Shown: positions 1 to 64,000 of the stretch, one piece after another | Layout: every line of letters starts with the position of its first letter | How positions within the stretch are numbered: position 1 is the first letter of the stretch | Source of the DNA: a phage | Sequence record: PZ445551.1 | Strand: one strand, 5' to 3' | Length of the DNA: 64,000 nt | Program-made: the position numbers and the translations under genes | Notes under the pieces: generated by a model | What the model was told of the DNA's origin: nothing | Database searches by the model: none | Seen by the model: only the letters and a program-made list of their open reading frames with translations

Positions 1-44
1 TTGAAGTTCATAAAGCTCTTCTTGAATCTTAGCAACAGAACCAT
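1..44 (-). CDS. hypothetical protein, N-terminal fragment only (gene continues past window start)
   Basis: ATG near 44 with SD-like AAAGAGGAA upstream on minus strand; frame runs off the window. Confidence 0.25.
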   Translation of the reverse strand, partial: MVLLLRFKKSFMNF

Positions 45-94
45 ATTCCTCTTTGCTAATCTCCTTCAAATGATACCCTGCCACTTTAACCCCC

Positions 95-1831
95 TTAGTT
101 TACCAGTTTATTTATATCTGGTAAAAGATTTATTTCACCTAAGAAATCACCTTCACCTTCCTCTAGCCAACTCTCATATGCTTGTGCATGATTATAGTTA
201 CCATCAAAAGAATCTGCAACAAATTTTTCTACAGTTTTTCGAGATGTGCCAGCACCAAATACACCAAGTTTAATACCATTGATCGGTAAAGTGGTACTTG
301 TGGGTACTTTCTCTGTTGCAACACGGTTGATATCTATAATCTCCTGTACGGTTGTGTTCCATTGTAAGCATTTAACACAACGGGTATGCGCTACATACAG
401 TAGGTTTCGCTCTGCCTCTTCCAGTCCTACCCATTCACCAGTCTTTTTATCATAGTTGGAAGGAAAATCATTAGCAACAATAACCTGATCCCACTCCAAA
501 CCTTTAGACTTGTGTGCTGTAGTCAGTGTGACTTTTGCTGTAGGAGAATTTCTATGCGTTCTAAGTGTATGTGCTATAGTGTTTGCCTTACCAGAAACTA
601 CGATGTTTAACAAGCGTTTAGCATCTGGATCAGCCTCTGCACACTCAACAAATTCATCCCAGTCTGCGTAAGGTAATACAGTTTCATGTTTTACTTTCTC
701 AATATCTCCTCTACGAAGAGCATTAACACTATCTACCATAGAGATAAAATCCCTGGTATCTACGTTAATAATAATTTCTTCCCCATCTGCAATACGATCC
801 ATTGCCTCCATAAGCAAGGTTAAATTCTTGCGAAAGATGATAGTGTAAGGTTTTGTATAGTCTACAACATCTGATTTGTAGCTACCTACTACAGTATCAA
901 AGCCTTTACCAACCAAAGGGTGACGCAAAGGTTCTTTATCGCTTAAAATCATATTGGCAATGTTTGCCACTTTGGGGCCAAAACGGAAGCAAGCAGTTAA
1001 TGGAAGCTCTGCCCCATATGTAGATGTTTCCTTCATCATATTTTGGCTTCCACGGAACTGGTAGATGCTCTGATATTCGTCACCCACCACTACTACTTGT
1101 TTTGCAGATTTAGCATTTCGCAGAATAGACAAGAATGCAGGGTTAACATCCTGGAATTCATCACCAAAAATAATATCATAACCAAGATCAGCACCAGACA
1201 ATTCAAACAATTTTACATAGGTGTCATGCGTCATCAAAGTATCTGTGTTAGGATCGATGCGCTCTCGCCACAATTGTTTTGCATACTTAACTACTTCTGT
1301 AATTAGTTTGTGTTCGTTAATACCTTTTCTTTTAATATCTGCAAGATGTACACCAGGAAAATGTTTACGGCTGATAAAAGGATCATCCGAAAATTCAAAC
1401 TTACCTACGGTTTGTTTGATCATTAAACCAATCATAGCACGAGTTAACAGTGTTTTCCCTCGTTTATCAATAAGATTATTAATCTTAAATTTCTTTGCTA
1501 TTTCGCTACCTGTACCTGCAACGTTAACATACTGTCCTTCTGGTCGTGACAGTTTTGCACGTAAACGATGATCCAGGAATTGATAGCAAATAGAATGCAA
1601 TGTACGGCATTCTACATTTAGTGGCATCTTACGCCGTGCTTCTTCTGCCATGCTTTTATTGAAAGCTAAGTAAAGAATGCGATCTTCTGTACTGTTAGCC
1701 AGCAAATAAAGTGTTGACGTTTTGCCTGATCCAGATTTAGCTTGGATAGTTAAAAAGCGATGGTCTGGAAAAGCCTCCTTAATAGCTGTTTGCTCTTCTG
1801 TTGGAGTGAAGCTCAACTCTTTCTTAGCCAT
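95..1831 (-). CDS. UvrD/PcrA/Rep-like superfamily 1 DNA helicase
   Basis: Walker A AKSGSGKTST, DEFQD box, GDEYQSIYQFRG motif, TAHKSKGLEWD; start refined to MAKKELSF with SD GAGAGG. Confidence 0.85.
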   Translation of the reverse strand: MAKKELSFTPTEEQTAIKEAFPDHRFLTIQAKSGSGKTSTLYLLANSTEDRILYLAFNKSMAEEARRKMPLNVECRTLHSICYQFLDHRLRAKLSRPEGQYVNVAGTGSEIAKKFKINNLIDKRGKTLLTRAMIGLMIKQTVGKFEFSDDPFISRKHFPGVHLADIKRKGINEHKLITEVVKYAKQLWRERIDPNTDTLMTHDTYVKLFELSGADLGYDIIFGDEFQDVNPAFLSILRNAKSAKQVVVVGDEYQSIYQFRGSQNMMKETSTYGAELPLTACFRFGPKVANIANMILSDKEPLRHPLVGKGFDTVVGSYKSDVVDYTKPYTIIFRKNLTLLMEAMDRIADGEEIIINVDTRDFISMVDSVNALRRGDIEKVKHETVLPYADWDEFVECAEADPDAKRLLNIVVSGKANTIAHTLRTHRNSPTAKVTLTTAHKSKGLEWDQVIVANDFPSNYDKKTGEWVGLEEAERNLLYVAHTRCVKCLQWNTTVQEIIDINRVATEKVPTSTTLPINGIKLGVFGAGTSRKTVEKFVADSFDGNYNHAQAYESWLEEGEGDFLGEINLLPDINKLVN

Positions 1832-1832
1832 T

Positions 1833-2309
1833 TCAACCTCTCTTAATTTGTTTAACAAGCATAGGAACAAAATCTCGTTTTAAAATTTGTTCAATAATAT
1901 GATCAGGTAGCTGTTGGAAATTATAATTAAAAGCTACTGTCTCACCTTTAGGTGTTTCTACCCGCACATATAACATGTTACGAAGTTTATCCACTTGTGC
2001 TGTGTATTCTAAACCATGTAATTGATGTAATGCAAACATCAAATCATCAGTTTCAGTTTGGAATCTATCCCTTCCCTGCATCAAGGACAAGGAAAAAGGT
2101 AGATTTTCCCTAAGAGCCACCTTCTTAGGCACTAGTGAAGGGAAATACTCCCCAATAACTTCCTGTGTAAGCTGAATACACTCTTTTTCAAGCTGGTTTT
2201 GTTCCTTGAGTTCACAAACACTCTTTTGTAAAGTGTTAACCTCTTTTTGCAAAGCTGCTAGTTGAGCACTTAACTTTCTTTTTTGATTACGACCAAAACG
2301 TTTAGACAT
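1833..2309 (-). CDS. hypothetical protein (158 aa, coiled-coil-like N-terminus)
   Basis: ORF in tightly packed same-strand block; no recognisable motif. Confidence 0.55.
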   Translation of the reverse strand: MSKRFGRNQKRKLSAQLAALQKEVNTLQKSVCELKEQNQLEKECIQLTQEVIGEYFPSLVPKKVALRENLPFSLSLMQGRDRFQTETDDLMFALHQLHGLEYTAQVDKLRNMLYVRVETPKGETVAFNYNFQQLPDHIIEQILKRDFVPMLVKQIKRG

Positions 2310-2317
2310 ATTTCCCC

Positions 2318-2833
2318 CTAGTAAAACCCTTTAACAATCTGTATTAACTCGGCACAACGGTTGACCAACTTTTCCTCATACAATACACGTTGTGGCATAT
2401 GTTGTATAATATACTCCATTTGCTCATGCCATGTCCACTTTTCTTTTTTGTCTGGGATAACATCACTAGCACGAGAATTATCTTTTAATGTTTGTATAAT
2501 CCAATTGCTTGGAAAGTGCTCTCCACCTTTCTTAAATGGTTTATAGTGGCCTAGAGTGAATTGAGAATCCCCTGTTAGAGCACCCAATTTATTTAGATGG
2601 ATAATCAAACTACGAAACACATAGTATTCATAGATGTTATCCACCGTATAGCAAGCATAATATTTCAAGATGCCCTTATCTCGCGGATACTTACCAACAT
2701 CCAGATTGCACCAGTTGACATTTTCTGGATCATAGTGGTGTTCCTTAAGCCATATTTCTCTTTCATCAAAGTCTGGATATATTACCGCTCTGCTTACAGA
2801 GTCAACAAGTGGAGATTGAGCATCAAAAAACAT
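2318..2833 (-). CDS. hypothetical protein (171 aa)
   Basis: ORF in tightly packed same-strand block. Confidence 0.55.
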   Translation of the reverse strand: MFFDAQSPLVDSVSRAVIYPDFDEREIWLKEHHYDPENVNWCNLDVGKYPRDKGILKYYACYTVDNIYEYYVFRSLIIHLNKLGALTGDSQFTLGHYKPFKKGGEHFPSNWIIQTLKDNSRASDVIPDKKEKWTWHEQMEYIIQHMPQRVLYEEKLVNRCAELIQIVKGFY

Positions 2834-2854
2834 TATATTTTCCTTATTGGTTTG

Positions 2855-3220
2855 TTAAACGTTTTCTAAATCTTTTAAGGCATTACCCAACGTTAGAACA
2901 ATAACATCGTTTGCTGCCTCTTCCCCATTGATATTGGTGAAATTTGGTGTGACAAAAGTAACCATATAAAACTCGTCCACCTGGAAGATAGCAATAACAC
3001 CATCCATCTTAACATCTTGACGAAAGGAAAAACCAATCATCTTCTCTTGCAAAGGCATATCCCCTTCCTTCATTACCGCTAGGGAGTTTTCAGGAATGTT
3101 ATATTTATCTGCTCCGATGTAGATGTACGTAATGTTATCTTTATCGTGATGATACAGGGTTGCTTTTTCCATATCTAAACCTGACAGATCAAATACGTTA
3201 ATTTCTTGTGTAGTCTTCAT
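2855..3220 (-). CDS. hypothetical protein (121 aa)
   Basis: Start refined to MKTTQEINV with SD GGGAGGA; short overlap with upstream gene. Confidence 0.5.
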   Translation of the reverse strand: MKTTQEINVFDLSGLDMEKATLYHHDKDNITYIYIGADKYNIPENSLAVMKEGDMPLQEKMIGFSFRQDVKMDGVIAIFQVDEFYMVTFVTPNFTNINGEEAANDVIVLTLGNALKDLENV

Positions 3221-3584
3221 AAATATCCTCCCAAATCCAATAATCATCTGTGTAAGTAGGATGCCTTTTATCCCACTCTGTTCTAGCCCAAGCAACCGCT
3301 GCTACCAACACATCACCATGACAAGGTTGAGGTGAGCAGAAGCAAACTAAGTCTTTCCCTTCTAATTCTAACAAATCCTCAAGAGTGATTTTACCACAAC
3401 GAATTTGTTCCCACAACCACTCTTTATATCTTTGTATAGTTGATCCTCGTGGTTCATCATCCTTTAACTTAAAAGGATTTGCAAACTTTGAGGCTTTTAA
3501 CCCCATATGAGGCATAGCTCTGCCAATGTACACTGCACCTTCAGGTATTACTTTACCTAAGTGGTAAAAATTTAATACTTTCAT
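3198..3584 (-). CDS. DUF4326-like protein
   Basis: Motifs VYIGRAMP, ANPF and LVCFCSPQPCHGDVLV resemble DUF4326 as recalled; TAATATG coupling with upstream gene. Confidence 0.6.
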   Translation of the reverse strand: MKVLNFYHLGKVIPEGAVYIGRAMPHMGLKASKFANPFKLKDDEPRGSTIQRYKEWLWEQIRCGKITLEDLLELEGKDLVCFCSPQPCHGDVLVAAVAWARTEWDKRHPTYTDDYWIWEDIYEDYTRN

Positions 3585-3585
3585 A

Positions 3586-3936
3586 TTAACCCAAACACAT
3601 TTGTGCAATCAAGCCCTGTATAAATTTATTAGCTTCTTTACTGTCGTAGTCAGTCTCTTCTGGATATCCATCTTCATCGTACACAACTGTACCTTCAATA
3701 TACCCTGCCTCAATTAAGGCGCGGATCATATCAAATTGCCAGCATGAGTTACCAAATGGACGTTTACCATTAAAACACTCTTCTTCTCTCCATAACGTAG
3801 AGAGTAGTTGTCGGAAATATTCCCGTACAGTGACAGTACCAAGATCTGAATCCTCAAACATAACATCCAGGGCATCAGGATTGCTTTTCTCTACATAAGG
3901 GATATATTTAACACCATTAATAGTTACATCAAGCAT
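3586..3936 (-). CDS. hypothetical protein (116 aa)
   Basis: ORF in same-strand block. Confidence 0.55.
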   Translation of the reverse strand: MLDVTINGVKYIPYVEKSNPDALDVMFEDSDLGTVTVREYFRQLLSTLWREEECFNGKRPFGNSCWQFDMIRALIEAGYIEGTVVYDEDGYPEETDYDSKEANKFIQGLIAQMCLG

Positions 3937-4299
3937 TTATTTCTCCTTATCATCATATTCTAAGAACATATCTGCACGATATGCTTTACGCTCTTCAAAC
4001 TTAGCAGGATCTACAACAATAAGCAATACAAGGTTAACATCTAAATACTTCTTAACAAATAGAAATAAATCTTTTCCACAGTTAAAACCTACACCAGTAT
4101 AGGCATCCCCATATTGATCTACTGATTTAATCTTCTTACTAACCGTACACTCTATGCTATTCTTTTCTTCTTGGTATAAGGCTTTCCCACCCCAATATGT
4201 AAAGAATTTAGTACCGTCAGCACCAAGTTTAAAACCCTCTGTTGCATGTCCCGCAAATGAAAGTAAACATAACCAAGTGATCATCAGGTACTTTAGCAT
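3937..4299 (-). CDS. putative secreted protein or lipoprotein (signal peptide MLKYLMITWLCLLSFAGHA)
   Basis: Hydrophobic N-terminal signal-like segment; start refined to internal ATG adjacent to upstream stop. Confidence 0.5.
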   Translation of the reverse strand: MLKYLMITWLCLLSFAGHATEGFKLGADGTKFFTYWGGKALYQEEKNSIECTVSKKIKSVDQYGDAYTGVGFNCGKDLFLFVKKYLDVNLVLLIVVDPAKFEERKAYRADMFLEYDDKEK

Positions 4300-4300
4300 T

Positions 4301-4783
4301 TTAACCACCCAATTGCAAATGTTTAGAAAGAACAATATCCCACTGATCACCACAACCGTTATCTATGCGGAACATAATGTACGTATCATCTTCTTCTACG
4401 ACATATAATACCTCATAGGAATTACAACAGCCTTCCCAATTTTTAACAGCCTCTGGTGTATCATGTGTAAAAATTTCATTACCATCATATGACCAAAACA
4501 AAGGGGTAAGGTTTTCGAAGGTCAGTGAAGTAGGGTTTACTTCATCTTTAACTGCTTCCTCATATTCTTTATGCGTTTGTACTGCTTTAGTTAGTGTACT
4601 CATGTCTATCTCCTTTTCTCCTTCTTGACTATGGAGGATAGCAAACTCTCTAAACTCCACTTCACGCCATGTTTTCAGGTAGTGCTTTATAATTTTATCA
4701 ACATCTGCCTGTTCAACATTACTTTTCAAGCAATAGTAATCATGGTCTTCGCCCATTCTACCCCATATGCTATACATTGTCAT
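4301..4783 (-). CDS. hypothetical protein (160 aa)
   Basis: ORF in same-strand block. Confidence 0.55.
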   Translation of the reverse strand: MTMYSIWGRMGEDHDYYCLKSNVEQADVDKIIKHYLKTWREVEFREFAILHSQEGEKEIDMSTLTKAVQTHKEYEEAVKDEVNPTSLTFENLTPLFWSYDGNEIFTHDTPEAVKNWEGCCNSYEVLYVVEEDDTYIMFRIDNGCGDQWDIVLSKHLQLGG

Positions 4784-5051
4784 CTGATTGATCCTTTACA
4801 TTGTTCTTGGCATACACAGGAATAACATCATTGTGATCTTTATTACTTTCATCTGTTAAAGCCCAAAACAACTTACCTGCTGGATGTTTAAAGATGTAAG
4901 CAATAGGTTCCTCTTCCTGGGCTTCTTTGCTACGGATACCATCCCGCCAGGCAAGCCAAGTGTAGATCATCACTTCTTGACGTTCTTCTTCGTTAGGCCA
5001 CATATGTGGTGGAAAGTTTTTATCAAACCATTGCTTAAATTCTTCAGTCAT
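4770..5051 (-). CDS. hypothetical protein (93 aa)
   Basis: ORF in same-strand block. Confidence 0.5.
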   Translation of the reverse strand: MTEEFKQWFDKNFPPHMWPNEEERQEVMIYTWLAWRDGIRSKEAQEEEPIAYIFKHPAGKLFWALTDESNKDHNDVIPVYAKNNVKDQSDDNV

Positions 5052-5061
5052 AGTCTACTCC

Positions 5062-5226
5062 TTAGCGTACAAAGTTAACTTCTGCTTCTTTCAGCTTTGA
5101 CACTTCTACATAACCACCATGATCATCTTTAATCCATTCTTTTCCTTTACGGATGATAACAGGATATGTAGAGTGAGTAAGTTTAGGTACAGATCTTTTT
5201 GTTTTAGTGATAGAAATGTTTTGCAT
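5062..5226 (-). CDS. hypothetical small protein (about 54 aa)
   Basis: Not in ORF track; ATG preceded by strong SD AAGGAGAC on minus strand; coordinates approximate. Confidence 0.4.
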   Translation of the reverse strand: MQNISITKTKRSVPKLTHSTYPVIIRKGKEWIKDDHGGYVEVSKLKEAEVNFVR

Positions 5227-5286
5227 AGTAGTCTCCTTAGTAAATTTTACATAGAGTCTAGATTATTTAGTAGATAGAGTCAATAA

Positions 5287-5553
5287 CTAATTACTGTTAG
5301 ATCTGTATTCTGTCTTCCATTCACAATGGTAAACTTCAACAGGTTCTAACTTCCAATGTTCAGGAACTAATTCAGGGCAATATCTACAAAAGAGAAATAG
5401 ATAGATAACTAAGACAGGTATTAAATAGTAAAATGGTATACGATCATAACCATACTTACGAGATAACATGTAGACATATAGATAGGGTATAACAATTAAT
5501 CCTATAACTATAAGTAAGAAGAGAAGTATAAACCTTAGTGTAGTAACATCCAT
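5287..5553 (-). CDS. small membrane protein (88 aa, two hydrophobic helices)
   Basis: Hydrophobic stretches LLFLLIVIGLIVIPYLYV and LIPVLVIYLFLF. Confidence 0.5.
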   Translation of the reverse strand: MDVTTLRFILLFLLIVIGLIVIPYLYVYMLSRKYGYDRIPFYYLIPVLVIYLFLFCRYCPELVPEHWKLEPVEVYHCEWKTEYRSNSN

Positions 5554-5600
5554 AGTATTCTCCTATACAGTAATATACTCTGTTCCTGCCCCTCCATGAG

Positions 5601-5690
5601 TGACAGGAACAATATCTATAGAGAATACTAACTCGCTTCGCTCGTCACCTTTCAGGTTTAGGGTAGCATGTTTTTCTGAAAAAGTCAATA
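5601..5690. repeat. conserved noncoding element, copy 1
   Basis: CTCGCTTCGCTCG...TTAGGGTAGCATGTTTTTCTGAAAAAGTCAA in intergenic gap of leftward block. Confidence 0.55.
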
Positions 5691-5717
5691 CTCTCCACAA
5701 AACTTTACAAAATACTT

Positions 5718-5990
5718 TTACATAGGTACAACAGAGTCTGTTTTGAAGTCGTACATATGATTTACACCTGTGATTTTTGACATAGAGATTGCACGTTTAG
5801 CACCTGCAATTACCTGGTCTGTCTTCTTAATCTCTTTACGGAACTTACGTACAGTTAAAGAGAAGAAACGATGATCCATCCATTGACGATTCACACGATC
5901 ACGCTTGAAGTGACGGAAATCTTCAATCTGTTTATTGCGCAATCGGCGCAGTACATGCAATAGTTGATAGTAAGGGTGTTTATTTTTCAT
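5718..5990 (-). CDS. hypothetical basic protein (90 aa)
   Basis: ORF in same-strand block; Arg/Lys rich. Confidence 0.5.
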   Translation of the reverse strand: MKNKHPYYQLLHVLRRLRNKQIEDFRHFKRDRVNRQWMDHRFFSLTVRKFRKEIKKTDQVIAGAKRAISMSKITGVNHMYDFKTDSVVPM

Positions 5991-5993
5991 AAT

Positions 5994-6422
5994 TTATTCT
6001 CCAAATCGAAAATCGTCAATATCATCAAACCATACACAATGGCGAGTCCTTTCTTTTTCTGTTGCAGACATTGTTTCAACAGCTTTAGGACTAAGTACAA
6101 CAGGAATGTAACGAACAGGTCGTTCATAATAGTAGCCATACTTTTCTGTATTAGCTGCCTCAAAGACTTTACGGCGTTCTTCAAGATCTTCTATGGTGAA
6201 TCCTACCATATAACCATCATGTTTGCTACCCCATCCTTCCTCACTTTCAACAATCGGGATATAAAAGCCGTTACGCGTCCCTGACGCTGGTTCTTCTTGA
6301 GCCTGAAGGCAAGCCTCCCATCCTGCTTTAAAGACGTTATAGAGCGATTTACGCACGTTATGAGTGCCGCTTTCGCTTGCTGGATAGAGTTCATTAAACT
6401 TGTCTTGGATTTGTTGTGTCAT
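5994..6422 (-). CDS. hypothetical protein (142 aa)
   Basis: ORF in same-strand block. Confidence 0.55.
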   Translation of the reverse strand: MTQQIQDKFNELYPASESGTHNVRKSLYNVFKAGWEACLQAQEEPASGTRNGFYIPIVESEEGWGSKHDGYMVGFTIEDLEERRKVFEAANTEKYGYYYERPVRYIPVVLSPKAVETMSATEKERTRHCVWFDDIDDFRFGE

Positions 6423-6565
6423 ACTCGCCCCTTAGTGATTATTTGACCAGCTAAACAAATAGCTTGTAGTACAATAAAGAAGTAGCCTAATTTTACACTA
6501 CCCAATACCCAGAATGCAATGTTTGCAAACAAACAAAAAGCAATATTAAGTCTAAAGAATAACAT
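6419..6565 (-). CDS. small hydrophobic peptide (about 48 aa)
   Basis: Not in ORF track; hydrophobic sequence, ATGA overlap with downstream gene; approximate coordinates. Confidence 0.3.
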   Translation of the reverse strand: MLFFRLNIAFCLFANIAFWVLGSVKLGYFFIVLQAICLAGQIITKGRV

Positions 6566-6766
6566 TTAATCCCCTTCATATTTAGGTAAAGGCATATATG
6601 CCACAATGGGAGGGTAATCAAAGTGAAAATGATGGTTCACCACAATAATCTTACCAGACATACTTTTATGCACTTCACAATACCCTTTTCCACCATCTTC
6701 CATTACCACCACATACTCACCTAGTGGGATATCGTATGGGTCTTCTACTTTCACCCATTCTGTCAT
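6566..6766 (-). CDS. hypothetical protein (66 aa)
   Basis: Start refined to MTEWVKV with SD GAGGAG; ATGA overlap with upstream small ORF. Confidence 0.5.
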   Translation of the reverse strand: MTEWVKVEDPYDIPLGEYVVVMEDGGKGYCEVHKSMSGKIIVVNHHFHFDYPPIVAYMPLPKYEGD

Positions 6767-6918
6767 TTTGTAAACTCCTCGTAGTAAGGTAAAGCCTTGA
6801 TTAGTTGTTCTGAAGTGCCATTTTGCACCCACGTAACACCATTGTCAACAGAAACATACCCTTTTTTGTCAATAAATTTACGCAGACAGCCAGTGAACTT
6901 ATTTTTGTAGATAGCCAT
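6763..6918 (-). CDS. hypothetical small protein (about 51 aa)
   Basis: Not in ORF track; SD AAGGAG upstream of ATG; approximate coordinates. Confidence 0.4.
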   Translation of the reverse strand: MAIYKNKFTGCLRKFIDKKGYVSVDNGVTWVQNGTSEQLIKALPYYEEFTK

Positions 6919-6930
6919 GTTTACTCCTTG

Positions 6931-7284
6931 TTACATCCACAGATTATGAAAATACTTAGCAAACAAAATACGACCTTCTAAACGATCTTGCCGCTGTTTT
7001 TCATTAACTTCTTCTGGTGGAGTTGAGTCCTTAAAAGAAGACTCCATTTTTTCAAGAATTTCTAACCAGTGTTCTGCTGCTCGTTCTTCCATATAAGGTA
7101 GATAGTCACCTTTAGCGTGTGGGTACATCCGACGAAGTAACCCACTAGGAATTTTAACATTGTTTGTGGCTATCACTTTTGCACGATACGCAGAAAGTGC
7201 ATTGTAGATCAGTTTACTTAGTGTCACATCCAGATCAAGAAGATCACTCTCTTCAAATTGAATTTCATCGTGTACAATTTTCAT
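6931..7284 (-). CDS. hypothetical protein (117 aa)
   Basis: ORF in same-strand block. Confidence 0.55.
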   Translation of the reverse strand: MKIVHDEIQFEESDLLDLDVTLSKLIYNALSAYRAKVIATNNVKIPSGLLRRMYPHAKGDYLPYMEERAAEHWLEILEKMESSFKDSTPPEEVNEKQRQDRLEGRILFAKYFHNLWM

Positions 7285-7568
7285 CGTGCCTTCTCCCGAT
7301 CTGCATCTAATTTCAACAAGAAAGCTGTATACTCTTCCGAACCTTGGTGTAAAAACATGTGATAAGAGCTTACCAGTTTCTTCGTTGTTGTATAACGTTC
7401 CATTTCCCCAACAACACCTCCACCTAGTGTGTAGAGCACAATACCTTCAACTCCAACATAGGTTACTACTTCAACCAAGTCTGTGTTATCCCAATAGTAG
7501 TTAGGTGACACAATAAGATCGCCCACTGCCAGTTTAATGTTTGCTACTTCGTCTTGTGAATAATACAT
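7281..7568 (-). CDS. hypothetical protein (95 aa)
   Basis: ORF in same-strand block; ATGA overlap. Confidence 0.55.
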   Translation of the reverse strand: MYYSQDEVANIKLAVGDLIVSPNYYWDNTDLVEVVTYVGVEGIVLYTLGGGVVGEMERYTTTKKLVSSYHMFLHQGSEEYTAFLLKLDADREKAR

Positions 7569-7580
7569 TTGGTTCTCCTC

Positions 7581-7871
7581 TCACATTAAGACACGTTTTG
7601 TGTTGATGGGTGCATTATCAAACATGTTTATCACTTTGTCAAGTTTGTGTATTAACTCGTTCGTAATGTTCCACTCTTTGTATGATCTCCATTGTTTCTT
7701 ATTCTCACCTACCTGGTGTAAAACTTTGATTGGTGCATTCAAACGTACATTGCGTTCTTTGTCCTCTTCAAAAGAGGCTAACCATTTTTCGTTATGTCCA
7801 TGAACAGCAATAATAATGCCAAAACCATCAAAAGTTTCTGTAATATTCTTAGTTGCTAGTGTGATGTTCAT
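7581..7871 (-). CDS. hypothetical protein (96 aa)
   Basis: First gene of leftward block next to divergent promoter region. Confidence 0.55.
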   Translation of the reverse strand: MNITLATKNITETFDGFGIIIAVHGHNEKWLASFEEDKERNVRLNAPIKVLHQVGENKKQWRSYKEWNITNELIHKLDKVINMFDNAPINTKRVLM

Positions 7872-7929
7872 ATCTAACCTCTTTTGTTACGATACACACA
7901 GAGTACCAGAAATTAATTTCAGATCAAGT

Positions 7930-7958
7930 ATTGACATACTGTTTTATTGTGCTAATCT
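7930..7958 (+). promoter_or_regulatory. sigma70-like promoter for rightward block
   Basis: TTGACA, about 17 nt spacer, TAATCT; followed by SD GAGAGGAG and ATG at 7991. Confidence 0.45.
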
Positions 7959-7990
7959 TAATGCATACACAAATGAGAGGAGATAAACGA

Positions 7991-8542
7991 ATGCAAAACA
8001 CCGATCTGACTTGGATAGAAGCCAAAGAAGCAATGTTAAAAGGCAAACGCGTTAAACATAAATACTTTTGCGAAGGAGAATGGTTTGAAATGCGTAACCG
8101 ATCCCTTGTAGATGAAAAAGGGAATGACATGCAACAATGGTTCAAAAATGAAATTTGGCAGGGAACAGGTTGGTCTGTAGTTGAAGAGCAGCCTAGCTCA
8201 AGCGCACTGTTTAGCCCTATTATGTATCGCGTTATCGGTGCTTTAGTTGTTGATCACAGGATTGCAGTGGAAAAAGAATGCTGGGAAGAGGTATCTTTTT
8301 TCAACCTGGCTTCTTATGCAAAAAGCCATATGCACTTGTTTGAAGAAGGGGATGAATTTGTTCTTCGTATGCGCTATGGCAAAGAATTCAGATTATCACT
8401 TGATAATGATGTAGACACTGTTGTAAAATGGTTAGCAGAGCATTACGCTTACGATGCAATTTGTGGTCGCAGCTTCGGCAACGAACGCTGGGACATGATT
8501 TGTGAAAAATATGATTTTGAGCCGGAGTACGGAGTTTTATAA
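7991..8542 (+). CDS. hypothetical protein with DUF2829-like N-terminal domain
   Basis: N-terminus LTWIEAKEAMLKGKRVKHKYF..GEW resembles the DUF2829 pattern as recalled; start refined to ATG at 7991. Confidence 0.5.
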   Translation: MQNTDLTWIEAKEAMLKGKRVKHKYFCEGEWFEMRNRSLVDEKGNDMQQWFKNEIWQGTGWSVVEEQPSSSALFSPIMYRVIGALVVDHRIAVEKECWEEVSFFNLASYAKSHMHLFEEGDEFVLRMRYGKEFRLSLDNDVDTVVKWLAEHYAYDAICGRSFGNERWDMICEKYDFEPEYGVL

Positions 8543-8793
8543 TGTTAAGTATCAAACCTAAAATGATAACAGAAGACGAAGCAGACTTTATTTTCAAATG
8601 TGGACGTGTATGGAGAGAATTCACAAAAGGAAATGAAGTGGTGGTTGTTGTTGAACACAAGATATCTATTCAGGATCTGTTTGGACAATATGTTGATGTT
8701 ATTAAATTAGGTATTGACAAGGGTTTAGTTGAGGTGTTAACATTAGATCAAGTTGAAGCAGAGCACCTCAATAAAGTAGTGGTTGAATTTTAA
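8542..8793 (+). CDS. hypothetical protein (83 aa)
   Basis: ORF with TAATG coupling to upstream gene. Confidence 0.5.
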   Translation: MLSIKPKMITEDEADFIFKCGRVWREFTKGNEVVVVVEHKISIQDLFGQYVDVIKLGIDKGLVEVLTLDQVEAEHLNKVVVEF

Positions 8794-8813
8794 AATACAG
8801 ACGGGAGAAAGGT

Positions 8814-8987
8814 ATGAGTTTCTTTGTTACAGTATTTATGGCTATCTGGATTGTAGTCTCACTCGTTCTTTTCCTGGTGGGTTGTCTGGAAGAGATTAAG
8901 AAAGCGGTTATTTGCGGTTTCTTTGGCTTTATTATCTCTCCTGCCTGGATGTGGTTCTTCATTATTATTGGTTTCCTTAAAAGGTAA
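8814..8987 (+). CDS. small membrane protein (about 57 aa)
   Basis: Not in ORF track; two hydrophobic helices; SD GGGAGAAAGG upstream. Confidence 0.4.
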   Translation: MSFFVTVFMAIWIVVSLVLFLVGCLEEIKKAVICGFFGFIISPAWMWFFIIIGFLKR

Positions 8988-9001
8988 GTGAGGAATAAAG
9001 A

Positions 9002-9439
9002 ATGAGTAAAACAAACGCAATCGCAGATAAAGCAACTGATGTACTTCTGAACATGGTTAACGTCACTATTCAAACAATGAGTGATGTTGTAGAGTTTGGA
9101 AAACAACAAATTCCAGAAGTAATTCATCAATTATTAGTGTGGAAAGCAGTATCCGCAGGTTTATGGCAACTTTTTAGTATTTGCTTTATGTTTATTACTT
9201 TTATTGCTGTGCGGAACCTCGTAAAAGCAATTAAAGATAAAGAATGCCTGTGGTCACGAGATCGCTATGGTGAAGTATCTGCTTTACCTATTGTTGGCCT
9301 TGTTGTCTGTGCTTTCTTTTTCTTTTTAGGATTTGTTATTTTCTTTTCGAATTTTGATTGGCTAAAAATCATTATTGCACCAAAAGTGTATCTGATTGAA
9401 TTTGCTGCTGATTTAATTCGTTCATCTCAACAAAAATAA
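9002..9439 (+). CDS. membrane protein (145 aa)
   Basis: Multiple hydrophobic helices; SD GTGAGGAA upstream. Confidence 0.55.
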   Translation: MSKTNAIADKATDVLLNMVNVTIQTMSDVVEFGKQQIPEVIHQLLVWKAVSAGLWQLFSICFMFITFIAVRNLVKAIKDKECLWSRDRYGEVSALPIVGLVVCAFFFFLGFVIFFSNFDWLKIIIAPKVYLIEFAADLIRSSQQK

Positions 9440-9451
9440 AAGGGGTTTAAA

Positions 9452-10579
9452 ATGAAATACACGATTTATGGTGATATTGTAAGTGTAAATAAAGATATGG
9501 GCGTGGAATCTAACTATCTTCCACCAGGATTCTATACTGTTAGTCGTGATCCCCTTGGCAATTATTTTTTAAGCCGTGGTAATCTGACAGGTGTACCGGA
9601 TGTTTTGTATGGTGAAACAGAAAAACGAGCAAATCACGTTATCCGTACATTCCATCGCCGGAGTGCACAAGGTAAAAACACAGGCTTGCTTCTGACAGGA
9701 ACTAAGGGCAGTGGTAAAACTATGTTAGCCAAACTCATTAGTCGTGACCTTGTAGAAGAAGGTATTCCAACTATTATGGTTACTCAAGCCTATAGTGATG
9801 CTAATTTCATTGAACTTATTAGCAAGATCACCGACAAAGCAGTGATTATTTTTGACGAGTTTGATAAAGTATATGAGAAGAAACAAGATCAAGAAGCACT
9901 TCTCACTTTGTTAGATGGTACTGGCAGTGGTAATAAACTGTTTATTCTGACTAAAAACAGTGGTTTTATCTCTGAATTCTTTTTAAATCGTCCTAGTCGT
10001 GTGTTTTATAATTTTAATTATGATAAAATCTCACTAGAAACTATGATTGACTATTTAGATAAAAACCTGGATAACAAAGCACACTTTGATAATTTCCAAA
10101 GACTTTGGGATGTAAGTTTAGAGTTGTCCTTTGATGTGATCCAAGGTATAGTAGAAGAACTTAATTTCTACCCTGATTTATCCTTTAAAGAATGTATCTC
10201 TATGATGGGCGTTTCTTTAGGTGGTGGTAATAAATGGGATATCAGCAGTGTTGTTATTAATGGGAAACTTCAGAAAGTTAGCTGGGTATCTAGTTGGCAT
10301 AACTTTACACCTGCAATCTTTTTAGGTGGCTCGTGCACACTAGACGTGTACTTGTCATCTCCAAGTGATGCAGACTCTAAAGAAGCCCTTGCTAATAGCT
10401 CTTACGTGGTTTTTGATGATGAAGGAGATGCTCGAATTCCATTGAATGCGACAAAAATGAAAGCAGATCTTATTACAGGCGGTAAAATCGTTGTGTTTAG
10501 TGATGATCCAGAAGATTCTTTCCGTATTGTTCTGGAACCAACTATCACCAATGGTGCAACTTTGGCAAGTGTGTTTTAA
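9452..10579 (+). CDS. AAA+ family ATPase
   Basis: Walker A GTKGSGKT, Walker B IIFDEFDK. Confidence 0.75.
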   Translation: MKYTIYGDIVSVNKDMGVESNYLPPGFYTVSRDPLGNYFLSRGNLTGVPDVLYGETEKRANHVIRTFHRRSAQGKNTGLLLTGTKGSGKTMLAKLISRDLVEEGIPTIMVTQAYSDANFIELISKITDKAVIIFDEFDKVYEKKQDQEALLTLLDGTGSGNKLFILTKNSGFISEFFLNRPSRVFYNFNYDKISLETMIDYLDKNLDNKAHFDNFQRLWDVSLELSFDVIQGIVEELNFYPDLSFKECISMMGVSLGGGNKWDISSVVINGKLQKVSWVSSWHNFTPAIFLGGSCTLDVYLSSPSDADSKEALANSSYVVFDDEGDARIPLNATKMKADLITGGKIVVFSDDPEDSFRIVLEPTITNGATLASVF

Positions 10580-10595
10580 GTAAGCCAGCAAATAA

Positions 10596-10618
10596 AAACC
10601 CGCTCCGGCGGGTTTTCT
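10596..10618 (+). terminator. rho-independent terminator
   Basis: Hairpin ACCCGCTCCGGCGGGT followed by TTTTCTTG. Confidence 0.6.
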
Positions 10619-10653
10619 TGTATTGATACCAGATTTAATAAGAGGAGTAATAG

Positions 10654-11826
10654 ATGACAGCACCAAAATCATGGGAACAATATAAAGAAGAATTAACACC
10701 CCTTGCTAAAAATCACAATATTCAAATCCTGGGTTATGTTGGTGAATGGAAAGGGAACAAGACTAAACTTAAGCTATCTTGCCCTAAACATGGAGAGTGG
10801 AACACCACGAACATTAATGATTTTAAGAAGGGACGTGGTTGTCCTATCTGTTCTGGTAAGAAGCCGTTAACATGGGAAACAGAATTGCCGATCTTGGAAG
10901 AGATAGCACAGAAGAGGGGGTATCAGGTGTTAGGGTACGTGGGAGAATGGAAAGGGAATAAAACAAAACTTGATTTGTTGTGTCATTGTGGTAATAAATG
11001 GGATACTACAAGTATTAACAATTTTAAACGTGGTAGCGGTTGTCCACAATGTAAGAGGGAGAGACAAACAATGTCCGACGATCAACATATTGCAGATTTC
11101 TTTTCTACAGGGGAATTTAAGGAAGGCACTATCTTCACCAATACAGGGAAACGTAACAAGCGTGATGCAGTATGGATGGTTGAGTGTCCTGTTTGCTCCC
11201 ATGATGAATATGTTCAAGCAGGTGTTTGTGATGGTAAATTTTACTCTGCAGGACATAACCTTAAACAAGGGTATATTCCGTGTCGTTGTGGGAACTATCA
11301 GTATACAGAAGACCAGATCACCTATAGGGTAAAAAAGGAAGTAGAAGGGAAAGGGTATGTCTGGGTAGATTGGATTACCAAACCCTCTTCTATAGGTAAG
11401 TTTAAATATCTTTGTCTTGTGCATGGTGAGCAGATAGGGAGTGCTCGTAATTTATTAAGCCTCGGTCAAGGTTGTCCACAGTGTGCTGGTCATAATCAAC
11501 AGCAATTATATATTAATATTGTTAAAGATAATGATATTATAGTTGCCCTTAAGTTTGGTATATCTAAAGATAGCGATAGACGATTAAACGGTCAAAATAG
11601 CCGTAATCTGTTTTTTATGGAGCGTATTTGTTTATATGATTTTAGCACAGTGAAACAATGTAGGGCTGCTGAAAGAGCTATAAAGAAAAAATTAAAAACT
11701 GGTATTTTAACGGCAAGAGAGTTGAAAGATGGTTATACAGAAACAGTAAGTGTTTCTGATTTGGAAAATCTTCAAAAAATTATTACACAATATGGTGGCA
11801 AATTAGTATACAGTAAGGAGATGTAA
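10654..11826 (+). CDS. zinc-ribbon repeat protein with C-terminal T5orf172/GIY-YIG-like domain (putative nuclease)
   Basis: Four repeats of a CxxC/H..GCPxC unit (e.g. GCPICSGKK, GCPQCKRER, GCPQCAGHN); C-terminus LYINIVKDNDIIVALKFGISKDSDRRL resembles T5orf172 as recalled. Confidence 0.55.
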   Translation: MTAPKSWEQYKEELTPLAKNHNIQILGYVGEWKGNKTKLKLSCPKHGEWNTTNINDFKKGRGCPICSGKKPLTWETELPILEEIAQKRGYQVLGYVGEWKGNKTKLDLLCHCGNKWDTTSINNFKRGSGCPQCKRERQTMSDDQHIADFFSTGEFKEGTIFTNTGKRNKRDAVWMVECPVCSHDEYVQAGVCDGKFYSAGHNLKQGYIPCRCGNYQYTEDQITYRVKKEVEGKGYVWVDWITKPSSIGKFKYLCLVHGEQIGSARNLLSLGQGCPQCAGHNQQQLYINIVKDNDIIVALKFGISKDSDRRLNGQNSRNLFFMERICLYDFSTVKQCRAAERAIKKKLKTGILTARELKDGYTETVSVSDLENLQKIITQYGGKLVYSKEM

Positions 11827-12378
11827 ATGCGGATTACTGATAAGTATGTGTTCTTCTTCTCGGCAAAAGATGAATTTAGCAACTGGTATCTATCATCTTT
11901 TATTGAACCTTTAGCTCCCAAGTATAATAATTCTATTACAAGTTCTGTTGAATTTACTTGTGTGGAACAATATATGATGTGGAGAAAAGCATGTTTGTTT
12001 TATGATTACAACATTGCATCTTCTATTTTAACCGGAGATCTAAGATATACAGGAGAAAAAGAACAAGCATATTATAAGCGACTAGGCAGATTAGTTAAAG
12101 ATTATGATGAAGATACCTGGACTTCTTTACGGGAGAAGATTGTCAAACGTGGTTTGTATCTTAAATACACACAAAATGAAGATCTCAAAAATAAACTTAT
12201 AGCCTACGCAGATAAGGAGTTCGTAGAGGCAAGCCCTTATGATTCTATTTATGGTATCAAAATGGGGATGTGGGATCGGGACGTGGAAAATAAGGATTGT
12301 TGGAAAGGACAAAATCTTTTAGGAAAATGGCATACAGACCTTGCTGTTTATCTAAAAGCACAATCTGATATTTCCTGA
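11827..12378 (+). CDS. NADAR (YbiA-like) domain protein
   Basis: DEFSNWYLSSF, FTCVEQYMMWRKA, and C-terminal D..WG....NLLGK match NADAR signature regions. Confidence 0.75.
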   Translation: MRITDKYVFFFSAKDEFSNWYLSSFIEPLAPKYNNSITSSVEFTCVEQYMMWRKACLFYDYNIASSILTGDLRYTGEKEQAYYKRLGRLVKDYDEDTWTSLREKIVKRGLYLKYTQNEDLKNKLIAYADKEFVEASPYDSIYGIKMGMWDRDVENKDCWKGQNLLGKWHTDLAVYLKAQSDIS

Positions 12379-12595
12379 TATTTTGAAAATTTTTATTTTT
12401 ATAAAAAGGGGTGTGGGTTTCATGTACGGAAATTCACCCTCTGCACAGTATATCCAGAGTAAGTAGTATTCTATACCCTGTTAATAAAGTATTTAATTTG
12501 TTTGTTGGACTATGGTATCTGATCTTTAAAAGGCATACTATCTCTTAACTACTACTTATAACAGAACAGTAAAATCATTTTTATAAAAAGTACAA

Positions 12596-12795
12596 AATTA
12601 TTTAAAGTTTTTACAGATTTTTGGGTACAAATTTTGAAAATGAAAAGTTCAAGTTTGGTCAAAATTATTTAAAGTTTTTGTACGTATTTCTATTCAGATT
12701 TTGAAAATGAAAACTTCAATTTTTTAAAAATTCCCCAGTTTATTTAAAGTTTTTTTGCCTTTTTCCGTAGAAAAATCAAAAATGAAAAGTTCAAT
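12596..12795. repeat. three tandem direct repeats of about 65 bp
   Basis: Each unit has TATTTAAAGTTTTT, a variable segment, then TTTTGAAAATGAAAAGTTCAA. Confidence 0.7.
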
Positions 12796-12816
12796 TTCGT
12801 GTTTTTATAGGTGTGT

Positions 12817-12930
12817 TAATGAGAATCATTTTCGTTTGTAAATGAGAATCATTATCATTTAACTATGTAAGTGATAATCATTCTCAGTAAGAGAATGAGA
12901 ATCCTTAGCAAATGAGAATTTTCTCATTTA
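12817..12930. promoter_or_regulatory. cluster of five Fur-box-like palindromic sites
   Basis: AATGAGAATCATTATCATT, GTGATAATCATTCTC, AATGAGAATTTTCTCATT and related; near-matches to GATAATGATAATCATTATC. Confidence 0.45.
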
Positions 12931-13044
12931 GAGAATAACGCGCAGGGGTGGTGTTTGTCTCGCGCTCCCGTGTCCCCTCGCCATACAATAAGAATAGCAT
13001 AACCAACAACAAAAGCAAGCGATTATTTTTATCTTTACATTTCT

Positions 13045-13458
13045 TTACAAATTTATTTTAGACGAGCTACCGGCGATCAACCTTCCAACCAGTGCCCCCT
13101 GGTATGTTAGCCCCGCCTTTACGCCGTGGGGGTGGCGCTTCCTCTTCTGTATGTAAAACAGTATAAGCCCGATCCCTGGGCTTGTCAAGATTATTTTTTG
13201 TTTTCTTGCCAGGATAGGACACCTAACCAAAAATACATGTCGCCCCGCGCCCCCTGGTGGGATCTTGCTTTCCCCGCCGCCACTGCAAGCCCATAGATAA
13301 CCATTTGCGAACGTATCAAAATGATCTATTTCTTCCACCTTATGATCGCCCAGGTTGAGAACGGTTTCAACCTTTAAGCCCGTTGCGCTTGCTACCTGGT
13401 GCACCGTGCCGCCTTGCCAGCCTAATGAGTGCATGAGGTGTGAAGTAGTATTTGTCAT
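13045..13458 (-). CDS. hypothetical protein on opposite strand in GC-rich island (137 aa)
   Basis: Only long ORF in the island; minus-strand TTGCTA-N17-TATTAT promoter-like element upstream; could be a chance ORF. Confidence 0.4.
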   Translation of the reverse strand: MTNTTSHLMHSLGWQGGTVHQVASATGLKVETVLNLGDHKVEEIDHFDTFANGYLWACSGGGESKIPPGGAGRHVFLVRCPILARKQKIILTSPGIGLILFYIQKRKRHPHGVKAGLTYQGALVGRLIAGSSSKINL

Positions 13459-13725
13459 GGTATCGCCCTTTCTTTGATGTGTGCCCTGGTTGGCGCGGTA
13501 GAAAGATAATAGCCCTTTCCTTTATAGATAGCAAGCAAAAAAGAAATGAAAAAAAGATTAAAAAAGGGGTTGACGTTCCTCACCTGGTAGCGTATTATTC
13601 ATCTTGTCGAGGGGGGCGAGGCACAACGACAATAAACAAAAGGAGGGCGCAATGTAGGACGGGCAAAGGTGAGGATCTCCACAATCCACCGTCACAATAA
13701 CATTACTTATAAAAGGTTGATAACG

Positions 13726-13821
13726 ATGATCAAGAAAGAAAACAGCTTGACGGTTGGAACGATTAACGCTATCATTTTCGCCGTTCCATTTTGGGTTGTA
13801 GTAGCGGTTATTATCTTTTAA
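13726..13821 (+). CDS. small hydrophobic peptide (about 31 aa)
   Basis: Not in ORF track; downstream of TTGACG-N17-TATTAT promoter-like element; weak. Confidence 0.25.
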   Translation: MIKKENSLTVGTINAIIFAVPFWVVVAVIIF

Positions 13822-13829
13822 AAATATTC

Positions 13830-13887
13830 TTGACAACGTTTTTTAATCTGATAAGATGTATCACATAGGGCGGCAATAGTGCCGCTC
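13830..13887 (+). promoter_or_regulatory. promoter + 5' stem-loop cassette
   Basis: TTGACA, 16 nt, TAAGAT; hairpin GGGCGGCAATAGTGCCGCTC begins a few nt after -10. Confidence 0.6.
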
Positions 13888-13909
13888 ATAACAGAAGAGA
13901 GAAATAATC

Positions 13910-14182
13910 ATGGCATCATATAGCGCATCAATGATCGTAACGGGCATCACTGGTAAACCTATGCGCGGTGGCGGATCTTTCGCTAACATCAATATTGATG
14001 GGCGTTTATCCCTGGACGCAGCGATCACAGTGGCACGGGAAACGTTTAAAAAAGAATGTAATTTCAATAAACAAGATTATCTCGGTTTCGCTATTGAAAA
14101 AACCGCGCGCTTTGTTGATTATAAAAGCCCGAAAATGGTTGATACTACACTAAAAGCGCAAGATGTAGCATTTTTGCTTTAA
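13910..14182 (+). CDS. hypothetical protein (90 aa)
   Basis: ORF after promoter/stem-loop cassette and SD. Confidence 0.55.
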   Translation: MASYSASMIVTGITGKPMRGGGSFANINIDGRLSLDAAITVARETFKKECNFNKQDYLGFAIEKTARFVDYKSPKMVDTTLKAQDVAFLL

Positions 14183-14185
14183 GGC

Positions 14186-14245
14186 TTGACACTGAAAAAT
14201 AATTTGGTAATATATACTACATAGGGCGGGGAAATGGTTTCCCGC
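14186..14245 (+). promoter_or_regulatory. promoter + 5' stem-loop cassette
   Basis: TTGACA, 16 nt, TAATAT; hairpin GGCGGGGAAATGGTTTCCCGCC. Confidence 0.6.
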
Positions 14246-14268
14246 CAAATCAAAGAAAGGGTAACACA

Positions 14269-14631
14269 ATGAGCAAGCAAATCAATACTATCATGTTAAA
14301 CCTGGTATCTTTCCGCGATGACGTGAAAAATCTTTCGCGTGATGCAGTGGATGCACGGATCGAAAGCTATCGCTCACAGATCGCAACATTACCGCTAAAA
14401 CGTGATCAACATGCCGCTAATATGATGCTTAATGCTATGCTTAAAAAGATGATTCAATGTGATCTTACCCTGGCTTATGAATATGCTGGCGATCTCTTTG
14501 TAACATACAATAAGCCCGTTCCAGGTATGAGCACAACCGAAGAATTGCATGCCTTAAATCTGCGACAAGATGCATGGGATAATATGCGCCGCGTTATGGT
14601 ATGGGTAGAAAGCGGCAAAATTTACGCATAA
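14269..14631 (+). CDS. hypothetical protein (120 aa)
   Basis: ORF after promoter/stem-loop cassette. Confidence 0.55.
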   Translation: MSKQINTIMLNLVSFRDDVKNLSRDAVDARIESYRSQIATLPLKRDQHAANMMLNAMLKKMIQCDLTLAYEYAGDLFVTYNKPVPGMSTTEELHALNLRQDAWDNMRRVMVWVESGKIYA

Positions 14632-14635
14632 AGGC

Positions 14636-14689
14636 TTTACATTACACGAAAACCTGATAAGCTATCTTAAAGCGGGAATAGTTCCCGCT
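14636..14689 (+). promoter_or_regulatory. promoter-like element + 5' stem-loop
   Basis: TTTACA with weak -10; hairpin GCGGGAATAGTTCCCGC. Confidence 0.4.
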
Positions 14690-14707
14690 TTCATAGGATA
14701 AAACTTT

Positions 14708-14854
14708 ATGAAACAATATGTAATGAGTATTCACACCAAAAACGGCGCTACTGTTACGACTCCGGCACGGTTTGCACTTGTAAACCGTTGCAAGAGACTA
14801 AAACGAGAGTTAAAAAATAACCGTGCAACGGGCTTTAAACGCTGGGGAGGATAA
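14708..14854 (+). CDS. small basic protein (about 48 aa)
   Basis: Not in ORF track; ATG after stem-loop; approximate coordinates. Confidence 0.4.
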   Translation: MKQYVMSIHTKNGATVTTPARFALVNRCKRLKRELKNNRATGFKRWGG

Positions 14855-14856
14855 TC

Positions 14857-15117
14857 TTGTTTTTTCTAAAAGTTTTTGATAATGTGATCGCTTTTGAACA
14901 TGCTACAACGTTCGACCTAGCGAGATACGCTATCAGGTTTAAAGATAATGTTTATCCCCGTGCTGGAGGCGGTTACACTATTTTTAATCATCGTAACGCT
15001 CAATTAACGGATATAACTAATCCAGATCCTGGAGTGTATCGCATAGGCTGGCTACCGTCAAAAGACGCGGCAAGCATGTTTAAGGTGTGTAAACTACTAA
15101 CAGAAGAGGCAAATTAG
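14857..15117 (+). CDS. hypothetical protein (86 aa), probable TTG start
   Basis: SD GGGGAGGA 7 nt upstream of TTG; no in-frame ATG near start. Confidence 0.45.
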   Translation: MFFLKVFDNVIAFEHATTFDLARYAIRFKDNVYPRAGGGYTIFNHRNAQLTDITNPDPGVYRIGWLPSKDAASMFKVCKLLTEEAN

Positions 15118-15118
15118 C

Positions 15119-15664
15119 ATGGGGCGTGAGTATGTGATCCAGTCCTGGGTAAAGCATGACGCTAATGATCCGCGCATAATACCAGATGACATGATCGATC
15201 ACATGGTAGGGTATAGCGGGGAGCAGATAGGAAATCGAGCGGCAAAGAGCAACGGCAACACAAAGGCGCGATCCGTTCGCCCTGGTTGGCTGGCAAATGG
15301 TAACGCTGACATTGCAAGCGCCGCAGATCCAAGCGATGACGCTAAAAATAATCCCTTATACAGCATTGATCCGGCTTTTAAGGTGTTAGAAGAGTATCCC
15401 GCTAAATTAGCCGCACTAGATAAGGCATACGAAGAAAAGCGCATGGCATGGACGGTATACAACACCGCTAAAATGGTGCTAGATGCAAAATTGATTAAAG
15501 CCCAGGAGAAGATCAATAAACTTGTTGCAGTAGCGCAAGAGGAAGACCAGGAGGAAGAGGAAGAAATCATGCCTACCCTGGAAGAGGAAGAGATCCAGCC
15601 ATACATGCCGACGGAAGAGGAAAAAAGACAAGCCCTAAAAAATTATGAAAATTGCATTGTGTAA
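15119..15664 (+). CDS. hypothetical protein with highly acidic C-terminus (181 aa)
   Basis: C-terminal QEEDQEEEEEIMPTLEEEEIQPYMPTEEE tract. Confidence 0.55.
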   Translation: MGREYVIQSWVKHDANDPRIIPDDMIDHMVGYSGEQIGNRAAKSNGNTKARSVRPGWLANGNADIASAADPSDDAKNNPLYSIDPAFKVLEEYPAKLAALDKAYEEKRMAWTVYNTAKMVLDAKLIKAQEKINKLVAVAQEEDQEEEEEIMPTLEEEEIQPYMPTEEEKRQALKNYENCIV

Positions 15665-15667
15665 GGC

Positions 15668-15725
15668 TTGACATATGCAAACAAGCCCCGTAATATGTAC
15701 CACATAAAGCGGGGCAACGCCCCAT
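15668..15725 (+). promoter_or_regulatory. promoter + 5' stem-loop cassette
   Basis: TTGACA, 17 nt, TAATAT; hairpin GGGGCAACGCCCC. Confidence 0.55.
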
Positions 15726-15745
15726 AAGGTGAAATAAAAAATCAC

Positions 15746-15773
15746 TTGACACCTGAAATCAGTAAGCTATAAT
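15746..15773 (+). promoter_or_regulatory. second tandem sigma70-like promoter
   Basis: TTGACA, 16 nt, TATAAT directly upstream of small ORF at 15811. Confidence 0.5.
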
Positions 15774-15810
15774 GCTTATATAGATTGAAACATTACTAAG
15801 GAATAAAAGC

Positions 15811-15990
15811 ATGGCTATTATTGCAAAAACTGAGATCGTAGGTTTAGATTCTATCATCCTGGCATATGAGGAAGCTATAGAAATGTATGTAGTGACCTAT
15901 GGTGATTATGTGCGTGAATACGAATACATTGATCTTGCTTTCGAATGTTACATTCGCCAGGTCAATAAAGCCTATGATGATTATCGTTAA
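15811..15990 (+). CDS. small acidic protein (about 59 aa)
   Basis: Not in ORF track; ATG after SD AAGGAATAAAAGC. Confidence 0.4.
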   Translation: MAIIAKTEIVGLDSIILAYEEAIEMYVVTYGDYVREYEYIDLAFECYIRQVNKAYDDYR

Positions 15991-16085
15991 AAGTTTTAGT
16001 CTTGTGCTATTGACAACGAACGATAGTACAAGCATAATAACTTTTATCGGGAATACTCCTAACTAATCAAAAGAGATTAAAGACT

Positions 16086-16451
16086 ATGGCTAAAAATATC
16101 AATGTTTCTGCTTATGCTACCCTGGCTAACACTGCTAAAATTGAACTATCCAGCATTGAAGCGGTACATATTAGCGCCCGTCGCTGGTTTCAAAAGTCTT
16201 ATGGTAATACTTATTTCTCTTTGATGGTTGACGTTGAGATCGGCGGTAAACTGATTGAAGTCGTTAACGTTCCGTTTCACTATGGCTACGGGGATCATTT
16301 TGATACCGTTGCCCTAGAAGAGTTTAGCAAGGTTGTCAACCTGGAAGGTAAAGAGTTTTCAAATTATGCCTACCTTTCCCGTTTTTGCCGTGATAATGGG
16401 ATCGCTGTATACAGTCATGCAAGCGATGTTAAACGTAAAAAAGATTTATAA
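16086..16451 (+). CDS. hypothetical protein (121 aa)
   Basis: ORF with SD AAAGAGATTAAAGACT. Confidence 0.55.
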   Translation: MAKNINVSAYATLANTAKIELSSIEAVHISARRWFQKSYGNTYFSLMVDVEIGGKLIEVVNVPFHYGYGDHFDTVALEEFSKVVNLEGKEFSNYAYLSRFCRDNGIAVYSHASDVKRKKDL

Positions 16452-16457
16452 AAAGCA

Positions 16458-16516
16458 TTGACAGCACGAATAAAAAGCATATAATACTTATATCGAGAGC
16501 GGGAATAGTTCCCGCC
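16458..16516 (+). promoter_or_regulatory. promoter + 5' stem-loop cassette
   Basis: TTGACA, 16 nt, TATAAT; hairpin GCGGGAATAGTTCCCGC. Confidence 0.6.
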
Positions 16517-16540
16517 TCACTGAAAAAAGAGATTAACATC

Positions 16541-16780
16541 ATGGCTAAATCTAAAATGTTCTTAGGTCACAAAAACAAAACTCATTGGAATGTAAGCCTT
16601 TGGATCAACAACGATGAAGGTTTTTATAATCTTGCGCGTGAATTTATCGCAGCTAACACCAATAAGAATGACGCAGCGCGTGATATGATGTTATTTCTTG
16701 AAAGTATGGATCAAGATAAAACGCCAGACGGTTACAAGTTCAGTAAAACTGCGATCCGCGCCGCGATGGTTGGAATGTAA
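16541..16780 (+). CDS. hypothetical protein (79 aa)
   Basis: ORF after promoter/stem-loop cassette. Confidence 0.55.
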   Translation: MAKSKMFLGHKNKTHWNVSLWINNDEGFYNLAREFIAANTNKNDAARDMMLFLESMDQDKTPDGYKFSKTAIRAAMVGM

Positions 16781-16873
16781 AGGAGACATAAAAATGAAAC
16801 ATCGTTCGACCTATCTCACAAAACGTTTTAGCTTAGATCATAAATTGGGCTATTACGGAAGAAATAGAAAATA

Positions 16874-16934
16874 ATTTGACACTGTTTAAAATTCTGGTAT
16901 AGTTTATCACATAGGGCGGGAAATGGTTTCCCGC
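16874..16934 (+). promoter_or_regulatory. promoter + 5' stem-loop cassette
   Basis: TTGACA, 16 nt, TATAGT; hairpin GGCGGGAAATGGTTTCCCGCC. Confidence 0.6.
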
Positions 16935-16957
16935 CAAATGAAAGAAAGGTTATCATT

Positions 16958-17185
16958 ATGGCTATCGTTATTGTTCGCGTATCCGGCACGGTTGGAATCT
17001 CCCAGGTAGTAGCAGTTATCACCGAGAAGAAAGGGGATGATCTTCACTCTTCCTTGAATAGCTGGGCGGTCGCTAACTTCGGGCAATGGTCGAGCGTTGA
17101 GTACATCGAATCCTACCAGGTGCCAACGATTAGCCTAACCGATCTAAATGTTGATCGCTTGTTGTGCCTGGATCAATTAAACTAA
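16958..17185 (+). CDS. hypothetical protein (75 aa)
   Basis: ORF after promoter/stem-loop cassette. Confidence 0.55.
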   Translation: MAIVIVRVSGTVGISQVVAVITEKKGDDLHSSLNSWAVANFGQWSSVEYIESYQVPTISLTDLNVDRLLCLDQLN

Positions 17186-17192
17186 AAATAAT

Positions 17193-17251
17193 ATTGACAA
17201 GATAACTAAAATCAGTAAAATGTAATGCATAGGGCGGCAATAGTGCCGCTC
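17193..17251 (+). promoter_or_regulatory. promoter + 5' stem-loop cassette
   Basis: TTGACA, 16 nt, TAAAAT; hairpin GGGCGGCAATAGTGCCGCTC. Confidence 0.6.
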
Positions 17252-17272
17252 CTAGTGAGAGAGATTATCAAG

Positions 17273-17488
17273 ATGGCTAATATCCGCACACTGTTAAAAA
17301 ATGCAAGTCAAGTTTTATTTTCAGATGACGAGTATTTCAACAAAGACATTACAGGCGTGAAAAATTTAAAAGACGTGAAGGATGTTATCGGTATTCGTGG
17401 ATCTTTACGTAAAGGTGACATATACGGTAACAAGGTGCAATATAAACTGTCAAAAGATTATGATTTTACTTTGACATTTATTTCATAA
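17273..17488 (+). CDS. hypothetical protein (71 aa)
   Basis: Start refined to MANIRTLL downstream of stem-loop. Confidence 0.5.
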   Translation: MANIRTLLKNASQVLFSDDEYFNKDITGVKNLKDVKDVIGIRGSLRKGDIYGNKVQYKLSKDYDFTLTFIS

Positions 17489-17493
17489 AACCG

Positions 17494-17555
17494 CTTGCAA
17501 TACTACAAAAATAAAGTAAACTGTATTCATCAAGGCGGTGGAATAGCCCACCGCC
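17494..17555 (+). promoter_or_regulatory. promoter-like element + 5' stem-loop
   Basis: TTGCAA, 17 nt, TAAACT; hairpin GGCGGTGG..CCACCGCC. Confidence 0.45.
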
Positions 17556-17579
17556 TAACAAAGAGAAGAGGAAAACATC

Positions 17580-17750
17580 ATGATCACTTTTGCTACCCGT
17601 GAAGCCGCTCGCAACGTTGCACGTAAAGTTAACGCCGCCAACCTGGGCGCTACGCTTAAAGCCCCGGTAAAAGATGAATCAGGGAAATGGATCTTCCCTG
17701 GTCTGCGTCACGCTGATAAGCTGGGAACATTAACGTTAAAAAATAAATAA
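17580..17750 (+). CDS. small basic protein (about 56 aa)
   Basis: Not in ORF track; ATG after SD GAGAAGAGGAAAAC. Confidence 0.4.
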   Translation: MITFATREAARNVARKVNAANLGATLKAPVKDESGKWIFPGLRHADKLGTLTLKNK

Positions 17751-17756
17751 TATCCG

Positions 17757-17816
17757 CTTGACAGTAGCATGATTTATAAGTAAAGTAACAACAACGGCGG
17801 GAAATGGTTTCCCGCC
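17757..17816 (+). promoter_or_regulatory. promoter + 5' stem-loop cassette
   Basis: TTGACA with TAAAGT-like -10; hairpin GGCGGGAAATGGTTTCCCGCC. Confidence 0.55.
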
Positions 17817-17836
17817 ATCAATAAAGAGATAAGATT

Positions 17837-18196
17837 ATGAAATCAGTAAAAGCAATTAAAACTTACATTTTGTCGGCTATTTCTTTTGATGGTACTACAA
17901 CCGAAAAAGAAAAAATCACCGAACTGATGCGCCGTTTTAACTCTGAATACTGGTATCCCGATAATCAAAAACGTTACAATTATAACGTGATTAAGGCGAT
18001 AGCCTCATGGTTACAAGGTTTACCGTCAGAAATCAATATTGCTTTTGATTATAACGAGATCGATCACTTGTTAATTGAATGGAAGTACATAAAAGAAACA
18101 AGCAAAGAAACAACCGTTACCCGTGAGCGGGAAAATTATTGGTTATATATTGCAAGCATGATCGTAATCCTGGCAAAACAGCATAACGTGGCGTAA
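17837..18196 (+). CDS. hypothetical protein (119 aa)
   Basis: ORF after promoter/stem-loop cassette. Confidence 0.55.
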   Translation: MKSVKAIKTYILSAISFDGTTTEKEKITELMRRFNSEYWYPDNQKRYNYNVIKAIASWLQGLPSEINIAFDYNEIDHLLIEWKYIKETSKETTVTRERENYWLYIASMIVILAKQHNVA

Positions 18197-18211
18197 TTAA
18201 GAGGAAGAAAC

Positions 18212-18349
18212 ATGAACGCATCACAGCAGATCGAAAAATTCAACCGCAGCAAGGCGCGTAAAGATTGGAACGAAGAGATCACCAAAAAAGGCGACAAGCG
18301 GAACAAAACAAAGAGAGATCGCAGCACAAAAAGATACTGGAACGAATAA
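18212..18349 (+). CDS. small Lys/Arg-rich protein (about 45 aa)
   Basis: Not in ORF track; SD AAGAGGAAGAAAC; followed by terminator. Confidence 0.4.
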   Translation: MNASQQIEKFNRSKARKDWNEEITKKGDKRNKTKRDRSTKRYWNE

Positions 18350-18353
18350 CAAA

Positions 18354-18378
18354 AAGGGCGCAATAAGCGCCCTTTTAG
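18354..18378 (+). terminator. rho-independent terminator
   Basis: Hairpin GGGCGCAATAAGCGCCC followed by TTTTAGC. Confidence 0.6.
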
Positions 18379-18466
18379 CTTATATAGAGGCTTGTTACCC
18401 ATAGGCAATGGTAACGCCAGGATAAGCCTATAAACCACGTTAGACAGCTTTACAGGAGCTTTAAAA

Positions 18467-18649
18467 ATGAAATTAGACGAAATAAGCAAGGCACTAGCCC
18501 AGGGGCAAAGGTTATGCGCCCGATATCGTGATCAATATGGCTTCATAACTAGCGGCGTGATCCTGGGGATTGAAGGCAATAAGATTTTTATTGACACGTT
18601 GAAAAACGTTGTATATAGTGACAATATAATCTCAATAAAACATATATGA
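18467..18649 (+). CDS. hypothetical protein (60 aa)
   Basis: ORF with upstream SD ACAGGAGC. Confidence 0.5.
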   Translation: MKLDEISKALAQGQRLCARYRDQYGFITSGVILGIEGNKIFIDTLKNVVYSDNIISIKHI

Positions 18650-18657
18650 GGCAAGAA

Positions 18658-19059
18658 ATGAAAAAATTATTGATCGCTGGTTTAATCTCTTTTGGCATGG
18701 TTGGAACATCTAGCGCGGCGATATCCTCCACAGTAGCAGAATTAAGCGCCGTTGATGCAATGGAAAACGTCATGCTTATTAATAACGCGATCCCCGATGA
18801 AATCATGGAGGATTCACACATGATCGCTTATGGTGCTGTTACACAACTAACGGCAAAAATAGATAAATCTATTGTTAACGGCTTAAATGAAGATGTGCCA
18901 TGTGAAATTATTACCAGTGTGCTGACTACTCAAAATTTTACGCCGTGGTTAAAAAGTATTCAAAAAGTACACAGTACAGCCGCAGATCGTAGCAATGAAA
19001 AACTAGTGTCAGCACTTGCAACGTATACCCTAGCAAAATGCACCGAGATAAAAGATTGA
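18658..19059 (+). CDS. putative secreted protein (signal peptide MKKLLIAGLISFGMVGTSSAA)
   Basis: Start refined to MKKLL with SD GAGG; N-terminal signal-like hydrophobic segment ending in SSA-A. Confidence 0.55.
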   Translation: MKKLLIAGLISFGMVGTSSAAISSTVAELSAVDAMENVMLINNAIPDEIMEDSHMIAYGAVTQLTAKIDKSIVNGLNEDVPCEIITSVLTTQNFTPWLKSIQKVHSTAADRSNEKLVSALATYTLAKCTEIKD

Positions 19060-19106
19060 CAACATAGAAAGCACGTTATAAGATACACACAACAAAGGAG
19101 AACTAC

Positions 19107-19409
19107 ATGAACGGCATAGCTAAAACGTTTTTTCTTTTTTCTGGTGTAAATGATCCATCAATAAAAGTCGATAGTGTAAAAGAAAACAATACTATCACCG
19201 CTAAATTGTTTCAAGATGAAACAAATAACGTGCTAATCATTAATCTTAAAGAAGTAACTAAAGGTTATTATACTATTGCTTACCATGCGATTTATCATGC
19301 TGGTACTAGTGAGGAAGTGCAAACAAGCAACAACGAAAGCGCGGCGCTACCTGGTGATCTGGTGCTGGGCGTTATCAGTTTAATTGTCAATGATTTTTTT
19401 AAGGAGTAA
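19107..19409 (+). CDS. hypothetical protein (100 aa)
   Basis: ORF after TTGACA/TATAAG promoter-like element and SD AAAGGAGAA. Confidence 0.55.
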   Translation: MNGIAKTFFLFSGVNDPSIKVDSVKENNTITAKLFQDETNNVLIINLKEVTKGYYTIAYHAIYHAGTSEEVQTSNNESAALPGDLVLGVISLIVNDFFKE

Positions 19410-19413
19410 AACC

Positions 19414-19509
19414 ATGCCCTATTTACATTTATTTTTCGGTATCTTATTGACAGGATCTTTTTTCTTCTGTATGCTTGTTTCTATTGTAAACCACGTTTTA
19501 AGACATTAA
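19414..19509 (+). CDS. small hydrophobic peptide (about 31 aa)
   Basis: Not in ORF track; SD AAGGAG upstream; weak. Confidence 0.3.
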   Translation: MPYLHLFFGILLTGSFFFCMLVSIVNHVLRH

Positions 19510-19518
19510 GGAAACAGC

Positions 19519-19638
19519 ATGAAAATTATTCCCGTACAATATAGCGTAATAAATCCAGCATACGAGGAAGGAAGGAAAACAAGCATGGCTTTATGTTGTA
19601 TTGCTACTATAGCCATGTTGTTATATATTGTGTTTTAA
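19519..19638 (+). CDS. small hydrophobic peptide (about 39 aa)
   Basis: Not in ORF track; SD AAGGAAACAGC; weak. Confidence 0.3.
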   Translation: MKIIPVQYSVINPAYEEGRKTSMALCCIATIAMLLYIVF

Positions 19639-19738
19639 TAGGTTTTATAGTTGTACGCTTTAAGGGCTTGACAATTTTTTGTTATGCTTTAAACTATATC
19701 TTGAAAACGGCAAAGGCCGCAAACAAAAGGGTAAAATT

Positions 19739-20062
19739 ATGAAATCTGTGATCGGTGTTTATTTGGATAACTCTGATTTTTTCTATCATCGCGCTCGTTT
19801 CCTTGATGCGATTGAAATGATAGAATCAGGCTTTAAAGAGTATCGCCTTGCACATGATGACCTGGAAGCATTACAGGGCAATAGTGTTTTTACATTGCAA
19901 GCTAAAGCACTATGCAAAAGCCGGATCGACATTGCGAGCAAAAAGATAGAACGCGGCATGTCCTGGTTGCGCACCGCAGAAATCAACATGGGGCAATGGT
20001 ACGGCGAAAACTTAGAAAATAAACATACTTTTGTCAATGTAGAAAATATTGAAGATTATTGA
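19739..20062 (+). CDS. hypothetical protein (107 aa)
   Basis: Start refined to MKSVIGVY downstream of TTGACA promoter-like element. Confidence 0.5.
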   Translation: MKSVIGVYLDNSDFFYHRARFLDAIEMIESGFKEYRLAHDDLEALQGNSVFTLQAKALCKSRIDIASKKIERGMSWLRTAEINMGQWYGENLENKHTFVNVENIEDY

Positions 20063-20124
20063 TTGACAGCACACCTAACGGGTAGTATATTGTATCTCAT
20101 AGAGCGGGGAAATGGTTTCCCCGC
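20063..20124 (+). promoter_or_regulatory. promoter + 5' stem-loop cassette
   Basis: TTGACA with TAGTAT-like -10; hairpin GCGGGGAAATGGTTTCCCCGC. Confidence 0.55.
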
Positions 20125-20144
20125 CTTAAAAGAAGAGATAAGCT

Positions 20145-20429
20145 ATGAAGATCACAAAAGCACTTTCCAACTATGCAGCACGTCGCGGATTATGTTTAAC
20201 CGTTGAAAATTTAGGGAAAGAAGATTTTTTGTGCTTTTGGGAGCTTGAGAATGATAATGAGTGGATCTTCTCTTATTCTATCTGCGAAGATCAAAACGGT
20301 TGTTTATTAACCTGGCGCGGTAATATCTATTTACCGGAAGAAATCAAAGAAGAATTACCAGGCACGATCATGACTGAGAAACAGCTTAAGGAAGTGATCA
20401 ATTTTGTAGGGCAAAACATTAAAAAATAA
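20145..20429 (+). CDS. hypothetical protein (94 aa)
   Basis: ORF after promoter/stem-loop cassette. Confidence 0.55.
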   Translation: MKITKALSNYAARRGLCLTVENLGKEDFLCFWELENDNEWIFSYSICEDQNGCLLTWRGNIYLPEEIKEELPGTIMTEKQLKEVINFVGQNIKK

Positions 20430-20430
20430 T

Positions 20431-20488
20431 TTGACACTAGGCAAACAACGTAGTAAAGTTTATCACATAGGGCGGCAATAGTGCCGCT
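20431..20488 (+). promoter_or_regulatory. promoter + 5' stem-loop cassette
   Basis: TTGACA with TAAAGT-like -10; hairpin GGGCGGCAATAGTGCCGCTC. Confidence 0.55.
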
Positions 20489-20510
20489 CATAACAGAAGA
20501 GAAACAAATC

Positions 20511-20681
20511 ATGATCCCGACTATGTTTTATGTATCGCGCAAAGGTCACAATATTTTTTGGTCTGAAGATTTAAATGAAGCTATGACGTTTGCCCGTGAT
20601 CGTGTCGCTATCGGTGGCGTTAACATCACTGTAACCGATGAAAACGGCATTGAATACTATAACGGCGACGATGAAGAGTAA
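20511..20681 (+). CDS. hypothetical protein (56 aa)
   Basis: Start refined to MIPTMFYV downstream of stem-loop. Confidence 0.5.
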   Translation: MIPTMFYVSRKGHNIFWSEDLNEAMTFARDRVAIGGVNITVTDENGIEYYNGDDEE

Positions 20682-20725
20682 TCAACAAGGCGGGATTAAT
20701 CCCGCCTGTATTAAAGGGTAATATA

Positions 20726-20863
20726 ATGAAAACTTTCAACGCAACAGCCTCGACAATTGGTTATATTATTACAGTGCAAGCCGTTGACCTGGTAGCGGCA
20801 GCAAACAAGATTAAAAAGATGATCCCAACAGGCAGCGAATTTTCCGTTTGGGAAGTAAAATAA
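20726..20863 (+). CDS. small protein (about 45 aa)
   Basis: Not in ORF track; preceded by palindrome GGCGGGATTAATCCCGCC and SD-like AAGGGTAA. Confidence 0.4.
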   Translation: MKTFNATASTIGYIITVQAVDLVAAANKIKKMIPTGSEFSVWEVK

Positions 20864-20865
20864 AT

Positions 20866-20924
20866 CTTGACAATAGTTTATTACTTGATAGAATGTATTT
20901 CGTAGGGCGGCAATAGTGCCGCTC
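20866..20924 (+). promoter_or_regulatory. promoter + 5' stem-loop cassette
   Basis: TTGACA, 16 nt, TAGAAT; hairpin GGGCGGCAATAGTGCCGCTC. Confidence 0.6.
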
Positions 20925-20945
20925 ACAACTAAAAGAGAAATCATC

Positions 20946-21140
20946 ATGGCGCTTAAAAAATTAACAAGCAATACTCGTTGGGATGAAATCGACGGGGAAG
21001 TATACATTTTCGCCCGTAAACCAGGTGATCAAAAATGGTCAAAGGCTTTTACTTGCCACCCTGCAACAATAGATCTAATAAAAAGTAAAGGTTTACGTGA
21101 AGCAGTAGCGAGAAGTTTACTGATCCCTTATAAAAAATAG
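20946..21140 (+). CDS. hypothetical protein (64 aa)
   Basis: Start refined to MALKKLTS downstream of stem-loop. Confidence 0.5.
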   Translation: MALKKLTSNTRWDEIDGEVYIFARKPGDQKWSKAFTCHPATIDLIKSKGLREAVARSLLIPYKK

Positions 21141-21141
21141 T

Positions 21142-21203
21142 TTGACAATATGCTGTTATCTGGTAAAGTGTACGACATAGGGCGGGGCAATAAGGCAACG
21201 CCC
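21142..21203 (+). promoter_or_regulatory. promoter + variant 5' stem-loop
   Basis: TTGACA with TAAAGT-like -10; GC-rich imperfect hairpin GGGCGGGGCAATAAGGCAACGCCC. Confidence 0.45.
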
Positions 21204-21221
21204 ATTAATGAGGGTAGAATC

Positions 21222-21326
21222 ATGTTAGAGAAAATTTTCACGGTTGTAGTAGTTGGCCTGGCGTTATCGGTTGGATTGGTTGCAACTATGGCTAACATGA
21301 TCCTATCTTCCCACGGTATTGGATAA
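21222..21326 (+). CDS. small hydrophobic peptide (about 34 aa)
   Basis: Not in ORF track; single predicted TM helix. Confidence 0.35.
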   Translation: MLEKIFTVVVVGLALSVGLVATMANMILSSHGIG

Positions 21327-21336
21327 GGTGAATCAA

Positions 21337-21552
21337 ATGATCACGAATAAGACAGGTAAAACAGAATTTTTACGCGGCTTGCAAATAGGTAAACCTGAGA
21401 TCTGGCATTGCACTAAATCCGCGCATAATGAAATGAAAGATTTTACCGCTACTTTACAACGTGTTAAAATATCTATCACGCAGAAAAAAGCCTTGTTAGT
21501 AGTAGAAAACGAGATACCGCAAACCATTATTATTGTCGAGCGTACAGCATGA
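21337..21552 (+). CDS. hypothetical protein (71 aa)
   Basis: Start refined to MITNKTGK. Confidence 0.5.
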   Translation: MITNKTGKTEFLRGLQIGKPEIWHCTKSAHNEMKDFTATLQRVKISITQKKALLVVENEIPQTIIIVERTA

Positions 21553-21935
21553 AAACTGAAATCATTATTGAAATCATCAACGGTTATAAAGAAGCCTTTA
21601 TTTTTGCTGAATCAGCCAGGGATCATGAAGGCTATTTTATTGATAACTTAGACGATTATGATTTTTCAGATCAAGCCCATCAGCGGATCATTCATGACGT
21701 AGCGGCTTATTGTGATGCCAATGATGCTGCTATCTCTGAGGCAATGAGCGACGGCGCTACAGCAAACCAGATCGGGAATGATTTACATTTTACCCGTAAC
21801 GGTCACGGCGTAGGCTTTTGGGATCGCCCTGAAATATACACTACTAACACCGCCAACCGCCTAACAAATGCAGCTAAATTAATGCCATCGGTGCATGCTT
21901 ACATTGGTGAAGATAATTTGATTTATATTGAATAA
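21549..21935 (+). CDS. hypothetical protein (128 aa)
   Basis: ATGA overlap with upstream gene. Confidence 0.55.
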   Translation: MKTEIIIEIINGYKEAFIFAESARDHEGYFIDNLDDYDFSDQAHQRIIHDVAAYCDANDAAISEAMSDGATANQIGNDLHFTRNGHGVGFWDRPEIYTTNTANRLTNAAKLMPSVHAYIGEDNLIYIE

Positions 21936-21941
21936 AAAGTA

Positions 21942-22000
21942 TTGACACCGATCCCCCATATGGTATTATTTACCACGTAGGCGGGAAATGGTTTCCCGCC
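21942..22000 (+). promoter_or_regulatory. promoter + 5' stem-loop cassette
   Basis: TTGACA with TATTAT-like -10; hairpin GGCGGGAAATGGTTTCCCGCC. Confidence 0.55.
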
Positions 22001-22023
22001 AGGTAATCAAAAAGGTAAATACT

Positions 22024-22413
22024 ATGCGCAACCTGGTTTCTGTTTCTAACGTTGAAAAATTTCAATCCTTGCAGGGTATCGTTAACAACGTAGCGCCTTT
22101 TTTAGTCAATGGCTTGATTGCAAAGATGAAAAATAAACATCATGCGGCATGGTCTGCTTACTGCTTTGATAATGATGAAAAAGCGGCTGAAATGATGTTA
22201 GATATGCTGTTAAATAGTGTAGAAACATCTTTACCGGAAAACATCGCAGAAGAGATCACCTATCGTTATAATATGGCGATCACTTACCAGGAGGTTGCGC
22301 AATTTAATATGATGGATGATGACGAACAACAGGATCAGGAAATGTTTTGGGAGTATGCAGATCGTCAATCGGCTTTTGATGAAAAGTTAGCGATGTATTA
22401 TAACGAATATTAA
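22024..22413 (+). CDS. hypothetical protein (129 aa)
   Basis: Start refined to MRNLVSVS downstream of stem-loop. Confidence 0.55.
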   Translation: MRNLVSVSNVEKFQSLQGIVNNVAPFLVNGLIAKMKNKHHAAWSAYCFDNDEKAAEMMLDMLLNSVETSLPENIAEEITYRYNMAITYQEVAQFNMMDDDEQQDQEMFWEYADRQSAFDEKLAMYYNEY

Positions 22414-22426
22414 TACACGGTAAAAG

Positions 22427-22455
22427 AAAGGGGCGCACTAAGCGCCCTTTTTTGT
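22427..22455 (+). terminator. rho-independent terminator
   Basis: Hairpin AGGGGCGCACTAAGCGCCCT followed by TTTTTTG. Confidence 0.65.
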
Positions 22456-22799
22456 ATTCTTTTTTCACGATGGAAGTAACACGTAAAGAATAAACGTAAA
22501 AGGTGGTGTAAAACAGCCTAAAACCGATTATAACCGCTTAAACAAGGTAGTAATGACTAATCACCTTGCCAGGATGAAAAAGCTGTTATAAAGCTATTTA
22601 GAGCGTTTAAAGCACATAGGAAATAATTTGCTTTTTATCTTGCCTTTTATCCTGCTTTTGATTATTATTATGGAACGGGCGGCACCTGGGGACAGGGGAA
22701 GGTAATCACCGGAAGATCCCGCTATATATTGATAGCTAATATCTATTAAACAACAAAACATCAAAGGAATAAACTATCAAATCTTTACAATTCTACCTA

Positions 22800-22859
22800 T
22801 TGACACAGGATCACCCTTATAATAAGATGTATCCAGTAGGGCGGGAAATGGTTTCCCGC
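22800..22859 (+). promoter_or_regulatory. promoter + 5' stem-loop cassette
   Basis: TTGACA, 17 nt, TAAGAT; hairpin GGGCGGGAAATGGTTTCCCGC. Confidence 0.6.
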
Positions 22860-22878
22860 TTGATATAGGAATCATACC

Positions 22879-23112
22879 ATGATCGAACAAATTAAAAGCA
22901 CTACACCAAATGTTAACGGCAATGTTTCACACTTTATCGGGGATAATGAAAGGGGTACACCATACGCCGCCGTAACCGTGCAACCTAATGGCGATTATTG
23001 GTTTACCGTGTACGGATCATATTCTTTCGGACGCCCGGCACATGATAAGATCTTGCAAGCGGTTAAGCCTACTGGGAAGAATATCACAGCAGAAAAATTT
23101 TATAAAAAATAG
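22879..23112 (+). CDS. hypothetical protein (77 aa)
   Basis: ORF after promoter/stem-loop cassette. Confidence 0.55.
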   Translation: MIEQIKSTTPNVNGNVSHFIGDNERGTPYAAVTVQPNGDYWFTVYGSYSFGRPAHDKILQAVKPTGKNITAEKFYKK

Positions 23113-23113
23113 C

Positions 23114-23142
23114 TTGCTTTATAGTCTCTGTTAATTTATAGT
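23114..23142 (+). promoter_or_regulatory. sigma70-like promoter without stem-loop
   Basis: TTGCTT, 17 nt, TATAGT. Confidence 0.45.
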
Positions 23143-23187
23143 TATCGTGTAGGGCAAACAATTTTAAACGGTAAACGAGGAATCACC

Positions 23188-23571
23188 ATGAGCAATATCA
23201 GCAACCTGGCGGCTACTGTAAACGGTAAAGATTTTAACGGCGCTGTAGATCGTGATCCTATGTGGTGCTTATCAGTGTTTAAAGGCGATCTGGTTGAAGT
23301 TAGAACAACCGAAGGGTATAGCGATGATTATAAATGCGAGATCCATTTACACAACTGGTACACGGGTAAAACTTATGCGCTGAATCATGCGTTTATCGGC
23401 AAGGTTGAATATAGAGAAATGATCGACGAAGAAACGGGGCAAGATTTTAGCGAGCATGTTTATATTCGTTCCGAGACATTAGCCGAACGTTTGATCGAGA
23501 AAATGAAAGCAAAAAATAAAATTAATTTATCTCATTGGATTGATATAACAAACGATCCAGCTTATCAGTAA
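23188..23571 (+). CDS. hypothetical protein (127 aa)
   Basis: ORF with SD AACGAGGAATCACC. Confidence 0.55.
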   Translation: MSNISNLAATVNGKDFNGAVDRDPMWCLSVFKGDLVEVRTTEGYSDDYKCEIHLHNWYTGKTYALNHAFIGKVEYREMIDEETGQDFSEHVYIRSETLAERLIEKMKAKNKINLSHWIDITNDPAYQ

Positions 23572-23585
23572 ATAACATTTCATAC

Positions 23586-23615
23586 CAGGGCGCACAAAGC
23601 GCCCTTTCTTTTTAC
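23586..23615 (+). terminator. rho-independent terminator
   Basis: Hairpin GGGCGCACAAAGCGCCC followed by TTTCTTTTT. Confidence 0.6.
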
Positions 23616-23817
23616 CTAAATAAAGATGATAGCTTTTACCTATCAAAAACGTTCACCGAAAAAAGTGAATAGATCGCGGTATCGAGCTAATCAAGGAGCA
23701 GATGAACAACCATACCATGAAGATCATAAGGCGCTTACAACGTGTTTTAGACCGCTTATTTTTAATTTCTCAATGTAACTATCTGGCAAAAACAGCCTTT
23801 TTCTTGTCTTTCCTCTT

Positions 23818-23895
23818 AAATGATAATCATTCTTATTTATAGCTGATTATTTATGCAATAAACTGAATAATGCAATAATGATAATCATTCTTAAC
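23818..23895. promoter_or_regulatory. two Fur-box-like sites
   Basis: AAATGATAATCATTCTTA and AATAATGATAATCATTCTTAAC. Confidence 0.45.
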
Positions 23896-24260
23896 TTATG
23901 ACCATCTAACCTATAAAATAATAAGTTATCTAACTAAATTAAAACTAATTATCTCACCTTTATTTATAACTTACTGTTACTATCTCATTGATAACCTTAT
24001 ATTAAACAACAATAACCAATATAAATCATTACTAAGCTAAATATAATCTATCTAACCTTTAAAACTATAACTATAATCTATCGAATTGTTGCACAAAGTA
24101 ACTATTAAATTGTTAGTAACATTACTAAATAATTAATATCCTATCTATTTATGATCTAATCTTTATCTTCCTATCTATTACCTAAATAATCATTTCATAC
24201 AGTAATCATTTCATACAATAATTATAACAAGAAATATAATTCGCAAGCGTATCATTAGCA

Positions 24261-24430
24261 GCCTATGCCGGACACATAGGCGGCTAATAATAACGCAACT
24301 ACACACCCCACATAATAACCATCACCGATAGTTATTATTTGTGCTTATGTAGCTTGCAACAATTGCAAGCGCAACAATATACATGGTATATTGTATCCCT
24401 TACATTGTTGCGGTGCGTTATTATTAGCTA
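24261..24430. repeat. nested palindromes flanked by perfect 15-bp inverted repeat
   Basis: GCTAATAATAACGCA ... TGCGTTATTATTAGC enclosing GCTTGCAACAATTGCAAGC and CAATATACATGGTATATTG; also GCCTATG..CATAGGC. Confidence 0.6.
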
Positions 24431-24757
24431 ATGTTTAGAACATTGGCTATAATATAAGCTAAGTAATAAGCTATGCAATAATAAACATGGTGAATAATGA
24501 CATTGATGATCATAATGCGCCACCTTCCAGGGGGCGCTATGTGAACACAAAGAAATCTTTCTTGTCAAGAAAAAATATTGCCATTATTGCGCAAAATTAT
24601 TTATATCTGAATAGATGATTTTTCATACTATTGCCCCATATAACATACCTCATTTGTTGAGCATAGTTATAGCCTATTTGTTGAGCCTACTTTCTTAAAA
24701 GCGCAATAAATCAGAATTATCTTGATTTTTAGTCTGTTTTATAGTATAGAAAGTATG

Positions 24758-24778
24758 CAAATGATAATCATTATCAGC
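24758..24778. promoter_or_regulatory. Fur-box-like site (best match)
   Basis: CAAATGATAATCATTATCAGC, about 17 of 19 matches to GATAATGATAATCATTATC. Confidence 0.45.
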
Positions 24779-24940
24779 TATCTTCCACGGGTAGCACTAT
24801 TTCACGCCAGATCATTTCATTTGGCAAGGTGTATATAGATGTTTAGACTTGCCAAGCCATTGATTTACTTAGAATTTATCTGTTTTGTTGTGAGTAGAGC
24901 CTTTCTTGCTCAGAAAATAATCAAAAGTCTTATAAGTCAT

Positions 24941-24977
24941 TGAATGATAATGCAAATGATAATTATTCTCATTGATA
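24941..24977. promoter_or_regulatory. Fur-box-like palindromic site
   Basis: TGAATGATAATGCAAATGATAATTATTCTCATTGATA. Confidence 0.4.
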
Positions 24978-25090
24978 TTTGAGGGGGACGGTCGGCAGAA
25001 ATCGGGGGGCGCTGAAAATCGCGTTAAGCACCTCTCGCAAGCGAGCAGTATTTTGCGGCAAGTTATTGATATTATTGGCTTTACGCTTAT

Positions 25091-25195
25091 GAAAAGGGGG
25101 TGTGTCGAAATAAATCGGGTATACCGGAAAATTTTTGTGGCATAGATATTTATTTGTCTATATTATGTACAAAAGGGTGTGTTAAAAATATTAGG
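25091..25195 (+). promoter_or_regulatory. two tandem copies of AAAAGGG(G)TGTGT-AAATA-GGTATA motif (candidate phage-specific promoter)
   Basis: GAAAAGGGGGTGTGTCGAAATAAATCGGGTATACC and CAAAAGGGTGTGTTAAAAATATTAGGTATATA, about 80 bp apart, upstream of cluster starting 25333. Confidence 0.35.
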
Positions 25196-25332
25196 TATAT
25201 ATAGAATAATTGATAGGGAAATCCTATACTAATTCCTCCATTAATGATGTTTCTATGTTACTGTTCTTGTAACAGATGAAAAGACGCTGTATGATGTGTG
25301 GCATGAAACGTAAATTTATAAAGGAGTCTGAT

Positions 25333-25692
25333 ATGTGTGTTCCTCTTAGCAGTCCACTGCTGTTAGAATTTTACAAAGCATGGATGGAAGATCATTCCTC
25401 AATGCATCGTGAGAATGTTGGTTTGTGTAATTGCCTTATGGATTACCTGGCAACCACTATGTCAAAGAAAAAACCTACGGAAGAAGATATAGAATATTTC
25501 AAGATGGTTCGTAGCAAAACGCTGGAAGAGATGAAACTGCAATTCACGTGTGCTGGGCTATCCTCCTTTCTACCCTTTAATTATGATCTTCTGTGTTATG
25601 AAGATGAAGGTAAGACACATTCTTGCCATACCAACCCAAAGAGATTGCAGTGGGTGAAAGATCGTATTGCCGATTCATGCAAGGGTGTGTAG
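25333..25692 (+). CDS. paralogous family A protein (Cys/His-rich), copy 1
   Basis: Shares L.FY..W, GLC.CL.D, F.CAGL...PFN and CH.N..R.QWV.DRI with ORFs at 25839, 28130, 29408; start refined with SD AAAGGAG. Confidence 0.6.
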   Translation: MCVPLSSPLLLEFYKAWMEDHSSMHRENVGLCNCLMDYLATTMSKKKPTEEDIEYFKMVRSKTLEEMKLQFTCAGLSSFLPFNYDLLCYEDEGKTHSCHTNPKRLQWVKDRIADSCKGV

Positions 25693-25693
25693 A

Positions 25694-25849
25694 ATGTTGG
25701 AATTGATTGGGATAGTTTGGTTAATGATAAAAGCAGGTTTCGTCGGTTTCGGACTTCTTATAATTTTGTGTATGTTCCTTAGTGCAATACAGGCATTCTT
25801 TTATCTGCTAGGTAGAATACTTAAGTTGGGAGGTGATAATGAAAAGTAA
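25694..25849 (+). CDS. small membrane protein (51 aa)
   Basis: Two hydrophobic helices; start refined to MLELIGIV. Confidence 0.45.
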   Translation: MLELIGIVWLMIKAGFVGFGLLIILCMFLSAIQAFFYLLGRILKLGGDNEK

Positions 25850-26207
25850 TATTCCGTTGAGTAGTGCAGCTTTAATACGATTCTATAAAGCATGGATTGC
25901 CAACCATCCTGCAATGAATCGCACAACGAGTGGCTTATGTGGTTGTCTGGTAGATTATGTAGATGATTTTGTTGGTGAGATAACTAGAGAAGAAGATAAA
26001 AGATGGCGTGATCGTTTGTTGGATAGTTTGAAATACGAAATGAGGAAACAATTTACATGTGCAGGACTGGACTACAATCTTCCGTTCAATGCAGATTGCA
26101 TGGATTACCTTTCAGAGTGTATAGACTTGGCGTGTCATACCAACACGTTACGTCTTCAATGGGTGAAAGACAGAATCGAAGATGCAAATAATGCTTGCAT
26201 TGAATAG
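25839..26207 (+). CDS. paralogous family A protein, copy 2
   Basis: Conserved family A motifs; SD GGGAGGTG upstream. Confidence 0.6.
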   Translation: MKSNIPLSSAALIRFYKAWIANHPAMNRTTSGLCGCLVDYVDDFVGEITREEDKRWRDRLLDSLKYEMRKQFTCAGLDYNLPFNADCMDYLSECIDLACHTNTLRLQWVKDRIEDANNACIE

Positions 26208-26277
26208 AAATGTCTGTACACTGTGTTCCATAAGATATACAATATCGCGCATAACAAACTACTAATGAGAGGTGTAA

Positions 26278-26736
26278 ATGAAAACTGTATCTTTGTATCT
26301 TGCTAACACGGAGCGTGTACATAATCTTGTAAAAGAATGCGGTGTGAGTGTTCAATTTAATACAGGAAAGCCTTCCGTGGTGACAGGCAGTGAGATATGT
26401 GTTATTGATTTCCTCAATGAATATTTTCGTGGAAAACCTATTGCTCGTCACTTCATTCAAGAAATGCGAGATGTACTACAGGCTTATGAATTCTACCCTG
26501 AAGTTTGTGAACGCTATGAAACGATTCTTAGCTCTGTAGAAGATCCAGATACTAGTGAAACAGGTGCTTCCCACTTGCTGTGGATGTTGAATGAAATTCA
26601 GGATGGGTGTAATGGTATGTCTGAAACCAAACGCCATCGTTGGCTAGGCTATATTCAGGGTGTTATGGTTATGAAAAACCTTATTACAGTGAATGATGAA
26701 CGTAACGCTACACGCCCAGTCTTTAATGGAGCATAA
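26278..26736 (+). CDS. hypothetical protein (152 aa)
   Basis: ORF with SD TGAGAGGTG. Confidence 0.55.
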   Translation: MKTVSLYLANTERVHNLVKECGVSVQFNTGKPSVVTGSEICVIDFLNEYFRGKPIARHFIQEMRDVLQAYEFYPEVCERYETILSSVEDPDTSETGASHLLWMLNEIQDGCNGMSETKRHRWLGYIQGVMVMKNLITVNDERNATRPVFNGA

Positions 26737-26737
26737 C

Positions 26738-26953
26738 ATGAAAAGCATTAGGGTGTGTATCGAAAATAATTGTGGTTATCTGGGGTTGACACACGTCGCT
26801 TTCCCTCTTATATTGGATGCCGATATAGCTTACAGCGGAGTTGCTTATGTGTCATTCAAAACAATGAGCCAAGTACCTGGCTGGAATTGGGAAGTGGTTG
26901 ATGTTGTTGAAGGAGAAGACTATGTTTTCCTTCCACACGAATATACAGTTTAA
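26738..26953 (+). CDS. hypothetical protein (71 aa)
   Basis: Start refined to MKSIRVCI. Confidence 0.5.
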   Translation: MKSIRVCIENNCGYLGLTHVAFPLILDADIAYSGVAYVSFKTMSQVPGWNWEVVDVVEGEDYVFLPHEYTV

Positions 26954-26967
26954 AAGAGGAAAAGAAG

Positions 26968-27144
26968 ATGGATAAACAAACTACTATGTACTTAGTAACA
27001 AAGAATACCCCAGGCTGGAGCCAATGCAGCACTGTTCCTTATAAGATCTGTGCAACATTAGAACTAGCACAACGTGCAGAAGCAGAAGTGAATGCCATGC
27101 AATACAGCTATGGTGAAATCATTCCTTTTACTCTTGAACAATAA
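26968..27144 (+). CDS. small protein (about 58 aa)
   Basis: Not in ORF track; SD AAAGAGGAAAAGAAG. Confidence 0.4.
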   Translation: MDKQTTMYLVTKNTPGWSQCSTVPYKICATLELAQRAEAEVNAMQYSYGEIIPFTLEQ

Positions 27145-27155
27145 GGATTTGTGTA

Positions 27156-27608
27156 ATGTTTGAAATTGGTAAAGTGTATCGTTTTAAGAACCCATCTTAT
27201 ATCCGTAAGTTTGCTAACGTGTCTGAGTGCAATAGCAGGATTGCTTCTTTCTTAGGTGATTCTTATTTTCGTGTATTAGATGTGGATGATTGGTATGGTG
27301 TCACTGCTTTGCAATCCTTGGCAGGAGAACAAGAAATTATCGCTCAAAATGAAGGAGACTTTCTTCAGTGTTACACGTTGCTTGCAAAAAGTGAGTTTGA
27401 GTATTTTGTAGAAGTCTTAGAGGAAGCACCAAAAAGTAAACACGAAGAGAAATACCTGCTTGTAGTGGATGGAGTTCCGATCATGGAAACCATCTCCCGT
27501 GAGGAAGTTGAAAAAGAGGCGAAACGTTACAAACTGGATCGTACACAGAGTGTAGTTGAAATCTATTCTCTTGTTGGTGTTGCAGATATTAGTGTGAACA
27601 TCGTATAA
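27156..27608 (+). CDS. hypothetical protein (150 aa)
   Basis: ORF with SD AAGGATTTGTGTA. Confidence 0.55.
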   Translation: MFEIGKVYRFKNPSYIRKFANVSECNSRIASFLGDSYFRVLDVDDWYGVTALQSLAGEQEIIAQNEGDFLQCYTLLAKSEFEYFVEVLEEAPKSKHEEKYLLVVDGVPIMETISREEVEKEAKRYKLDRTQSVVEIYSLVGVADISVNIV

Positions 27609-27611
27609 TAT

Positions 27612-27824
27612 ATGTGTAATGACAGATACATTCTCCGTGTATCTGATAAGTCTCCTATGTTTGACTGGCGGGGCTGGTGGCTACTAGCTCCGATGCAAGG
27701 TCTGACAGACGTGGAAAAGGAGGCTTATGTGTATACAAAAGAAGAGATAGAAGATAGCCTTTATTTGACAGATAACATTAAGAATGGTATCTTTGAGTGT
27801 AAATTGAAAGGAGAGGAAGAATGA
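27612..27824 (+). CDS. hypothetical protein (70 aa)
   Basis: ORF in same-strand block. Confidence 0.5.
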   Translation: MCNDRYILRVSDKSPMFDWRGWWLLAPMQGLTDVEKEAYVYTKEEIEDSLYLTDNIKNGIFECKLKGEEE

Positions 27825-28120
27825 CTATTACAGAAAAACTGCGCTGTATTGCAAAGCAAAGTGGAGAAGGTTTATGGTTTCCTATTGAGGAAATTATTCA
27901 GGACTGTTATGATCAGGCTAAGACTGGCAAATACTCCAAAGCATTTAAACCGTCTGTTTTCGGTTTGGATGACTATCCAAAAAATGAACAAGCAAAGAAA
28001 CGACAAGTTGATTTGATTGATCTTGCTATGGAAGCACTACGAGAGCATGGGCTTAGTAAGGTGTATGCTTTAAACACCAAAGAGGGCTTTGTAGATTCAG
28101 TGATCGTAGACTGGTATTAA
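27821..28120 (+). CDS. hypothetical protein (99 aa)
   Basis: ATGA overlap with upstream gene. Confidence 0.55.
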   Translation: MTITEKLRCIAKQSGEGLWFPIEEIIQDCYDQAKTGKYSKAFKPSVFGLDDYPKNEQAKKRQVDLIDLAMEALREHGLSKVYALNTKEGFVDSVIVDWY

Positions 28121-28129
28121 GGAGAAGCC

Positions 28130-28498
28130 ATGCAAGAAAATAATAAAGTGTGTAACATGAAAAGCAGCCCCTATTTGCTACAATTTTATGAGTGGTGGTT
28201 AGAACAAGAAGATACAAACTTTAGCAAAAAGCATTATGGTCTTTGCACGTGTCTTGTAGACTTCTTATACAATATTGCTTGGATAAAAGATGTTGAGAAT
28301 GTAGCAAACCTCCAGTCCTCTGTACGAGAGGAAATGAAGGAACAGTTTAAGAAAGCAGGTTTGAACCATTTACACCCATTTAATACAGATTTCTCACATT
28401 ACTTTACGGAAACAGAGTTAGGCATTGCACACCTTAACAAAGAACGTGTACAATGGGTGATTGATCGTATTCGTGATATGGAGGAATATAATGGTTAA
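28130..28498 (+). CDS. paralogous family A protein, copy 3
   Basis: Conserved family A motifs (LLQFYEWW, GLCTCLVD, PFN, QWVIDRI); SD AAGGAGAAG. Confidence 0.6.
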   Translation: MQENNKVCNMKSSPYLLQFYEWWLEQEDTNFSKKHYGLCTCLVDFLYNIAWIKDVENVANLQSSVREEMKEQFKKAGLNHLHPFNTDFSHYFTETELGIAHLNKERVQWVIDRIRDMEEYNG

Positions 28499-28700
28499 GT
28501 TTAAAACTTTCTGTGCAATCTCTGTTTGTCTTATTCTTGCATACGTGTTATTCTCTAGTATCATTCGTTTAGGTGAGTATATGGCAAGAGAAGCTCGTGA
28601 AAGTGAAGCTAAAAAAGAACAGTGCATCGTGTTAAAGCACCAAAGGGATGCTGAAAAATTTCTTGAACAGGATTGTGGGCGCTATGTGAATTATAATTAG
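28491..28700 (+). CDS. small membrane-anchored protein, family B copy 1
   Basis: TM helix plus KEQCIVLKHQRDAEKFLEQDC motif shared with ORF at 33489; SD GGAGGAA. Confidence 0.5.
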   Translation: MVKFKTFCAISVCLILAYVLFSSIIRLGEYMAREARESEAKKEQCIVLKHQRDAEKFLEQDCGRYVNYN

Positions 28701-28709
28701 GAGGGAAGT

Positions 28710-28958
28710 ATGTTAGATATTTTTACCTTTGATCGTGTTGGTACACCGATTACCGAAGAAGAACGTACCAAAATTGAACAAGAATTGGATGCTTTACGTG
28801 CGTCTCTTACAGACACAGCCTCACTACAACGTGAAGCTGCACATCTCACAGAGATCACTGGTATTCAGTGGAGCACGGAGTGGGTTGTAATTACAATTGA
28901 AGCGGATATTTGGGGACATGAAGAGACGCTACGTACCGGAGTAGTAACGGTTTGGTGA
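28710..28958 (+). CDS. hypothetical protein (82 aa)
   Basis: SD AGGAGGGAAG upstream. Confidence 0.55.
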   Translation: MLDIFTFDRVGTPITEEERTKIEQELDALRASLTDTASLQREAAHLTEITGIQWSTEWVVITIEADIWGHEETLRTGVVTVW

Positions 28959-29004
28959 TAGATGTTATTCTTTTGTGTTTCTTGATATATAAATAGGAGG
29001 GTTT

Positions 29005-29229
29005 ATGGTAAAACGTCTGGAATGGGATGCGTGTACTGCTCACGCTTGTCACTGTAATATTGTGGAAGATCCTAATGGAGAAATGGTGTATTATGAGGAT
29101 TACGAAGCATTGCATAATGCTGTGATCGCTTTACTGGATGATATTAGCTCACGCTATCCAGGACAACAGTTTACGTGTCCACATATCCAACTATTAGCCA
29201 AACTTACGGAGTATCCAAGTGTTTCATAA
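29005..29229 (+). CDS. hypothetical protein (74 aa)
   Basis: SD AGGAGGG upstream; TATAAATA octamer immediately upstream. Confidence 0.55.
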   Translation: MVKRLEWDACTAHACHCNIVEDPNGEMVYYEDYEALHNAVIALLDDISSRYPGQQFTCPHIQLLAKLTEYPSVS

Positions 29230-29230
29230 T

Positions 29231-29398
29231 ATGGGTGTCCCTGAACAACTCCTCTTTATTGTAGGATTAGTGGGCTTATTAGCGGCTGGAGCCAAAGCCG
29301 CTTCTCACACGCATCACATAATGTTAAGATTTCTGTTCCTACTCCCTTCTATCCTTGTATTATTAGTCATATTGATTGATAACATTTTTCACAATTAA
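29231..29398 (+). CDS. small membrane protein (about 55 aa)
   Basis: Not in ORF track; two hydrophobic helices. Confidence 0.35.
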   Translation: MGVPEQLLFIVGLVGLLAAGAKAASHTHHIMLRFLFLLPSILVLLVILIDNIFHN

Positions 29399-29407
29399 GG
29401 AGAGGTT

Positions 29408-29992
29408 ATGAGTAAAATTATACCAAGCAGTTATGAATTATTGCAGTTTTATGTATATTACTTAGACTGGGTTAATAGATCGAATGTTAAAGACAATGCG
29501 ATGTTTAGTAAAAACATCTGTTTAACAGAAAGTATCTTCCGTTATTGGCACACAGGCAGAAAGTGTACACACAGTGAAGCTATGCGTATTGTAGGTGAAT
29601 ACCTGGAGCAATTGCAAAAAGCAGAACTTCCTGTCCTTCACCCATTCAACGAATCTAAAGAAGAATTAGAACAAGAGTGTAGAGAAGGTAAGTGCCATTT
29701 AAATGAAAAACGTATCGAATGGGTGAGGCAACGTTTAGCCGATGCAGGAAAGACTCCTAGTGACTCTGACTATACGTGGTATGATGTAGAGGGTTTAGTT
29801 CAAGGTTTTGAGGCTTGTGCTATAGATAATACCAACTTTGCCAAAGTTTTATGTGAGGCTTATGATCTGGCAGATAAAATCCGAAATCACGGATGGAAAC
29901 AAGAGCATAAAGAATCATATGAACGCCTTGACAAGATTTTCAAACAGATCTATTCTAACCACAAGAAGATGTTCCAAATGGAGGATGTGTAA
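29408..29992 (+). CDS. paralogous family A protein, copy 4, with C-terminal extension
   Basis: Family A motifs in N-terminal 120 aa (LLQFYVYYLDW, PFN, EWVRQRL); SD AAGGAGAGG. Confidence 0.6.
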   Translation: MSKIIPSSYELLQFYVYYLDWVNRSNVKDNAMFSKNICLTESIFRYWHTGRKCTHSEAMRIVGEYLEQLQKAELPVLHPFNESKEELEQECREGKCHLNEKRIEWVRQRLADAGKTPSDSDYTWYDVEGLVQGFEACAIDNTNFAKVLCEAYDLADKIRNHGWKQEHKESYERLDKIFKQIYSNHKKMFQMEDV

Positions 29993-30678
29993 TGAAAGAG
30001 ATTATGTTTGAAGGGCATTGTTACGAAGTTCCAGACAATGCAAATTTCATGGCTCGTGATATCACTGGAGATGTGTTCTGGTTTGAAGATGAACCTATGT
30101 TTTCTTCGAACAAACACTGGTTTTCACAACAATCTTCTTCGGAAAATATGACTTTTGGCTACGTAGAGTCTAAAGTACGTTGCAAAGCAGCTTCTTCTTT
30201 GGTAAAAATTTCCCAAGATGACCAAGAAAATACTCAAGATGTTGTTAGTGCGCTACTGAAGTACATTGCAGAACTTGAGAAGAAAATTAAAGAAGCAGAA
30301 ACTAAGGTGAAAGCACGATCAGCAATCATCGAAACTATGTCTGAACGTATTTTAGAACTAGAAGATTTGTGTGGAGAGGCTTATCAAGTGGTTGGTGCGC
30401 TGGCGTGTGAAGCACAAATGTTTGAAACTTCAGAACAAGTTTCGCATATGTTAGATAATTTGAGTGAATGTAAAATGATTCATGATGATGTATTGCCATT
30501 TTGTTGCAATGTTAACAAAACAGAGCAAACACAAGATTCAGAAACAGTTTATGTTCCGCTAATGTGTGTTCCAGATCATCTAAAAGGTGTATTCTCTTGT
30601 AAATGGTCGCTGTTGAGCGTTACTAATTGTGGTGAAAACTATTCTGCCAACATTGAATTGCTAAAACACGTTAAATAA
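29992..30678 (+). CDS. hypothetical protein with central coiled-coil (228 aa)
   Basis: ATGA overlap; heptad-like charged segment. Confidence 0.55.
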   Translation: MKEIMFEGHCYEVPDNANFMARDITGDVFWFEDEPMFSSNKHWFSQQSSSENMTFGYVESKVRCKAASSLVKISQDDQENTQDVVSALLKYIAELEKKIKEAETKVKARSAIIETMSERILELEDLCGEAYQVVGALACEAQMFETSEQVSHMLDNLSECKMIHDDVLPFCCNVNKTEQTQDSETVYVPLMCVPDHLKGVFSCKWSLLSVTNCGENYSANIELLKHVK

Positions 30679-30688
30679 GGAGAGTAAT

Positions 30689-31093
30689 ATGTGGTCTGTT
30701 AAAATCAAATATAATGCGCAGTATTATGGTGGAAAGCCTTACGAAGTTGTTATTTGTGATTGTATCTCTAAAGAAGTTGCACAGCTTTGTGGCGCTGGTG
30801 TTAGTGAAGCTATGAACAAAATGCATAACTCTACTGTGCGTTACTTGGATCAAGATATTCCAGAAGATGTAAATGACTATGCTTACGAAGTTATTTACAG
30901 TGAAGGTAAGAAGCTCTCTATTGAAGATGCACTTAAAGCACTACCTGCTATGTGCAGCCCAACACCAAAAGCAGTTAAAGAGATTTTACCAGAATCCAAC
31001 CCCGATGAATATGCTGCTATGGTTGCTTCGGACATGTGGAATCTCTGTCGAGAAACTATGATTAAAAATCTGGTGGAAATGGCGCATGAGTAA
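30689..31093 (+). CDS. hypothetical protein (134 aa)
   Basis: SD AAGGAGAG upstream. Confidence 0.55.
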   Translation: MWSVKIKYNAQYYGGKPYEVVICDCISKEVAQLCGAGVSEAMNKMHNSTVRYLDQDIPEDVNDYAYEVIYSEGKKLSIEDALKALPAMCSPTPKAVKEILPESNPDEYAAMVASDMWNLCRETMIKNLVEMAHE

Positions 31094-31304
31094 AACGCAC
31101 TTTATACATCCGTTTGATCCAAAGAACAAGGCGGTTATACACCGCCGTTGGACTGAAACGCGCATTACAAAATGTCCTGTGCCAGCAGCACAGGAATATA
31201 ACAAAACATATAAAGCAGAATTTGTGGAGTACACCTTTGTAAATAACAAAGGGAAGGAGGTTTATGTTCCAGAATACTGCCTTTGGATAAAATGGGAGGA
31301 ATAA
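31086..31304 (+). CDS. hypothetical protein (72 aa)
   Basis: Overlapping start in same-strand block. Confidence 0.5.
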   Translation: MSKTHFIHPFDPKNKAVIHRRWTETRITKCPVPAAQEYNKTYKAEFVEYTFVNNKGKEVYVPEYCLWIKWEE

Positions 31305-31471
31305 TGCAAACATTTTTTATCGACAAGTTCAATAAAAGTATGAACACGTGGATGGCAACATTCACTATGCAATTTGCGTCATTTAAAGAAGCTCAAGAAT
31401 GGTGCGATCAACACAAGGATTTTGATTTTTACTATCAAGTTAATGCAAACCTTTCTCCAGAGGAGAAATAA
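31304..31471 (+). CDS. hypothetical protein (55 aa)
   Basis: Start refined to MQTFFIDK with SD GGGAGGAA. Confidence 0.45.
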   Translation: MQTFFIDKFNKSMNTWMATFTMQFASFKEAQEWCDQHKDFDFYYQVNANLSPEEK

Positions 31472-31472
31472 T

Positions 31473-31817
31473 ATGTTGGCTGATATTGAAATCCTTATGT
31501 ACCGACAAGGTATGATCAAAATGTGGCTAGATTCTTTTAGCAACATATACTGCACAGTACGATCAGCAGACGAGCGTAAAACGCTTATTTTATCTGCTAT
31601 TGTTGATAAACAACGTTTCTTCAAAGAAATTTTGCAAACAGGCTTCTCCGATGCAGGAGTAGAGATTGCAACGCTTAGTCTTGGAGTGCTGTCTTACTTG
31701 GAATCCGTTGTTTTATATGTCTTCTCTTTAGAAGAACACTTGCAATTTGAAGCATTAAAACTTATCTTAGATGCTGCAATTGACATAGAACAAAATCGAA
31801 TTGATTCTTTTGAATAA
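31473..31817 (+). CDS. hypothetical protein (114 aa)
   Basis: Start refined to MLADIEIL with SD GAGGAGAAA. Confidence 0.5.
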   Translation: MLADIEILMYRQGMIKMWLDSFSNIYCTVRSADERKTLILSAIVDKQRFFKEILQTGFSDAGVEIATLSLGVLSYLESVVLYVFSLEEHLQFEALKLILDAAIDIEQNRIDSFE

Positions 31818-31833
31818 AAATAAGGAGGAAACT

Positions 31834-32292
31834 ATGCAAGAGGTTAAACATTATCCACATGGTCGTAGTTTTGTAGCTGTATGGCATGTTCCTGCTCGTA
31901 ATGAACTATTTTGCGCATCTTTTCATTACAAAGATGGACAATATTTCACCTATGACGAGACGATGGATGATTTCATCCCAGAGTGCGATCATGGGTATAC
32001 ACCAATGTTCTTTAAACGTATGAAAGCTCGTTTCTTCGTTACAGATGTTGATGGTGAACCTACTTGGCACATCGAAGAAGATTGGCAAGATTCTGTGGAT
32101 ATTAAAGAAGCCCCAGAATGGGCTACATTACTGGTACACGTCAAAACCCCTACTCTTGACGTTATGGCGTGGGTTAATCATGATGATACCCATTACCAAT
32201 ACATAAATGGTAGCACAGAGATTTCTGGTGAGATTATTGGTCGTTGGAAGCCTACGAATCAGGTTGCTATTGTCGGGTATAAGACAGTATAA
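31834..32292 (+). CDS. hypothetical protein (152 aa)
   Basis: Start refined with SD AAGGAGGAA. Confidence 0.55.
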   Translation: MQEVKHYPHGRSFVAVWHVPARNELFCASFHYKDGQYFTYDETMDDFIPECDHGYTPMFFKRMKARFFVTDVDGEPTWHIEEDWQDSVDIKEAPEWATLLVHVKTPTLDVMAWVNHDDTHYQYINGSTEISGEIIGRWKPTNQVAIVGYKTV

Positions 32293-32293
32293 T

Positions 32294-32488
32294 ATGAAAA
32301 ATAGTGTAGATTGGGATGATTTATCCGATTTTGAAAAATGGTTCTTAGGTAGTGGTTGTTATGCAGATGGGGATCTCGAAAGAGATCCTTCTGGAAACTA
32401 CACTATGCCATTAACCCAAGGTTTTTATGAGTGCTGGTGCGCAGCACAAAACAACGTACTGAATAAGGAGACAACACAATGCAATTAA
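32294..32488 (+). CDS. hypothetical protein (64 aa)
   Basis: Start refined to MKNSVDWD. Confidence 0.45.
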   Translation: MKNSVDWDDLSDFEKWFLGSGCYADGDLERDPSGNYTMPLTQGFYECWCAAQNNVLNKETTQCN

Positions 32489-32718
32489 ACATCGGACAAC
32501 CAATTTTTGATGCAGATACTGGTCAATATGCAGTGATTGTTGCTCGTATGAGCGGTGATGACCTTATTGTTTCAGAACTACTCGGATCAGATCCGCAACT
32601 GCGCGTAGTATGTGACCTATATCTTCGAGACGAAAGTGATCGCATTGCACTGAAAGAAGATGGTATGCTCTACTATACCTGGACTAGAGATCCTGGGGTA
32701 ACGGAGGTAGAGGTATAA
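32479..32718 (+). CDS. hypothetical protein (79 aa)
   Basis: SD AAGGAGACAACAC upstream. Confidence 0.55.
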   Translation: MQLNIGQPIFDADTGQYAVIVARMSGDDLIVSELLGSDPQLRVVCDLYLRDESDRIALKEDGMLYYTWTRDPGVTEVEV

Positions 32719-33017
32719 TGGTAAGGAATAGGGGTTTACATAAAAGAAGACACCTTACTTACTGGCATCGTAAAGTACATGAACCTGTATCAAAGAAAGA
32801 ATGGCAATATCTGCCTTATGGGAAGGAGCGAAGAAAGTACCTGTTAGCTCACTTAAGGGTACATGGTTCTCTTCCTGTTAACAGTAAGTGGCAATTGCAA
32901 ACAGCTTATGACGAAGATATGAAATATCTGTTAAAGAGAGGCATTATTTGCCTTGTTAAGATAGGACGATGGAAATCTCGTCAATCTTATATCGTACTTA
33001 AACAGGAGAAACGATGA
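32718..33017 (+). CDS. hypothetical basic protein (99 aa)
   Basis: Lys/Arg-rich; SD GGAGGTAGAGG. Confidence 0.5.
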   Translation: MVRNRGLHKRRHLTYWHRKVHEPVSKKEWQYLPYGKERRKYLLAHLRVHGSLPVNSKWQLQTAYDEDMKYLLKRGIICLVKIGRWKSRQSYIVLKQEKR

Positions 33018-33265
33018 ATATCAAAGATGTTGTAGCATACGTAGAAGATGAAGTTAAAAACCATACAAGTTTACTGAAAGTAATGGTTGTGGTTAAAGAT
33101 GGTATTGGACAAGTAAACGTACAACATGTCTTATCTGACACTGTATATAATGTGTTTGAATGTAAAGAAACACCTCATGGAGTACGTGTGGTTTATATTG
33201 ATAACAATTTCAAAGAATGTGTGAGACATACCTTAGAAAATGAACTAAGGATCACAATCTTATGA
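33014..33265 (+). CDS. hypothetical protein (83 aa)
   Basis: ATGA overlap. Confidence 0.55.
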   Translation: MNIKDVVAYVEDEVKNHTSLLKVMVVVKDGIGQVNVQHVLSDTVYNVFECKETPHGVRVVYIDNNFKECVRHTLENELRITIL

Positions 33266-33435
33266 GTTATTATGTTGTACCTTATGCCAATAAGTGGAGA
33301 GTAAGAGAAACTTGTTTTCTATTCTCTTGGTGGGCTACGTTCGGAGATGGTTGTGGAAATGATACAGGAAAGCCTGTAGAGTACGACACAAAAGAAGAAT
33401 GTGAACAGTGGATAAAATTAACACAAAGATGTTGA
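33262..33435 (+). CDS. small Cys-containing protein (about 57 aa)
   Basis: Not in ORF track; ATGA overlap with upstream gene. Confidence 0.35.
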   Translation: MSYYVVPYANKWRVRETCFLFSWWATFGDGCGNDTGKPVEYDTKEECEQWIKLTQRC

Positions 33436-33488
33436 CACGATCTTAACTTCTTGTTAGTATCAATGTGTACTAACGATAAGGAGGGTTT

Positions 33489-33713
33489 ATGAAGTCTGTA
33501 AACAAGTTGCAACAATTTTTGTTATCAACAGCAATCTTTTTGCTTTTGTTAATTGGTATTCTGTATGGTGCATCTAACTTATACAATCTACATAATGATG
33601 TAGAACAGAATAAAGAGAAGTGCATCATTCTAAAACACAAGAAACAAGCAGAAGATTTCTTAAAGAATAAGTGTTACAACTACATTGATTATGAGGAGAC
33701 AAACAATGATTAA
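33489..33713 (+). CDS. small membrane-anchored protein, family B copy 2
   Basis: TM helix plus KEKCIILKHKKQAEDFLKNKC motif; SD AAGGAGGG. Confidence 0.55.
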   Translation: MKSVNKLQQFLLSTAIFLLLLIGILYGASNLYNLHNDVEQNKEKCIILKHKKQAEDFLKNKCYNYIDYEETNND

Positions 33714-33948
33714 AGAATTAGGTATGCGAGTATACAGTGAGTGGACTCCAAGCAATGGCCCAGGAGTTGTTGCAGCTAAATGTATCAATGGTCGTATTGA
33801 GTACCTGGAAGGGTATGAAGATAATGAAGAGTTAGTAGATTATGCTAAATCTTTTATTGAAGATGATACAGACTTTATTGTATTATATGATACAGGAGAG
33901 TTAGAGTATGGGTATGATGGAGATGGGGATATCTTTGAACTTCAATAA
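33706..33948 (+). CDS. hypothetical acidic protein (80 aa)
   Basis: Start refined to MIKELGMR with SD GGAGAC. Confidence 0.5.
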   Translation: MIKELGMRVYSEWTPSNGPGVVAAKCINGRIEYLEGYEDNEELVDYAKSFIEDDTDFIVLYDTGELEYGYDGDGDIFELQ

Positions 33949-34039
33949 GAGTAGTAAGTAAGGTATAAAGAGTATATAGTTAGTTATAGAGTTAGTAACA
34001 TTACATATACTCTTTCCATGTATAACATGGAATATTCTC

Positions 34040-34115
34040 TACCTCGCTATCGCTCGGTATATAAGATTAGGGTAGCATGTTTTTTACGAAAAGTAAAACT
34101 GTTTATACCGATTGA
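34040..34115. repeat. conserved noncoding element, copy 2
   Basis: CTCGCTATCGCTCGG...TTAGGGTAGCATGTTTTTTACGAAAAGTAAAA; 18-nt core identical to copy at 5601-5690. Confidence 0.55.
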
Positions 34116-34155
34116 TAGCAGGTTTTTAATAGATTCTATCTATGAGGAGTAGAAA

Positions 34156-34374
34156 GTGTACAAATTATATAAAGGAAAAGATAAGTTTACGGGTAATACA
34201 TCTGGTTTCTATGTAACACCACGTGGCGTTGCCGTATTTGATTGGATTCCTGGTACTCCAGATCGTGAAATGATCTCTCTTGTAAAACTGTCGGAACAAG
34301 AGTACACTTACGGTGACATTACAACATTCTATTCTCGTGCAGAAAATCCAAAACTGATTGCGGAGTGGGAATAA
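34156..34374 (+). CDS. hypothetical protein (72 aa), probable GTG start
   Basis: SD GAGGAG upstream of GTG. Confidence 0.5.
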   Translation: MYKLYKGKDKFTGNTSGFYVTPRGVAVFDWIPGTPDREMISLVKLSEQEYTYGDITTFYSRAENPKLIAEWE

Positions 34375-34637
34375 TGGTTACACGATATGATTTAGAGGTG
34401 TACAGCCAAGGTGCTGCTGGTCAATGTGATATTGTACCAGATCCAGAAGGAGACTATGTTCTTCTTGCTGATTACAACAAGCTAGAAGAAAGACTTCTGG
34501 CTGTGTATGCTAAAGAGAACAAAACAATCTGTCCTTATTGCAATGGAATGGGTTGGGTGGTTGCAGATGTTGGACAAATGTATGAGTGTGTACCTTGTAA
34601 AACCACAGGCTTTATTGAAAAGGATACTGACAAATGA
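34374..34637 (+). CDS. zinc-ribbon protein (CxxC..CxxC)
   Basis: ICPYCNGMGW ... CVPCKTTGF; TAATG coupling. Confidence 0.5.
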   Translation: MVTRYDLEVYSQGAAGQCDIVPDPEGDYVLLADYNKLEERLLAVYAKENKTICPYCNGMGWVVADVGQMYECVPCKTTGFIEKDTDK

Positions 34638-34882
34638 CTGTAGCAGATAAAATGAGAGAACTGGCAGAAAACGCAGAACTTAACAAAGCAAAGGAGAGTT
34701 TACAAAACATCTACGCGTATATTGAAAGAGCAGCTAAAGATGGAGACAGAGAAGCCGCTATATACACGCTTTATCCAACTTTTGTAAAAGTTAGTTTGGA
34801 TGCTGAAGGTTTTTCAACTTTTATTGATACAGAAACATCTCATTACGATGAAAACTTTACTCGAATAGTTATTCGATGGTAA
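34634..34882 (+). CDS. hypothetical protein (82 aa)
   Basis: ATGA overlap. Confidence 0.55.
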   Translation: MTVADKMRELAENAELNKAKESLQNIYAYIERAAKDGDREAAIYTLYPTFVKVSLDAEGFSTFIDTETSHYDENFTRIVIRW

Positions 34883-34987
34883 ATTTCTGATATTTATGCG
34901 CCCTGGTTACCTGGGCGTAATAAATTCAGCTTATATTTGATCCGCGCCTTCGGCGCTTAGGCAAAGCCACGCCACACAGGAGAGTTT

Positions 34988-35398
34988 ATGTTCAAATGGT
35001 TAAAAGAGTTTCTAACATCTTTGGTAGAACCTAAGCAAGACGTTATTAAAAGCTCTATCACAGGAAAACCGCTTGTTATAGTTACAGGCGGCTTTGGTCA
35101 TGGGTTTTCTCTTAAACAAACAGATATAGGTTTACAGGGATCTTTGATTAGTTTTAGAATCACTCAATTAGGAGATAATAGACAAACAATCTTAGACCTT
35201 TTCAATGGGGAATTTGATGACTATTTATCCAAGAGTGGTAAAGAACGTCTGATCGAGCATATAAAACACCGCTATGAGCATGGTGGTTACTACTTAGATA
35301 CAAAACGTAATGCACAAGGTGATCTTGACATAGTTCGTATAGCGTGGGATAATGAATTTAAAACTAAACTTGGTAAACTTCTGGAGGAGTTATGGTAA
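34988..35398 (+). CDS. hypothetical protein (136 aa)
   Basis: SD CAGGAGAG upstream. Confidence 0.55.
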   Translation: MFKWLKEFLTSLVEPKQDVIKSSITGKPLVIVTGGFGHGFSLKQTDIGLQGSLISFRITQLGDNRQTILDLFNGEFDDYLSKSGKERLIEHIKHRYEHGGYYLDTKRNAQGDLDIVRIAWDNEFKTKLGKLLEELW

Positions 35399-35574
35399 AT
35401 ATTAAAACAGGTGATATTGTACGTCTTGCTAGTGAAGAAATGTTAATGACTGTAATGGTATCTACCTACGATACTTGCGAAGTGGTATGGTTTGATGTTA
35501 ATGAACAACTACAGAAAGCTACATTTGATAAACGTATGCTTCGTAAAGTTGAAGAAGTGAAGGAGGAAGAATAA
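35392..35574 (+). CDS. hypothetical protein (60 aa)
   Basis: Overlapping start; SD GGAGGAG within upstream gene end. Confidence 0.5.
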   Translation: MVNIKTGDIVRLASEEMLMTVMVSTYDTCEVVWFDVNEQLQKATFDKRMLRKVEEVKEEE

Positions 35575-35575
35575 T

Positions 35576-35788
35576 ATGACAATGTTGCTTCGTATGTTTG
35601 TGTTTCTTATGTTCTGGATTATCGTTGGTAACGGTATTGTGTTTTTGATTTTTCCTGAAGTAATGACAGGTAATGAAAATAAGGCAGTGCCTTACATTAT
35701 GCTTATCGGTTACGGTATTGGTACACTCGGATTACTGTTTGCTGACTGGTTAGTCAATACTTTGTTCTCTAAGTACAGGAACAACTAA
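35576..35788 (+). CDS. small membrane protein (70 aa)
   Basis: Two hydrophobic helices. Confidence 0.5.
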   Translation: MTMLLRMFVFLMFWIIVGNGIVFLIFPEVMTGNENKAVPYIMLIGYGIGTLGLLFADWLVNTLFSKYRNN

Positions 35789-35789
35789 T

Positions 35790-36062
35790 ATGTCGGAAAA
35801 ATTACCTAATGTTTTCTTTTGTTTTGTAGATTGTGTTACACAAGAAATTATAGTTGACGAAGAAGGTATGTTTACTTATTTTGCATCTGAAGAAGAGGCA
35901 AAACTGTCAGCTATGAAATGTATAAGCCAATTGTCAGTACCTGCTGTCAACAGGTTCGGTATTGCACAGGTGTATAAAACAGTAACAGAGTTTACACCAG
36001 ATCGAAAACTAACTTTTCTTAACGTTCACTTTGTTTGTAAGTTTAGTGAACTACGACATTAA
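35790..36062 (+). CDS. hypothetical protein (90 aa)
   Basis: ORF in same-strand block. Confidence 0.5.
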   Translation: MSEKLPNVFFCFVDCVTQEIIVDEEGMFTYFASEEEAKLSAMKCISQLSVPAVNRFGIAQVYKTVTEFTPDRKLTFLNVHFVCKFSELRH

Positions 36063-36075
36063 ATCAGGAGTGAAA

Positions 36076-36675
36076 ATGAAAGAATATTGGAGTGGTGAGA
36101 AGGGCTTACTAAAGCCAGGAATGCTTTTGCGAGTGAAGAACATGTTGATCACACAAGATTACATAATGCCTAATCCTGGAGCATTAGTAGAATTCCTTAC
36201 TGCGCGAGATCAACCTGGGGTTGGTGAAATGTGGATTGTAACGTGGATATCTCTCGATGGTAAATTGCGCGTTGCTCCTATTGACCCAAAACACCTAGAA
36301 TCTCCTTACGCCAGTATTGATCCTCGGATCATAGATTTGGCTAGAGTTTATAAAGCTCGGACTGGTGTAGAATTAAATGTGGAAATTTTAAATCAATGTA
36401 TTGACTTCTTACCGGAAAAAGTGCATAATGCTCAACAAGAAGGTAACGGTTTAGAAGTTGTTCTTCTTAATGATGGGATGTTCTCTGGTTTGGCATCCGT
36501 AGATTTTCCAATAACATTAAGATTGTTACCTGGAGAATATGTACTGGATGAAGATACTATTGCTATATCCTCTAAAATTTTAGAACTCATTCCAGGTGCA
36601 AGGTGTGTTGGTGATACATCTTCCTTGCTGTTTACTCTGAATGAAGAAGCCATTATAGTTAAAAAGGAGAAGTAA
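36076..36675 (+). CDS. hypothetical protein (199 aa)
   Basis: Start refined to MKEYWSGE with SD CAGGAGTG. Confidence 0.55.
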   Translation: MKEYWSGEKGLLKPGMLLRVKNMLITQDYIMPNPGALVEFLTARDQPGVGEMWIVTWISLDGKLRVAPIDPKHLESPYASIDPRIIDLARVYKARTGVELNVEILNQCIDFLPEKVHNAQQEGNGLEVVLLNDGMFSGLASVDFPITLRLLPGEYVLDEDTIAISSKILELIPGARCVGDTSSLLFTLNEEAIIVKKEK

Positions 36676-36780
36676 ATGATGACGTTTATTGTTGGTGTTG
36701 TTGTTGGTTATTTTGGTCACAAGTACCAGGATGTTATCATCGCTAAAGTTGACGAAGTAATCGAAAAATTTAAACACTAA
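36676..36780 (+). CDS. small peptide (about 34 aa)
   Basis: Not in ORF track; SD AAGGAGAAG; weak. Confidence 0.3.
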   Translation: MMTFIVGVVVGYFGHKYQDVIIAKVDEVIEKFKH

Positions 36781-36831
36781 TTTTTTAAAAGGCTGTACTG
36801 CTGTGCAGCCTATCTTTCAAAGGAGAGTAAA

Positions 36832-37005
36832 ATGTTCAAAGATACCAATTATAAATGTGTACATTGTGGTAAATCTTTTGGTGATCACAAAGCTAAAACA
36901 TTCAATTGTCCACGAAAAGGGCGAGGTAGCTTTAAAGGTTTTAATCCATCCCACGTTTATTCTCCCAACTACGAGAAACCAGAAGAAGAAAAATTTGTAA
37001 TCTGA
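36832..37005 (+). CDS. small zinc-ribbon protein (about 57 aa)
   Basis: Not in ORF track; YKCVHCGKSF ... FNCPRKG; SD AAAGGAGAG. Confidence 0.45.
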   Translation: MFKDTNYKCVHCGKSFGDHKAKTFNCPRKGRGSFKGFNPSHVYSPNYEKPEEEKFVI

Positions 37006-37014
37006 GGAGGCAAT

Positions 37015-37302
37015 ATGGAACTAGTGCAAGAAGTTTATGAAAAACTGAAAGAAGAGAATCTTGATTGGCCTGAACATGCTCTTATTGTCGTCAAAGATAC
37101 TAATGGTGAAATAAAATTCTCAAGTGTAAGTGAAGATGATGTTGTTTTAAGTCCTACAGGATATTATATGAGAGGTGTTACGTGTCTATTCAACACCAAA
37201 GTGTATCCTGAAATTAAACTTAGTTACGGTGAACCTGATCATCCAGAAATCGTTACACGTAATGAATATGAAAATTATTATTTTGCTCGTGAAAGCAAAT
37301 AA
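37015..37302 (+). CDS. hypothetical protein (95 aa)
   Basis: SD TGAGGAGG upstream. Confidence 0.55.
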   Translation: MELVQEVYEKLKEENLDWPEHALIVVKDTNGEIKFSSVSEDDVVLSPTGYYMRGVTCLFNTKVYPEIKLSYGEPDHPEIVTRNEYENYYFARESK

Positions 37303-37310
37303 GGAAAACT

Positions 37311-37634
37311 ATGCAAAAAATAAACACTGGTTCTCGTCCTAAACAGAAGCAAACAAAAGCAAGGGTATCTTATGTTGACAACTCTTGTTATAATTTCAAA
37401 AATGTTAAAGAAGTTATCATTGATGAAAAAGAAGGTTTGATTCACATTTCATCTGAACGTTTGAAAGGTAGTGTTACTCTTCGTGAGAATGTATCTATAC
37501 CTATGAAAGTTGTGGCTACACTCTGTGTTGATAAACCAGATGTTGTTAACTACTATGTGTTCCGTGATAGTTGTATTTCATTACATAATAAGATTTTTAA
37601 ATCTTCGCACGTTAAAACAAAACACATTGTATAA
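37311..37634 (+). CDS. hypothetical protein (107 aa)
   Basis: SD AAGGAAAAC upstream; followed by terminator. Confidence 0.55.
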   Translation: MQKINTGSRPKQKQTKARVSYVDNSCYNFKNVKEVIIDEKEGLIHISSERLKGSVTLRENVSIPMKVVATLCVDKPDVVNYYVFRDSCISLHNKIFKSSHVKTKHIV

Positions 37635-37639
37635 CACAT

Positions 37640-37665
37640 AAACCCGCTTCGGCGGGTTTTCTTGT
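37640..37665 (+). terminator. rho-independent terminator
   Basis: Hairpin CCCGCTTCGGCGGG followed by TTTTCTTG. Confidence 0.65.
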
Positions 37666-37708
37666 ATGTGTGTTTTTATTTGTCTTAGCATAAACAATAG
37701 GAGGTATT

Positions 37709-37930
37709 ATGTCTGTAGTTGTAGAAGGTAGTATTGGCTTCTTAGTAGATAACCCTCACCCTTTCGTGGTTAAGGTTCATATTCAAGAAAAGGTAAGCAA
37801 CAATACGTGGTTGTGCTTGTTAGATAGTAAGATACACTCTTACACAGAGGTTTATCTTCATACTTGGCAAATTGGTACGATAACAGCAGAGGATGAATTG
37901 ATAATTGAATTATATGAACGAGATCTATAG
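37709..37930 (+). CDS. hypothetical protein (73 aa)
   Basis: SD TAGGAGGT upstream; last gene of rightward block. Confidence 0.55.
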   Translation: MSVVVEGSIGFLVDNPHPFVVKVHIQEKVSNNTWLCLLDSKIHSYTEVYLHTWQIGTITAEDELIIELYERDL

Positions 37931-38009
37931 ATGACTTTACTAGAGAGTATCGTAGTGTTAATCATCTTTATCATTGTTGTCATAGGATATTTTACAGAAG
38001 ACTAAAATA

Positions 38010-38040
38010 AAGCCCCCTAGAAGCGATTCTAGGGGCTTTT
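38010..38040. terminator. bidirectional terminator at convergent block junction
   Basis: Hairpin CCCCTAGAA-GCGA-TTCTAGGGG flanked by A-run upstream and T-run downstream. Confidence 0.65.
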
Positions 38041-38106
38041 GTTTGCATTAGATAGGGAAACGTATTACTAAAATAAAAAGTGCGTTAGAATGCGTTACAG
38101 GAGGTT

Positions 38107-38364
38107 TTAGGAATGCATAAAATCTTCTTCAGGGCAGGTTGAGAGATAAGAGATGCACGTTGGGACAACAACAACATTATCTTTAAGGTTTGCAACCAAG
38201 CCTTTTGTAATTCCAGCCACTGCCCCGTTAATATCTGCTTGACGGATACCAAAACCTTGTTGTGCGGATAGATAACAAAATCCCTCACCTTTCTGTTGAT
38301 TATTATTGAAGTAATAAACGTAGTGCATCATAAAATGGTCTTTAACGATTTGTTCTGTGGTCAT
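38107..38364 (-). CDS. hypothetical protein (85 aa)
   Basis: ORF preceded on minus strand by hairpin + T-run + SD GGAGAA. Confidence 0.5.
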   Translation of the reverse strand: MTTEQIVKDHFMMHYVYYFNNNQQKGEGFCYLSAQQGFGIRQADINGAVAGITKGLVANLKDNVVVVPTCISYLSTCPEEDFMHS

Positions 38365-38382
38365 AATATTCTCCTATAAGAA

Positions 38383-38402
38383 AAAAGGGGCTTTCGCCCC
38401 TT
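38383..38402 (-). terminator. hairpin + U-tract module directly upstream of SD
   Basis: GGGGCGAAAGCCCC then TTTTTTCTTAT on minus strand. Confidence 0.5.
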
Positions 38403-38409
38403 GGTCAAG

Positions 38410-39222
38410 TTACTTAGTCAAATGATCTTCTATCATTTTTATGAAAGCAGGATTGCTAAAAGCATCTGCTGCCTTTTCTCTATAAACAAAGACTCCTCTA
38501 TCTTCGTAAAGAAGAGTTTCTTCGTAATTAATTCCTGGGTTAACAACAATCATTTTTATACCCATAGTAAGTGCAGGGAATAATTCCCAATTAAAATTGA
38601 TAACTTGGTTTGAACATCCTACTACAACAACCAAATCTTGCATGGTCAAAGTATCAAACAAGTGAGCCATATCTGCATACAAAGGTGCAGCCTCACCAAA
38701 AAATACAACATTAGGCTTCACCCAGTTATAATCATCTATGTTTATACTATTGTAACCAATGTCTACCAGTGTTTTGTAATCTCCAGGGTGCATACGGTAA
38801 ACTACTTCAGGAAGATACCCGTGCACGTGAATAACAGAATCCCTGTCCACACCTGCTCGCTCTAGTAGATCATCAACGTTTGTTGTCAAGTTTACTACTT
38901 GGTTAGGATATTCCTTAAACCACTTTGCTATTTGAATATGTGCAGCATTAGGTTGTACATCTTTAAGCTCAACACGTCTTTTGTTATAAAATTCGTGTGT
39001 TTTGGCATACAAGTCCATACCGTTCTCGTCTACACCACCGACCACTGGAAGATCTGGAGATGTTCTCACACGATAACCTGCTTGGAAAGCTCCAATATCG
39101 CAGACCTCTTCTAAATCATATTCTTCCCACAAGGCACGACCACTATCTGTGTCTGTTCGGAATGTTCGAATCCCACTGTCTGCACTTAAACCTGCGCCAC
39201 TAACAAAAATTACTCTTCGCAT
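38410..39222 (-). CDS. Sir2-family NAD-dependent deacylase or ADP-ribosyltransferase-like protein
   Basis: GAGLSADSGIRTFR, TTNVDDLLERAG, HVHG, VVFFGE, LVVVVGCS; no CxxC zinc-binding pairs. Confidence 0.8.
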   Translation of the reverse strand: MRRVIFVSGAGLSADSGIRTFRTDTDSGRALWEEYDLEEVCDIGAFQAGYRVRTSPDLPVVGGVDENGMDLYAKTHEFYNKRRVELKDVQPNAAHIQIAKWFKEYPNQVVNLTTNVDDLLERAGVDRDSVIHVHGYLPEVVYRMHPGDYKTLVDIGYNSINIDDYNWVKPNVVFFGEAAPLYADMAHLFDTLTMQDLVVVVGCSNQVINFNWELFPALTMGIKMIVVNPGINYEETLLYEDRGVFVYREKAADAFSNPAFIKMIEDHLTK

Positions 39223-39764
39223 TCAATATCCTCTTCGTAATCATCATCCCAAGAAGATGCGTCGTAACGCTCTTCCTCTTCGAAATCCCAATTAATTTCT
39301 ACTCCAAAATCTAAAAACAATTTAACAATGTTTTCTGTAGAGTAGTATTTATCATAAGCGTCAGCTAGTTCCCAATACTTGTCACTCAATTTTTTATATT
39401 TAGGATCATTATAGTCATAATCTACTTTATAACCATAATCATACATCTCTTGTTCAGCTTTAAGCATAGCTTCTGGTGTAAGAAGATTAGGGAACGGACG
39501 ATTTCTTTCTTTTAACTTAGAAACAATCCAGTTTGCAACATTTGCCACTTCACCATCTTGATTATCACCTAAACAACTTGCATAATCTCCATCTTCGTAA
39601 GTGCCTAAATCCCCACAGACCACATGTACAATACTTGAATACGATCCACACGTTTCACAATCTGAAAAAGTGTCTACTGTTGTAATATCAATAGATAAAA
39701 CTGGTAAAGCCATAGCTTCTTTCACACAAGCCTCCTCATATAATAACATATCATCAAAACCCAT
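39210..39764 (-). CDS. highly acidic Cys/Tyr-rich hypothetical protein
   Basis: Start refined to MGFDDML with SD GGAGGA; C-terminus WDFEEEERYDASSWDDDYEEDIECEE. Confidence 0.5.
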   Translation of the reverse strand: MGFDDMLLYEEACVKEAMALPVLSIDITTVDTFSDCETCGSYSSIVHVVCGDLGTYEDGDYASCLGDNQDGEVANVANWIVSKLKERNRPFPNLLTPEAMLKAEQEMYDYGYKVDYDYNDPKYKKLSDKYWELADAYDKYYSTENIVKLFLDFGVEINWDFEEEERYDASSWDDDYEEDIECEE

Positions 39765-39783
39765 ATATCCTCCACACAAATAA

Positions 39784-39803
39784 AGCCCCTGATTGGGGCT
39801 TTG
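39784..39803 (-). terminator. hairpin + U-tract module upstream of SD
   Basis: AGCCCCAATCAGGGGCT then TTTATTTGT on minus strand. Confidence 0.45.
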
Positions 39804-39818
39804 GTTAAGTTTTACGGA

Positions 39819-40427
39819 TTATACCAGACTTTTAAGGTACTTGTCAAGGGCTTCTTGATCACCTTGACAAACATAGCAACGGAAGTCTTGAGCAGAAGGT
39901 TCTTTGTCCTCGTCCCAATCCCAATAGACAGTACCTTTATAACGTGAGCCTGGGAACTCGAAATATGCTGTATGAGTAATATGATGTGGGCCACCCCAAA
40001 ACTGTGTAAAAGTAAATTGAGGATACGCTGCTTTAACTGTATTTTCAAACCAAGTTTTACGATCTAATGCTTCGTTTATAAAATAAGCATGGCGTTCCAT
40101 TTCATCCCAGTTTTTCCAAACGCATTTTTCATCCAGAGAAAAAACAAAATCTTCACTGTTGAATTCATCTGTATCTTCCAAAATATCATAATCATGTGCA
40201 CTAGGTATCCACCATCCAGCTTCTAATAGTGCTTTCACGGGTACAAAACCTTTTTCAGCATATTGATCAAATTCTTTTACTCTACGTACAGTGCAGTATT
40301 CATCTTCACCACCAATGTCCAGTAGAAAAGCACCTTTGCGTCTTGCTGCAAGACCATGTGTATCAAAAACTACAACACTACCTTCACCATCTTCACGATC
40401 TACTTGATATGCAACTTTTTGAGTCAT
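39819..40427 (-). CDS. hypothetical protein (about 202 aa)
   Basis: Start refined to MTQKVAYQ; longer track ORF starts at a TTG. Confidence 0.5.
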   Translation of the reverse strand: MTQKVAYQVDREDGEGSVVVFDTHGLAARRKGAFLLDIGGEDEYCTVRRVKEFDQYAEKGFVPVKALLEAGWWIPSAHDYDILEDTDEFNSEDFVFSLDEKCVWKNWDEMERHAYFINEALDRKTWFENTVKAAYPQFTFTQFWGGPHHITHTAYFEFPGSRYKGTVYWDWDEDKEPSAQDFRCYVCQGDQEALDKYLKSLV

Positions 40428-40551
40428 ATTACCCCCCAATGTACATGGGAAATTAACCAAAAGATAAATTCCCAAAAACACCAACCAAGAAAAGTTAATG
40501 GAATTATAAAAGCTATCAGAGCAGTCTTCCAGCCTTTCCACAATGTTTCCA

Positions 40552-41541
40552 CTATTCCTCCATACATTTAAGAATATGTGCAATGACAGGTATAGTCCAA
40601 CCGTTACCTAACATCTTATATGCTTGTGTGTTACTACTCACTTTAAAGTAATCATCTGGAACACCTTGTAAGCGGCAACACTCTTTAACCGTTAACTTTC
40701 TATAATGTACGCCTTCACTCAATTTTTCAAAGGCATCTAGATATCTTCCAGGTGGAATGTAGGCTAATAGTACGTCTTTAGGCACAGTCGTGAGGCAACG
40801 AGTTTTTTCACTGTCCTGAACTTCCAAACAATGTACCAAACGATCAGTTTTAGATGTACTACGTTTGCCATTTTCATTAATTCTACGCCCATATATTGCT
40901 GCCGGATAAAAAACCAGTTGTCTGCGACTCTTTTCAAAATACTGTTCTATATTACCACCTTTGGCATAATTTGCATCTATGCAATAAGCCTTATCTCTGT
41001 CTACAATACTATCATCTTCAATTATATCTTGCAACACTTCATTGGTAATCTCCCAGGGTTTTATTTCCCAGTTGCACCAGTATAAACGTTGTCTATTCTG
41101 TGCCGTGAAATCTGCGGAGTTAATGAATACGGGATCAACACCTAAGTAACTTGTGATCACGTTTTCCCACTCCATTTTCATCTTAACGTTTTCAAGCATG
41201 AACTTAACATTAGGATTAAACTTTTTAATATGTTCAAGAATTTCAACATATTCGAAGAATAGCTTAGATCGTGGATCTTGAAAGTTCAAACCCTTACCAG
41301 AAGAAGAGAAGCCTTGACACGGACTACCACCTAACAAAAGATCAATTTCTCCCCACGGGATATCCCATTCTCTCCATTTTGTAACATCACCTAACTGAAT
41401 AATATCTGGAAAATTTGCTTGGCTTTCAGCTACGGCAAATTTGTCTAATTCTGAAGCGTAATATGTATCTACTTCAATACCTGCACTTTTTAGCGCAAGC
41501 ATTCCTCCTGACATACCATCAAAAAGACTTAAAACTTTCAT
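40552..41541 (-). CDS. dcm: DNA (cytosine-5)-methyltransferase
   Basis: Motif I LFDGMSGG, motif IV GSPCQGFS, motif VI ENVKMK, QNRQRLYW, GNGWTIPV. Confidence 0.85.
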   Translation of the reverse strand: MKVLSLFDGMSGGMLALKSAGIEVDTYYASELDKFAVAESQANFPDIIQLGDVTKWREWDIPWGEIDLLLGGSPCQGFSSSGKGLNFQDPRSKLFFEYVEILEHIKKFNPNVKFMLENVKMKMEWENVITSYLGVDPVFINSADFTAQNRQRLYWCNWEIKPWEITNEVLQDIIEDDSIVDRDKAYCIDANYAKGGNIEQYFEKSRRQLVFYPAAIYGRRINENGKRSTSKTDRLVHCLEVQDSEKTRCLTTVPKDVLLAYIPPGRYLDAFEKLSEGVHYRKLTVKECCRLQGVPDDYFKVSSNTQAYKMLGNGWTIPVIAHILKCMEE

Positions 41542-41543
41542 TA

Positions 41544-41954
41544 TTACTTCTTCTCCTTAACACTAGCTGGTAATTCTGCCTTGAGGCAGAAGTTTAAACG
41601 GTAAGCCTCATTCTCATTTAAAAGTACAGATTCACACGATAACCAGAACAAGAGATCCTCAATACCAGGACTGTTAAGCCAACAGTGCAGAAGAGAATGT
41701 TGTTCTATATCAATGTAATTTAGTAACAAGGCTTGTAAGGCGTAACTAGTTCCTGTCGTTTTTGCTTTTTCAAGGATGATATTGTGTTTACTAACAACTT
41801 TCTTCCTAAGACCAAACCATTTATTAACAACAACAGTCTCTTCTTGTAGTTGTTTTCTTATTTTCTCACATTCTTTAACTACAATCTGCATCTTATCCAC
41901 TGCTGATTGAAGTTGTTCTTTTGTTGGGTTTACAAAATAATCACTATAATACAT
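41544..41954 (-). CDS. hypothetical protein (136 aa)
   Basis: Preceded on minus strand by terminator, TTGACA-N17-TAGACT promoter-like element and SD GAGGAG. Confidence 0.55.
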   Translation of the reverse strand: MYYSDYFVNPTKEQLQSAVDKMQIVVKECEKIRKQLQEETVVVNKWFGLRKKVVSKHNIILEKAKTTGTSYALQALLLNYIDIEQHSLLHCWLNSPGIEDLLFWLSCESVLLNENEAYRLNFCLKAELPASVKEKK

Positions 41955-42007
41955 GCTAAACTCCTCTTCTGTTTTTCTGTAGTCTATTCGAAAAAACTGG
42001 TGTTGTC

Positions 42008-42033
42008 AACAAAAAACCCGCCGAAGCGGGTTT
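42008..42033 (-). terminator. rho-independent terminator
   Basis: ACCCGCTTCGGCGGGT followed by TTTTTTG on minus strand. Confidence 0.6.
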
Positions 42034-42036
42034 ATA

Positions 42037-42294
42037 TTATTCTACAGGAACTTCTTCACCAAGAGAAACTTCTAAACGGAATGCTTTACTTTCAATACAT
42101 TCACTACCTTTTAGAAAATCAAATTGCACTATAGACTGACTTAATAGGATAGATAGAATCACATCACAATCTTCACTAGGAGCTAGATGTTTGTATTCTT
42201 CCTTCAAGGTAACATCATAAAAACATAAATCCCCTACTCCTAGTTCATCCCATCCTTCCCACGCATCTACAAAGTTAAACTCTAAACCTTTCAT
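42037..42294 (-). CDS. hypothetical protein (85 aa)
   Basis: ORF in same-strand block. Confidence 0.5.
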   Translation of the reverse strand: MKGLEFNFVDAWEGWDELGVGDLCFYDVTLKEEYKHLAPSEDCDVILSILLSQSIVQFDFLKGSECIESKAFRLEVSLGEEVPVE

Positions 42295-42815
42295 ACAACC
42301 TCCTCGTAATTGTTATTGTGTTTTACTGTCTCAACATACAATAAAGATTCCATCTGTAATACATTACCAGAAATAATAAACCCATAAGCCATTTCAGATG
42401 TGTCTATATCATATGCCCCGTCTTCCGGTTTAGCAAAGTGTAAAACTATTTCATCTGGGTTTTCTTCATCCCATAGTTTAGAAATTTTCCGAACCAGAAT
42501 GTTAGCTAAAATAGTTGACATTCGGGATAAAGCTGTATCCTCATATCTTTTAAAACCTAGCCAATAGAGGTTAAGAATTTCTACTTCTTCTTGTGTTAAG
42601 TTTTTGTCTAAAGTAATCAGATCTGTAGAGCACGGCGTTTTTGTTGAACCTACGGTTACAAAACCTGGAGTGTTATGAAAAACAATCTTAACTTTATCAC
42701 GTATAAAGTTTAAACCTTGTGCCTCAACTATATATTGTATTGTAGGTACAATATCGTTTGTTACATCAATAAAACTATCTTTAATGACGCTTATATTATT
42801 TCTGGACAAGACCAT
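42291..42815 (-). CDS. hypothetical protein (174 aa)
   Basis: ATGA overlap. Confidence 0.55.
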   Translation of the reverse strand: MVLSRNNISVIKDSFIDVTNDIVPTIQYIVEAQGLNFIRDKVKIVFHNTPGFVTVGSTKTPCSTDLITLDKNLTQEEVEILNLYWLGFKRYEDTALSRMSTILANILVRKISKLWDEENPDEIVLHFAKPEDGAYDIDTSEMAYGFIISGNVLQMESLLYVETVKHNNNYEEVV

Positions 42816-43374
42816 TCTCCTCTAAAATAGGCTTAATAAACTCGAAAATTTGTTTTTTACTTTTACCTCGAATATTAAAACAAGGAACATTAAACTTTTT
42901 AGCCAACATCCAAGCTGTTCTTGTACCACCTAAAGGATCTCCATTTTTATCTGTATTTGCACAAGCTAAAAGAAAACAAGATGGTTTTGGATTCTCAAGA
43001 TCTCTTCCAAGAACTTGGTGAATATTTCTTTGATGTAATTTTTTAGAACCTTGAGATAATCTGTCCCAAGCTGGATGCAATTCTTTTGCATATTGCAAGG
43101 TTAGAGCATAGTTTACACTATCTGGTCTGTCAAGAACAATAACCTCTCCCTCTATTTCATTACCTTTAAACGAGAGCCAAGGGATGTATATTTCTTTCTT
43201 TGTATTGTTCCCACTATCATATACCCCGCATTCAAATGCGGAATCTGCACCTGCTGCTTTACCAGATCGCAAAATGAACCATGTAGATAACCATTTTGCA
43301 ACAGATACCATAGTATCCCATTCTTCGTCTGTAATATCTCTGCTACCAACACCTGTGTAGAATAAATCGCTCAT
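42796..43374 (-). CDS. DprA/Smf-like (SLOG superfamily) Rossmann-fold protein
   Basis: TGVGSRDIT, SGKAAGADSAFECG, HQRNIHQVLG, GGTRTAW pattern resembles DprA Rossmann core; start refined with SD AAGGAG. Confidence 0.5.
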   Translation of the reverse strand: MSDLFYTGVGSRDITDEEWDTMVSVAKWLSTWFILRSGKAAGADSAFECGVYDSGNNTKKEIYIPWLSFKGNEIEGEVIVLDRPDSVNYALTLQYAKELHPAWDRLSQGSKKLHQRNIHQVLGRDLENPKPSCFLLACANTDKNGDPLGGTRTAWMLAKKFNVPCFNIRGKSKKQIFEFIKPILEENGLVQK

Positions 43375-43384
43375 GGTTTTCTCC

Positions 43385-43705
43385 TTAACAAGTAATATTG
43401 GGAGTAACAATTGGATTAACAATTGGAGTAATAGGGTACGTAAACCAAGGGCTTCCAATTTCCCAAGGATTATAAGGTCTACGAGGATCAAATGGAGGAG
43501 TTACTTCAGGCTTTTTCCAAATCTCCGCTAGTTGTTTCTTCCATTTATCCCTTGCTGTCTCATTATCTTCATCCAACTGTTCATCATTATCTTTTATTTC
43601 TGGTTTTGGAAATAAAAGCTCTTTGACTAACTCAACATCTTCCGTCTCAATAGTAGTTTCTTTCGTAAGTTCTCCTACTGTTTCTTTAATTGTGATTTTA
43701 TACAT
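43385..43705 (-). CDS. hypothetical protein with Pro-rich C-terminus (106 aa)
   Basis: ORF in same-strand block. Confidence 0.5.
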   Translation of the reverse strand: MYKITIKETVGELTKETTIETEDVELVKELLFPKPEIKDNDEQLDEDNETARDKWKKQLAEIWKKPEVTPPFDPRRPYNPWEIGSPWFTYPITPIVNPIVTPNITC

Positions 43706-44448
43706 TAGTCCTCCTCTAAAGTAGAATAAAATTGTAACGTATTTGAATCATCAAAATATGCAAAGGTTAAATTACCATTGAAGCAAGATCCTGTGTCCAT
43801 ATATACCCTATTACTGCTAATCACAGGTTTAGGAACATAAGAATGCCCGTGAAATACATAATCTACTCCTGAAACCCTAGGGAGAAGAATTCCTTCAAGT
43901 GCGCAATCTATCATATCACGATCCCACATTAAAGATTCTGTGAATCGAGAAACTTGCTCTTTATTCATATTCAAACAAAATGGCAAAACTTCTGTCACTG
44001 GTAAATGTTTCAAAACTGAAGGATACCCACCGTGAATAAAGCCTAGTTTCATATTACGATAATTGACAACAAGTACAACAGGTAAATCTTCTAGCATCAA
44101 AGCAAGAGCAGTTGCACCCTCTTCTCCACACTCGTCTAGAACTGTATGGCCTCCGTTCTGAAACCAACATTCGTAATATCGTCTATCACCTTCTAGCAAC
44201 CCTTTAATCATCATATCTTCATGATTTCCACGAATACCATAACGATTTAGCTTTCTGGTGAATTCAACAACACAACGAAAATTCTGCTTGCCGCGATCTG
44301 TAAGATCTCCTAAAGATACAACAACATCTTGATCTCGGATACCTAAAGTATTAACACCTTTCTGGTACAAATCAAAGCAACCATGTAAATCACCAATAAT
44401 AAACAGGTCTTGATCATCTTTTACACTAATTTCTTGATATACTAGCAT
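43705..44448 (-). CDS. serine/threonine protein phosphatase (PPP / lambda-PPase family metallophosphoesterase)
   Basis: GDLHGC, GDLTDRG, GNHE, GHS motifs; start refined to ATG overlapping upstream stop. Confidence 0.85.
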   Translation of the reverse strand: MLVYQEISVKDDQDLFIIGDLHGCFDLYQKGVNTLGIRDQDVVVSLGDLTDRGKQNFRCVVEFTRKLNRYGIRGNHEDMMIKGLLEGDRRYYECWFQNGGHTVLDECGEEGATALALMLEDLPVVLVVNYRNMKLGFIHGGYPSVLKHLPVTEVLPFCLNMNKEQVSRFTESLMWDRDMIDCALEGILLPRVSGVDYVFHGHSYVPKPVISSNRVYMDTGSCFNGNLTFAYFDDSNTLQFYSTLEED

Positions 44449-44774
44449 CAACTCTCCTCAAAATCCATAAGTATAAAGATATTAACTTTACCTTCTATAT
44501 TATGTTCTACAACAAGATCTGCAAATTCTTTGTAGGCTTTTTCTTCTATTTGTTCAATGTGAGACGCTACATCTTTGTATATAGCGTCACCATCTACTTT
44601 AACAAGGAGGAATAGAGATCTTACTTCAATCTCTTTATTTTTACGGGGTAGAAAATCGACGGCTTCTTGTATACGCCAGCCGAGATACCCTGGAGTCCTT
44701 TGAATATCCTCCAAATGACTTTCTAAGATTTCCCTTCCTTTGTCTATTAAAGCCTGTTCTGTCGTTATTTTCAT
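44448..44774 (-). CDS. hypothetical protein (108 aa)
   Basis: ORF in same-strand block. Confidence 0.55.
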   Translation of the reverse strand: MKITTEQALIDKGREILESHLEDIQRTPGYLGWRIQEAVDFLPRKNKEIEVRSLFLLVKVDGDAIYKDVASHIEQIEEKAYKEFADLVVEHNIEGKVNIFILMDFEES

Positions 44775-44784
44775 CCCCTTCTCC

Positions 44785-45357
44785 TTAATGTGTTAATGAA
44801 ACTGCGTAACTAAACACAGGTTCAGATATTACATCGGCTACAGTAATAAAAACGTCTTCGTCTTGAGTTGTTTCTACACGACATACAGTTACACCATTCA
44901 CCACGAATTCAACGCAATGTGGAATATCTTCACAAACGAAGGTAGTGTAAGTAACACCCAAAGCATCATACAAAGATTTAACAGTGTTTGCAAGTGCCGC
45001 AGTTTCTTCTTTTTCTGAGACAATGAATGCTGTAACAACAAGATTGTTTGCATAGTTTAGACTGTCCTCTATAGCCAATGATTTACAAGGTAGTAATGCA
45101 AAATATTTACCTGGTTTAATCAGACCTGCTTCCCATTGATTCAAAATTGCTTGGGATGGTTTAGTAATATAAAACAGATTTTCACTTGGGTTATCAATAT
45201 TACTTCTGGCGATACAACGTGAAGGATTATTAATATCAAACACATGATCAAAATCTACACAAACTGGTAAACTGAAAGGTGTGAATTTTTTACCTAATAA
45301 TCCTACTGCTGACAATATGTTTGCTGTGCTTATCTTCCCGTTAAAAGCTAAACGCAT
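44785..45357 (-). CDS. hypothetical protein (190 aa)
   Basis: ORF in same-strand block. Confidence 0.55.
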   Translation of the reverse strand: MRLAFNGKISTANILSAVGLLGKKFTPFSLPVCVDFDHVFDINNPSRCIARSNIDNPSENLFYITKPSQAILNQWEAGLIKPGKYFALLPCKSLAIEDSLNYANNLVVTAFIVSEKEETAALANTVKSLYDALGVTYTTFVCEDIPHCVEFVVNGVTVCRVETTQDEDVFITVADVISEPVFSYAVSLTH

Positions 45358-45368
45358 ATTTAACTCCT

Positions 45369-45572
45369 TTAACTAGCAACCGTAACTTCCGAACTTTCTT
45401 CTTTCGTACTGTCTACGATATGCCTGGTGGCAATATACGAGACTTGCCAGTTACCATCTGGTGTAGTCTCAATAAGTACCCTATCTACTTCGAGAAAATG
45501 CAAAAATTCAACCATCGCTCGCTTCGATAGGAATTGTTTTTTAACAGTCTCCTCAAAAGATTGAACTGCCAT
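45369..45572 (-). CDS. hypothetical protein (67 aa)
   Basis: ORF in same-strand block. Confidence 0.5.
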   Translation of the reverse strand: MAVQSFEETVKKQFLSKRAMVEFLHFLEVDRVLIETTPDGNWQVSYIATRHIVDSTKEESSEVTVAS

Positions 45573-45581
45573 GTTTCCTCC

Positions 45582-46244
45582 TTATTTAATATTCAATTTT
45601 GCACAAAGACGTTGTACCGCTTTGGCATCGAACAAACTCCCACGAATAGTTCTCTTTCCTGATTCATTCAGATGTTTTGCAATCGTCATATATGGCGTTT
45701 TACAAGCTCTGTATGCAACTAAAGAATCTTTTAAAGAAAGCGCAAACTCTTTTGAGCGTTTTGCTTCTTCCGTTTTCGTATAATCTGTTCTTTTGTATTT
45801 AGGGTTTGCTGCACCAAGAAGCGTTCCCTTCGCTTTTGCTACTTTAAGGCTCTTCTTAACACGATCAGATATTGCACGAGCCTCTTCTTCTGCCAGAACT
45901 GCTAAAATATTTATTATCATATTTTCAGCGGAGGGCATAGTTGCTATTCGTACATTAATCATCTCTAACAAGGTTGCAACAGAAGCTGTGTTACGTCCAA
46001 GACGGTCAACCTTAGCAACAACAAGTGTAGCACCTGTTTCTTTGCAAAGATTAACAGCTTTTACAAGCTCTCTACGTTGCTTCCAATCGCCTTTACCCGA
46101 ATAAAACTCTGCAAAGCTACCTACAATAGTATAATTTTCTTGTGAATCCAGGAAGCGTTGGATATCTGCTTCCTGTGATTCTATACCATACTGGTTGCCT
46201 TGTTGTTTCTTCTTAGAAAGTCGATGATACAGTACAAACTTCAT
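45582..46244 (-). CDS. serine recombinase (resolvase/invertase family)
   Basis: N-terminal YHRLSKKKQQ with catalytic Ser context, VVAKVDRLGRN motif; own TTGACT-N17-CATACT promoter-like element upstream. Confidence 0.7.
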   Translation of the reverse strand: MKFVLYHRLSKKKQQGNQYGIESQEADIQRFLDSQENYTIVGSFAEFYSGKGDWKQRRELVKAVNLCKETGATLVVAKVDRLGRNTASVATLLEMINVRIATMPSAENMIINILAVLAEEEARAISDRVKKSLKVAKAKGTLLGAANPKYKRTDYTKTEEAKRSKEFALSLKDSLVAYRACKTPYMTIAKHLNESGKRTIRGSLFDAKAVQRLCAKLNIK

Positions 46245-46301
46245 AATACCCTCCTGTTCTGTTACAGGAAGTATGCACTACCTTAACGTTAAAGTCAACA
46301 G

Positions 46302-46505
46302 TTAAGTAGTGGTAATATCATCTTCTTGAATATCAGGATCAACTTCTGCAAAGATAGCTTCTACAGGAATTTCTTCACCTGCTATTCTAGAAAGAAGCAC
46401 TGAACCAATAGCTTTTGCGTGTTCTTCGGATTCCGCATAAACATTAGTCCCTGTGTCTTTTTTCTTAGTTTCGTTAAAATATACCAGATAGTAATTGTAT
46501 GCCAT
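46302..46505 (-). CDS. hypothetical protein (67 aa)
   Basis: Start refined to MAYNYYLV (TAATG coupling). Confidence 0.5.
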   Translation of the reverse strand: MAYNYYLVYFNETKKKDTGTNVYAESEEHAKAIGSVLLSRIAGEEIPVEAIFAEVDPDIQEDDITTT

Positions 46506-46756
46506 TATTCTTCCCAATCGTTGTTACGAGCATTTTCAAGAACCTTGACAACTTCTGCATACTCTACAGCTAAACCAGCACACACTTCAGCTTGTTTTGC
46601 AATTGCTTGTTTAAAGAACATAGCGATTGCAACACTCTGTGTTGTGTGAATGTTATCTGCTTTAGTTGATACGTGAAGATCAAAATCTTCTTCATCAAAG
46701 GTGAGTTCCATAGTAACAATAAATTTCTCGGTCATAAAAATGCTCCTCTTAAACAA
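46505..46756 (-). CDS. hypothetical protein (83 aa)
   Basis: ORF in same-strand block. Confidence 0.5.
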   Translation of the reverse strand: MFKRSIFMTEKFIVTMELTFDEEDFDLHVSTKADNIHTTQSVAIAMFFKQAIAKQAEVCAGLAVEYAEVVKVLENARNNDWEE

Positions 46757-47258
46757 AATAGAAAGGTTGAGTTAAACCCAGCCTGTTTTTTGGGTCGTAG
46801 ACGTACCAAGCATATGCTGTCTTATCAGTACCACCTGCAACAAAAGATGGTCGTTCAGAAAGAACAATCAAATTTGTTGGTGGATTCTGTTTATGGAATT
46901 CCCTTCGTTTAATAGACTCTAGGAAACCAAGACGCAACAAGTATATGCAAACGTCTGCTTCTTTTAAGCTCTTTTGCAAGAACTCAAGTGCAAGTTTGAA
47001 TGGGGGATTTGTGATTATAATATCCGGCTTAGTATGCCATTCGTGGTTAAAATAATCTTTCCCTTCTTCTAACTCACAATATTCTGATCCTTCTGGAAAA
47101 TGTTGATAAATTGCAGCAGCAGCGCCTTTACACGGTTCTGCAAAAATAAAACCTTCTTCTTTAAGGTTATTAAAATCTATTACACTAAATAATGCATTTA
47201 TACATTTTTGTGGAGTAGGATAGTAATCAGTTGGTGGACGATCATACTTATTTGCCAC
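46749..47258 (-). CDS. small phage Dam-like DNA N6-adenine methyltransferase
   Basis: DYYPTP and IIITNPPF (NPPF catalytic motif); size typical of small phage adenine MTases. Confidence 0.6.
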   Translation of the reverse strand: MANKYDRPPTDYYPTPQKCINALFSVIDFNNLKEEGFIFAEPCKGAAAAIYQHFPEGSEYCELEEGKDYFNHEWHTKPDIIITNPPFKLALEFLQKSLKEADVCIYLLRLGFLESIKRREFHKQNPPTNLIVLSERPSFVAGGTDKTAYAWYVYDPKNRLGLTQPFYFV

Positions 47259-47676
47259 TACTTAAAATCTCCTCTTTTGTGATTTCAGGGTCTTCTTCAA
47301 AAACCATAATATCTCTTAAGAACGTTAATTCTTCCATAGATACTGGTATTGTATCTTCTTCTGTTTTTCGTTTACATAAATCGTCAAGAAAGTTTTTAAA
47401 GTTTTCTGACAAATCGTAAAATTTCAACAGTTGATAATCACAGGAGGAGATCCTATCTAGTTCTAACATTCTTTCTAAGATATTTTCTGTGTTGCCATAC
47501 AGCACACGAACTTCTCCGAAAGGGTTGACTGAGTATTGTGAAGTTCTGAACCATCCCTTTTTAGATACAGTGTAACGCTGTTCTGCTAAACTTTCAATAA
47601 AATTTTTAGCTCTTTTACAGTTTTGTTCTAAAGAGTAGTAGGCTTTTTCTACAAAGGTTACAGGTACTGGTAACAT
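47248..47676 (-). CDS. hypothetical protein (142 aa)
   Basis: Preceded by hairpin and SD AGGAGGAG on minus strand. Confidence 0.55.
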   Translation of the reverse strand: MLPVPVTFVEKAYYSLEQNCKRAKNFIESLAEQRYTVSKKGWFRTSQYSVNPFGEVRVLYGNTENILERMLELDRISSCDYQLLKFYDLSENFKNFLDDLCKRKTEEDTIPVSMEELTFLRDIMVFEEDPEITKEEILSSGK

Positions 47677-47688
47677 ATCTCCTCCTAA

Positions 47689-47708
47689 TAACCCCCTTGC
47701 GGGGGTTT
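47689..47708 (-). terminator. hairpin + short U-tract upstream of SD
   Basis: ACCCCCGCAAGGGGGT then TTATT on minus strand. Confidence 0.4.
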
Positions 47709-47716
47709 ATACTAGA

Positions 47717-48370
47717 TTAATTATCAGAGGACACTTTATCAAGTTTTTCAGAGACTGTCAATACTTTTTCTTGTGATTCTTTCATTTCTGCTAAAATACT
47801 TTCAGCTTCATCACTATCAGGATCACCAGTCAACAGCATACTAATTAGTTGCTCCTTGCTGAAGTTCAGAATATCTTCCGCTGTTAGCTCCAGTTGTTCT
47901 TCGATCTCTTCAATAAAAGTTTCACCGCCGGAAAAAGCATCTCGTAGTTTTGCAACTTCCATCGCTTCTTCTGGAGTTGCCCCTGCATCTAAAGCTGCTA
48001 AAGCAAAATCTGCCCCACTACCAACAGCATAATAATCTTCAGTTAAAGGATATGCTCGCGTGGGATTATTACCCTCGTGCATATAAATTTTACCGTCTGG
48101 GTGAACAACCAATGCCACAAATTCTTCATCTTCTTTATCAGGATCTGACTGGATCACCAAACCTGGGATTGTCTCTTGTGCTGCTTGGCATTGTAAGTTT
48201 TGTTCGAACCAAGAAAAGAAAGTCAGGATAGAAGACAGACGTCCTGCACCACCAACAAGGTAGTCCCCAATTTTACGCACTTTCTTGAAATTTAAAGTGT
48301 CTACACGACTACCTACTGTTACTTTACCGTCAGACAGAATTTTGTTACGTGTTGCAATAATTGTTGTCAT
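47717..48370 (-). CDS. hslV: HslV-like (proteasome beta-type) peptidase with acidic C-terminal extension
   Basis: N-terminal MTTIIATR (Thr nucleophile after Met), KKVRKIGD, AVGSGADFALAALDAG align to HslV. Confidence 0.75.
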   Translation of the reverse strand: MTTIIATRNKILSDGKVTVGSRVDTLNFKKVRKIGDYLVGGAGRLSSILTFFSWFEQNLQCQAAQETIPGLVIQSDPDKEDEEFVALVVHPDGKIYMHEGNNPTRAYPLTEDYYAVGSGADFALAALDAGATPEEAMEVAKLRDAFSGGETFIEEIEEQLELTAEDILNFSKEQLISMLLTGDPDSDEAESILAEMKESQEKVLTVSEKLDKVSSDN

Positions 48371-48861
48371 TGTACTTCCTCCTGTAGTGTTTTAAGGACT
48401 GCTTTACCACCGCTTACATATTTACGGAGGTAATCAATAGCTCTTAGTGTTTCTTTATCCACAAGAATTTTATTAGTTCTTGTTAGTGGATGATTTAGTA
48501 AATCACTGCAATTTCTTACTAACATAGATTTCTTGTGAAAGATACTGCTAAGAAAAAGAAGTTTAGAATCTTCTTCATCAATCAGGAGTAATTCTGAATT
48601 AGACCCAGCTATATTTATTATACACTCAAACAAGCCTTCTTGACTATCAGATAATTCCTGGTAATATTTAGTTAGCCAATCCTCGCCTTTTAACCAACTA
48701 AAAAACATCTGAACTTTTTGCAAAGTTGTCATGTTCTCTAAACGAAGAGATATTTCTTTTTCAATCTTGTCAATATAAATCTGTCTAAACTCATTCGGCT
48801 TAACTAAGCCAGCTTGATAGCATTCATCAATACCATTGCGATCAATCTCAATTAGCGTCAT
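48367..48861 (-). CDS. hypothetical protein (164 aa)
   Basis: ATGA overlap with hslV-like gene. Confidence 0.55.
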   Translation of the reverse strand: MTLIEIDRNGIDECYQAGLVKPNEFRQIYIDKIEKEISLRLENMTTLQKVQMFFSWLKGEDWLTKYYQELSDSQEGLFECIINIAGSNSELLLIDEEDSKLLFLSSIFHKKSMLVRNCSDLLNHPLTRTNKILVDKETLRAIDYLRKYVSGGKAVLKTLQEEVQ

Positions 48862-48897
48862 TTAACCTCCATAACAGGCATCCTTGCCTTGTAATTA

Positions 48898-49650
48898 TTA
48901 ATATACTTCCGTGATGAACTGAGACAAACGGGAACGTTGGTTATCAGCAGTTGTCATTTCAACATAACCAATAAAATCCACAATAGCTTCCCTTTCTCCT
49001 TCTTCATTAATAGGAACAACACGATCTAACAAATCACCTAACCCGTTAGCTCTTCGTTTAATTGCATATGTTTGATTAACATCACCCATAATGACAATAC
49101 GTGTATTAAGACCTGCTCGCTCAAGGAGAAGTTTTACTGTATTTGGTGACATAAGTTGAACTTCATCAATAAGAATAATGCTGTTATCCCACGTAGCACC
49201 TAGTGCATAGTTTGGAATATTAAGTTCAATTTTGCCACTTGCAATATCGTTTTCCAATTTATTTGCAGTCATAAACTGTTGGAAAATTCTTTTAGTTGAT
49301 TCGTAGTGTGCTGCTAGTTTATCAGTCTTATCTCCAGATAAGAAACCAATTTGATCATCACCTACTTCTGTCGGGTTTTTAAGGAAAATCAACTTTCTGA
49401 AATCACCAGCTTTAAGCATTTGCAATGCTTTCCACAGTGCTGTTGTCGTTTTTCCTGTTCCTGCTGGGGCATTAACAATGGTTAAATCATTCCAAACCAT
49501 GCTTCTTACAATAGCTTCTTGATTCCCAACAGGGGTAAATTCATCAAGACGGTAATCATCATTTCCTACTGCTTTAGCCGCATAACGACTGGCACGTTTG
49601 TCATCATTGGCTGCTGATTGACGACGAGCCTTTGCGGTTTTATTTCCCAT
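48898..49650 (-). CDS. phoH: PhoH-like ATPase
   Basis: NAPAGTGKTT Walker A, IIDEVQLM Walker B, IVIMGDVNQ. Confidence 0.8.
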   Translation of the reverse strand: MGNKTAKARRQSAANDDKRASRYAAKAVGNDDYRLDEFTPVGNQEAIVRSMVWNDLTIVNAPAGTGKTTTALWKALQMLKAGDFRKLIFLKNPTEVGDDQIGFLSGDKTDKLAAHYESTKRIFQQFMTANKLENDIASGKIELNIPNYALGATWDNSIILIDEVQLMSPNTVKLLLERAGLNTRIVIMGDVNQTYAIKRRANGLGDLLDRVVPINEEGEREAIVDFIGYVEMTTADNQRSRLSQFITEVY

Positions 49651-49661
49651 GTTTGCACTCC

Positions 49662-49686
49662 TTATAAAAGGGGCTTTCGCCCCTTT
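49662..49686 (-). terminator. hairpin + U-tract module between lysozyme and phoH
   Basis: GGGGCGAAAGCCCC then TTTTAT, then SD GGAGTG on minus strand. Confidence 0.5.
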
Positions 49687-49688
49687 GT

Positions 49689-50189
49689 TTAGTTATAAGC
49701 GTCTAATGTTCCAGTTTTAAGTACCTGAATTACACGCTCTGCGCGATTAGGCGTTTGGCGATACCATTTACTTTTACGTAAATTTATAGAGGCTTGAGTA
49801 TAATATGAATTACTCACTAAAGTCAAGCTATTTTTGAAAGATTCTGCACCTTTCAATCCCATTTGAAATACCATATTGATAATAGCCATTTTACGATTAG
49901 GACTTACTTTATCGTAAATAGGAGATAATATGGTACTTGAATGGATTTGTTGTATCGCTTTCTTTACGTCACTTTCAAAGATTCTTCTAGCTTCCGCTTC
50001 AGTAATAACTCCATTGGTTTTTCTACCTACTAAGTTATCAAGAATGCGTATAGCTTCTGCTTTATCTTTGAGTTTTGTCAGAAGGTGTCCAATACCAACT
50101 GTCCAATACCCTTCGGTATCAGGATATACAGTTAGCTTTAGTCCTTCATCAAAACGTAACATATCAAACACATCAACTACTTTAGCCAT
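49689..50189 (-). CDS. e: T4-type lysozyme (endolysin, GH24)
   Basis: MLRFDEGLKLTVYPDTEGYWTVGIGHLLTK and INMVFQMG, WYRQTPNRAERV align to T4 lysozyme. Confidence 0.92.
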   Translation of the reverse strand: MAKVVDVFDMLRFDEGLKLTVYPDTEGYWTVGIGHLLTKLKDKAEAIRILDNLVGRKTNGVITEAEARRIFESDVKKAIQQIHSSTILSPIYDKVSPNRKMAIINMVFQMGLKGAESFKNSLTLVSNSYYTQASINLRKSKWYRQTPNRAERVIQVLKTGTLDAYN

Positions 50190-50201
50190 GTTTTCCTTAT
50201 A

Positions 50202-50345
50202 TTAGTCGCCCTCCCCATGATCTAGCTCTTGAAACAGTAGGTGTTCAGGAGACATTTCACGTTTAGGCTTCGTCTTTTTAGTTTGGGACTTAAGCTCTGT
50301 TGCCAAAGCACGAGAAAAGATTTTACGTTTCTGTTTACCTTTCAT
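50202..50345 (-). CDS. small Lys-rich protein (about 47 aa)
   Basis: Not in ORF track; SD GGAG upstream; approximate coordinates. Confidence 0.3.
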   Translation of the reverse strand: MKGKQKRKIFSRALATELKSQTKKTKPKREMSPEHLLFQELDHGEGD

Positions 50346-50349
50346 ATTG

Positions 50350-50610
50350 TTACTCCGCAATCTGAGCCATGAATTCACGTAGTTCAGAAAAACCTCCTAC
50401 GTGGGTTAGCTGTTCACCATCTTCCACAAAAATCTGAGGAAATGTGCGTGGTAGAACACCTGTTTTCTCTAAAACCAGATTCTGAATCTGATCTAAAGAA
50501 TAGTCTTCATCTAAGGTAAGGTATTTAAAATCCTGTTCACGCTGTTCTAGTAGAATCTTAGCGTTAGTGCAGAAAGGACAATTTGGTTTACCGTAGATAA
50601 TAAAATTCAT
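50350..50610 (-). CDS. glutaredoxin-like protein
   Basis: Active-site KPNCPFC; start refined to MNFIIYG with SD AAGGAG. Confidence 0.7.
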   Translation of the reverse strand: MNFIIYGKPNCPFCTNAKILLEQREQDFKYLTLDEDYSLDQIQNLVLEKTGVLPRTFPQIFVEDGEQLTHVGGFSELREFMAQIAE

Positions 50611-50612
50611 TT

Positions 50613-51443
50613 TCACTCCTTGTTTAAAAGTATAGTTAAAGTTCTTACAATACCGCTATCAACACTTCGCGGATTTAAAGTAGGATCTGTTTTTAAATAA
50701 GATGTTGCTGGTCTGACTGCTTTTGAATTATAGGTTGAAGCAGATACAGGATTAACTGTAACAGATAAATCTATAACAAGAAATATCTTTCGTGCAAAAT
50801 CATACCAAGAAATATAATCTGCACCTGCATAGTGTACAATTTTACTATTTACACCATCTTTTACAAGTTTAAAAATTGTTTCTGCAAGATCAGGTGCATA
50901 AGTAGGACATGATAAATGATCACATACTACATTAAATTCTTTTTGACCACCGTTGTAGCGTTCCAACATAGTTTTCAAAAAGTTATGTCCAAATTCACTA
51001 TAAACAGAAGCTGTTCGGATAATAAGTGCTGTAGGACAAACTGTTTGTACTAAAGTTTCACCTAATTGTTTACTATAACCGTAGGTGTTCAAGGGGTTTG
51101 TTTTACTATCTTCTGTACCAGCAACATGCCCATCAAAAACATAGTCTGTTGAAATATGTACAAACTGTATCAGTAAATCATTACATGCTTTGGCAATGTT
51201 TGTTGCACCGTATGCATTAACATTTATACAGGTGTTAACATCTTCTTCAGCTTTATCTACTGCCGTGTAAGCCGCACAATTCACAACAACATCAGGCACA
51301 TGCTGTACAAGACTATTCATAACATCTTTAAAGTTGGTAATGTCTACATCACTTGCTTCAATCAAAATAACATCTTCGGGCGCAACTTTTGCCAAAGACT
51401 GTCCTAATTGACCTTTTGAACCAAAGACTAAAAATTTTGTCAA
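50613..51443 (-). CDS. rmlD: dTDP-4-dehydrorhamnose reductase
   Basis: GSKGQLG, AAYTAVDKAE, STDYVFDG, YGYSKQLGE; probable TTG start with SD AAGGAG. Confidence 0.88.
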   Translation of the reverse strand: MTKFLVFGSKGQLGQSLAKVAPEDVILIEASDVDITNFKDVMNSLVQHVPDVVVNCAAYTAVDKAEEDVNTCINVNAYGATNIAKACNDLLIQFVHISTDYVFDGHVAGTEDSKTNPLNTYGYSKQLGETLVQTVCPTALIIRTASVYSEFGHNFLKTMLERYNGGQKEFNVVCDHLSCPTYAPDLAETIFKLVKDGVNSKIVHYAGADYISWYDFARKIFLVIDLSVTVNPVSASTYNSKAVRPATSYLKTDPTLNPRSVDSGIVRTLTILLNKE

Positions 51444-51994
51444 AATATGATCTCCTTTAGTGTTTTGGCTTCCTGATCTTTTTGTGACAAGATAGGTTTA
51501 AAATTAATATCATTAAAGATTAAATCAAAACCCCAATCTATATTGATATCTGGATCATTCCACGCAAGACTACACTCTGAAGTCGGATCGTAATATTCTG
51601 TACATTTGTATTCAAAATCAGCAATATCACTAATCACAACAAAGCCATGAGCGAAACCAGGAGGAATCCAAAATTGTGTTTTATTCTTTTCAGATAAGAG
51701 AACACCTACCCATTCTCCAAATGTTGGACTACCAACCCTAATATCTACAGCAACATCATAAACTTCACCACGAACACAGCGTACTAACTTCCCTTGTGGG
51801 TTTTTCTTTTGAAAATGAAGCCCACGTAGAACTCCTCGGATAGAACGTGAATGGTTATCTTGGACAAAGTTTTGTTTACCTATGTATTGATCATATAAAG
51901 CCTGATTAAAACTTTCTAAGAAAAAGCCACGTTCATCTCCATAAACGTCAGGTTGAATGATCAACAAGTCTTCGATTTTTGTTGCTTGAATCAT
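51440..51994 (-). CDS. rmlC: dTDP-4-dehydrorhamnose 3,5-epimerase
   Basis: GDERGFFLESF, RGLHFQ, KLVRCVRGEVYDVAVDIR, IPPGFAHGF. Confidence 0.9.
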   Translation of the reverse strand: MIQATKIEDLLIIQPDVYGDERGFFLESFNQALYDQYIGKQNFVQDNHSRSIRGVLRGLHFQKKNPQGKLVRCVRGEVYDVAVDIRVGSPTFGEWVGVLLSEKNKTQFWIPPGFAHGFVVISDIADFEYKCTEYYDPTSECSLAWNDPDINIDWGFDLIFNDINFKPILSQKDQEAKTLKEIIF

Positions 51995-52006
51995 TTAATT
52001 CCCCTT

Positions 52007-52876
52007 TTATTTTAATTTAAGTAAATACTTACCGTAGTCTGTTTTACTTAAAACCTCTCCAGAACTTTTTACAGAGTCTAAAGTAATCCATTCATTTTTA
52101 AAAGCAATCTCTTCCAGGCATGCAACCTTCATACCTTGTTGCTTCTCTATTGCATGAACAAATTGAGATGCTTCCATAAGACTTTCATGTGTTCCTGTAT
52201 CCAGCCAAGTGAAACCTCTTCCTAGCTTACAGACACGTAAAGCCTTTTCTTTCCAGTACATCTCATTTATATCTGTGATCTCTAACTCCCCTCTAGCAGA
52301 AGGCTTAACGCTTTTAGCTTTCTGTATAACAGAATTATCGTAAAAGTACAAGCCTGTAATTGCATAGTTGCTTTTTGGTGCTTTTGGTTTTTCTTCAATA
52401 CTTACCACTGTACCTTCAGAATCAAACTCAACAACACCAAATCTTTCAGGATCATTTACGTGATACCCAAAAATATTAGCTCCACCATTCTTTTCAATAT
52501 GTTCTTTAGCAGAATCTAAAATGCTACCAAAACTCTGACCAAAGAATAAATTATCACCTAGCACAAGTGCTACAGAATCTTCACCAATAAAGTTCTCACC
52601 AATAATAAACGCTTCTGCTAAACCTTTTGGGCTATCCTGTACTGCATACTGTAGGGAAATACCAAAAGAAGAACCGTCACCTAGAAGATTTACAAAATTA
52701 ATTTGATCTTCTGGTGTTGTAATTATTAGTATTTCCCTAATTCCAGAAAGCATTAGGACAGAGAGTGGATAATAAATCATAGGTTTATCGTAAATTGGTA
52801 ATAGTTGTTTACTAACCCCTTTAGTAACTGGGTAAAGTCTTGTTCCACTACCACCTGCTAAGATAATACCTTTCAT
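52007..52876 (-). CDS. rmlA: glucose-1-phosphate thymidylyltransferase
   Basis: [36 protein letters not shown]. Confidence 0.92.
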
Positions 52877-52884
52877 ACTCCTCC

Positions 52885-53874
52885 TTAAACTTTATTTTCC
52901 CACCACTCTTTGTTATCTACATACCAATCAATGGTTGAATAAAGTTTTTCTTCAAATGTGCCTTTAGCTTTCCACCCTAATTCCTTTTCAATCTTATAAG
53001 GATTCACTTCATATCTTAGATCATGCCCAGGCCTATCTGTAACCATCTCAATGAGGCTACAAGCATCTGTTTCAGATGGATATACCGCATCCATATAATC
53101 ACAAATCATATAGATTACATCAATATTAGTTCTAGGGTTTCTGCTCCCAATATTATATGTTTCTCCAGATTTGCCTTTAGTTACTACTAGGTGTAATGCT
53201 TCTGCGTGATCGTCAACGTATAGCCAGTCTCTTACTTGAAGACCATTACCATAAACAGGGATTGGTTTATTCATTAAGATATTTGTTATCGTCTTAGGTA
53301 TTAGTTTTTCTGGATGATGATATGCTCCAAAATTATTTGAACAATTTGTTATAACTGTCGGAATACCATAAGTACGATGCCACGCTCTTACCAAATGATC
53401 GCTTGCAGCTTTAGATGCAGCATATGGACTACTTGGTTTATAAGGATTCTGTTCTGTAAACGGATAATCCCCTTCTTCCAGATCACCATACACTTCATCT
53501 GTTGAAATATGATGGAACATTTTAAGATTTGATTTATCTCCCATTAAACGAACAGCTTCTAGAAGATTAAATGTCCCAACAATATTTGAATTTATAAAAA
53601 CACTCGGTGATGCTATTGAATTATCTACGTGACTCTCTGCTGCAAGATGCATTATATAATCTGGATTAACATCTGCCACAATCTTAGCAGTTAACTGCGC
53701 ATTTGTCAAGTCAACACGACAAAACTTTACATTAGGTGTTTCTGATAAATTCCTAGGGTCTGAAGCGTAACCCCATTTATCTATAACGTAAATATCATTC
53801 TTAGTATTTTTAGCTAGGAAACGAACTACCGCACTTCCAATAAAGCCTAAACCACCTGTTACTAAGTATTTCAT
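52885..53874 (-). CDS. rmlB: dTDP-glucose 4,6-dehydratase
   Basis: [37 protein letters not shown]. Confidence 0.92.
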
Positions 53875-54068
53875 TTAGTCTCCTTCCAATTATTCCCTTC
53901 AGTAAAAATAATACCTTCATAAAACAACCATCTGGAACCTTTTTCAACAGGAACAGGAAGCTCTTCTTCAGTAAAGTTATAAACCTCTCTAGCATCTTCT
54001 AAAAGTGATGCAAATGTTTTTGGACTTACTGTTACGCGAGGAGCATTGATCAGTTGATCTAGCATCAT
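53871..54068 (-). CDS. hypothetical protein (65 aa)
   Basis: Start refined to MMLDQLIN with SD AAGGAGG; ATGA overlap with rmlB. Confidence 0.5.
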   Translation of the reverse strand: MMLDQLINAPRVTVSPKTFASLLEDAREVYNFTEEELPVPVEKGSRWLFYEGIIFTEGNNWKETK

Positions 54069-54081
54069 TCTACTATCCTCC

Positions 54082-54408
54082 TTACCAAACGTGTTGAGAA
54101 ATAATAGTTTCCGTTTCAATGTTATATTTTTCAAGAAGTTGTGCATAGGCTTCTTTTGCATTTTTATTTAGTTGCTCAAGATCTACAGCTACACTTCCTT
54201 CGCCACCTTCTAAATAAATGCCATATATGCAATAAGATTCATCAGCATCATAGAAAGGAGAGATACGACTTAAATCAAGACCTTCTTGTAAGAACCAGTT
54301 AAAGTCTCCATCAAATTCTTCTTCAATTCTAGGATCTTCTCCTACAGCTTCTTCCCATTTATTAAAAGGTGCGCCCTGTAACATACGCCATTCAATATTA
54401 GTCCCCAT
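54082..54408 (-). CDS. hypothetical acidic protein (108 aa)
   Basis: ORF in same-strand block. Confidence 0.55.
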   Translation of the reverse strand: MGTNIEWRMLQGAPFNKWEEAVGEDPRIEEEFDGDFNWFLQEGLDLSRISPFYDADESYCIYGIYLEGGEGSVAVDLEQLNKNAKEAYAQLLEKYNIETETIISQHVW

Positions 54409-54538
54409 TATCTTCCTCTTCTTCTTCAGTATGAACGAAACCTAAACCGTTACAATTCCAACAAGGAATAAATTGTTCCATACTAACAATAAAATTCCCA
54501 GTACCACCGCAGATAGGACAAATACTTACATCATCCAT
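54398..54538 (-). CDS. small zinc-ribbon protein (about 46 aa)
   Basis: Not in ORF track; CPICGGTG ... CWNCNGLG; overlaps downstream start. Confidence 0.4.
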   Translation of the reverse strand: MDDVSICPICGGTGNFIVSMEQFIPCWNCNGLGFVHTEEEEEDNGD

Positions 54539-54540
54539 TA

Positions 54541-54747
54541 TTAAAGCTCCTCAATCTTTTCTAACATCTGTTTTAACTCATTCTCTGTTAACAGAATTTC
54601 TGTGATACCATCATAAGTTTCTACCATCAGAGTAAAACATTTCTCTCCATCTGAACACACAAAAGCACCACCTTCATCTTCTGTTAAGTCAGAATTAATA
54701 TCTACATCAACAAAATCAATCATCTTTTTCTCCTTTGATAATTTCAA
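54541..54747 (-). CDS. hypothetical protein (68 aa)
   Basis: ORF in same-strand block. Confidence 0.5.
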   Translation of the reverse strand: MKLSKEKKMIDFVDVDINSDLTEDEGGAFVCSDGEKCFTLMVETYDGITEILLTENELKQMLEKIEEL

Positions 54748-54934
54748 ACTTGGCTACACCATTAACTATAATGTGACCGCAAGACATAACTCCTAGCCAA
54801 TGATCACCATTCTTTTTTAAACGTTTACCGTAAACATCACAGAAACCATTCTGTAATTCGGAAGCCTCATAAGAGGCTCCCTTTTCGAAAACGTCTTTGA
54901 AGTCAGAAATTAATCCAACACAAAGTAGTTTCAT
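54716..54934 (-). CDS. hypothetical protein (72 aa)
   Basis: ORF in same-strand block. Confidence 0.5.
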   Translation of the reverse strand: MKLLCVGLISDFKDVFEKGASYEASELQNGFCDVYGKRLKKNGDHWLGVMSCGHIIVNGVAKFEIIKGEKDD

Positions 54935-56019
54935 TAAAAGTCTAACTCCTCGTCATCACTTACATCTTTATTTGCTGAATTCAGTTTGTAAGCTGTAATT
55001 TGGATCTCCTGTGCTGCTGCTTGAATTTGATCTGGATTTAACCAAACATCCATCCAAGGCAGTGGACTTTTCTTCGGTGCACGGAATTTGTGTTTCATTT
55101 TCAGTCTGCGATAGATAGGCGCAGCATTGAAGTAAACCCAAAGTTTGAACAACTCTGCGTTACCACCAACGATAATCCTTCCTTCACTAAACAGATAGTC
55201 ACACCAATCTTCCTCTTGTCCAACTACCGTGTCAAGAATTTCTGTCAGAACGTCGATATTATCTTCGTATACTTTTCTCCAGACAGGATCTTTCAGCAGT
55301 GCATCAATAATAGCATAATCCATTTTAACGTGCAATAGTTCATCCAACATAATTTTTTGAATGAGTTTAGCTGCACCTACAAACAGTTGCTGCTCTGCTA
55401 AGGCAAATGTTGCAGCAAAAGATGATATGAATTGAATGCCTTCCAGACCGATAAGTGCAATCATTCCTTTCAGAATCAGTAGACGAAGGTTATCATCCTT
55501 CTCAATCAGACCTAGAGCATATTTATGCCCTGCCTCTGCCAGATCACTCATTATCTCTTCAACTATACCCATCCTCTGGAAGATTCTTTCGTTCTCCATA
55601 ATCTGATCGATAACTTCATTTGGATTAGGGATACACTGACGAATAATTTCAGAATATGTCAAAGCGTGTAAAACTTCCATTTCTGATTGCTTCATCATCA
55701 TTGCACATGCTTCGTTGTTGCTTAAAAATGGTGCAAACAAAGTGATGATTGATTTAGCAAGTGAATCATTTTCCCACTGGAAAGATAGGTTTTTGATCAT
55801 AACATCATAGTTGCTTTTAGAACAAGCTACGAAATCTTTTCGTGTCTGATCTAAGTTTACTTCGTTTTCATCCCAGTCTTGCTGTTTTTGTAGTTTGTAC
55901 AGACGATGCATTTCTGGGTATGTTACATTAATAGAATCAAAAATACCTAACTGTTCTCCCAAAAACACAGGGTAGAAACCTTCTTTGTAAGTGTCGTTGT
56001 ATAAGTTAATTGCTGCCAT
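54934..56019 (-). CDS. nrdB: ribonucleotide reductase class Ia beta subunit
   Basis: Length and C-terminal PWMDVWL...DDEELDF align with NrdB; adjacent to nrdA. Confidence 0.85.
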   Translation of the reverse strand: MAAINLYNDTYKEGFYPVFLGEQLGIFDSINVTYPEMHRLYKLQKQQDWDENEVNLDQTRKDFVACSKSNYDVMIKNLSFQWENDSLAKSIITLFAPFLSNNEACAMMMKQSEMEVLHALTYSEIIRQCIPNPNEVIDQIMENERIFQRMGIVEEIMSDLAEAGHKYALGLIEKDDNLRLLILKGMIALIGLEGIQFISSFAATFALAEQQLFVGAAKLIQKIMLDELLHVKMDYAIIDALLKDPVWRKVYEDNIDVLTEILDTVVGQEEDWCDYLFSEGRIIVGGNAELFKLWVYFNAAPIYRRLKMKHKFRAPKKSPLPWMDVWLNPDQIQAAAQEIQITAYKLNSANKDVSDDEELDF

Positions 56020-56027
56020 TTAAAAAT

Positions 56028-56048
56028 TCTCCTCAATAAAAAGGGGCC
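56028..56048 (-). terminator. hairpin + U-tract module upstream of nrdB SD
   Basis: GGGGTTTCGGCCCC then TTTTTTATT, SD GAGGAG on minus strand. Confidence 0.5.
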
Positions 56049-56063
56049 GAAACCCCTTGATGT

Positions 56064-56720
56064 TTAGCCTTGGAACACTGTTTTTGTTTCTGCCAAGTGA
56101 TAGTATAAATCTGCCTTGTTTATAAGAGTGTTGTATACCTCTTGACAAAAATGTTCTTCCTCTTTGTAACGATTCGCTGTTTCCCTGATCGACTTGGCTT
56201 TATCTTTTAACCAAGCGAAGTGTGCCTCTTCCTCTGTAGCGAAATAGCCTAAATGCTTGCTTTTGCTTCCAGAAGTTTTGGCATAAATCTTGCCATCTTT
56301 CCTAATATGCGCTCCGAGTAAGTATTTCCTTTTATGTCTCTTGGCATAACTTAAAAGTGTATTGATATAGGGAGGAACAAACCTACAATATTCAGGACAA
56401 TAGACAGTATTTCCCTCAAGAACAAGATCTTTGTCTAAAACAAAACCTTCGACATTGTGTTCTTGATACCAATTATCAAAATTTGAAAAAGTAAACCAAG
56501 CATCACAGACGGTAACATCTTTATACCCTGGTCTAATATCTTCCATCTTATATGCACGATGAAACATGCCTTTCCAAGCTGCATAGGAAGGGTCTATGAA
56601 TGTGTTAACCCTTTTCCCGTTGACAACGCCACCTTCCCACAATCTACGTTCAACATCCACAATCAAGGGGATTTCTCCCCTCTCTGTGAGAACAGTAACT
56701 TTACGTTTACCCTTCTTCAC
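56064..56720 (-). CDS. putative homing endonuclease (AP2-like DNA-binding segment) between nrdA and nrdB
   Basis: HLGYFATEEEAHFAW AP2-like segment; position matches intergenic homing-endonuclease insertions in T-even nrd loci. Confidence 0.45.
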   Translation of the reverse strand: MKKGKRKVTVLTERGEIPLIVDVERRLWEGGVVNGKRVNTFIDPSYAAWKGMFHRAYKMEDIRPGYKDVTVCDAWFTFSNFDNWYQEHNVEGFVLDKDLVLEGNTVYCPEYCRFVPPYINTLLSYAKRHKRKYLLGAHIRKDGKIYAKTSGSKSKHLGYFATEEEAHFAWLKDKAKSIRETANRYKEEEHFCQEVYNTLINKADLYYHLAETKTVFQG

Positions 56721-56728
56721 CTGTCCTC

Positions 56729-58993
56729 CTACATTTTACAGGCGCTACACCCCTCGTCTTCAGAATCTTCTTGAGCGAGTGAGGATGCCGATTTTGTTCT
56801 GCTATTTAGATAGTACAAAGATTTACCACCAAGTTTTGCAAACTGAAGAATATATTGCATTTCTGATTTAATGGATAAACGACCACCTTCCATCTTAGAG
56901 TAGTCAATCCACTTATCACATGATGCACCTTGATCTAAGAATTTAGTCAACAGGCCATATGCTTCAGCCATATCTTTATCTGGCGTATCCCAAGCCGATT
57001 GGTAAATATCTTTTAGTTTATCGTAATCTGGCACAATAAACAGAACATTACCTTTTTGGCTTTGTTTATAAACTATAGTATCACGTACAGGATACACAGA
57101 GTTAGTCGTATTACTTACAAGACTACTGGACTCATTTGGAGCAATAGCTGCTAATACGCTATTTCGGATACCACCTTGTGCAATGATATCTTGTCGTAAA
57201 CCTTCCCAATCCATTTTAAGTTTAAAATTGCCAATATCGTCTACAGCTTTAGCGTAGGTGTCAATAGGCAACCATCCTTCAGGCCATTTGGTTTTATGCA
57301 TCCATTCTGCATTACCTTTCTCTTTTGCCAAACGAAGAGAAGCTCTTGCTAACCAATAATAATGTCTTTCTGCTAATTCGTGAATTAGTTTTTTGCCGTA
57401 AGGATCTGAATAAGTAACAAAATTACTTGCCAGATAATGTGCAAGGTTTGTAATACCTACACCGATAGACCTACGTGCTTTAGCAGTGATTTCGTTATGT
57501 TTAAACGGATACTGCATTGTTTCAATAACATTATCAATAGTCAGAACGGTATAATATGCAACATCTTCATATTCTTCTGGTGTAACACGACCAGCTACAA
57601 TAGAAGACAGGAAGCATAATGCCAATTCTTGATCTTCTGTATTCTCACCTGTGAAAAGATCAGTCATATTGTGAAATGCTTTCGTAGGTAAGAAAATTTC
57701 TTGGCACAAGTTTGACTGGTAAATAACATCCTTAAACGGAGTATGTTTATTAGCATTATCCGCAAAGAACATATAAATACGTCCTGTCTCTGCTCTTTGT
57801 GTAATAATTTCTGCCAGAAGATCTCGTGCTTTTACAAACTTCTTCTTAATTCGTTTGCGACTAACTTTTTCATATACTTCTTCAAACTCTTCCTCGCTTT
57901 TATAAAGCGCCTCATAGAGTTCTGGTGCTTCGTCATAACTGACTAGCATCCAATCTTTACCTTTTGCTGCACGGCGCAGGAAAGCATTGTTTACTACAAT
58001 AGAGTAATCAAGTTTATCTACTCGTTTTTCACTAACAGTAGTTGGGTTTTTCAAACGTACCAGATCTTCAAAATCAGGTTCTAGTATTGTAAACGTTACT
58101 GTTGCACTTCCACCACGGCTTGCTTGTTTTGATGCTCCAACACTTGTTTCCATCCATTTCAGATATGGTAAAAGACCACCGTGAACGATACGGTTGTTCT
58201 TAACACCTTGTCCTGTAGCACGGGTTTGGAGGTTAACACCAATACCTGCATTATTCAATGTATATTCATGAGCAAGATAGTTAGCAATTGCTAAAGATTC
58301 TGCTGTATCATCTGCTCTAAACAGGCAACAAGAAGCACTACCTTTAATCTTAGTACGCAAAGTTGTTAAATAAGGTGATGGTAAGTTAATCTTAAGATCA
58401 CTTACGTAGGTATATAGACGTTTAATGTCTTCTACTCTGCGATCTTTTGGTTGAATTTCCATTACCTTCATTGCTACACCAATGAATAAAAACTGTGGTG
58501 ATTCAAAAACAACATCATTGATCGCATCTTTCACAAGATACTTATCAACCATCTGGCGCAGTACGGAATAACCATAAGTTAGGTTTTTATCGTGATTGAC
58601 AATTTTACCAATCTCAATAATTTCTTCTTCTGTATAATCCATTTTTCCCCAATAGCCTTTACTTACAGCCATATTGTAGAAATCCAGGAGGGAGGGGATA
58701 TTATGATATCCCCCATGAGCCTGTTTATAAATCATACCAAGAAGTAACCGACCTGCCATATCACTATATGCCTGATCTTTCTTATCAATACATGCTGCTA
58801 TCATAGCTTTATGTAAATCACGAGTAGGCACACCGTCGTAACAACGTTTAACAGCTTCAAGTTCAATTTCAGACCAATTTAATTTACCAGCAGCAAACTC
58901 TGACCATTTACGAAGTTTTTCTGGATTAAATTCTTCTTTCTTGCCGTTTGTTTTTGTTACATAACGGATAGATTTGCTTAGATACTGAGTCAC
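56729..58993 (-). CDS. nrdA: ribonucleotide reductase class Ia alpha subunit
   Basis: 754 aa; SNLCQEI, TGRIYMFF, C-terminal GCSACKM Cys pair; probable GTG start. Confidence 0.93.
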   Translation of the reverse strand: MTQYLSKSIRYVTKTNGKKEEFNPEKLRKWSEFAAGKLNWSEIELEAVKRCYDGVPTRDLHKAMIAACIDKKDQAYSDMAGRLLLGMIYKQAHGGYHNIPSLLDFYNMAVSKGYWGKMDYTEEEIIEIGKIVNHDKNLTYGYSVLRQMVDKYLVKDAINDVVFESPQFLFIGVAMKVMEIQPKDRRVEDIKRLYTYVSDLKINLPSPYLTTLRTKIKGSASCCLFRADDTAESLAIANYLAHEYTLNNAGIGVNLQTRATGQGVKNNRIVHGGLLPYLKWMETSVGASKQASRGGSATVTFTILEPDFEDLVRLKNPTTVSEKRVDKLDYSIVVNNAFLRRAAKGKDWMLVSYDEAPELYEALYKSEEEFEEVYEKVSRKRIKKKFVKARDLLAEIITQRAETGRIYMFFADNANKHTPFKDVIYQSNLCQEIFLPTKAFHNMTDLFTGENTEDQELALCFLSSIVAGRVTPEEYEDVAYYTVLTIDNVIETMQYPFKHNEITAKARRSIGVGITNLAHYLASNFVTYSDPYGKKLIHELAERHYYWLARASLRLAKEKGNAEWMHKTKWPEGWLPIDTYAKAVDDIGNFKLKMDWEGLRQDIIAQGGIRNSVLAAIAPNESSSLVSNTTNSVYPVRDTIVYKQSQKGNVLFIVPDYDKLKDIYQSAWDTPDKDMAEAYGLLTKFLDQGASCDKWIDYSKMEGGRLSIKSEMQYILQFAKLGGKSLYYLNSRTKSASSLAQEDSEDEGCSACKM

Positions 58994-59004
58994 TTCCTCT
59001 CCTA

Positions 59005-59265
59005 TTAATTATGCATATTTAGAACATCTACATCATAACCGCCACGCATCTCGTTATATAAGCCATTTGCGTATAGAAAACCTTCAAAATGATCTATACC
59101 TTCAAAACCTTTTGCCTTTGCTTTGCGGTCTGCTTCTTGTCTTTTTGGAGATAATCTTTTAGATGTATCAAGGATAACTGTTACATTGCAACCTAATGTT
59201 TCATCAAAATAGACTTCAATTTCACAGCCTTCATATTTATTACTTTCTGTCATTTGGCCTCTCAA
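59005..59265 (-). CDS. hypothetical protein (86 aa)
   Basis: ORF in same-strand block. Confidence 0.5.
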   Translation of the reverse strand: MRGQMTESNKYEGCEIEVYFDETLGCNVTVILDTSKRLSPKRQEADRKAKAKGFEGIDHFEGFLYANGLYNEMRGGYDVDVLNMHN

Positions 59266-59676
59266 TTAGAATTCAGAATCATCATCTCGTGATGGATCAT
59301 GTTCATTTCCGAAGTCTTCCATTTTGATATGAGAGCTACCCCAACCTGTAAAATCTTCTTCTCCAAAGTGCAAAATATCCACACCTTGATAGATTCGTTT
59401 ATATTTATAGTCTTGACGAACTGGGAAAGTATACAATGTAGTATTTGCAAACACCACACGTCGATTGTTGTTACTACGAATATTAACACCACGTTCTACT
59501 GTATAATGTCCATCGGTAGACATACCAAGCATTACTAATGCTGCTCGCAATGTAGTGTTATGATACTCGTGAGGAATTTTTCCTCCGTGCTTTTTAGCCA
59601 TTTCTTTCCAGATCGGTGTAGCCTTAATGGTAGACATACTTACGGTCGCCCAAATGGTTGTATTAATTAGTGACAT
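59266..59676 (-). CDS. hypothetical protein (136 aa)
   Basis: ORF in same-strand block. Confidence 0.55.
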   Translation of the reverse strand: MSLINTTIWATVSMSTIKATPIWKEMAKKHGGKIPHEYHNTTLRAALVMLGMSTDGHYTVERGVNIRSNNNRRVVFANTTLYTFPVRQDYKYKRIYQGVDILHFGEEDFTGWGSSHIKMEDFGNEHDPSRDDDSEF

Positions 59677-59773
59677 AAATTCTCCTTCTCTCTTTTAAGG
59701 AGAGCATAGCTCTCCTAACGTTAGCCTATACTACACGAATCTCAATTAAAAGTCAACTATAATTTTAAGTTGA

Positions 59774-60745
59774 TCACCATTTTGTATGGTTAGTCAAAAG
59801 TTGACGATGTTGAATCCAACCACAGAAGTTTCCACTCCACAAACGATGTTTACGATCCATATGTGTAATACCTTCTTCCCAAGAGGAAGGGAACGGAGGA
59901 ATATTAATACCACCTTTCTGTTGTTTTAATCCTGACAAATCCATTTCTTTCATTGGCGTTGCCTGGTGTTCAAACGGAGATGCATGTACCTTTTGTCCAG
60001 ACAGCAAACGAGAATAGATATCCAATGCTTTATCTTTAGTATCATTCAACTTACGATAACTTACCTGAGCGCAACAAGAAGCTGAAATAGCTTTTGCTTC
60101 ATCTTCTGTCAACATTTTCTCGTTGGAGAAGGTTTCACCCAAGAAATAACGGATCATACCAGTTTCTGGATCTCGATCACGATTAACGTAAGGTGTATGC
60201 CACTCCCCTGGGAAAAGAAGATATGGTTCAGAAGATTCATACAGTTTTTTAATTTCTTTAGCAAGAGCCTCAATAGTAGGATCTGCATCAGCATCTACGC
60301 GCAACCACAAGAAGTTTTCTAATTCTGTAGTGGTTACTACAGTCTTCATACGCTGGAATGGTTCTAGTAGTCGGTTTGCAACCTGTTTATGATAACCAGC
60401 AAGGGCAAACTCTTCTGCAAAACGTGCAGCACTTAGTGCAGCCAAGTCCCACCATTCTTTTGCAGTGTAACCTGCATCAATCAGGGCATCGTGATCTGTG
60501 CCTTTATCTTGCATACCTGGTTGGTTAGCACCAAAACGATAAGGACGTGCTGGAGATTGCCGTACCATTTCAATCAGGGTTTTAACAGGGATAGCTCGAC
60601 TTGATGCGGCATTACGAGAAAACAAACGATGCGTCATCAACTCAGAGTGAATGATTCGAGGATATTCAAGTTCAAAGGTAACAATATCCTTACCTTCAGA
60701 TGTTTGAGAGTGTGCAATAATTTTTGCTGAAATAGAATCTGTCAT
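59774..60745 (-). CDS. thyX: ThyX-like (flavin-dependent thymidylate synthase family) protein, divergent
   Basis: IVTFELEYPRIIHSELMTHRLFSRNAASSRA aligns to ThyX core but reads THR where canonical motif is RHR; 323 aa, longer than typical. Confidence 0.6.
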   Translation of the reverse strand: MTDSISAKIIAHSQTSEGKDIVTFELEYPRIIHSELMTHRLFSRNAASSRAIPVKTLIEMVRQSPARPYRFGANQPGMQDKGTDHDALIDAGYTAKEWWDLAALSAARFAEEFALAGYHKQVANRLLEPFQRMKTVVTTTELENFLWLRVDADADPTIEALAKEIKKLYESSEPYLLFPGEWHTPYVNRDRDPETGMIRYFLGETFSNEKMLTEDEAKAISASCCAQVSYRKLNDTKDKALDIYSRLLSGQKVHASPFEHQATPMKEMDLSGLKQQKGGINIPPFPSSWEEGITHMDRKHRLWSGNFCGWIQHRQLLTNHTKW

Positions 60746-60754
60746 TGTTTCTCC

Positions 60755-61345
60755 TTAAGGTAGTAAAATACTTTCAATTTCTTCCCACTGATTATCTAAA
60801 CCAGTGATAATTACATTAGGAAGTTTCTTTAACTCTTCCAAATATGGATCTTCGTAAATAGTGTTGAAATATATTTTCAACGTTTCATCTGGAAACAGGA
60901 CAAGATTTTCAGCCCTATCATCAATAGTTACGTCGCAAGGCAATAAGTATTTTTCTTTTGTTGCGAAAAAACCATTACCAGATGTTCTACTAAAATCCAC
61001 TTTATCTAAAGACCGTGTTACGTGTCTATATTTAGAACTAAGGTGTCCACCCTTAGTGTGGCTTGCTATAGATATATTAGCTCCATTTGCAATTATACGA
61101 TGAACAACATCTGTACTATTAGGTACTACTCCCATAGTATCATATAGATGTTGGTTATCCCAAAAAGAGTAAGGATCAACACCAAATTGCTTTTTAAAAT
61201 CAGGGAAATATTTCGTAATATCATAATGCACAGTTTTATGTGTATTATCAAATTTGATATTAGATCTACTTACCGCATTTAACCAATTTAACCACTCTAT
61301 ATCCGCAGGAGCTATTACTAAATCCCAATCACATACTAGACGCAT
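60755..61345 (-). CDS. putative 5'(3')-deoxyribonucleotidase-like HAD-family protein
   Basis: Start refined to MRLVCDWDLVIAP with SD AGGAG; C-terminal LPCDVTIDDRAENL resembles NT5C-type motif. Confidence 0.45.
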   Translation of the reverse strand: MRLVCDWDLVIAPADIEWLNWLNAVSRSNIKFDNTHKTVHYDITKYFPDFKKQFGVDPYSFWDNQHLYDTMGVVPNSTDVVHRIIANGANISIASHTKGGHLSSKYRHVTRSLDKVDFSRTSGNGFFATKEKYLLPCDVTIDDRAENLVLFPDETLKIYFNTIYEDPYLEELKKLPNVIITGLDNQWEEIESILLP

Positions 61346-61892
61346 TATTTCTCCTGTTATAACATTTTCTACACATTGTTTCGTAAATGTCTTCTCCCCC
61401 AATAACAATCTGTTCTTTAGAGTCGATAAGTCTAGCATTGAAAATAGCTTTTCTTCCACATTTACAAATGCTTTTCAATTCTGTAATTGAATCTGCTATG
61501 GCTAATAACCGTTCAGAACCTTCAAACAATTCTGTAGCAAAATCTGTTTTAAGTCCATAACAGAATACAGGAATATCGTAATTATCTACCACATCTCCAA
61601 GAATGTCAACCATATCTTTAGTTAGGAATTGTGATTCGTCCACAAATACTGCATCTACTGGATTTTCTTTAAGCTGTGTATAAATTTCCAGCATATCTTC
61701 TTTTGTTTTAACTGGTTTTGCTTCCTCTTTAATACCTATCCTAGAAGCAATAGCACTACCAGATCTGGTATCTAAAGCTGAAGTTAAAAGAAGAACTTTC
61801 ATATTTCTTTCTTTATAGTTCCAAGCTGTTTGTAGAAGATGTGTGCTTTTACCACTGTTCATTGGACTATATCGGAAATAAAGTTTAGCCAT
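61329..61892 (-). CDS. tdk: thymidine kinase
   Basis: MAKLYFRYSPMNSGKST, FVDESQFL, CYGLKTDF, CKCGRKA...CRKCY. Confidence 0.93.
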   Translation of the reverse strand: MAKLYFRYSPMNSGKSTHLLQTAWNYKERNMKVLLLTSALDTRSGSAIASRIGIKEEAKPVKTKEDMLEIYTQLKENPVDAVFVDESQFLTKDMVDILGDVVDNYDIPVFCYGLKTDFATELFEGSERLLAIADSITELKSICKCGRKAIFNARLIDSKEQIVIGGEDIYETMCRKCYNRRNNASSM

Positions 61893-61937
61893 ATTTTCTC
61901 CTCTAACGCTCCCATTTGTGGGAGCGATAATACTTTA

Positions 61938-62513
61938 TTATTTCTCTTCGTCAAGAAGAATTTTTACTATCTGTTTTCTTCGCTTATTTACTGTACTTTC
62001 TGGTGAAATTCCGCGCTTCGTTAGCCAATTTTTATCCTTTTTAGACTGGCACAAAGCTATCGCTTCCTTCTCCGCTTTTGCTTCCCTGAATGTCATATCG
62101 TGCTTGTCAGCATAAGCCAGGATAGCGTTACACTGCTTACAAACTACACGCAGGTCGTCTTCTGTTACATACAATAGGCGTAAAACAAAACTTGGGATAT
62201 CTTCATAACAGGTTAATGTACCTGCTGCATTAATATGGTCTACTTGAAAGTCTTTCATACCTCCTGTGTGTCCACACAATTCACATTTACAATTCCAAAC
62301 CTGTTTCGGTTTGCCTGTTTTCTTATCTAAAACTATATTGCCATCTTTATCCAATCTATCGGCTTTAAATCGTACAGATTGGATCTTTTTTATCTTATTC
62401 GGGTGTCTCACCCATGCTTTCCTTAAGCAACCCCTTAAATATGTATAAAAGGCTGCTTGAGTTTTCCAAGGTGTTCCATCTCCCCAAATAACTTTAGGTT
62501 CTTTATTTTCCAA
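61938..62513 (-). CDS. HNH endonuclease
   Basis: CELCGHTGGMKDFQVDHINAAG ... VVCKQCNAI HNH motif. Confidence 0.65.
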   Translation of the reverse strand: MENKEPKVIWGDGTPWKTQAAFYTYLRGCLRKAWVRHPNKIKKIQSVRFKADRLDKDGNIVLDKKTGKPKQVWNCKCELCGHTGGMKDFQVDHINAAGTLTCYEDIPSFVLRLLYVTEDDLRVVCKQCNAILAYADKHDMTFREAKAEKEAIALCQSKKDKNWLTKRGISPESTVNKRRKQIVKILLDEEK

Positions 62514-62697
62514 TAGTGCTCACCTTTTTAGCTACATAATCTCCAGGTGGAATGTTATACTTAAAGAAAAGCATACGGTCTAAACCAGCCTTACACATGT
62601 TTTCTGGGATTGTGATTGTATATAAGAGTTTATCTCCACGTTTATTGTATATTTTATATACTTCACCCTCTCCGTATTGTTTACCGTGAGAAGCCAT
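62503..62697 (-). CDS. hypothetical protein (64 aa)
   Basis: ORF in same-strand block. Confidence 0.5.
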   Translation of the reverse strand: MASHGKQYGEGEVYKIYNKRGDKLLYTITIPENMCKAGLDRMLFFKYNIPPGDYVAKKVSTIGK

Positions 62698-63082
62698 CTA
62701 CACTCTCCTTCAATTGTTCAATAGCATCTGCTGCTTCAATGTACTTACCTTTATACATTGCTTTTAAAGCCTTACGAACAAGATCATCGTCTGTGTATAA
62801 ATCAATTAGCTGGTTAGCTAACTCAATTTTTACAGGGTTTTTTAGATTAGGGTAGGCTTCATACAACATATTGTAATACTTATCACTTAATTCTTTTTCA
62901 ATATGAATAACGTGAATCGCTTTGTTTAGGTTGATCACACGATCACCTTTGTTTCGACAAGCATACTTAGCTAACTTAGTGAAACAAGGAGTTGCACCAA
63001 TTAGATATGCAAGTTCCAAAGGTTGCATACGCATACGTTTGTAGTGATCACCATCAATTTGAATATCCAGTGCTGTAGTCAT
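62681..63082 (-). CDS. hypothetical protein (133 aa)
   Basis: Preceded by hairpin + T-run + SD GGAGGA on minus strand. Confidence 0.55.
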   Translation of the reverse strand: MTTALDIQIDGDHYKRMRMQPLELAYLIGATPCFTKLAKYACRNKGDRVINLNKAIHVIHIEKELSDKYYNMLYEAYPNLKNPVKIELANQLIDLYTDDDLVRKALKAMYKGKYIEAADAIEQLKESVDGFSR

Positions 63083-63095
63083 AAATCCTCCAAAA

Positions 63096-63118
63096 ATAAA
63101 GGGGCTTTCGCCCCTTTT
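63096..63118 (-). terminator. hairpin + U-tract module upstream of SD
   Basis: GGGGCGAAAGCCCC then TTTATTTTT on minus strand. Confidence 0.5.
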
Positions 63119-63120
63119 TA

Positions 63121-64000
63121 TTAAATTCCAATAACAGTGTTTACACGCTTCTCTTTGCTACGCAAATTAACACGTCCACGAGACAGGCTATTACATGATG
63201 TGCATCTTAGCACTTGGAATGTACTAACCGCTGTTGTGTAAACCTTACCAGGAACAACTTCAAGGTGCTCTTTACCGCAACGAGGACAACGAAGTTTTTC
63301 ATCGTCATAGAATGCAGATACGTTAGGATGTTGTGGAATCCATGCACGAAGTTTGATGTAAAGATCTCTAAGAGAAACAACATCACCATCATTGTATGTT
63401 TGCATACGGAAGAAGGCATGTCTATCTCCTTCACAACATGCTTTCCACAAAGGAAAACCTTCATTATCAAGTTTAAAGTTTTCTGTATCAAAATACAAAC
63501 ACATTTCTTTAAGCGCATTAGAAGGTAGTGCAAACTGCTTCTTAGCTGCCTTGAGTGTATCAATTACAACATAATGTGATGGTGGCTCCATACCGTGAAA
63601 AGCAAAACGTTGGTTAATATAAGCCTTATCAAACTTAATACCATTGTGCGCGATCACAATATCTGCATCGTCAAGTAAGTGCCAGAGATCTTGACATAAT
63701 TCCCAATCATCTGTATGATCTATGTCAAACAAAGGGTAATTGCTAAGGTTCTTACCTTCTACTTCCCCTGTTTCTAAATCAGCAGATGAATAGGAAAGCA
63801 AGTAACCTCGACGAATAACTTGTTCAGGTGCAATAAAGGCTTTGAAACGTGAGAAGCTATACACAATCTCCGGTGCTGTCTCTACGTCAATAATTTTAAT
63901 TACTGGCCCACCTTTATCTTGCGGAGCACCGCGATGTGGTGAATTTACACGAGCTAAGTAATCATTTACTGTGCTCTTCTTAGTAGAACTTCCCAACACC
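63121..64000 (-). CDS. DnaQ-like (DEDD) 3'-5' exonuclease, 5' end at or beyond window edge
   Basis: Exo I IIDVETAPE, Exo II AHNGIKFDKAY, Exo III YVVIDTLKAAK. Confidence 0.65.
   Translation of the reverse strand, partial: VLGSSTKKSTVNDYLARVNSPHRGAPQDKGGPVIKIIDVETAPEIVYSFSRFKAFIAPEQVIRRGYLLSYSSADLETGEVEGKNLSNYPLFDIDHTDDWELCQDLWHLLDDADIVIAHNGIKFDKAYINQRFAFHGMEPPSHYVVIDTLKAAKKQFALPSNALKEMCLYFDTENFKLDNEGFPLWKACCEGDRHAFFRMQTYNDGDVVSLRDLYIKLRAWIPQHPNVSAFYDDEKLRCPRCGKEHLEVVPGKVYTTAVSTFQVLRCTSCNSLSRGRVNLRSKEKRVNTVIGI

Follow-up and report, generated by a model that had tools for sequence, protein, structure and literature searches.

What purpose is served by a GC-rich hairpin that recurs behind promoter after promoter in a single block of a phage genome? 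The window analysed here, a stretch of 64,000 nt, comes from Escherichia phage VivaForever, a phi92-like Justusliebigvirus of the Stephanstirmvirinae (and not a T4-type phage) with a genome of 146 kb. The block spans about 9 kb on the plus strand and consists of small genes of unknown function: for all 10 ORFs scanned, PHROGs matches were only of unknown function, and one ORF matches DUF7249. They had been put forward as candidates for host takeover or counter-defence. Genes for an AAA ATPase, a CapR/T5orf172 nuclease and a NADAR protein lie near the array. No transcriptome was found for the phi92-type phage group.

Anatomy of the cassette array

We identified 16 cassettes on the plus strand between 13.83 and 22.88 kb, each consisting of a consensus sigma70 promoter, a GC hairpin, an A-rich unpaired spacer, an SD and an ATG. 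Fourteen of the 16 promoters have a perfect TTGACA, the spacer is 16-17 and the -10 has the form TAnnnT. It is followed by about 10 nt with a conserved CA(C/T)(A/G)TAG start region and then by a hairpin of 6-10 bp, which starts 9-12 nt downstream of the -10; between the -10 and the ATG there are 50-55 nt. Promoters begin 1-9 nt after the upstream stop codon, such that the intergenic DNA is the cassette and nothing else. The hairpins of 14 cassettes have strengths of -13.7 to -18.7 kcal/mol and two are weak (15668 and 19668). Four promoters in the same array (15746, 16010, 19056 and 23114) have no hairpin, which is thus not obligatory.

A preliminary description of this DNA had proposed that sigma70-promoter and stem-loop cassettes recur across a plastic region whose small genes have no known function, which is what we observed, although its count of about 17 is corrected to 16. 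One small ORF per cassette holds true for about 10 of them, while the rest drive two or three (three at 14636 and at 21142), and the hairpin does not lie within about 6 nt of the -10 as described. Both recurrent hairpin classes were confirmed, at coordinates that had been right to within 2 nt. The class-1 hairpin GGGCGGCAATAGTGCCGCTC has four exact copies (13868, 17232, 20470 and 20905; expected 0) and the class-2 hairpin GGCGGGAAATGGTTTCCCGCC occurs at 14226 (2 mismatches), 16915, 17796, 21980 and 22840 (1 mismatch; expected 0), with a variant one base longer at 20104. Non-structural positions are also near-identical among cassettes (CACATAGGG, AACAGAAGAGA). Some of the likeness among the cassettes is mere common descent or gene conversion. 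The features are as follows; the first coordinate of each cassette is the start of its -35.

13570-13598, plus: upstream promoter TTGACG-17-TATTAT; left junction of the muut deletion in which cassettes 1-2 are lost
13830-13909, plus: cassette 1, TTGACA-16-TAAGAT, class-1 hairpin 13868-13887 (dG -14.4, z -4.6), SD; ORF 13910-14182
14186-14268, plus: cassette 2, TTGACA-16-TAATAT, class-2 variant hairpin 14225-14246; ORF 14269-14631; PD06 replacement junction at +19
14636-14707, plus: cassette 3, TTTACA-16-TAAGCT, hairpin AAAGCGGGAATAGTTCCCGCTTT 14669-14691; three ORFs 14708-15664; right junction of the 1052-nt muut deletion
15668-15745, plus: cassette 4, weak hairpin GGGGC-AAC-GCCCC 15711-15723; in tandem with the hairpin-less promoter 15746-15773, ORF 15811-15990 being downstream of both
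16010-16085, plus: hairpin-less consensus promoter TTGACA-17-CATAAT; ORF 16086-16451; ATG-to-ATG deletion 15817-16086 in muut and PD06
16458-16540, plus: cassette 5, TTGACA-16-TATAAT, hairpin 16495-16518; ORF 16541-16780 (DUF7249); a chimera of two ESCO32 cassettes
16876-16957, plus: cassette 6, TTGACA-16-TATAGT, class-2 hairpin 16915-16935; ORF 16958-17185
17194-17272, plus: cassette 7, TTGACA-16-TAAAAT, class-1 hairpin 17232-17251; ORF 17273-17488; in KKE7M all replaced from the -10 onward
17495-17579, plus: cassette 8, TTGCAA-16-TAAACT, hairpin AGGCGGTGG-AATAGC-CCACCGCCT 17533-17556 (dG -18.7, z -5.6); ORF 17580-17750
17758-17836, plus: cassette 9, TTGACA-17-TAAAGT, class-2 hairpin 17796-17816; ORFs 17837-18196 and 18212-18349
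18352-18376, no strand: canonical bidirectional intrinsic terminator (A-run, GC stem, T-run); ends the array's first block
19056-19106, plus: hairpin-less promoter TTGACA-17-TAAGAT; ORF 19107-19409
19668-19738, plus: cassette 10, weak hairpin CGGC-AAAG-GCCG 19708-19719; ORF 19739-20062
20063-20144, plus: cassette 11, TTGACA-17-TATATT, hairpin GCGGGGAAA-TGG-TTTCCCCGC 20104-20124; ORF 20145-20429
20431-20510, plus: cassette 12, TTGACA-17-TAAAGT, class-1 hairpin 20470-20489; ORF 20511-20681
20688-20725, plus: orphan 'half cassette' without promoter, hairpin AGGCGGGATTAATCCCGCCT (20688-20707) and SD; ORF 20726-20863, in whose place all six relatives have a 270-nt ORF
20867-20945, plus: cassette 13, TTGACA-16-TAGAAT, class-1 hairpin 20905-20924; ORF 20946-21140; module 93.4% identical to FV3 from the -10 to the next -35
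21142-21221, plus: cassette 14, TTGACA-16-TAAAGT, hairpin GGGCG..CGCCC 21180-21203; three ORFs 21222-21935; KKE7M insertion with 27-nt overlap
21942-22023, plus: cassette 15, TTGACA-16-TATTAT, class-2 hairpin 21980-22000; ORF 22024-22413
22425-22453, plus: canonical intrinsic terminator, 12-bp stem followed by TTTTTT
22800-22878, plus: cassette 16, TTGACA-17-TAAGAT, class-2 hairpin 22840-22860; ORF 22879-23112; exactly at its -35, an extra promoter-hairpin-ORF module is inserted in ESCO8 and ESCO32
23114-23187, plus: decayed cassette, TTGCTT-17-TATAGT, conserved leader CGTGTAGGGC without stem; Gp30.8-like ORF 23188-23571
23587-23605: terminator after the Gp30.8-like ORF

Clustering, folding and stem conservation

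The cassettes are strongly clustered. Thirteen of the 14 GCGG...CCGC-type cassettes of the genome lie within the array, which represents 6% of it, and of the 19 sites across all 146 kb that combine a promoter with a strong hairpin, 13 are in the block. On the coding strand, a consensus -10 is found 9-13 nt upstream of 13 of the 15 GCGG-family hairpins, whose tails are T-poor. In the folds of 13 predicted leaders, 3-4 nt separate the hairpin from the presumed 5' end (z -2.4 to -5.6) and the SD is unpaired.

Stem structure is kept while stem sequence changes. Conservation is seen in the outer GCGG/CCGC base and in an asymmetric AAT(A/G)G motif of the loop, whereas the inner stems vary on both sides (CA/TG, GAA/TTC, GAAA/TTTC, GGAAA/TTTCC, TGG/CCA and AGGA/TCCT) and the distance between the GCGG and CCGC half-elements ranges from about 8 to 16 nt. 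In an alignment that was fitted to the model, with some registers shifted and palindromic sites entered on both strands, paired cells made up 97.4%, compared with 78.4% in shuffles and 39-63% in slid controls, and seven of nine pairs change on both sides. With regard to an RNA structure versus a symmetric DNA palindrome, stem mismatches were about 4-5 G.T versus about 3 C.A, and hairpin stability in sense versus antisense gave 17 versus 10 (p = 0.22). The layout recurs in FV3, a phage of another subfamily, and, with unrelated stems and loops, at FV3 site 6634, in an ESCO8-specific module (GGGTA..TACCC) and at 59756 on the minus strand of the window (AGGAGAGC..GCTCTCCT).

The cassette hairpins also differ in kind from the canonical terminators of the phage. 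The 8 nt 3' of the cassette stems are A-rich, with 0-4 T (typically 2) and no U-tract, whereas the evident terminators are a separate population, unlinked to promoters, in which a preceding A-run, a stem and a tetraloop are followed by a T-run, with 5-7 T. Three of these canonical terminators (18352, 22425 and 23587) partition the array.

Gene exchange among relatives

Comparison with related genomes, which had been set beforehand as a test, was carried out with six relatives and FV3. About 15 gene insertions, deletions and replacements were identified across the six relatives, and, as judged from these alignments, gene gain, loss and replacement are bounded by cassettes, which supports the proposed cassette-bounded shuffling. 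Promoter cores contain 18 of the 28 junction ends (p = 7e-12 versus the whole region, a statistic inflated by selection against junctions inside genes) and, within intergenic DNA, 13 of 22 versus 28% (p = 0.002). Homology or overlap at the junctions is 7-70 nt. The 18 ends lie in the -35 and spacer; the hairpin passes on together with the gene that follows it and is not the main crossover site. Five ends fall in the part from the -10 through the hairpin to the SD, one fusion lies at CATAGGGCGG, and junctions were also found at promoters without a hairpin and at 7-nt homologies close to an ATG (15817/16086). Across subfamilies, a promoter-to-promoter module of KKE7M is 96.8% identical to FV3 over 469 nt, and the islands of identity between the window and FV3 extend from one -10 to the next -35.

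The array had been likened to the PeSLs of T4-type phages. The likeness stands as far as mobile promoter and stem-loop cassettes in a plastic small-gene region are concerned, but not for the position and terminator character of the stem-loop. Published PeSLs carry their stem-loop at varying positions: it may sit between the -35 and -10, overlap them or be found upstream of the promoter (PMC2839356; PMC4122927). Termination of transcription was demonstrated for the stem-loops of RB49/phi1 PeSLs, and that of PeSL211/210 lowered downstream lacZ as strongly as rrnB T1 (PMC2839356). In contrast, the VivaForever hairpin has no U-tract and is located at a fixed offset downstream of the -10, and would therefore be transcribed into the 5' leader.

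Possible roles of the hairpin

We favour, with a probability of roughly 0.55, the explanation that the array is a set of portable early-expression modules in which a 5' hairpin caps each mRNA and promoter/leader homology drives exchange. Host RNA polymerase would start at an A 6-8 nt after the -10, so that in every transcript only 3-5 nt would lie between the 5' end and the hairpin. Most likely the hairpin acts like the 5' stem-loops of ompA or T7 phi10: it would protect the 5' end against RppH and against 5'-end-dependent attack by RNase E, and leave the ribosome site free, whichever gene comes next. In read-through transcripts from upstream, it may double as a 3' exonuclease block. In the 1992 work of Emory, Bouvet and Belasco, 5'-terminal hairpins within 2-4 nt of the end reportedly stabilise E. 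coli mRNA. The main nuclease acting on phage mRNA is RNase E, which 5'-monophosphate ends activate (PMC3014915).

On the other hand, the hairpin might be a regulator site, either an RNA element (for a boxB/N-like antiterminator, a translational repressor or an early-mRNA nuclease) or a DNA operator palindrome at +3 to +25 for a repressor of all early promoters. This is unlikely. In its favour, a place just downstream of the start is typical of operators and cis-acting leader RNAs, the element is common to essentially all promoters of what would be one temporal class, and its conserved base and loop could reflect sequence-specific contacts; in T4, early promoters are shut off in coordination and early mRNAs are inactivated by a nuclease (PMC3014915). 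However, the loop conservation may be mere common ancestry, the variable half-element spacing and two-sided inner-stem changes are more easily reconciled with a structure than with a rigid dimeric DNA-binding site, the cassettes with unrelated stems and loops look functional, and no candidate regulator was identified among the neighbouring genes. It is decidedly unlikely that the hairpins are attenuators or terminators as in the RB49/phi1 PeSLs, which would damp upstream read-through and insulate the modules such that each module's own promoter dominates. The lacZ result is in line with this, any insulation must come from the cassette as the sole intergenic DNA, and the automated annotation of phage Paula labels most of these hairpins 'terminator', though on the opposite strand. 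Yet their tails are T-poor, the array is already partitioned by canonical terminators, termination needs no fixed offset from the -10, and strong termination 3-25 nt after the start would cut short the transcripts of the module itself too.

A functionless passenger, copied with each new module from one ancestral promoter-leader, would account for the high nucleotide identity of the cassettes even at non-structural positions and for the four hairpin-less promoters, one of which (23114) looks like a decayed copy and still drives a conserved gene. We consider this highly improbable, since stems have diverged on both sides with pairing kept, other modules and another subfamily have unrelated hairpins at this very offset, and such strong folding is rare in the genome (among its random 36-nt stretches, about 1% reach -12 kcal/mol or better). 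The least probable explanation is that the hairpins are DNA recombination substrates, cruciform or single-stranded, for a structure-specific nuclease or recombinase in an integron-like or 'mini-circle' manner. Arbiol et al. described mini-circles between neighbouring PeSLs, mapped one crossover to the loop within the stem-loop and offered the speculation that a protein targets the G-rich stem (PMC2839356). The five junction ends around the hairpin and a GIY-YIG-type (T5orf172) endonuclease gene 2 kb upstream of the array are consistent with such a role, but the predominance of junctions in the -35 and spacer is not, and those at hairpin-less promoters and 7-nt homologies show the pattern of ordinary short-homology recombination. 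Moreover, no integrase or HUH-type enzyme was found in the array's neighbourhood, and the fixed offset from the -10 would be left unexplained.

In the favoured explanation, the near-identical promoters and leaders of the modules provide short homologies for recombination. Recombination there inserts, deletes and replaces whole units, each comprising -10, hairpin, SD, gene and next -35, and such units are exchanged both among close relatives and between subfamilies.

Organization of the array and its surroundings

Region 13800-23200 of the window matched the minus strand of the Escherichia phage VivaForever record (PP925843.1) at 100% identity and was 94-98% identical to Justusliebigvirus phages (phi92-like, Stephanstirmvirinae), such as Paula, ESCO8, ESCO32, KKE7M, muut, PD06 and others. 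These relationships indicate that the phage is not of T4 type, the group with which the preliminary description compared the cassettes; its closest classified relatives belong to Stephanstirmvirinae, genus Justusliebigvirus.

We scanned the whole window for TTGACA-like/16-18 nt/TAnnnT sites and folded the 45 nt following each of them. This unbiased scan yielded one compact block on the plus strand, in which the proposed array of promoter-hairpin units was recovered, with 16 cassettes rather than about 17.

Promoter and hairpin features of the array (cassettes and promoters are named by the start of the -35)
13830, 14186, 14636, 15668, 16458, 16876, 17194, 17495; plus strand; cassettes, first half
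17758, 19668, 20063, 20431, 20867, 21142, 21942, 22800; plus strand; cassettes, second half
15668, 19668; plus strand; cassettes with a weak hairpin
15746, 16010, 19056, 23114; plus strand; promoters without hairpin
20688; plus strand; hairpin and SD without promoter

A perfect TTGACA was present in 14 of the 16 cassettes, with a spacer of 16-17 nt, TAnnnT and A/T-rich sequence upstream, and the hairpins of 14 cassettes had predicted energies of -13.7 to -18.7 kcal/mol. The previous stop codon is separated from the promoter start by 1-9 nt, the -10 from the first paired base by 9-12 nt and the -10 from the ATG by 50-55 nt; the hairpin is therefore about 10 nt from the -10, and not within about 6 nt as first described. 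The positions reported for two recurrent hairpin sequences were right to within 2 nt, and both sequences are far beyond chance: class 1 was found four times exactly and class 2 five times at up to 2 mismatches (0 expected for each), and a sixth, class 2-like copy at 20104 has a stem one pair longer. The view that each cassette drives one ORF holds for about ten of them, the rest being followed by two or three ORFs. That these ORFs are unknowns was borne out, as every gene of the block is annotated as hypothetical and ten ORFs compared with Pfam and PHROGs matched only PHROG families of unknown function (one matches DUF7249).

In the full 146,096-bp genome, reassembled from the window and two further pieces, 19 promoter-like sites had a downstream hairpin of -12 kcal/mol or better, a stability reached by 1.0% of random 36-nt stretches, and 13 of these sites fall in the 9-kb array block. 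Similarly, the array holds 13 of the 14 members of the cassette family with a GCGG...CCGC stem, the other one being located at position 120992 of the record. The same layout with an unrelated stem was observed in an ESCO8-specific module (GGGTA-GAACA-TACCC) and in FV3, a phage of another subfamily. Further units were found in the window outside the array.

Units outside the array
59756; minus strand; promoter, hairpin AGGAGAGC-TAT-GCTCTCCT and SD, offset 11
47742; minus strand; promoter, hairpin AACCCCC-GCAA-GGGGGTT and SD, offset 6
61954; minus strand; promoter, hairpin CGCTCCCA-CAAA-TGGGAGCG and SD, offset 0

The promoter-hairpin layout extends beyond the GCGG family. With an offset of 0, the start site of the unit at 61954 would be within the stem.

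Two sites have the appearance of decaying cassettes and resemble the 'half PeSLs' described in T4-type phages, PeSLs being the promoter-early stem-loop cassettes of that group. One (20688-20863) consists of a hairpin and SD, with no promoter, before ORF 20726-20863, in whose place all six relatives have a different 270-nt ORF. The other (23114-23187) has a promoter and the conserved leader CGTGTAGGGC, with no stem, before a Gp30.8-like gene. No tRNA was detected in the window, and an Rfam E-value scan of 12-25 kb revealed no family at its gathering score, the sole hit being a sub-threshold RT-17 at 15713-15811 (27.4 bits vs 40.4).

Three genes lie a short way upstream of the array.

Genes upstream of the array
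9452-10579; AAA ATPase gene
10654-11826; three CapR homology domains and a T5orf172 (GIY-YIG-type) nuclease domain
11827-12378; NADAR-domain protein

NADAR enzymes undo ADP-ribosylation, so that the third gene might serve in counter-defence, with toxins of the DarT type as its target. At 12577-12797, within an ORF-poor stretch of about 1.4 kb upstream of the array, there are three direct repeats, AT-rich, about 70-79 nt long and with 71-72% identity. A repeat_region is annotated at the equivalent place of the muut record, and the repeats are possibly an origin or other cis-acting region. Fur-box-like palindromes form two clusters (12815-12882 and 23819-24967) in ORF-poor, AT-rich DNA flanking the array. 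The sequence GATAATGATAATCATTATC, which we take to resemble the Fur consensus, had 5 hits at up to 3 mismatches (including 12815, 12838, 23874 and 24757) vs 0.10 expected, and its core AATGATAATCATT had 11 hits at up to 1 mismatch vs 0.34 expected. As sites for the host Fur, such boxes could serve in iron-responsive control or titrate Fur; alternatively, a phage protein could use them as operators. Just before cassette 1, after a long leader from a promoter at 13570, a 31-codon ORF (13727-13821) encodes the strongly hydrophobic peptide MIKKENSLTVGTINAIIFAVPFWVVVAVIIF; a 1052-nt deletion in muut takes it out along with cassettes 1 and 2.

At the other end of the array, the terminator at 22425-22453 is separated from promoter 22800 by a 350-nt ORF-free stretch (22454-22800). 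At 22640 this stretch has a promoter-like TTGCCT-17-TATTAT with ACGGGCGG after it, and no excess fold stability (z +0.7), repeats or Rfam hit were found in it; a 1570-nt replacement in PD06 ends at 22645. Region 23600-25200, about 1.6 kb without any ORF longer than about 57 aa, carries in the source record a series of annotated ORFs, each about 30-46 aa long; short AT-rich repeats, both direct and inverted, are dense there, as are Fur-like boxes, and there are no tRNAs. The rV5 genome map also marks a 'non-coding' box without ORFs, equivalence to 23600-25200 not being implied (PMC3606486).

Gene exchange between related phages

Collinear BLAST chains between the window and Paula, ESCO8, ESCO32, KKE7M, muut and PD06 revealed about 15 separate events of 25-1570 nt, each an insertion, a deletion or a replacement. 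Promoter cores, counted from -16 to +28 relative to where the -35 starts, make up 10.2% of the region and hold 18 of the 28 distinct junction ends (p = 7e-12 vs the region). When only intergenic DNA was considered, 13 of 22 junction ends were in a promoter core vs 28% expected (p = 0.002). The remaining ends were mostly in the part from the -10 through the hairpin to the ATG, and the overlap at junctions was 7-70 nt. Variation among related genomes is thus bounded by cassettes, as the preliminary description had anticipated.

Several junctions could be followed in individual phages. The 16458 cassette is chimeric: its -35 and spacer are those of one ESCO32 cassette, its hairpin and SD those of the following one, and the 264-nt ORF between those two ESCO32 cassettes is absent from the window. 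At promoter 17194, the -35 and the greater part of the spacer are identical in the window and KKE7M, beyond which the -10, hairpin, SD and gene all differ until the following promoter's spacer is reached. ESCO8 and ESCO32 have an additional promoter-hairpin-ORF unit with the -35 sequence CTATTGAC repeated at both ends, and in PD06 a 13830-type promoter is fused to the 14269 gene at CATAGGGCGG. This pattern implies that the unit of exchange consists of the -10, hairpin, SD, ORF(s) and next -35. As judged from the alignments, the promoter is the main crossover site and the hairpin moves with its gene.

Near-identical modules also cross the boundary between the subfamilies Stephanstirmvirinae and Vequintavirinae. 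The replacement module of KKE7M was 96.8% identical to the Vequintavirus FV3 over 469 nt, promoter to promoter (5607-6075 of reverse-complemented KKE7M vs 6633-7101 of FV3), and the flanking genes in the two phages are unalignable at the nucleotide level, which suggests that one gene, bounded by cassettes, was recently transferred horizontally. The window shares few identity islands with FV3; they start at a -10 or hairpin and stop at the next -35, such as 20893-21148 (93.4%). It is very likely that the repeated promoter and leader serve as a linker for the exchange of gene modules, which would proceed by short-homology recombination.

By BLAST, cassettes were identified in about 134-148 phage records, essentially all of Justusliebigvirus or Phapecoctavirus; rV5-like phages matched only in the hairpin and leader, and exact hairpins were present in only two IMG/VR contigs. 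Several 'Campylobacter phage' records (A150, C3, A145 and others; 146 kb, unannotated) had about 94% identity to the array region, and the cassette was also found in 'Enterococcus phage heks', 'Acinetobacter phage ABPW7' and 'Pseudomonas phage PsgM04F'. These records probably represent mislabelled hosts or contaminated assemblies and not true host jumps.

Nature and possible role of the hairpin

A census of perfect GC-rich stems across the whole genome gave two separate hairpin populations, a terminator type and the GCGG...CCGC cassette type. Terminator-type hairpins are bidirectional (A-run, stem, tetraloop and T-run, e.g., AAAGGGGCGAAAGCCCCTTT) and dispersed over the genome without promoter linkage. 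Three such sites split the array into blocks.

Terminator-type sites of the array
18352-18376; terminator-type hairpin
22425-22453; terminator-type hairpin
23587-23605; terminator-type hairpin

Only the canonical sites at 18352, 22425 and 23587 passed a terminator scan of the plus strand. Members of the GCGG family are all on the coding strand, with a consensus -10 at 9-13 nt upstream in 13 of 15; of the other two, one is preceded by a weaker promoter and the second is an orphan. The 8-nt tails of the family (e.g., AAATGAAA and ATAACAGA) contain 0-4 T and no U-tract, unlike those of Rho-independent terminators. The presence of two distinct populations implies that cassette hairpins are not ordinary intrinsic terminators, and a terminator role is unlikely because they have neither a G-run/C-run stem nor a U-tract. 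Nevertheless, the automated annotation of Paula labels most cassette hairpins as 'terminator' on the strand opposite to the genes, and only RBSs are annotated in this region of the phi92 RefSeq record. Present public annotations thus overlook the cassettes or mislabel them as antisense terminators.

Pooling the cassettes of the window, the six relatives, Phapecoctavirus ESCO13 and Vequintavirus FV3 gave about 45 different leaders, with about 25 different hairpins. The stem base GCGG/CCGC is conserved among them, and the inner stem varies on both sides (CA/TG, GAA/TTC, GAAA/TTTC, GGAAA/TTTCC, TGG/CCA and AGGA/TCCT). A MAFFT alignment of 25 leaders had 3' arms out of register, and pair counts were taken instead from a tally anchored on the invariant C and from a covariance model. 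In the tally, the next inward pair was G.C in 14 hairpins, C.G in three, and T.A and A.T in one each. The covariance model (9 pairs, nine seeds) recovered sites in 15 sources, of which Nernie, PHB05 and EC.P2 were used in this search only, outside the junction analysis. In the resulting alignment of 56 distinct rows, 97.4% of cells were paired vs 78.4% in shuffles (0/500 reached the observed value) and 39-63% when the partner was slid. Both-sided changes occurred in 7 of the 9 pairs, although such covariation counts are upper bounds since the alignment was obtained by fitting to the model and takes in register shifts as well as palindromic sites on both of their strands. The predicted structure is kept while the stem sequence changes.

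Whether such a stem would act as RNA or DNA was considered from several sides. Mismatches in the pooled stems were roughly balanced (about 4-5 G.T vs about 3 C.A), and among 29 distinct hairpins the sense strand was more stable in 17 and the antisense in 10 (p = 0.22). The spacing from GCGG to CCGC varies over 8-16 nt and the inner arms differ on both sides. This variable spacing of conserved arms argues against a rigid dimeric DNA-binding site, and the fixed half-site spacing of a palindromic DNA operator was not observed. The fixed offset from the -10, the coding-strand orientation, the variable arm spacing and the unpaired A-rich spacer and SD argue indirectly that the hairpin would act in the transcript. 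If transcription starts as usual 6-8 nt after the -10, where the conserved CACATAG has its A residues, the hairpin would be preceded by 3-5 unpaired nt. Under this assumption, the 13 leaders predicted had the hairpin 3-4 nt from the 5' end and the SD unpaired, with energies of -14 to -18.7 kcal/mol and z of -2.4 to -5.6. In the literature, no transcriptome or start-site study was found for Stephanstirmvirinae or Vequintavirinae. RNase III processing sites were rejected as the 6-10-bp stems are too short, RNase III requiring about two helical turns. N4-type promoter hairpins were rejected as well, since they are located upstream of the start whereas cassette hairpins are downstream.

The best-supported mechanism is a portable early-expression module in which the hairpin would cap the 5' end of each mRNA as a stabilizer or insulator, and we give this role of the hairpin a probability of about 0.45-0.5. 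The closest functional analogues are probably the 5' stem-loops of E. coli ompA and T7 phi10. A 5'-terminal stabilizer hairpin of the ompA 5' UTR was reportedly described by Emory, Bouvet and Belasco in 1992, and the phi10 (gene 10) leader is said to have been characterized as a stabilizer hairpin by Mertens et al. in 1996. Stabilizer hairpins of this type begin within about 2-4 nt of the 5' end of the transcript and lengthen mRNA half-life in dependence on RNase E and RppH. The cassette leaders share with both a stem-loop near the (here inferred) 5' end, an unstructured A/U-rich spacer and an SD, and in length and layout they are close to the phi10 leader. The action of the two analogues is independent of stem sequence, which the variable stems of the cassettes fit, and both-sided stem changes with pairing kept are consistent with a structure-dependent 5' stabilizer. 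However, ompA and phi10 are single, experimentally proven leaders, whereas the cassettes represent about 16 repeats on host-RNAP promoters, predicted from sequence. Phage mRNA is attacked mainly by RNase E, an enzyme that 5'-monophosphate ends activate (PMC3014915).

Alternatively, the hairpin might be an attenuator, a regulator site, a recombination substrate or a passenger. It is improbable, but of consequence if true, that the conserved GCGG/CCGC base and AAT(A/G)G loop are read by a dedicated phage factor. Such a factor could be a structure-specific recombinase or nuclease mobilizing promoter-bounded cassettes between co-infecting phages, as in an integron but in a virulent phage, or an RNA-binding regulator steering a whole early gene class via one common leader. 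In that case, the 97%-identical module of the two subfamilies would stem from a system of active exchange and not from chance homologous recombination. Like integron attC sites, the cassettes have a short hairpin with each gene, and like boxB of lambda nut the hairpin is just downstream of early promoters, both being analogies only. Unlike attC and boxB, the junctions here are outside the hairpin and stem sequences are variable. No integrase or N-like protein was found beside the array, and an integron-like system was rejected given that no integrase-like gene adjoins it.

Relation to PeSLs and other promoter clusters

PeSLs are known from the T4-type phages RB49/phi1, T4/PST and KVP40/nt-1 (Arbiol et al. 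2010, PMC2839356; Comeau et al. 2014, PMC4122927). Like the cassettes described here, they are repeats of about 80-100 bp that combine an early promoter close to the sigma70 consensus with a stem-loop and an SD, are packed among the small unknown-function genes of a plastic region, and contain the junctions of indels or replacements between close relatives, with chimeric cassettes remaining. Their stem-loop lies mostly between or over the -35 and -10 in RB49/phi1 (five positional subclasses) and just upstream of the promoter in PST and nt-1, and has been demonstrated to terminate transcription (PMC2839356, PMC4122927). Circular cassette molecules (mini-circles) are a further feature of PeSLs. 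In contrast, the hairpin here is fixed in the leader at 9-12 nt downstream of the -10, lacks a G-run/C-run stem and a U-tract, and crossovers are chiefly in the -35 and spacer. In addition, PeSL phages are T4-like, whereas this array is in a phi92-type Stephanstirmvirinae phage with Vequintavirinae relatives.

The proposed match to PeSLs consequently stands in part. Promoter, hairpin and SD among small ORFs and cassette-bounded exchange agree with it, and stem-loop position, absence of a U-tract and phage group do not. With regard to the features that define PeSLs, we observed a sigma70-type promoter with AT-rich upstream sequence, a stable stem-loop, a hyperplastic small-gene region and cassette-located junctions, but neither the stem-loop position nor residence in a T4-type (Tevenvirinae-like) genome. 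The cassettes are PeSL-like and bound mobile gene modules, yet they are not PeSLs in the strict sense. In the literature searched, to which the phi92 genome paper did not belong, PeSLs were reported only for T4-like phages.

Clustered promoters have also been reported for relatives in the same broad group of phages, namely rV5 (33 sigma70-like promoters; PMC3606486) and Certrevirus CB7, CR3, CR8 and CR9 (AAAA-N3-TGTTGAC-N19-TATAAT; PMC7344957). The words 'stem-loop' and 'hairpin' never occur in the text of the CB7 paper (PMC7344957). The promoters of both groups resemble those of the array in having a host-type consensus, being clustered in a region of short hypothetical ORFs and being read as early, but the papers deal with promoters only, with no stem-loop and no link to gene shuffling. 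Self-contained units or duplicated promoters that move with the driven gene are a further parallel, the moron concept being reportedly due to Juhala/Hendrix and that of 'mobile promoters' to Matus-Garcia et al. in 2012. Morons are single insertions with their own promoter and terminator in temperate phages, whereas the units here lack a terminator, follow one another in tandem and have leaders of a common design.

The accessory, presumably early genes of the array are likely a candidate repertoire for host takeover and anti-defence, and the finding offers a testable rule for where such genes enter and leave these genomes. Relatives of phi92, rV5 and phAPEC8 are large coliphages widely used in therapy collections. 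The uniform promoter, 5' hairpin, A-rich spacer and SD form a compact, gene-independent expression unit with potential for reuse in phage engineering and in synthetic biology. If our reading is correct, the PeSL principle, i.e., repeated regulatory cassettes as shuffling linkers, would not be peculiar to T4-type phages and would have arisen in, or spread to, unrelated large coliphages.

Follow-up and report, generated by a model that had tools for sequence, protein, structure and literature searches.

An ORF-poor, AT-rich gap is conserved among phi92-like phages

The 64,000-nucleotide stretch that we analysed (the window) is 100% identical to Escherichia phage VivaForever, a phi92-like Justusliebigvirus. 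It contains an inter-CDS gap at 23572-25332, bordered on the left by a gp248-like gene (23188-23571) and on the right by a gene that starts at 25333 and has the Shine-Dalgarno sequence AAGGAG. The initial annotation had described an ORF-poor, AT-rich stretch of 1.7 kb at this place, which proved to be real: the longest ORF inside the gap has 57 aa, and the GC content is 0.31-0.35 compared with ~0.37-0.40 elsewhere. Eight ORFs of 31-46 aa are called in the gap in the VivaForever record itself; other annotators accepted no CDS between 23572 and 25332, and there is none in the inny, phi92, phAPEC8, ukendt and ZCKP1 records. The left edge of the noncoding region is marked by an intrinsic terminator (23587-23605, + strand) that closes the upstream (+) operon, and its 7-bp stem with six G-C pairs, followed by TTCTTTTT, is kept in all relatives. 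When the region was scanned for sigma-70 promoters and terminators, it was the sole terminator, and promoter-like sites were not above the level of shuffled sequences. Rfam 15 gave no match in the window at gathering score, and at E <= 10 the best match (E = 0.51) was to an unrelated snoRNA model outside the folded element described below. A tRNA/tmRNA scan returned nothing.

A syntenic noncoding gap of ~1.5-1.8 kb is present in the Justusliebigvirus and Phapecoctavirus genomes examined, and phage 4MG has an analogous gap. The low GC content and the lack of an accepted ORF would suit decaying or junk AT-rich DNA in which palindromes arise by chance. However, the similar size of the syntenic gap in relatives, fold z-scores below -7 and the presence of invariant islands together with compensatory base changes leave this reading with virtually no probability, and conservation and covariation refute it.

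Within the gap, an AT-rich tract at 23895-24215 is depleted of G (4% on the + strand; GC skew -0.62). The skew of this tract ranges from -0.23 to -0.62 in 10 of 10 sequences examined, whereas that of the flanking genes is positive, and its composition is conserved although its sequence is poorly so. The tandem repeats noted earlier at about 24185-24217 were confirmed as a repeat of period 16 at 24185-24222 (2.4 copies). Copy number of this 16-nt repeat, which belongs to the tract, varies, with three copies in inny and cardinal.

The gap probably contains the genome ends

The best overall explanation of the gap is that the genome ends of a virulent, phi92-like myovirus probably lie here, joined as in a concatemer junction. 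We placed the VivaForever repeat by homology to the reported ends of phi92, BME3 and Schickermooser, which divides the gap into a putative unique noncoding right end (23572-24683), a direct terminal repeat of 343 bp (24684-25026) and a unique noncoding left-end leader before the first gene (25027-25332, + strand). The repeat is represented by a single copy, and the junction region would read as one continuous piece because the assembly collapsed the two terminal-repeat copies. Position 1 of phi92 corresponds to window position 24684 and the end of its record to 25026, and the annotated 343-bp repeat of phi92 (1-343, identical to 148270-148612) maps onto 24684-25026. The records of VEcB, PD114, W22 and UAB_1 start, like that of phi92, at the left boundary. 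BME3, for which DNA packaging was determined with PhageTerm, has a 342-bp repeat, and Schickermooser, which belongs to a different genus, has an exact repeat of 329 bp by sequence (328 in the paper). Together, these Stephanstirmvirinae repeats (343, 342 and 328-329 bp compared with 343 bp here) are homologous, noncoding and share the same boundaries; the rV5-like phage LL12 also has a short direct terminal repeat.

The two boundaries stand out in the alignment. The left repeat boundary, TGTTG^AGC (24679-24686, + strand), would be cut between 24683 and 24684, and the right one, CGCGTTA^AGC, between 25026 and 25027. Both repeat-end sites are invariant and share a common core, and the ends of Schickermooser fall at the same places (...TGTTG^AGC... 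and ...CGCGTTA^AGC...), its left end beginning with AGCAAG after ...AATGTTG. At the left boundary, eight columns are invariant across genera. The window is collinear and homologous with the repeats of the relatives, both boundaries included (24683/24684 and 25026/25027), and these stand out as invariant islands, identity in the rest of the alignment being ~60-65%. A second GTTGAGC at 24656 results from a 24-nt tandem duplication. As the GTTRAGC core alone is not rare within the window, the cut motif needs its context. In the leader (25027-25332), conserved blocks comprise GGGTGTGT motifs at 25097 and 25174 and GGTATATATAGAATAATTGATAGG at 25193-25216; the sigma-70 scan assigned no convincing promoter to the leader, and the GGTGTGT motif showed no window-wide enrichment. 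An IHF-core match is located at 25059-25071.

A packaging site had been among the functions initially proposed for this architecture. This is supported for the region, given the repeat and cut sites at 24684-25026 placed by homology, but not for the palindromes, which lie 255-600 bp further left.

A candidate terminase module is shared with E. coli islands

The right-cut sequence is more conserved than its surroundings. Record ends in two genera and copies in bacterial islands delimit a candidate pac-like terminase recognition and cut module at 24973-25052 (+ strand), consisting of TGATATTTG, ~45 nt, CGCGTTA^AGC and ~25 nt, with TCGCGTTAAGCA invariant. With a Justusliebigvirus-type query, a 46-bp match of 95.7% centred on the right cut was found in 411 of 5426 complete E. 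coli genomes, and a Phapecoctavirus-type module query matched 242 of the 5426 genomes scanned. The copies are lineage-matched, as their similarity to the two phage types is reciprocal (65/80 vs 56/80 and 67/80 vs 49/80), and in both island variants similarity begins at TGATATTTG. The islands copy this module of ~80 bp and nothing else from the region: a covariance-model search found no folded element in them, and the Fur-box-like cluster D (see below) is not carried. Because the islands hold lineage-matched copies of the module only, the terminase probably recognises the ~80-bp module around the right cut. It counts against this that the islands have a single site instead of both boundaries.

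The module-bearing islands are located at the tRNA genes thrW or leuX and carry an integrase. They encode a Phage_cap_E capsid protein, a DNA invertase and proteins that resemble tape-measure and Dit proteins, and contain 22-bp iterons. Several hallmarks of satellites are therefore present, namely integrase, tRNA attachment site, an own replication module and a putative helper packaging site. We could fit the islands to no described satellite family. Their capsid protein showed ~24% identity to Pseudomonas myoviruses when compared with phage genomes, revealing no link to the presumed helper, and no detectable similarity to Stephanstirmvirinae proteins. A scan of IMG/VR with the island version of the module gave hits that are apparently proviruses in isolate genomes and not virion DNA, and that are thus uninformative on encapsidation. 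Like P4, which carries the cos site of P2, and like cos- or pac-bearing PICIs, the islands are integrase-encoding elements at tRNA genes with their own replication iterons and a short, near-identical copy of a phage cutting site. Unlike these, they would depend on a virulent helper of 146 kb whose genome ends in a terminal repeat, and beside the site they have genes for the capsid, tape-measure-like and Dit-like proteins and for the DNA invertase.

If this reading is true, the module would be the Stephanstirmvirinae terminase site, pirated by chromosomal satellites of E. coli that form a family not described before. Satellites encoding capsid, tape-measure and Dit proteins would then live at the expense of virulent myoviruses of 146 kb, with a separate helper genus for each variant, and could act as anti-phage or transducing elements relevant to therapy with phages of these genera. 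Phi92-like and rV5-like phages with recorded short terminal repeats are widely used therapy candidates, and the literature searched holds no description of how their terminases find and cut the ends or of where their replication starts. A cut motif at base resolution and a candidate recognition module of ~80 bp are now at hand. Since the islands copied only the module, a natural experiment, the packaging signal is directly testable.

A covarying four-way junction lies left of the terminal repeat

The initial annotation had also reported a perfect 15-bp inverted repeat (GCTAATAATAACGCA / TGCGTTATTATTAGC), whose arms (24283-24297 and 24414-24428) proved to be separated by 116 nt. Three palindromes are located inside it, namely ATAACCATC..GATAGTTAT (24315-24335), GCTTGCAA..TTGCAAGC (24351-24369) and, within a longer helix, CAATATAC..GTATATTG (24376-24394), whereas GCCTATG..CATAGGC (24261-24281), which the initial annotation had placed inside as well, lies just 5' of the repeat. 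The latter palindrome forms hairpin P0 with a 7-bp stem (GCCTATG/CATAGGC) and a conserved loop, CCGGACA; P0 is 100% paired and shows compensatory changes in three of seven pairs (GC<->CG twice, UA->CG). Covariation, folding and a covariance model support a four-way-junction fold at 24283-24428. It is closed by helix P1, the perfect inverted repeat (24283-24297/24414-24428), and further comprises P2a (24299-24303/24348-24352), P2 (24315-24323/24327-24335), P3 (24353-24359/24363-24369) and P4 (24371-24375/24407-24411), which has an extra nested hairpin only in Justusliebigvirus. CAACTACAC and CTTACA are conserved unpaired motifs of the junction. The whole element (24261-24428) is located 255 bp left of the terminal repeat.

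Compared with dinucleotide shuffles, a 181-nt stretch gave z = -9.1 when folded as DNA, and z = -7.4 (+ strand) and -8.25 (- strand, -81.6 kcal/mol) when folded as RNA; none of 200 shuffles folded as well. Folding with covariation in homologous phages, a check suggested at the outset, showed that the helices covary. Across 21 distinct sequences, 97.7% of cells are paired compared with 21-48% for slid controls, and 14 pairs show compensatory changes on both sides, a level reached by 0 of 500 shuffles. Covariation is seen in five helices, and RNAalifold recovers P0-P3 independently. The stem sequence of P2 is wholly replaced in six lineages with the hairpin retained, and the outer 11 bp of P1 and the entire P3 show no variation. 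Intrastrand pairing of the element is under selection.

The covariance model detects one copy per genome (162.5 bits here) and found no further copies in the window and in distant relatives (L006-L009). An exact-pattern scan for the P3 hairpin in 185,579 species-representative genomes gave a single hit in a Melioribacter MAG, apparently by chance. In phage 4MG (Vequintavirinae), an analogous fold closed by a perfect inverted repeat of 20 bp occupies the syntenic place. Non-Watson-Crick cells are mostly A.C on the + strand, corresponding to G.T/G.U on the - strand (7 positions vs 1), a bias that is suggestive only, as it comprises ~8 events (p about 0.04-0.07).

Possible roles of the folded element

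A structured noncoding RNA had been another of the initial proposals. Covariation bears out its structured part, and the RNA part is left without an Rfam match, a position-conserved sigma-70 promoter or a terminator. Such an RNA would probably be read from the - strand, leftward from the terminal-repeat side, and might affect the expression of host or phage genes; alternatively, it might form an R-loop in the downstream tract, where G exceeds C on that strand, and so prime DNA synthesis. Covariation in five helices and the conserved unpaired motifs are in line with this, as are several features of the - strand: its RNA folds best (-81.6 kcal/mol, z = -8.25), its G.U cells (A.C on the + strand) exceed those of the + strand at 7 positions compared with 1, and the tract to the left has more G than C on it in all 10 sequences examined. 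On the other hand, no Rfam family matched even at E <= 10, and neither strand has a terminator after the element. In a scan of nine lineages, which would miss phage-specific promoters, neither strand showed a sigma-70 promoter whose distance is conserved, and promoter-like sites in the region are no commoner than in shuffles. In addition, the invariant outer 11 bp of P1 and the invariant P3 fit recognition of a duplex sequence as much as RNA pairing. We regard an RNA as unlikely.

The resemblance to T7 raises the alternative that the palindrome cluster is a packaging accessory, either a T7-like hairpin-forming repeat or a binding platform for the small terminase. At T7/T3 junctions, the terminal repeat is accompanied by pac sequences and, on the left, a hairpin-forming inverted repeat; Chung and colleagues are said to have reported in 1990 that the T7 inverted repeat lies ~190 bp left of the concatemer junction. 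In T7, a hairpin intermediate occurs during duplication of the terminal repeat. The phage region studied here is alike in having a short, non-permuted repeat that has to be duplicated from a single-copy junction, and, to the left of the repeat at the right end, an inverted repeat at a distance of a few hundred bp (255 bp here; 208-210 bp in Phapecoctavirus). It differs from T7/T3 in showing no sequence similarity, in belonging to a myovirus of 146 kb and in having a covarying four-way junction in place of a simple palindrome, and no pause site of a phage RNA polymerase is known here. In both genera, the element always precedes the right-end repeat by 208-255 bp; this position, the 4MG analogue in a syntenic noncoding region and the hairpin intermediate cited for T7 would all agree with a packaging accessory. 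However, the islands of E. coli contain the cut module without the element, the fold is multi-branched with conserved loops and not a simple snap-back palindrome, and if the repeat is duplicated from staggered nicks, DNA 255 bp outside it would not have to become single-stranded. This makes a packaging accessory improbable.

Over both of these, we tentatively favour a strand-specific folded-DNA signal for the initiation or priming of replication, acting in cis, although its chance is somewhat less than even. The AT-rich, G-depleted tract of 320 bp next to it would be its partner in this. What points to replication rather than packaging or RNA is that the islands lack the element and have their own iterons, and that neither a position-conserved sigma-70 promoter nor an Rfam match was found; the A.C excess on the + strand and the conservation of the G-depleted tract in composition, not sequence, were counted on the same side. 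A replication origin, also among the initial proposals, appears compatible with the data because the element is absent from satellite-like islands with their own iterons and adjoins the AT-rich, G-depleted tract. Against an origin, DnaA boxes (TTWTNCACA; 11 matches in the window) are absent from 23572-25332, GC skew in the window tracks gene orientation with no turn at the gap, and the ATTAGCA 'iterons' are short. Strand-specific multi-hairpin folds of 150-200 nt with conserved unpaired motifs are found in G4 oric, the M13 minus-strand origin and the sso of rolling-circle plasmids, where they act in cis with one copy per replicon. The phage element resembles them in size, branched fold, conserved loops and a hint of strand specificity; unlike it, they act on single-stranded replicons or displaced strands, and they have no sequence match to it. 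If the replication reading is true, the four-way junction would be a new strand-specific folded-DNA (or RNA-primer) start signal, with a diverged form in Vequintavirinae.

Fur-box-like repeats flank the element and lie in the terminal repeat

The consensus of the E. coli Fur box is matched by four conserved repeats, which agree with it at 14-17 of 19 positions. Two of them, A (23816-23834, 14/19) and B (23874-23892, 16/19), are 58 bp apart and share the core AATGATAATCATT; in Phapecoctavirus, site A stands out as a conserved island (AATGATAACCATTATC). Site C (24757-24775, GCAAATGATAATCATTATC, 17/19) lies 73 bp inside the left repeat boundary, just downstream of the invariant ATCTTGATTT, and is kept in Phapecoctavirus as AAATAATAATCATTCTC. 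Cluster D (24946-24976) is made up of matches at 24946, 24952 and 24958 (14-15/19) that overlap with 6-bp spacing, as do weak matches at 24493 and 24499. The latter are located at the first copy of a 37-nt repeat (24497-24533, ATGNNNATGATNATCAT...GGGG), of which copies 2 and 3 (24755-24791 and 24950-24986) are inside the terminal repeat; the copies share 73-76% identity at spacings of 258 and 195 bp. Overall, the region contains 8 Fur-like sites compared with a Markov mean of 0.39. Seven of the nine sites with at least 15/19 in the 64 kb lie in two noncoding regions, and a second array of AATGAGAATCATT boxes is found at 12810-12935. The sigma-70 scan assigned no convincing promoter whose -35/-10 elements the boxes would overlap.

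These features suggest that the AATGATAATCATT repeats are operators for host Fur or a Fur-like binder, as predicted from their sequence. E. coli Fur boxes (GATAATGATAATCATTATC) and their clusters are alike in the 14-17/19 matches, the 6-bp overlaps and the clustering, and natural Fur clusters have overlapping sites with 3- or 6-bp spacing. In contrast to E. coli boxes, the predicted sites are in terminal and intergenic regions of a virulent phage with no identified host-type promoter. Some consensus-predicted sites failed to bind in published Fur work, and false positives of this kind would fit the alternative that the boxes are sites for a phage DNA-binding protein, such as the small terminase or an early regulator, with a coincidental likeness to Fur. 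That the boxes are embedded in longer, phage-specific 37-nt repeats and that two of them have symmetrical positions in the terminal repeat, at distances of 73 and 50 bp from its ends, also favours a phage protein. Its binding is a serious possibility, if not the expected one; speaking against it are the 14-17/19 matches with 6-bp overlaps as in natural Fur clusters, the second AATGAGAATCATT array at 12810-12935, the location of seven of the nine strong sites (>=15/19) in two noncoding regions and the preservation of boxes across genera while their flanks diverge.

Fur operators, if confirmed, would tie genome-end functions to host iron status; a second ultra-conserved noncoding locus (12.9-13.7 kb) might also be iron-linked, or Fur might be titrated as the genome replicates. 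That all three proposals hold jointly, with the module as a pirated terminase site, the junction as a new replication signal and the AATGATAATCATT boxes as Fur operators, is distinctly unlikely. Mutations can now be aimed at the covarying four-way junction and the Fur-like boxes, as concrete targets, to map an origin and to test whether a virulent coliphage is under iron-dependent control. The region is of a known kind, and several new testable features lie inside it. The accessible parts of the reports on the ends of phi92, BME3, Schickermooser and LL12 give the repeat length only, and the open literature searched contains no account of the conserved cut motif or of the ~80-bp module around it, nor of the folded element and the Fur-like boxes.

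A segment of the terminal repeat occurs in two orientations

A segment of ~108 bp (24793-24900) is flanked by the imperfect inverted repeats GCACTATTTCAC / GTGAGTAGAGC. We rejected it as a general flip-flop switch because the other orientation occurs in only 2 of 56 records, both of 145,425 bp and probably from one phage. The segment is inverted in phage AMO3598, where its reverse complement aligns at 94 of 108 positions, and an IHF-core match lies within it at 24853-24865.

Probable genome ends within the noncoding region

The gp248-like CDS (23188-23571; downstream terminator at 23587-23605) is separated by a 1.7-kb gap without a convincing gene from the next CDS, whose start at 25333 is preceded by an AAGGAG Shine-Dalgarno sequence. 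As the initial annotation had described, this gap is ORF-poor (its longest ORF encodes 57 aa) and AT-rich, with GC down to 0.31-0.35. Most annotators call nothing here, and the VivaForever record lists eight ORFs of 31-46 aa. One short, possibly coding ORF (23702-23842, 46 aa) is preceded, with a 3-nt spacer, by a perfect AAGGAG; Justusliebigvirus genomes keep it intact, and in Phapecoctavirus its start codon is missing (ACG for ATG). The region is 100% identical to that of Escherichia phage VivaForever (PP925843.1) and 90-97% identical to those of ∼60 other Justusliebigvirus (phi92-like) genomes. A more sensitive search aligned it with Phapecoctavirus (phAPEC8 group) genomes at ∼60-72% and its most conserved piece with Citrobacter phage Tr1. 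Four records labelled 'Campylobacter phage' (MG065639, MG065645, MG065656 and MG065689) match the E. coli phage at 95.5% identity over the entire query and probably represent Justusliebigvirus genomes under a wrong label or from contamination.

In phi92, sequence homologous to the gap reaches the very end of the record, which is annotated with a 343-bp direct terminal repeat (1-343 and 148270-148612). Mapped onto the window, this repeat occupies 24684-25026. A 342-bp repeat has been reported for BME3, whose packaging was determined with PhageTerm, and in Schickermooser, a phage of the other genus, both record ends share an exact 329 bp (given as 328 bp in the corresponding paper). In either genus the left end falls within ...TGTTG^AGC... 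and the right end within ...CGCGTTA^AGC..., two motifs that stay invariant in an alignment of otherwise poor conservation; the left boundary is also the exact start of several other records. The rV5-like phage LL12 likewise carries a repeat, of 459 bp, in a noncoding region. By homology, the apparent gap would thus comprise the unique DNA of the right end, the terminal repeat and the leader of the left end, which read as one because the assembly collapsed both repeat copies. Since terminal-repeat identity is on record for relatives, the kind of region is already known. The suggestion of a packaging site is supported for the region, but not for its palindromes, which sit 255 bp to the left of the repeat.

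Within the repeat, a 108-bp segment (24793-24900) bordered by imperfect inverted repeats has the opposite orientation in AMO3598 (∼1752-1860 of L017) and pEC-M2929-1AR.1, and the window's orientation in all others checked; the two inverted records, of equal length, are probably one phage. The IHF core WATCAANNNNTTR has 11 matches in the 64 kb, two of them in the region: one inside the repeat (24853-24865), in the block GCCAARCCATTGAT conserved across genera, and one 33-45 nt beyond the right cut (25059-25071, − strand).

E. coli islands carry a copy of the putative right cut site

We used 24240-25060 to query 5,426 complete E. coli genomes. In 411 chromosomes, a 46-bp match (95.7%) to 25001-25046 was found with the right cut at its centre, and the Phapecoctavirus junction as query gave matches in 242 of the 5,426. 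In all three cases inspected, the match lay within an island adjoining tRNA-Thr or tRNA-Leu: 2641-16264 of L040 (NZ_CP027548.1), 2706-15180 of L041 (NZ_CM132277.1) and, degraded, ∼5500-13400 of L039 (E. coli M8, NZ_CP019953.1). The two intact islands (12.5-13.5 kb) encode a tyrosine integrase, a Phage_cap_E capsid protein, tape-measure-like and Dit-like proteins and regulators including one of the LexA family, with a DNA invertase gene immediately ahead of the match. L040, the sole island scanned for repeats, contains five 22-bp iterons.

Similarity to the phage extends from TGATATTTG, ∼55 nt left of the cut, to ∼25 nt right of it. Each of the two island variants is closer to one of the phage genera: over 80 nt, one matches the window at 65 positions and Schickermooser at 56, and the other matches Schickermooser at 67 and the window at 49. 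The islands contain no folded element, Fur-like box or left boundary, nor anything else from the phage region. The simplest reading of these alignments is that 24973-25052 is a putative terminase recognition and cut module copied by satellite-like islands, which may constitute an undescribed satellite family. As far as could be searched, the conserved cut motif and the ∼80-bp module are new, as is the capture of this module by islands that are widespread in E. coli.

A conserved four-way junction lies beside the repeat

The palindrome cluster (24261-24428; 208-210 bp from the repeat in Phapecoctavirus) contains the perfect 15-bp inverted repeat noted initially, located at 24283-24297 and 24414-24428. 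The palindrome GCCTATG..CATAGGC, described as enclosed by it, lies just outside. The reported tandem repeat is a 16-nt unit, TAATCATTTCATACAG, at 24185-24222, with two copies in the window and phi92 and three in two relatives, inny and cardinal. In the latter, 36 nt of additional TGAATAATGACAC-like repeat units are inserted at the equivalent of 24490-24500.

The cluster folds into a hairpin, P0, and a four-way junction in which the 15-bp repeat (P1) closes P2a/P2, P3 and P4. To broaden the sample, homologues were collected from phage records and metagenomes by an exact-pattern search for the P3 hairpin, which does not vary. With MAFFT alone, the alignment had 95.1% paired cells and 13 pairs changed on both sides, and RNAalifold independently recovered P0-P3. 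A model-guided alignment, built from 21 distinct sequences, gave 97.7% paired cells, compared with 21-48% for slid partners, and both-side changes in 14 pairs were equalled in none of 500 shuffles. The P2 stem is swapped outright among lineages with the hairpin kept (ATAACCATC, GAAACTATT, GTGACTATT, GCAACGATT and GGAATAATC), and almost no variation is seen anywhere in P3, in the 11 outermost bp of P1 or in the unpaired motifs CCGGACAC, CAACTACAC and CTTACAC. The fold is under selection, and the structure suspected at the outset is strongly supported by compensated pairs in homologues; the feature is real and non-random, and origin, packaging site and structured RNA were the right kinds of function to list. 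This covariation-supported junction beside the repeat is new within the searchable record.

The element occurs once per genome. In Escherichia phage 4MG (Vequintavirinae), the syntenic gap after the gp248 homologue holds a perfect 20-bp inverted repeat (5432-5644 of L006) enclosing ∼170 nt of hairpins (z = −8.0), one of them P3-like (TGCAACTATTGCA); this looks like an analogue. Two Fur-like boxes, at 5828 and 5978, are found close to it.

Non-Watson-Crick cells are mainly + strand A.C, that is, − strand G.T/G.U (seven positions versus one with + strand G.T), and the − strand fold is the more stable, which weakly hints that the − strand is the one folded. In 10 of 10 sequences examined, the + strand is poor in G over the 320 nt left of the element (skew −0.23 to −0.62), with the sequence itself unconserved. 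A role in replication or priming ranks first, as a tentative assignment; no DnaA box was found in the region. An ncRNA seems rather unlikely: the element has no Rfam match and no terminator, and no sigma-70 promoter is conserved in position on either side across nine lineages. An accessory role in packaging, like that of the T7 hairpin, is more doubtful still. This order follows from the islands, which copy the module and not the element and bring their own iterons.

Predicted Fur-like boxes and other noncoding elements

The core AATGATAATCATT recurs in four repeats (23816, 23874, 24757 and 24946-24976) that match the E. coli Fur box at 14-17 of 19 positions. Overlapping matches are spaced by 6 bp, as described for natural Fur clusters. 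The region has eight sites of at least 14/19 against 0.39 expected under a first-order Markov model, and the boxes are kept in Phapecoctavirus though their flanks diverge. A second array (12810-12935), in noncoding DNA, is conserved in phAPEC8 too. Our literature searches turned up no account of Fur boxes in a virulent coliphage; these predicted sites are new as far as those searches reached. Their true ligand could instead be a phage protein.

A GGGGTGTGT-like motif occurs downstream of the repeat (25097-25105 and 25174-25182), at the start of a second noncoding region (12408-12416) and on the − strand at 24301-24309, as the complement of the folded element's conserved junction CAACTACACACCCC; its 7-mer shows no window-wide enrichment. 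This second region (12380-13910, 1.5 kb; no Rfam match) contains tandem repeats of ∼60-70 nt (12575-12797) followed by the Fur-like AATGAGAATCATT boxes at 12810-12935. Identity between Justusliebigvirus and Phapecoctavirus reaches 92-94% in its GC-richer stretch (∼12910-13700), far exceeding that of the surroundings, and the stretch also occurs in other phages such as Av-05 at 77-80%. An intergenic element of ∼50-90 nt that recurs at least five times (75-94% identity) ahead of small + strand genes (13819-13910, 17183-17254, 20461-20511, 20856-20946 and 21133-21192) may serve as a phage promoter or as a regulatory repeat.
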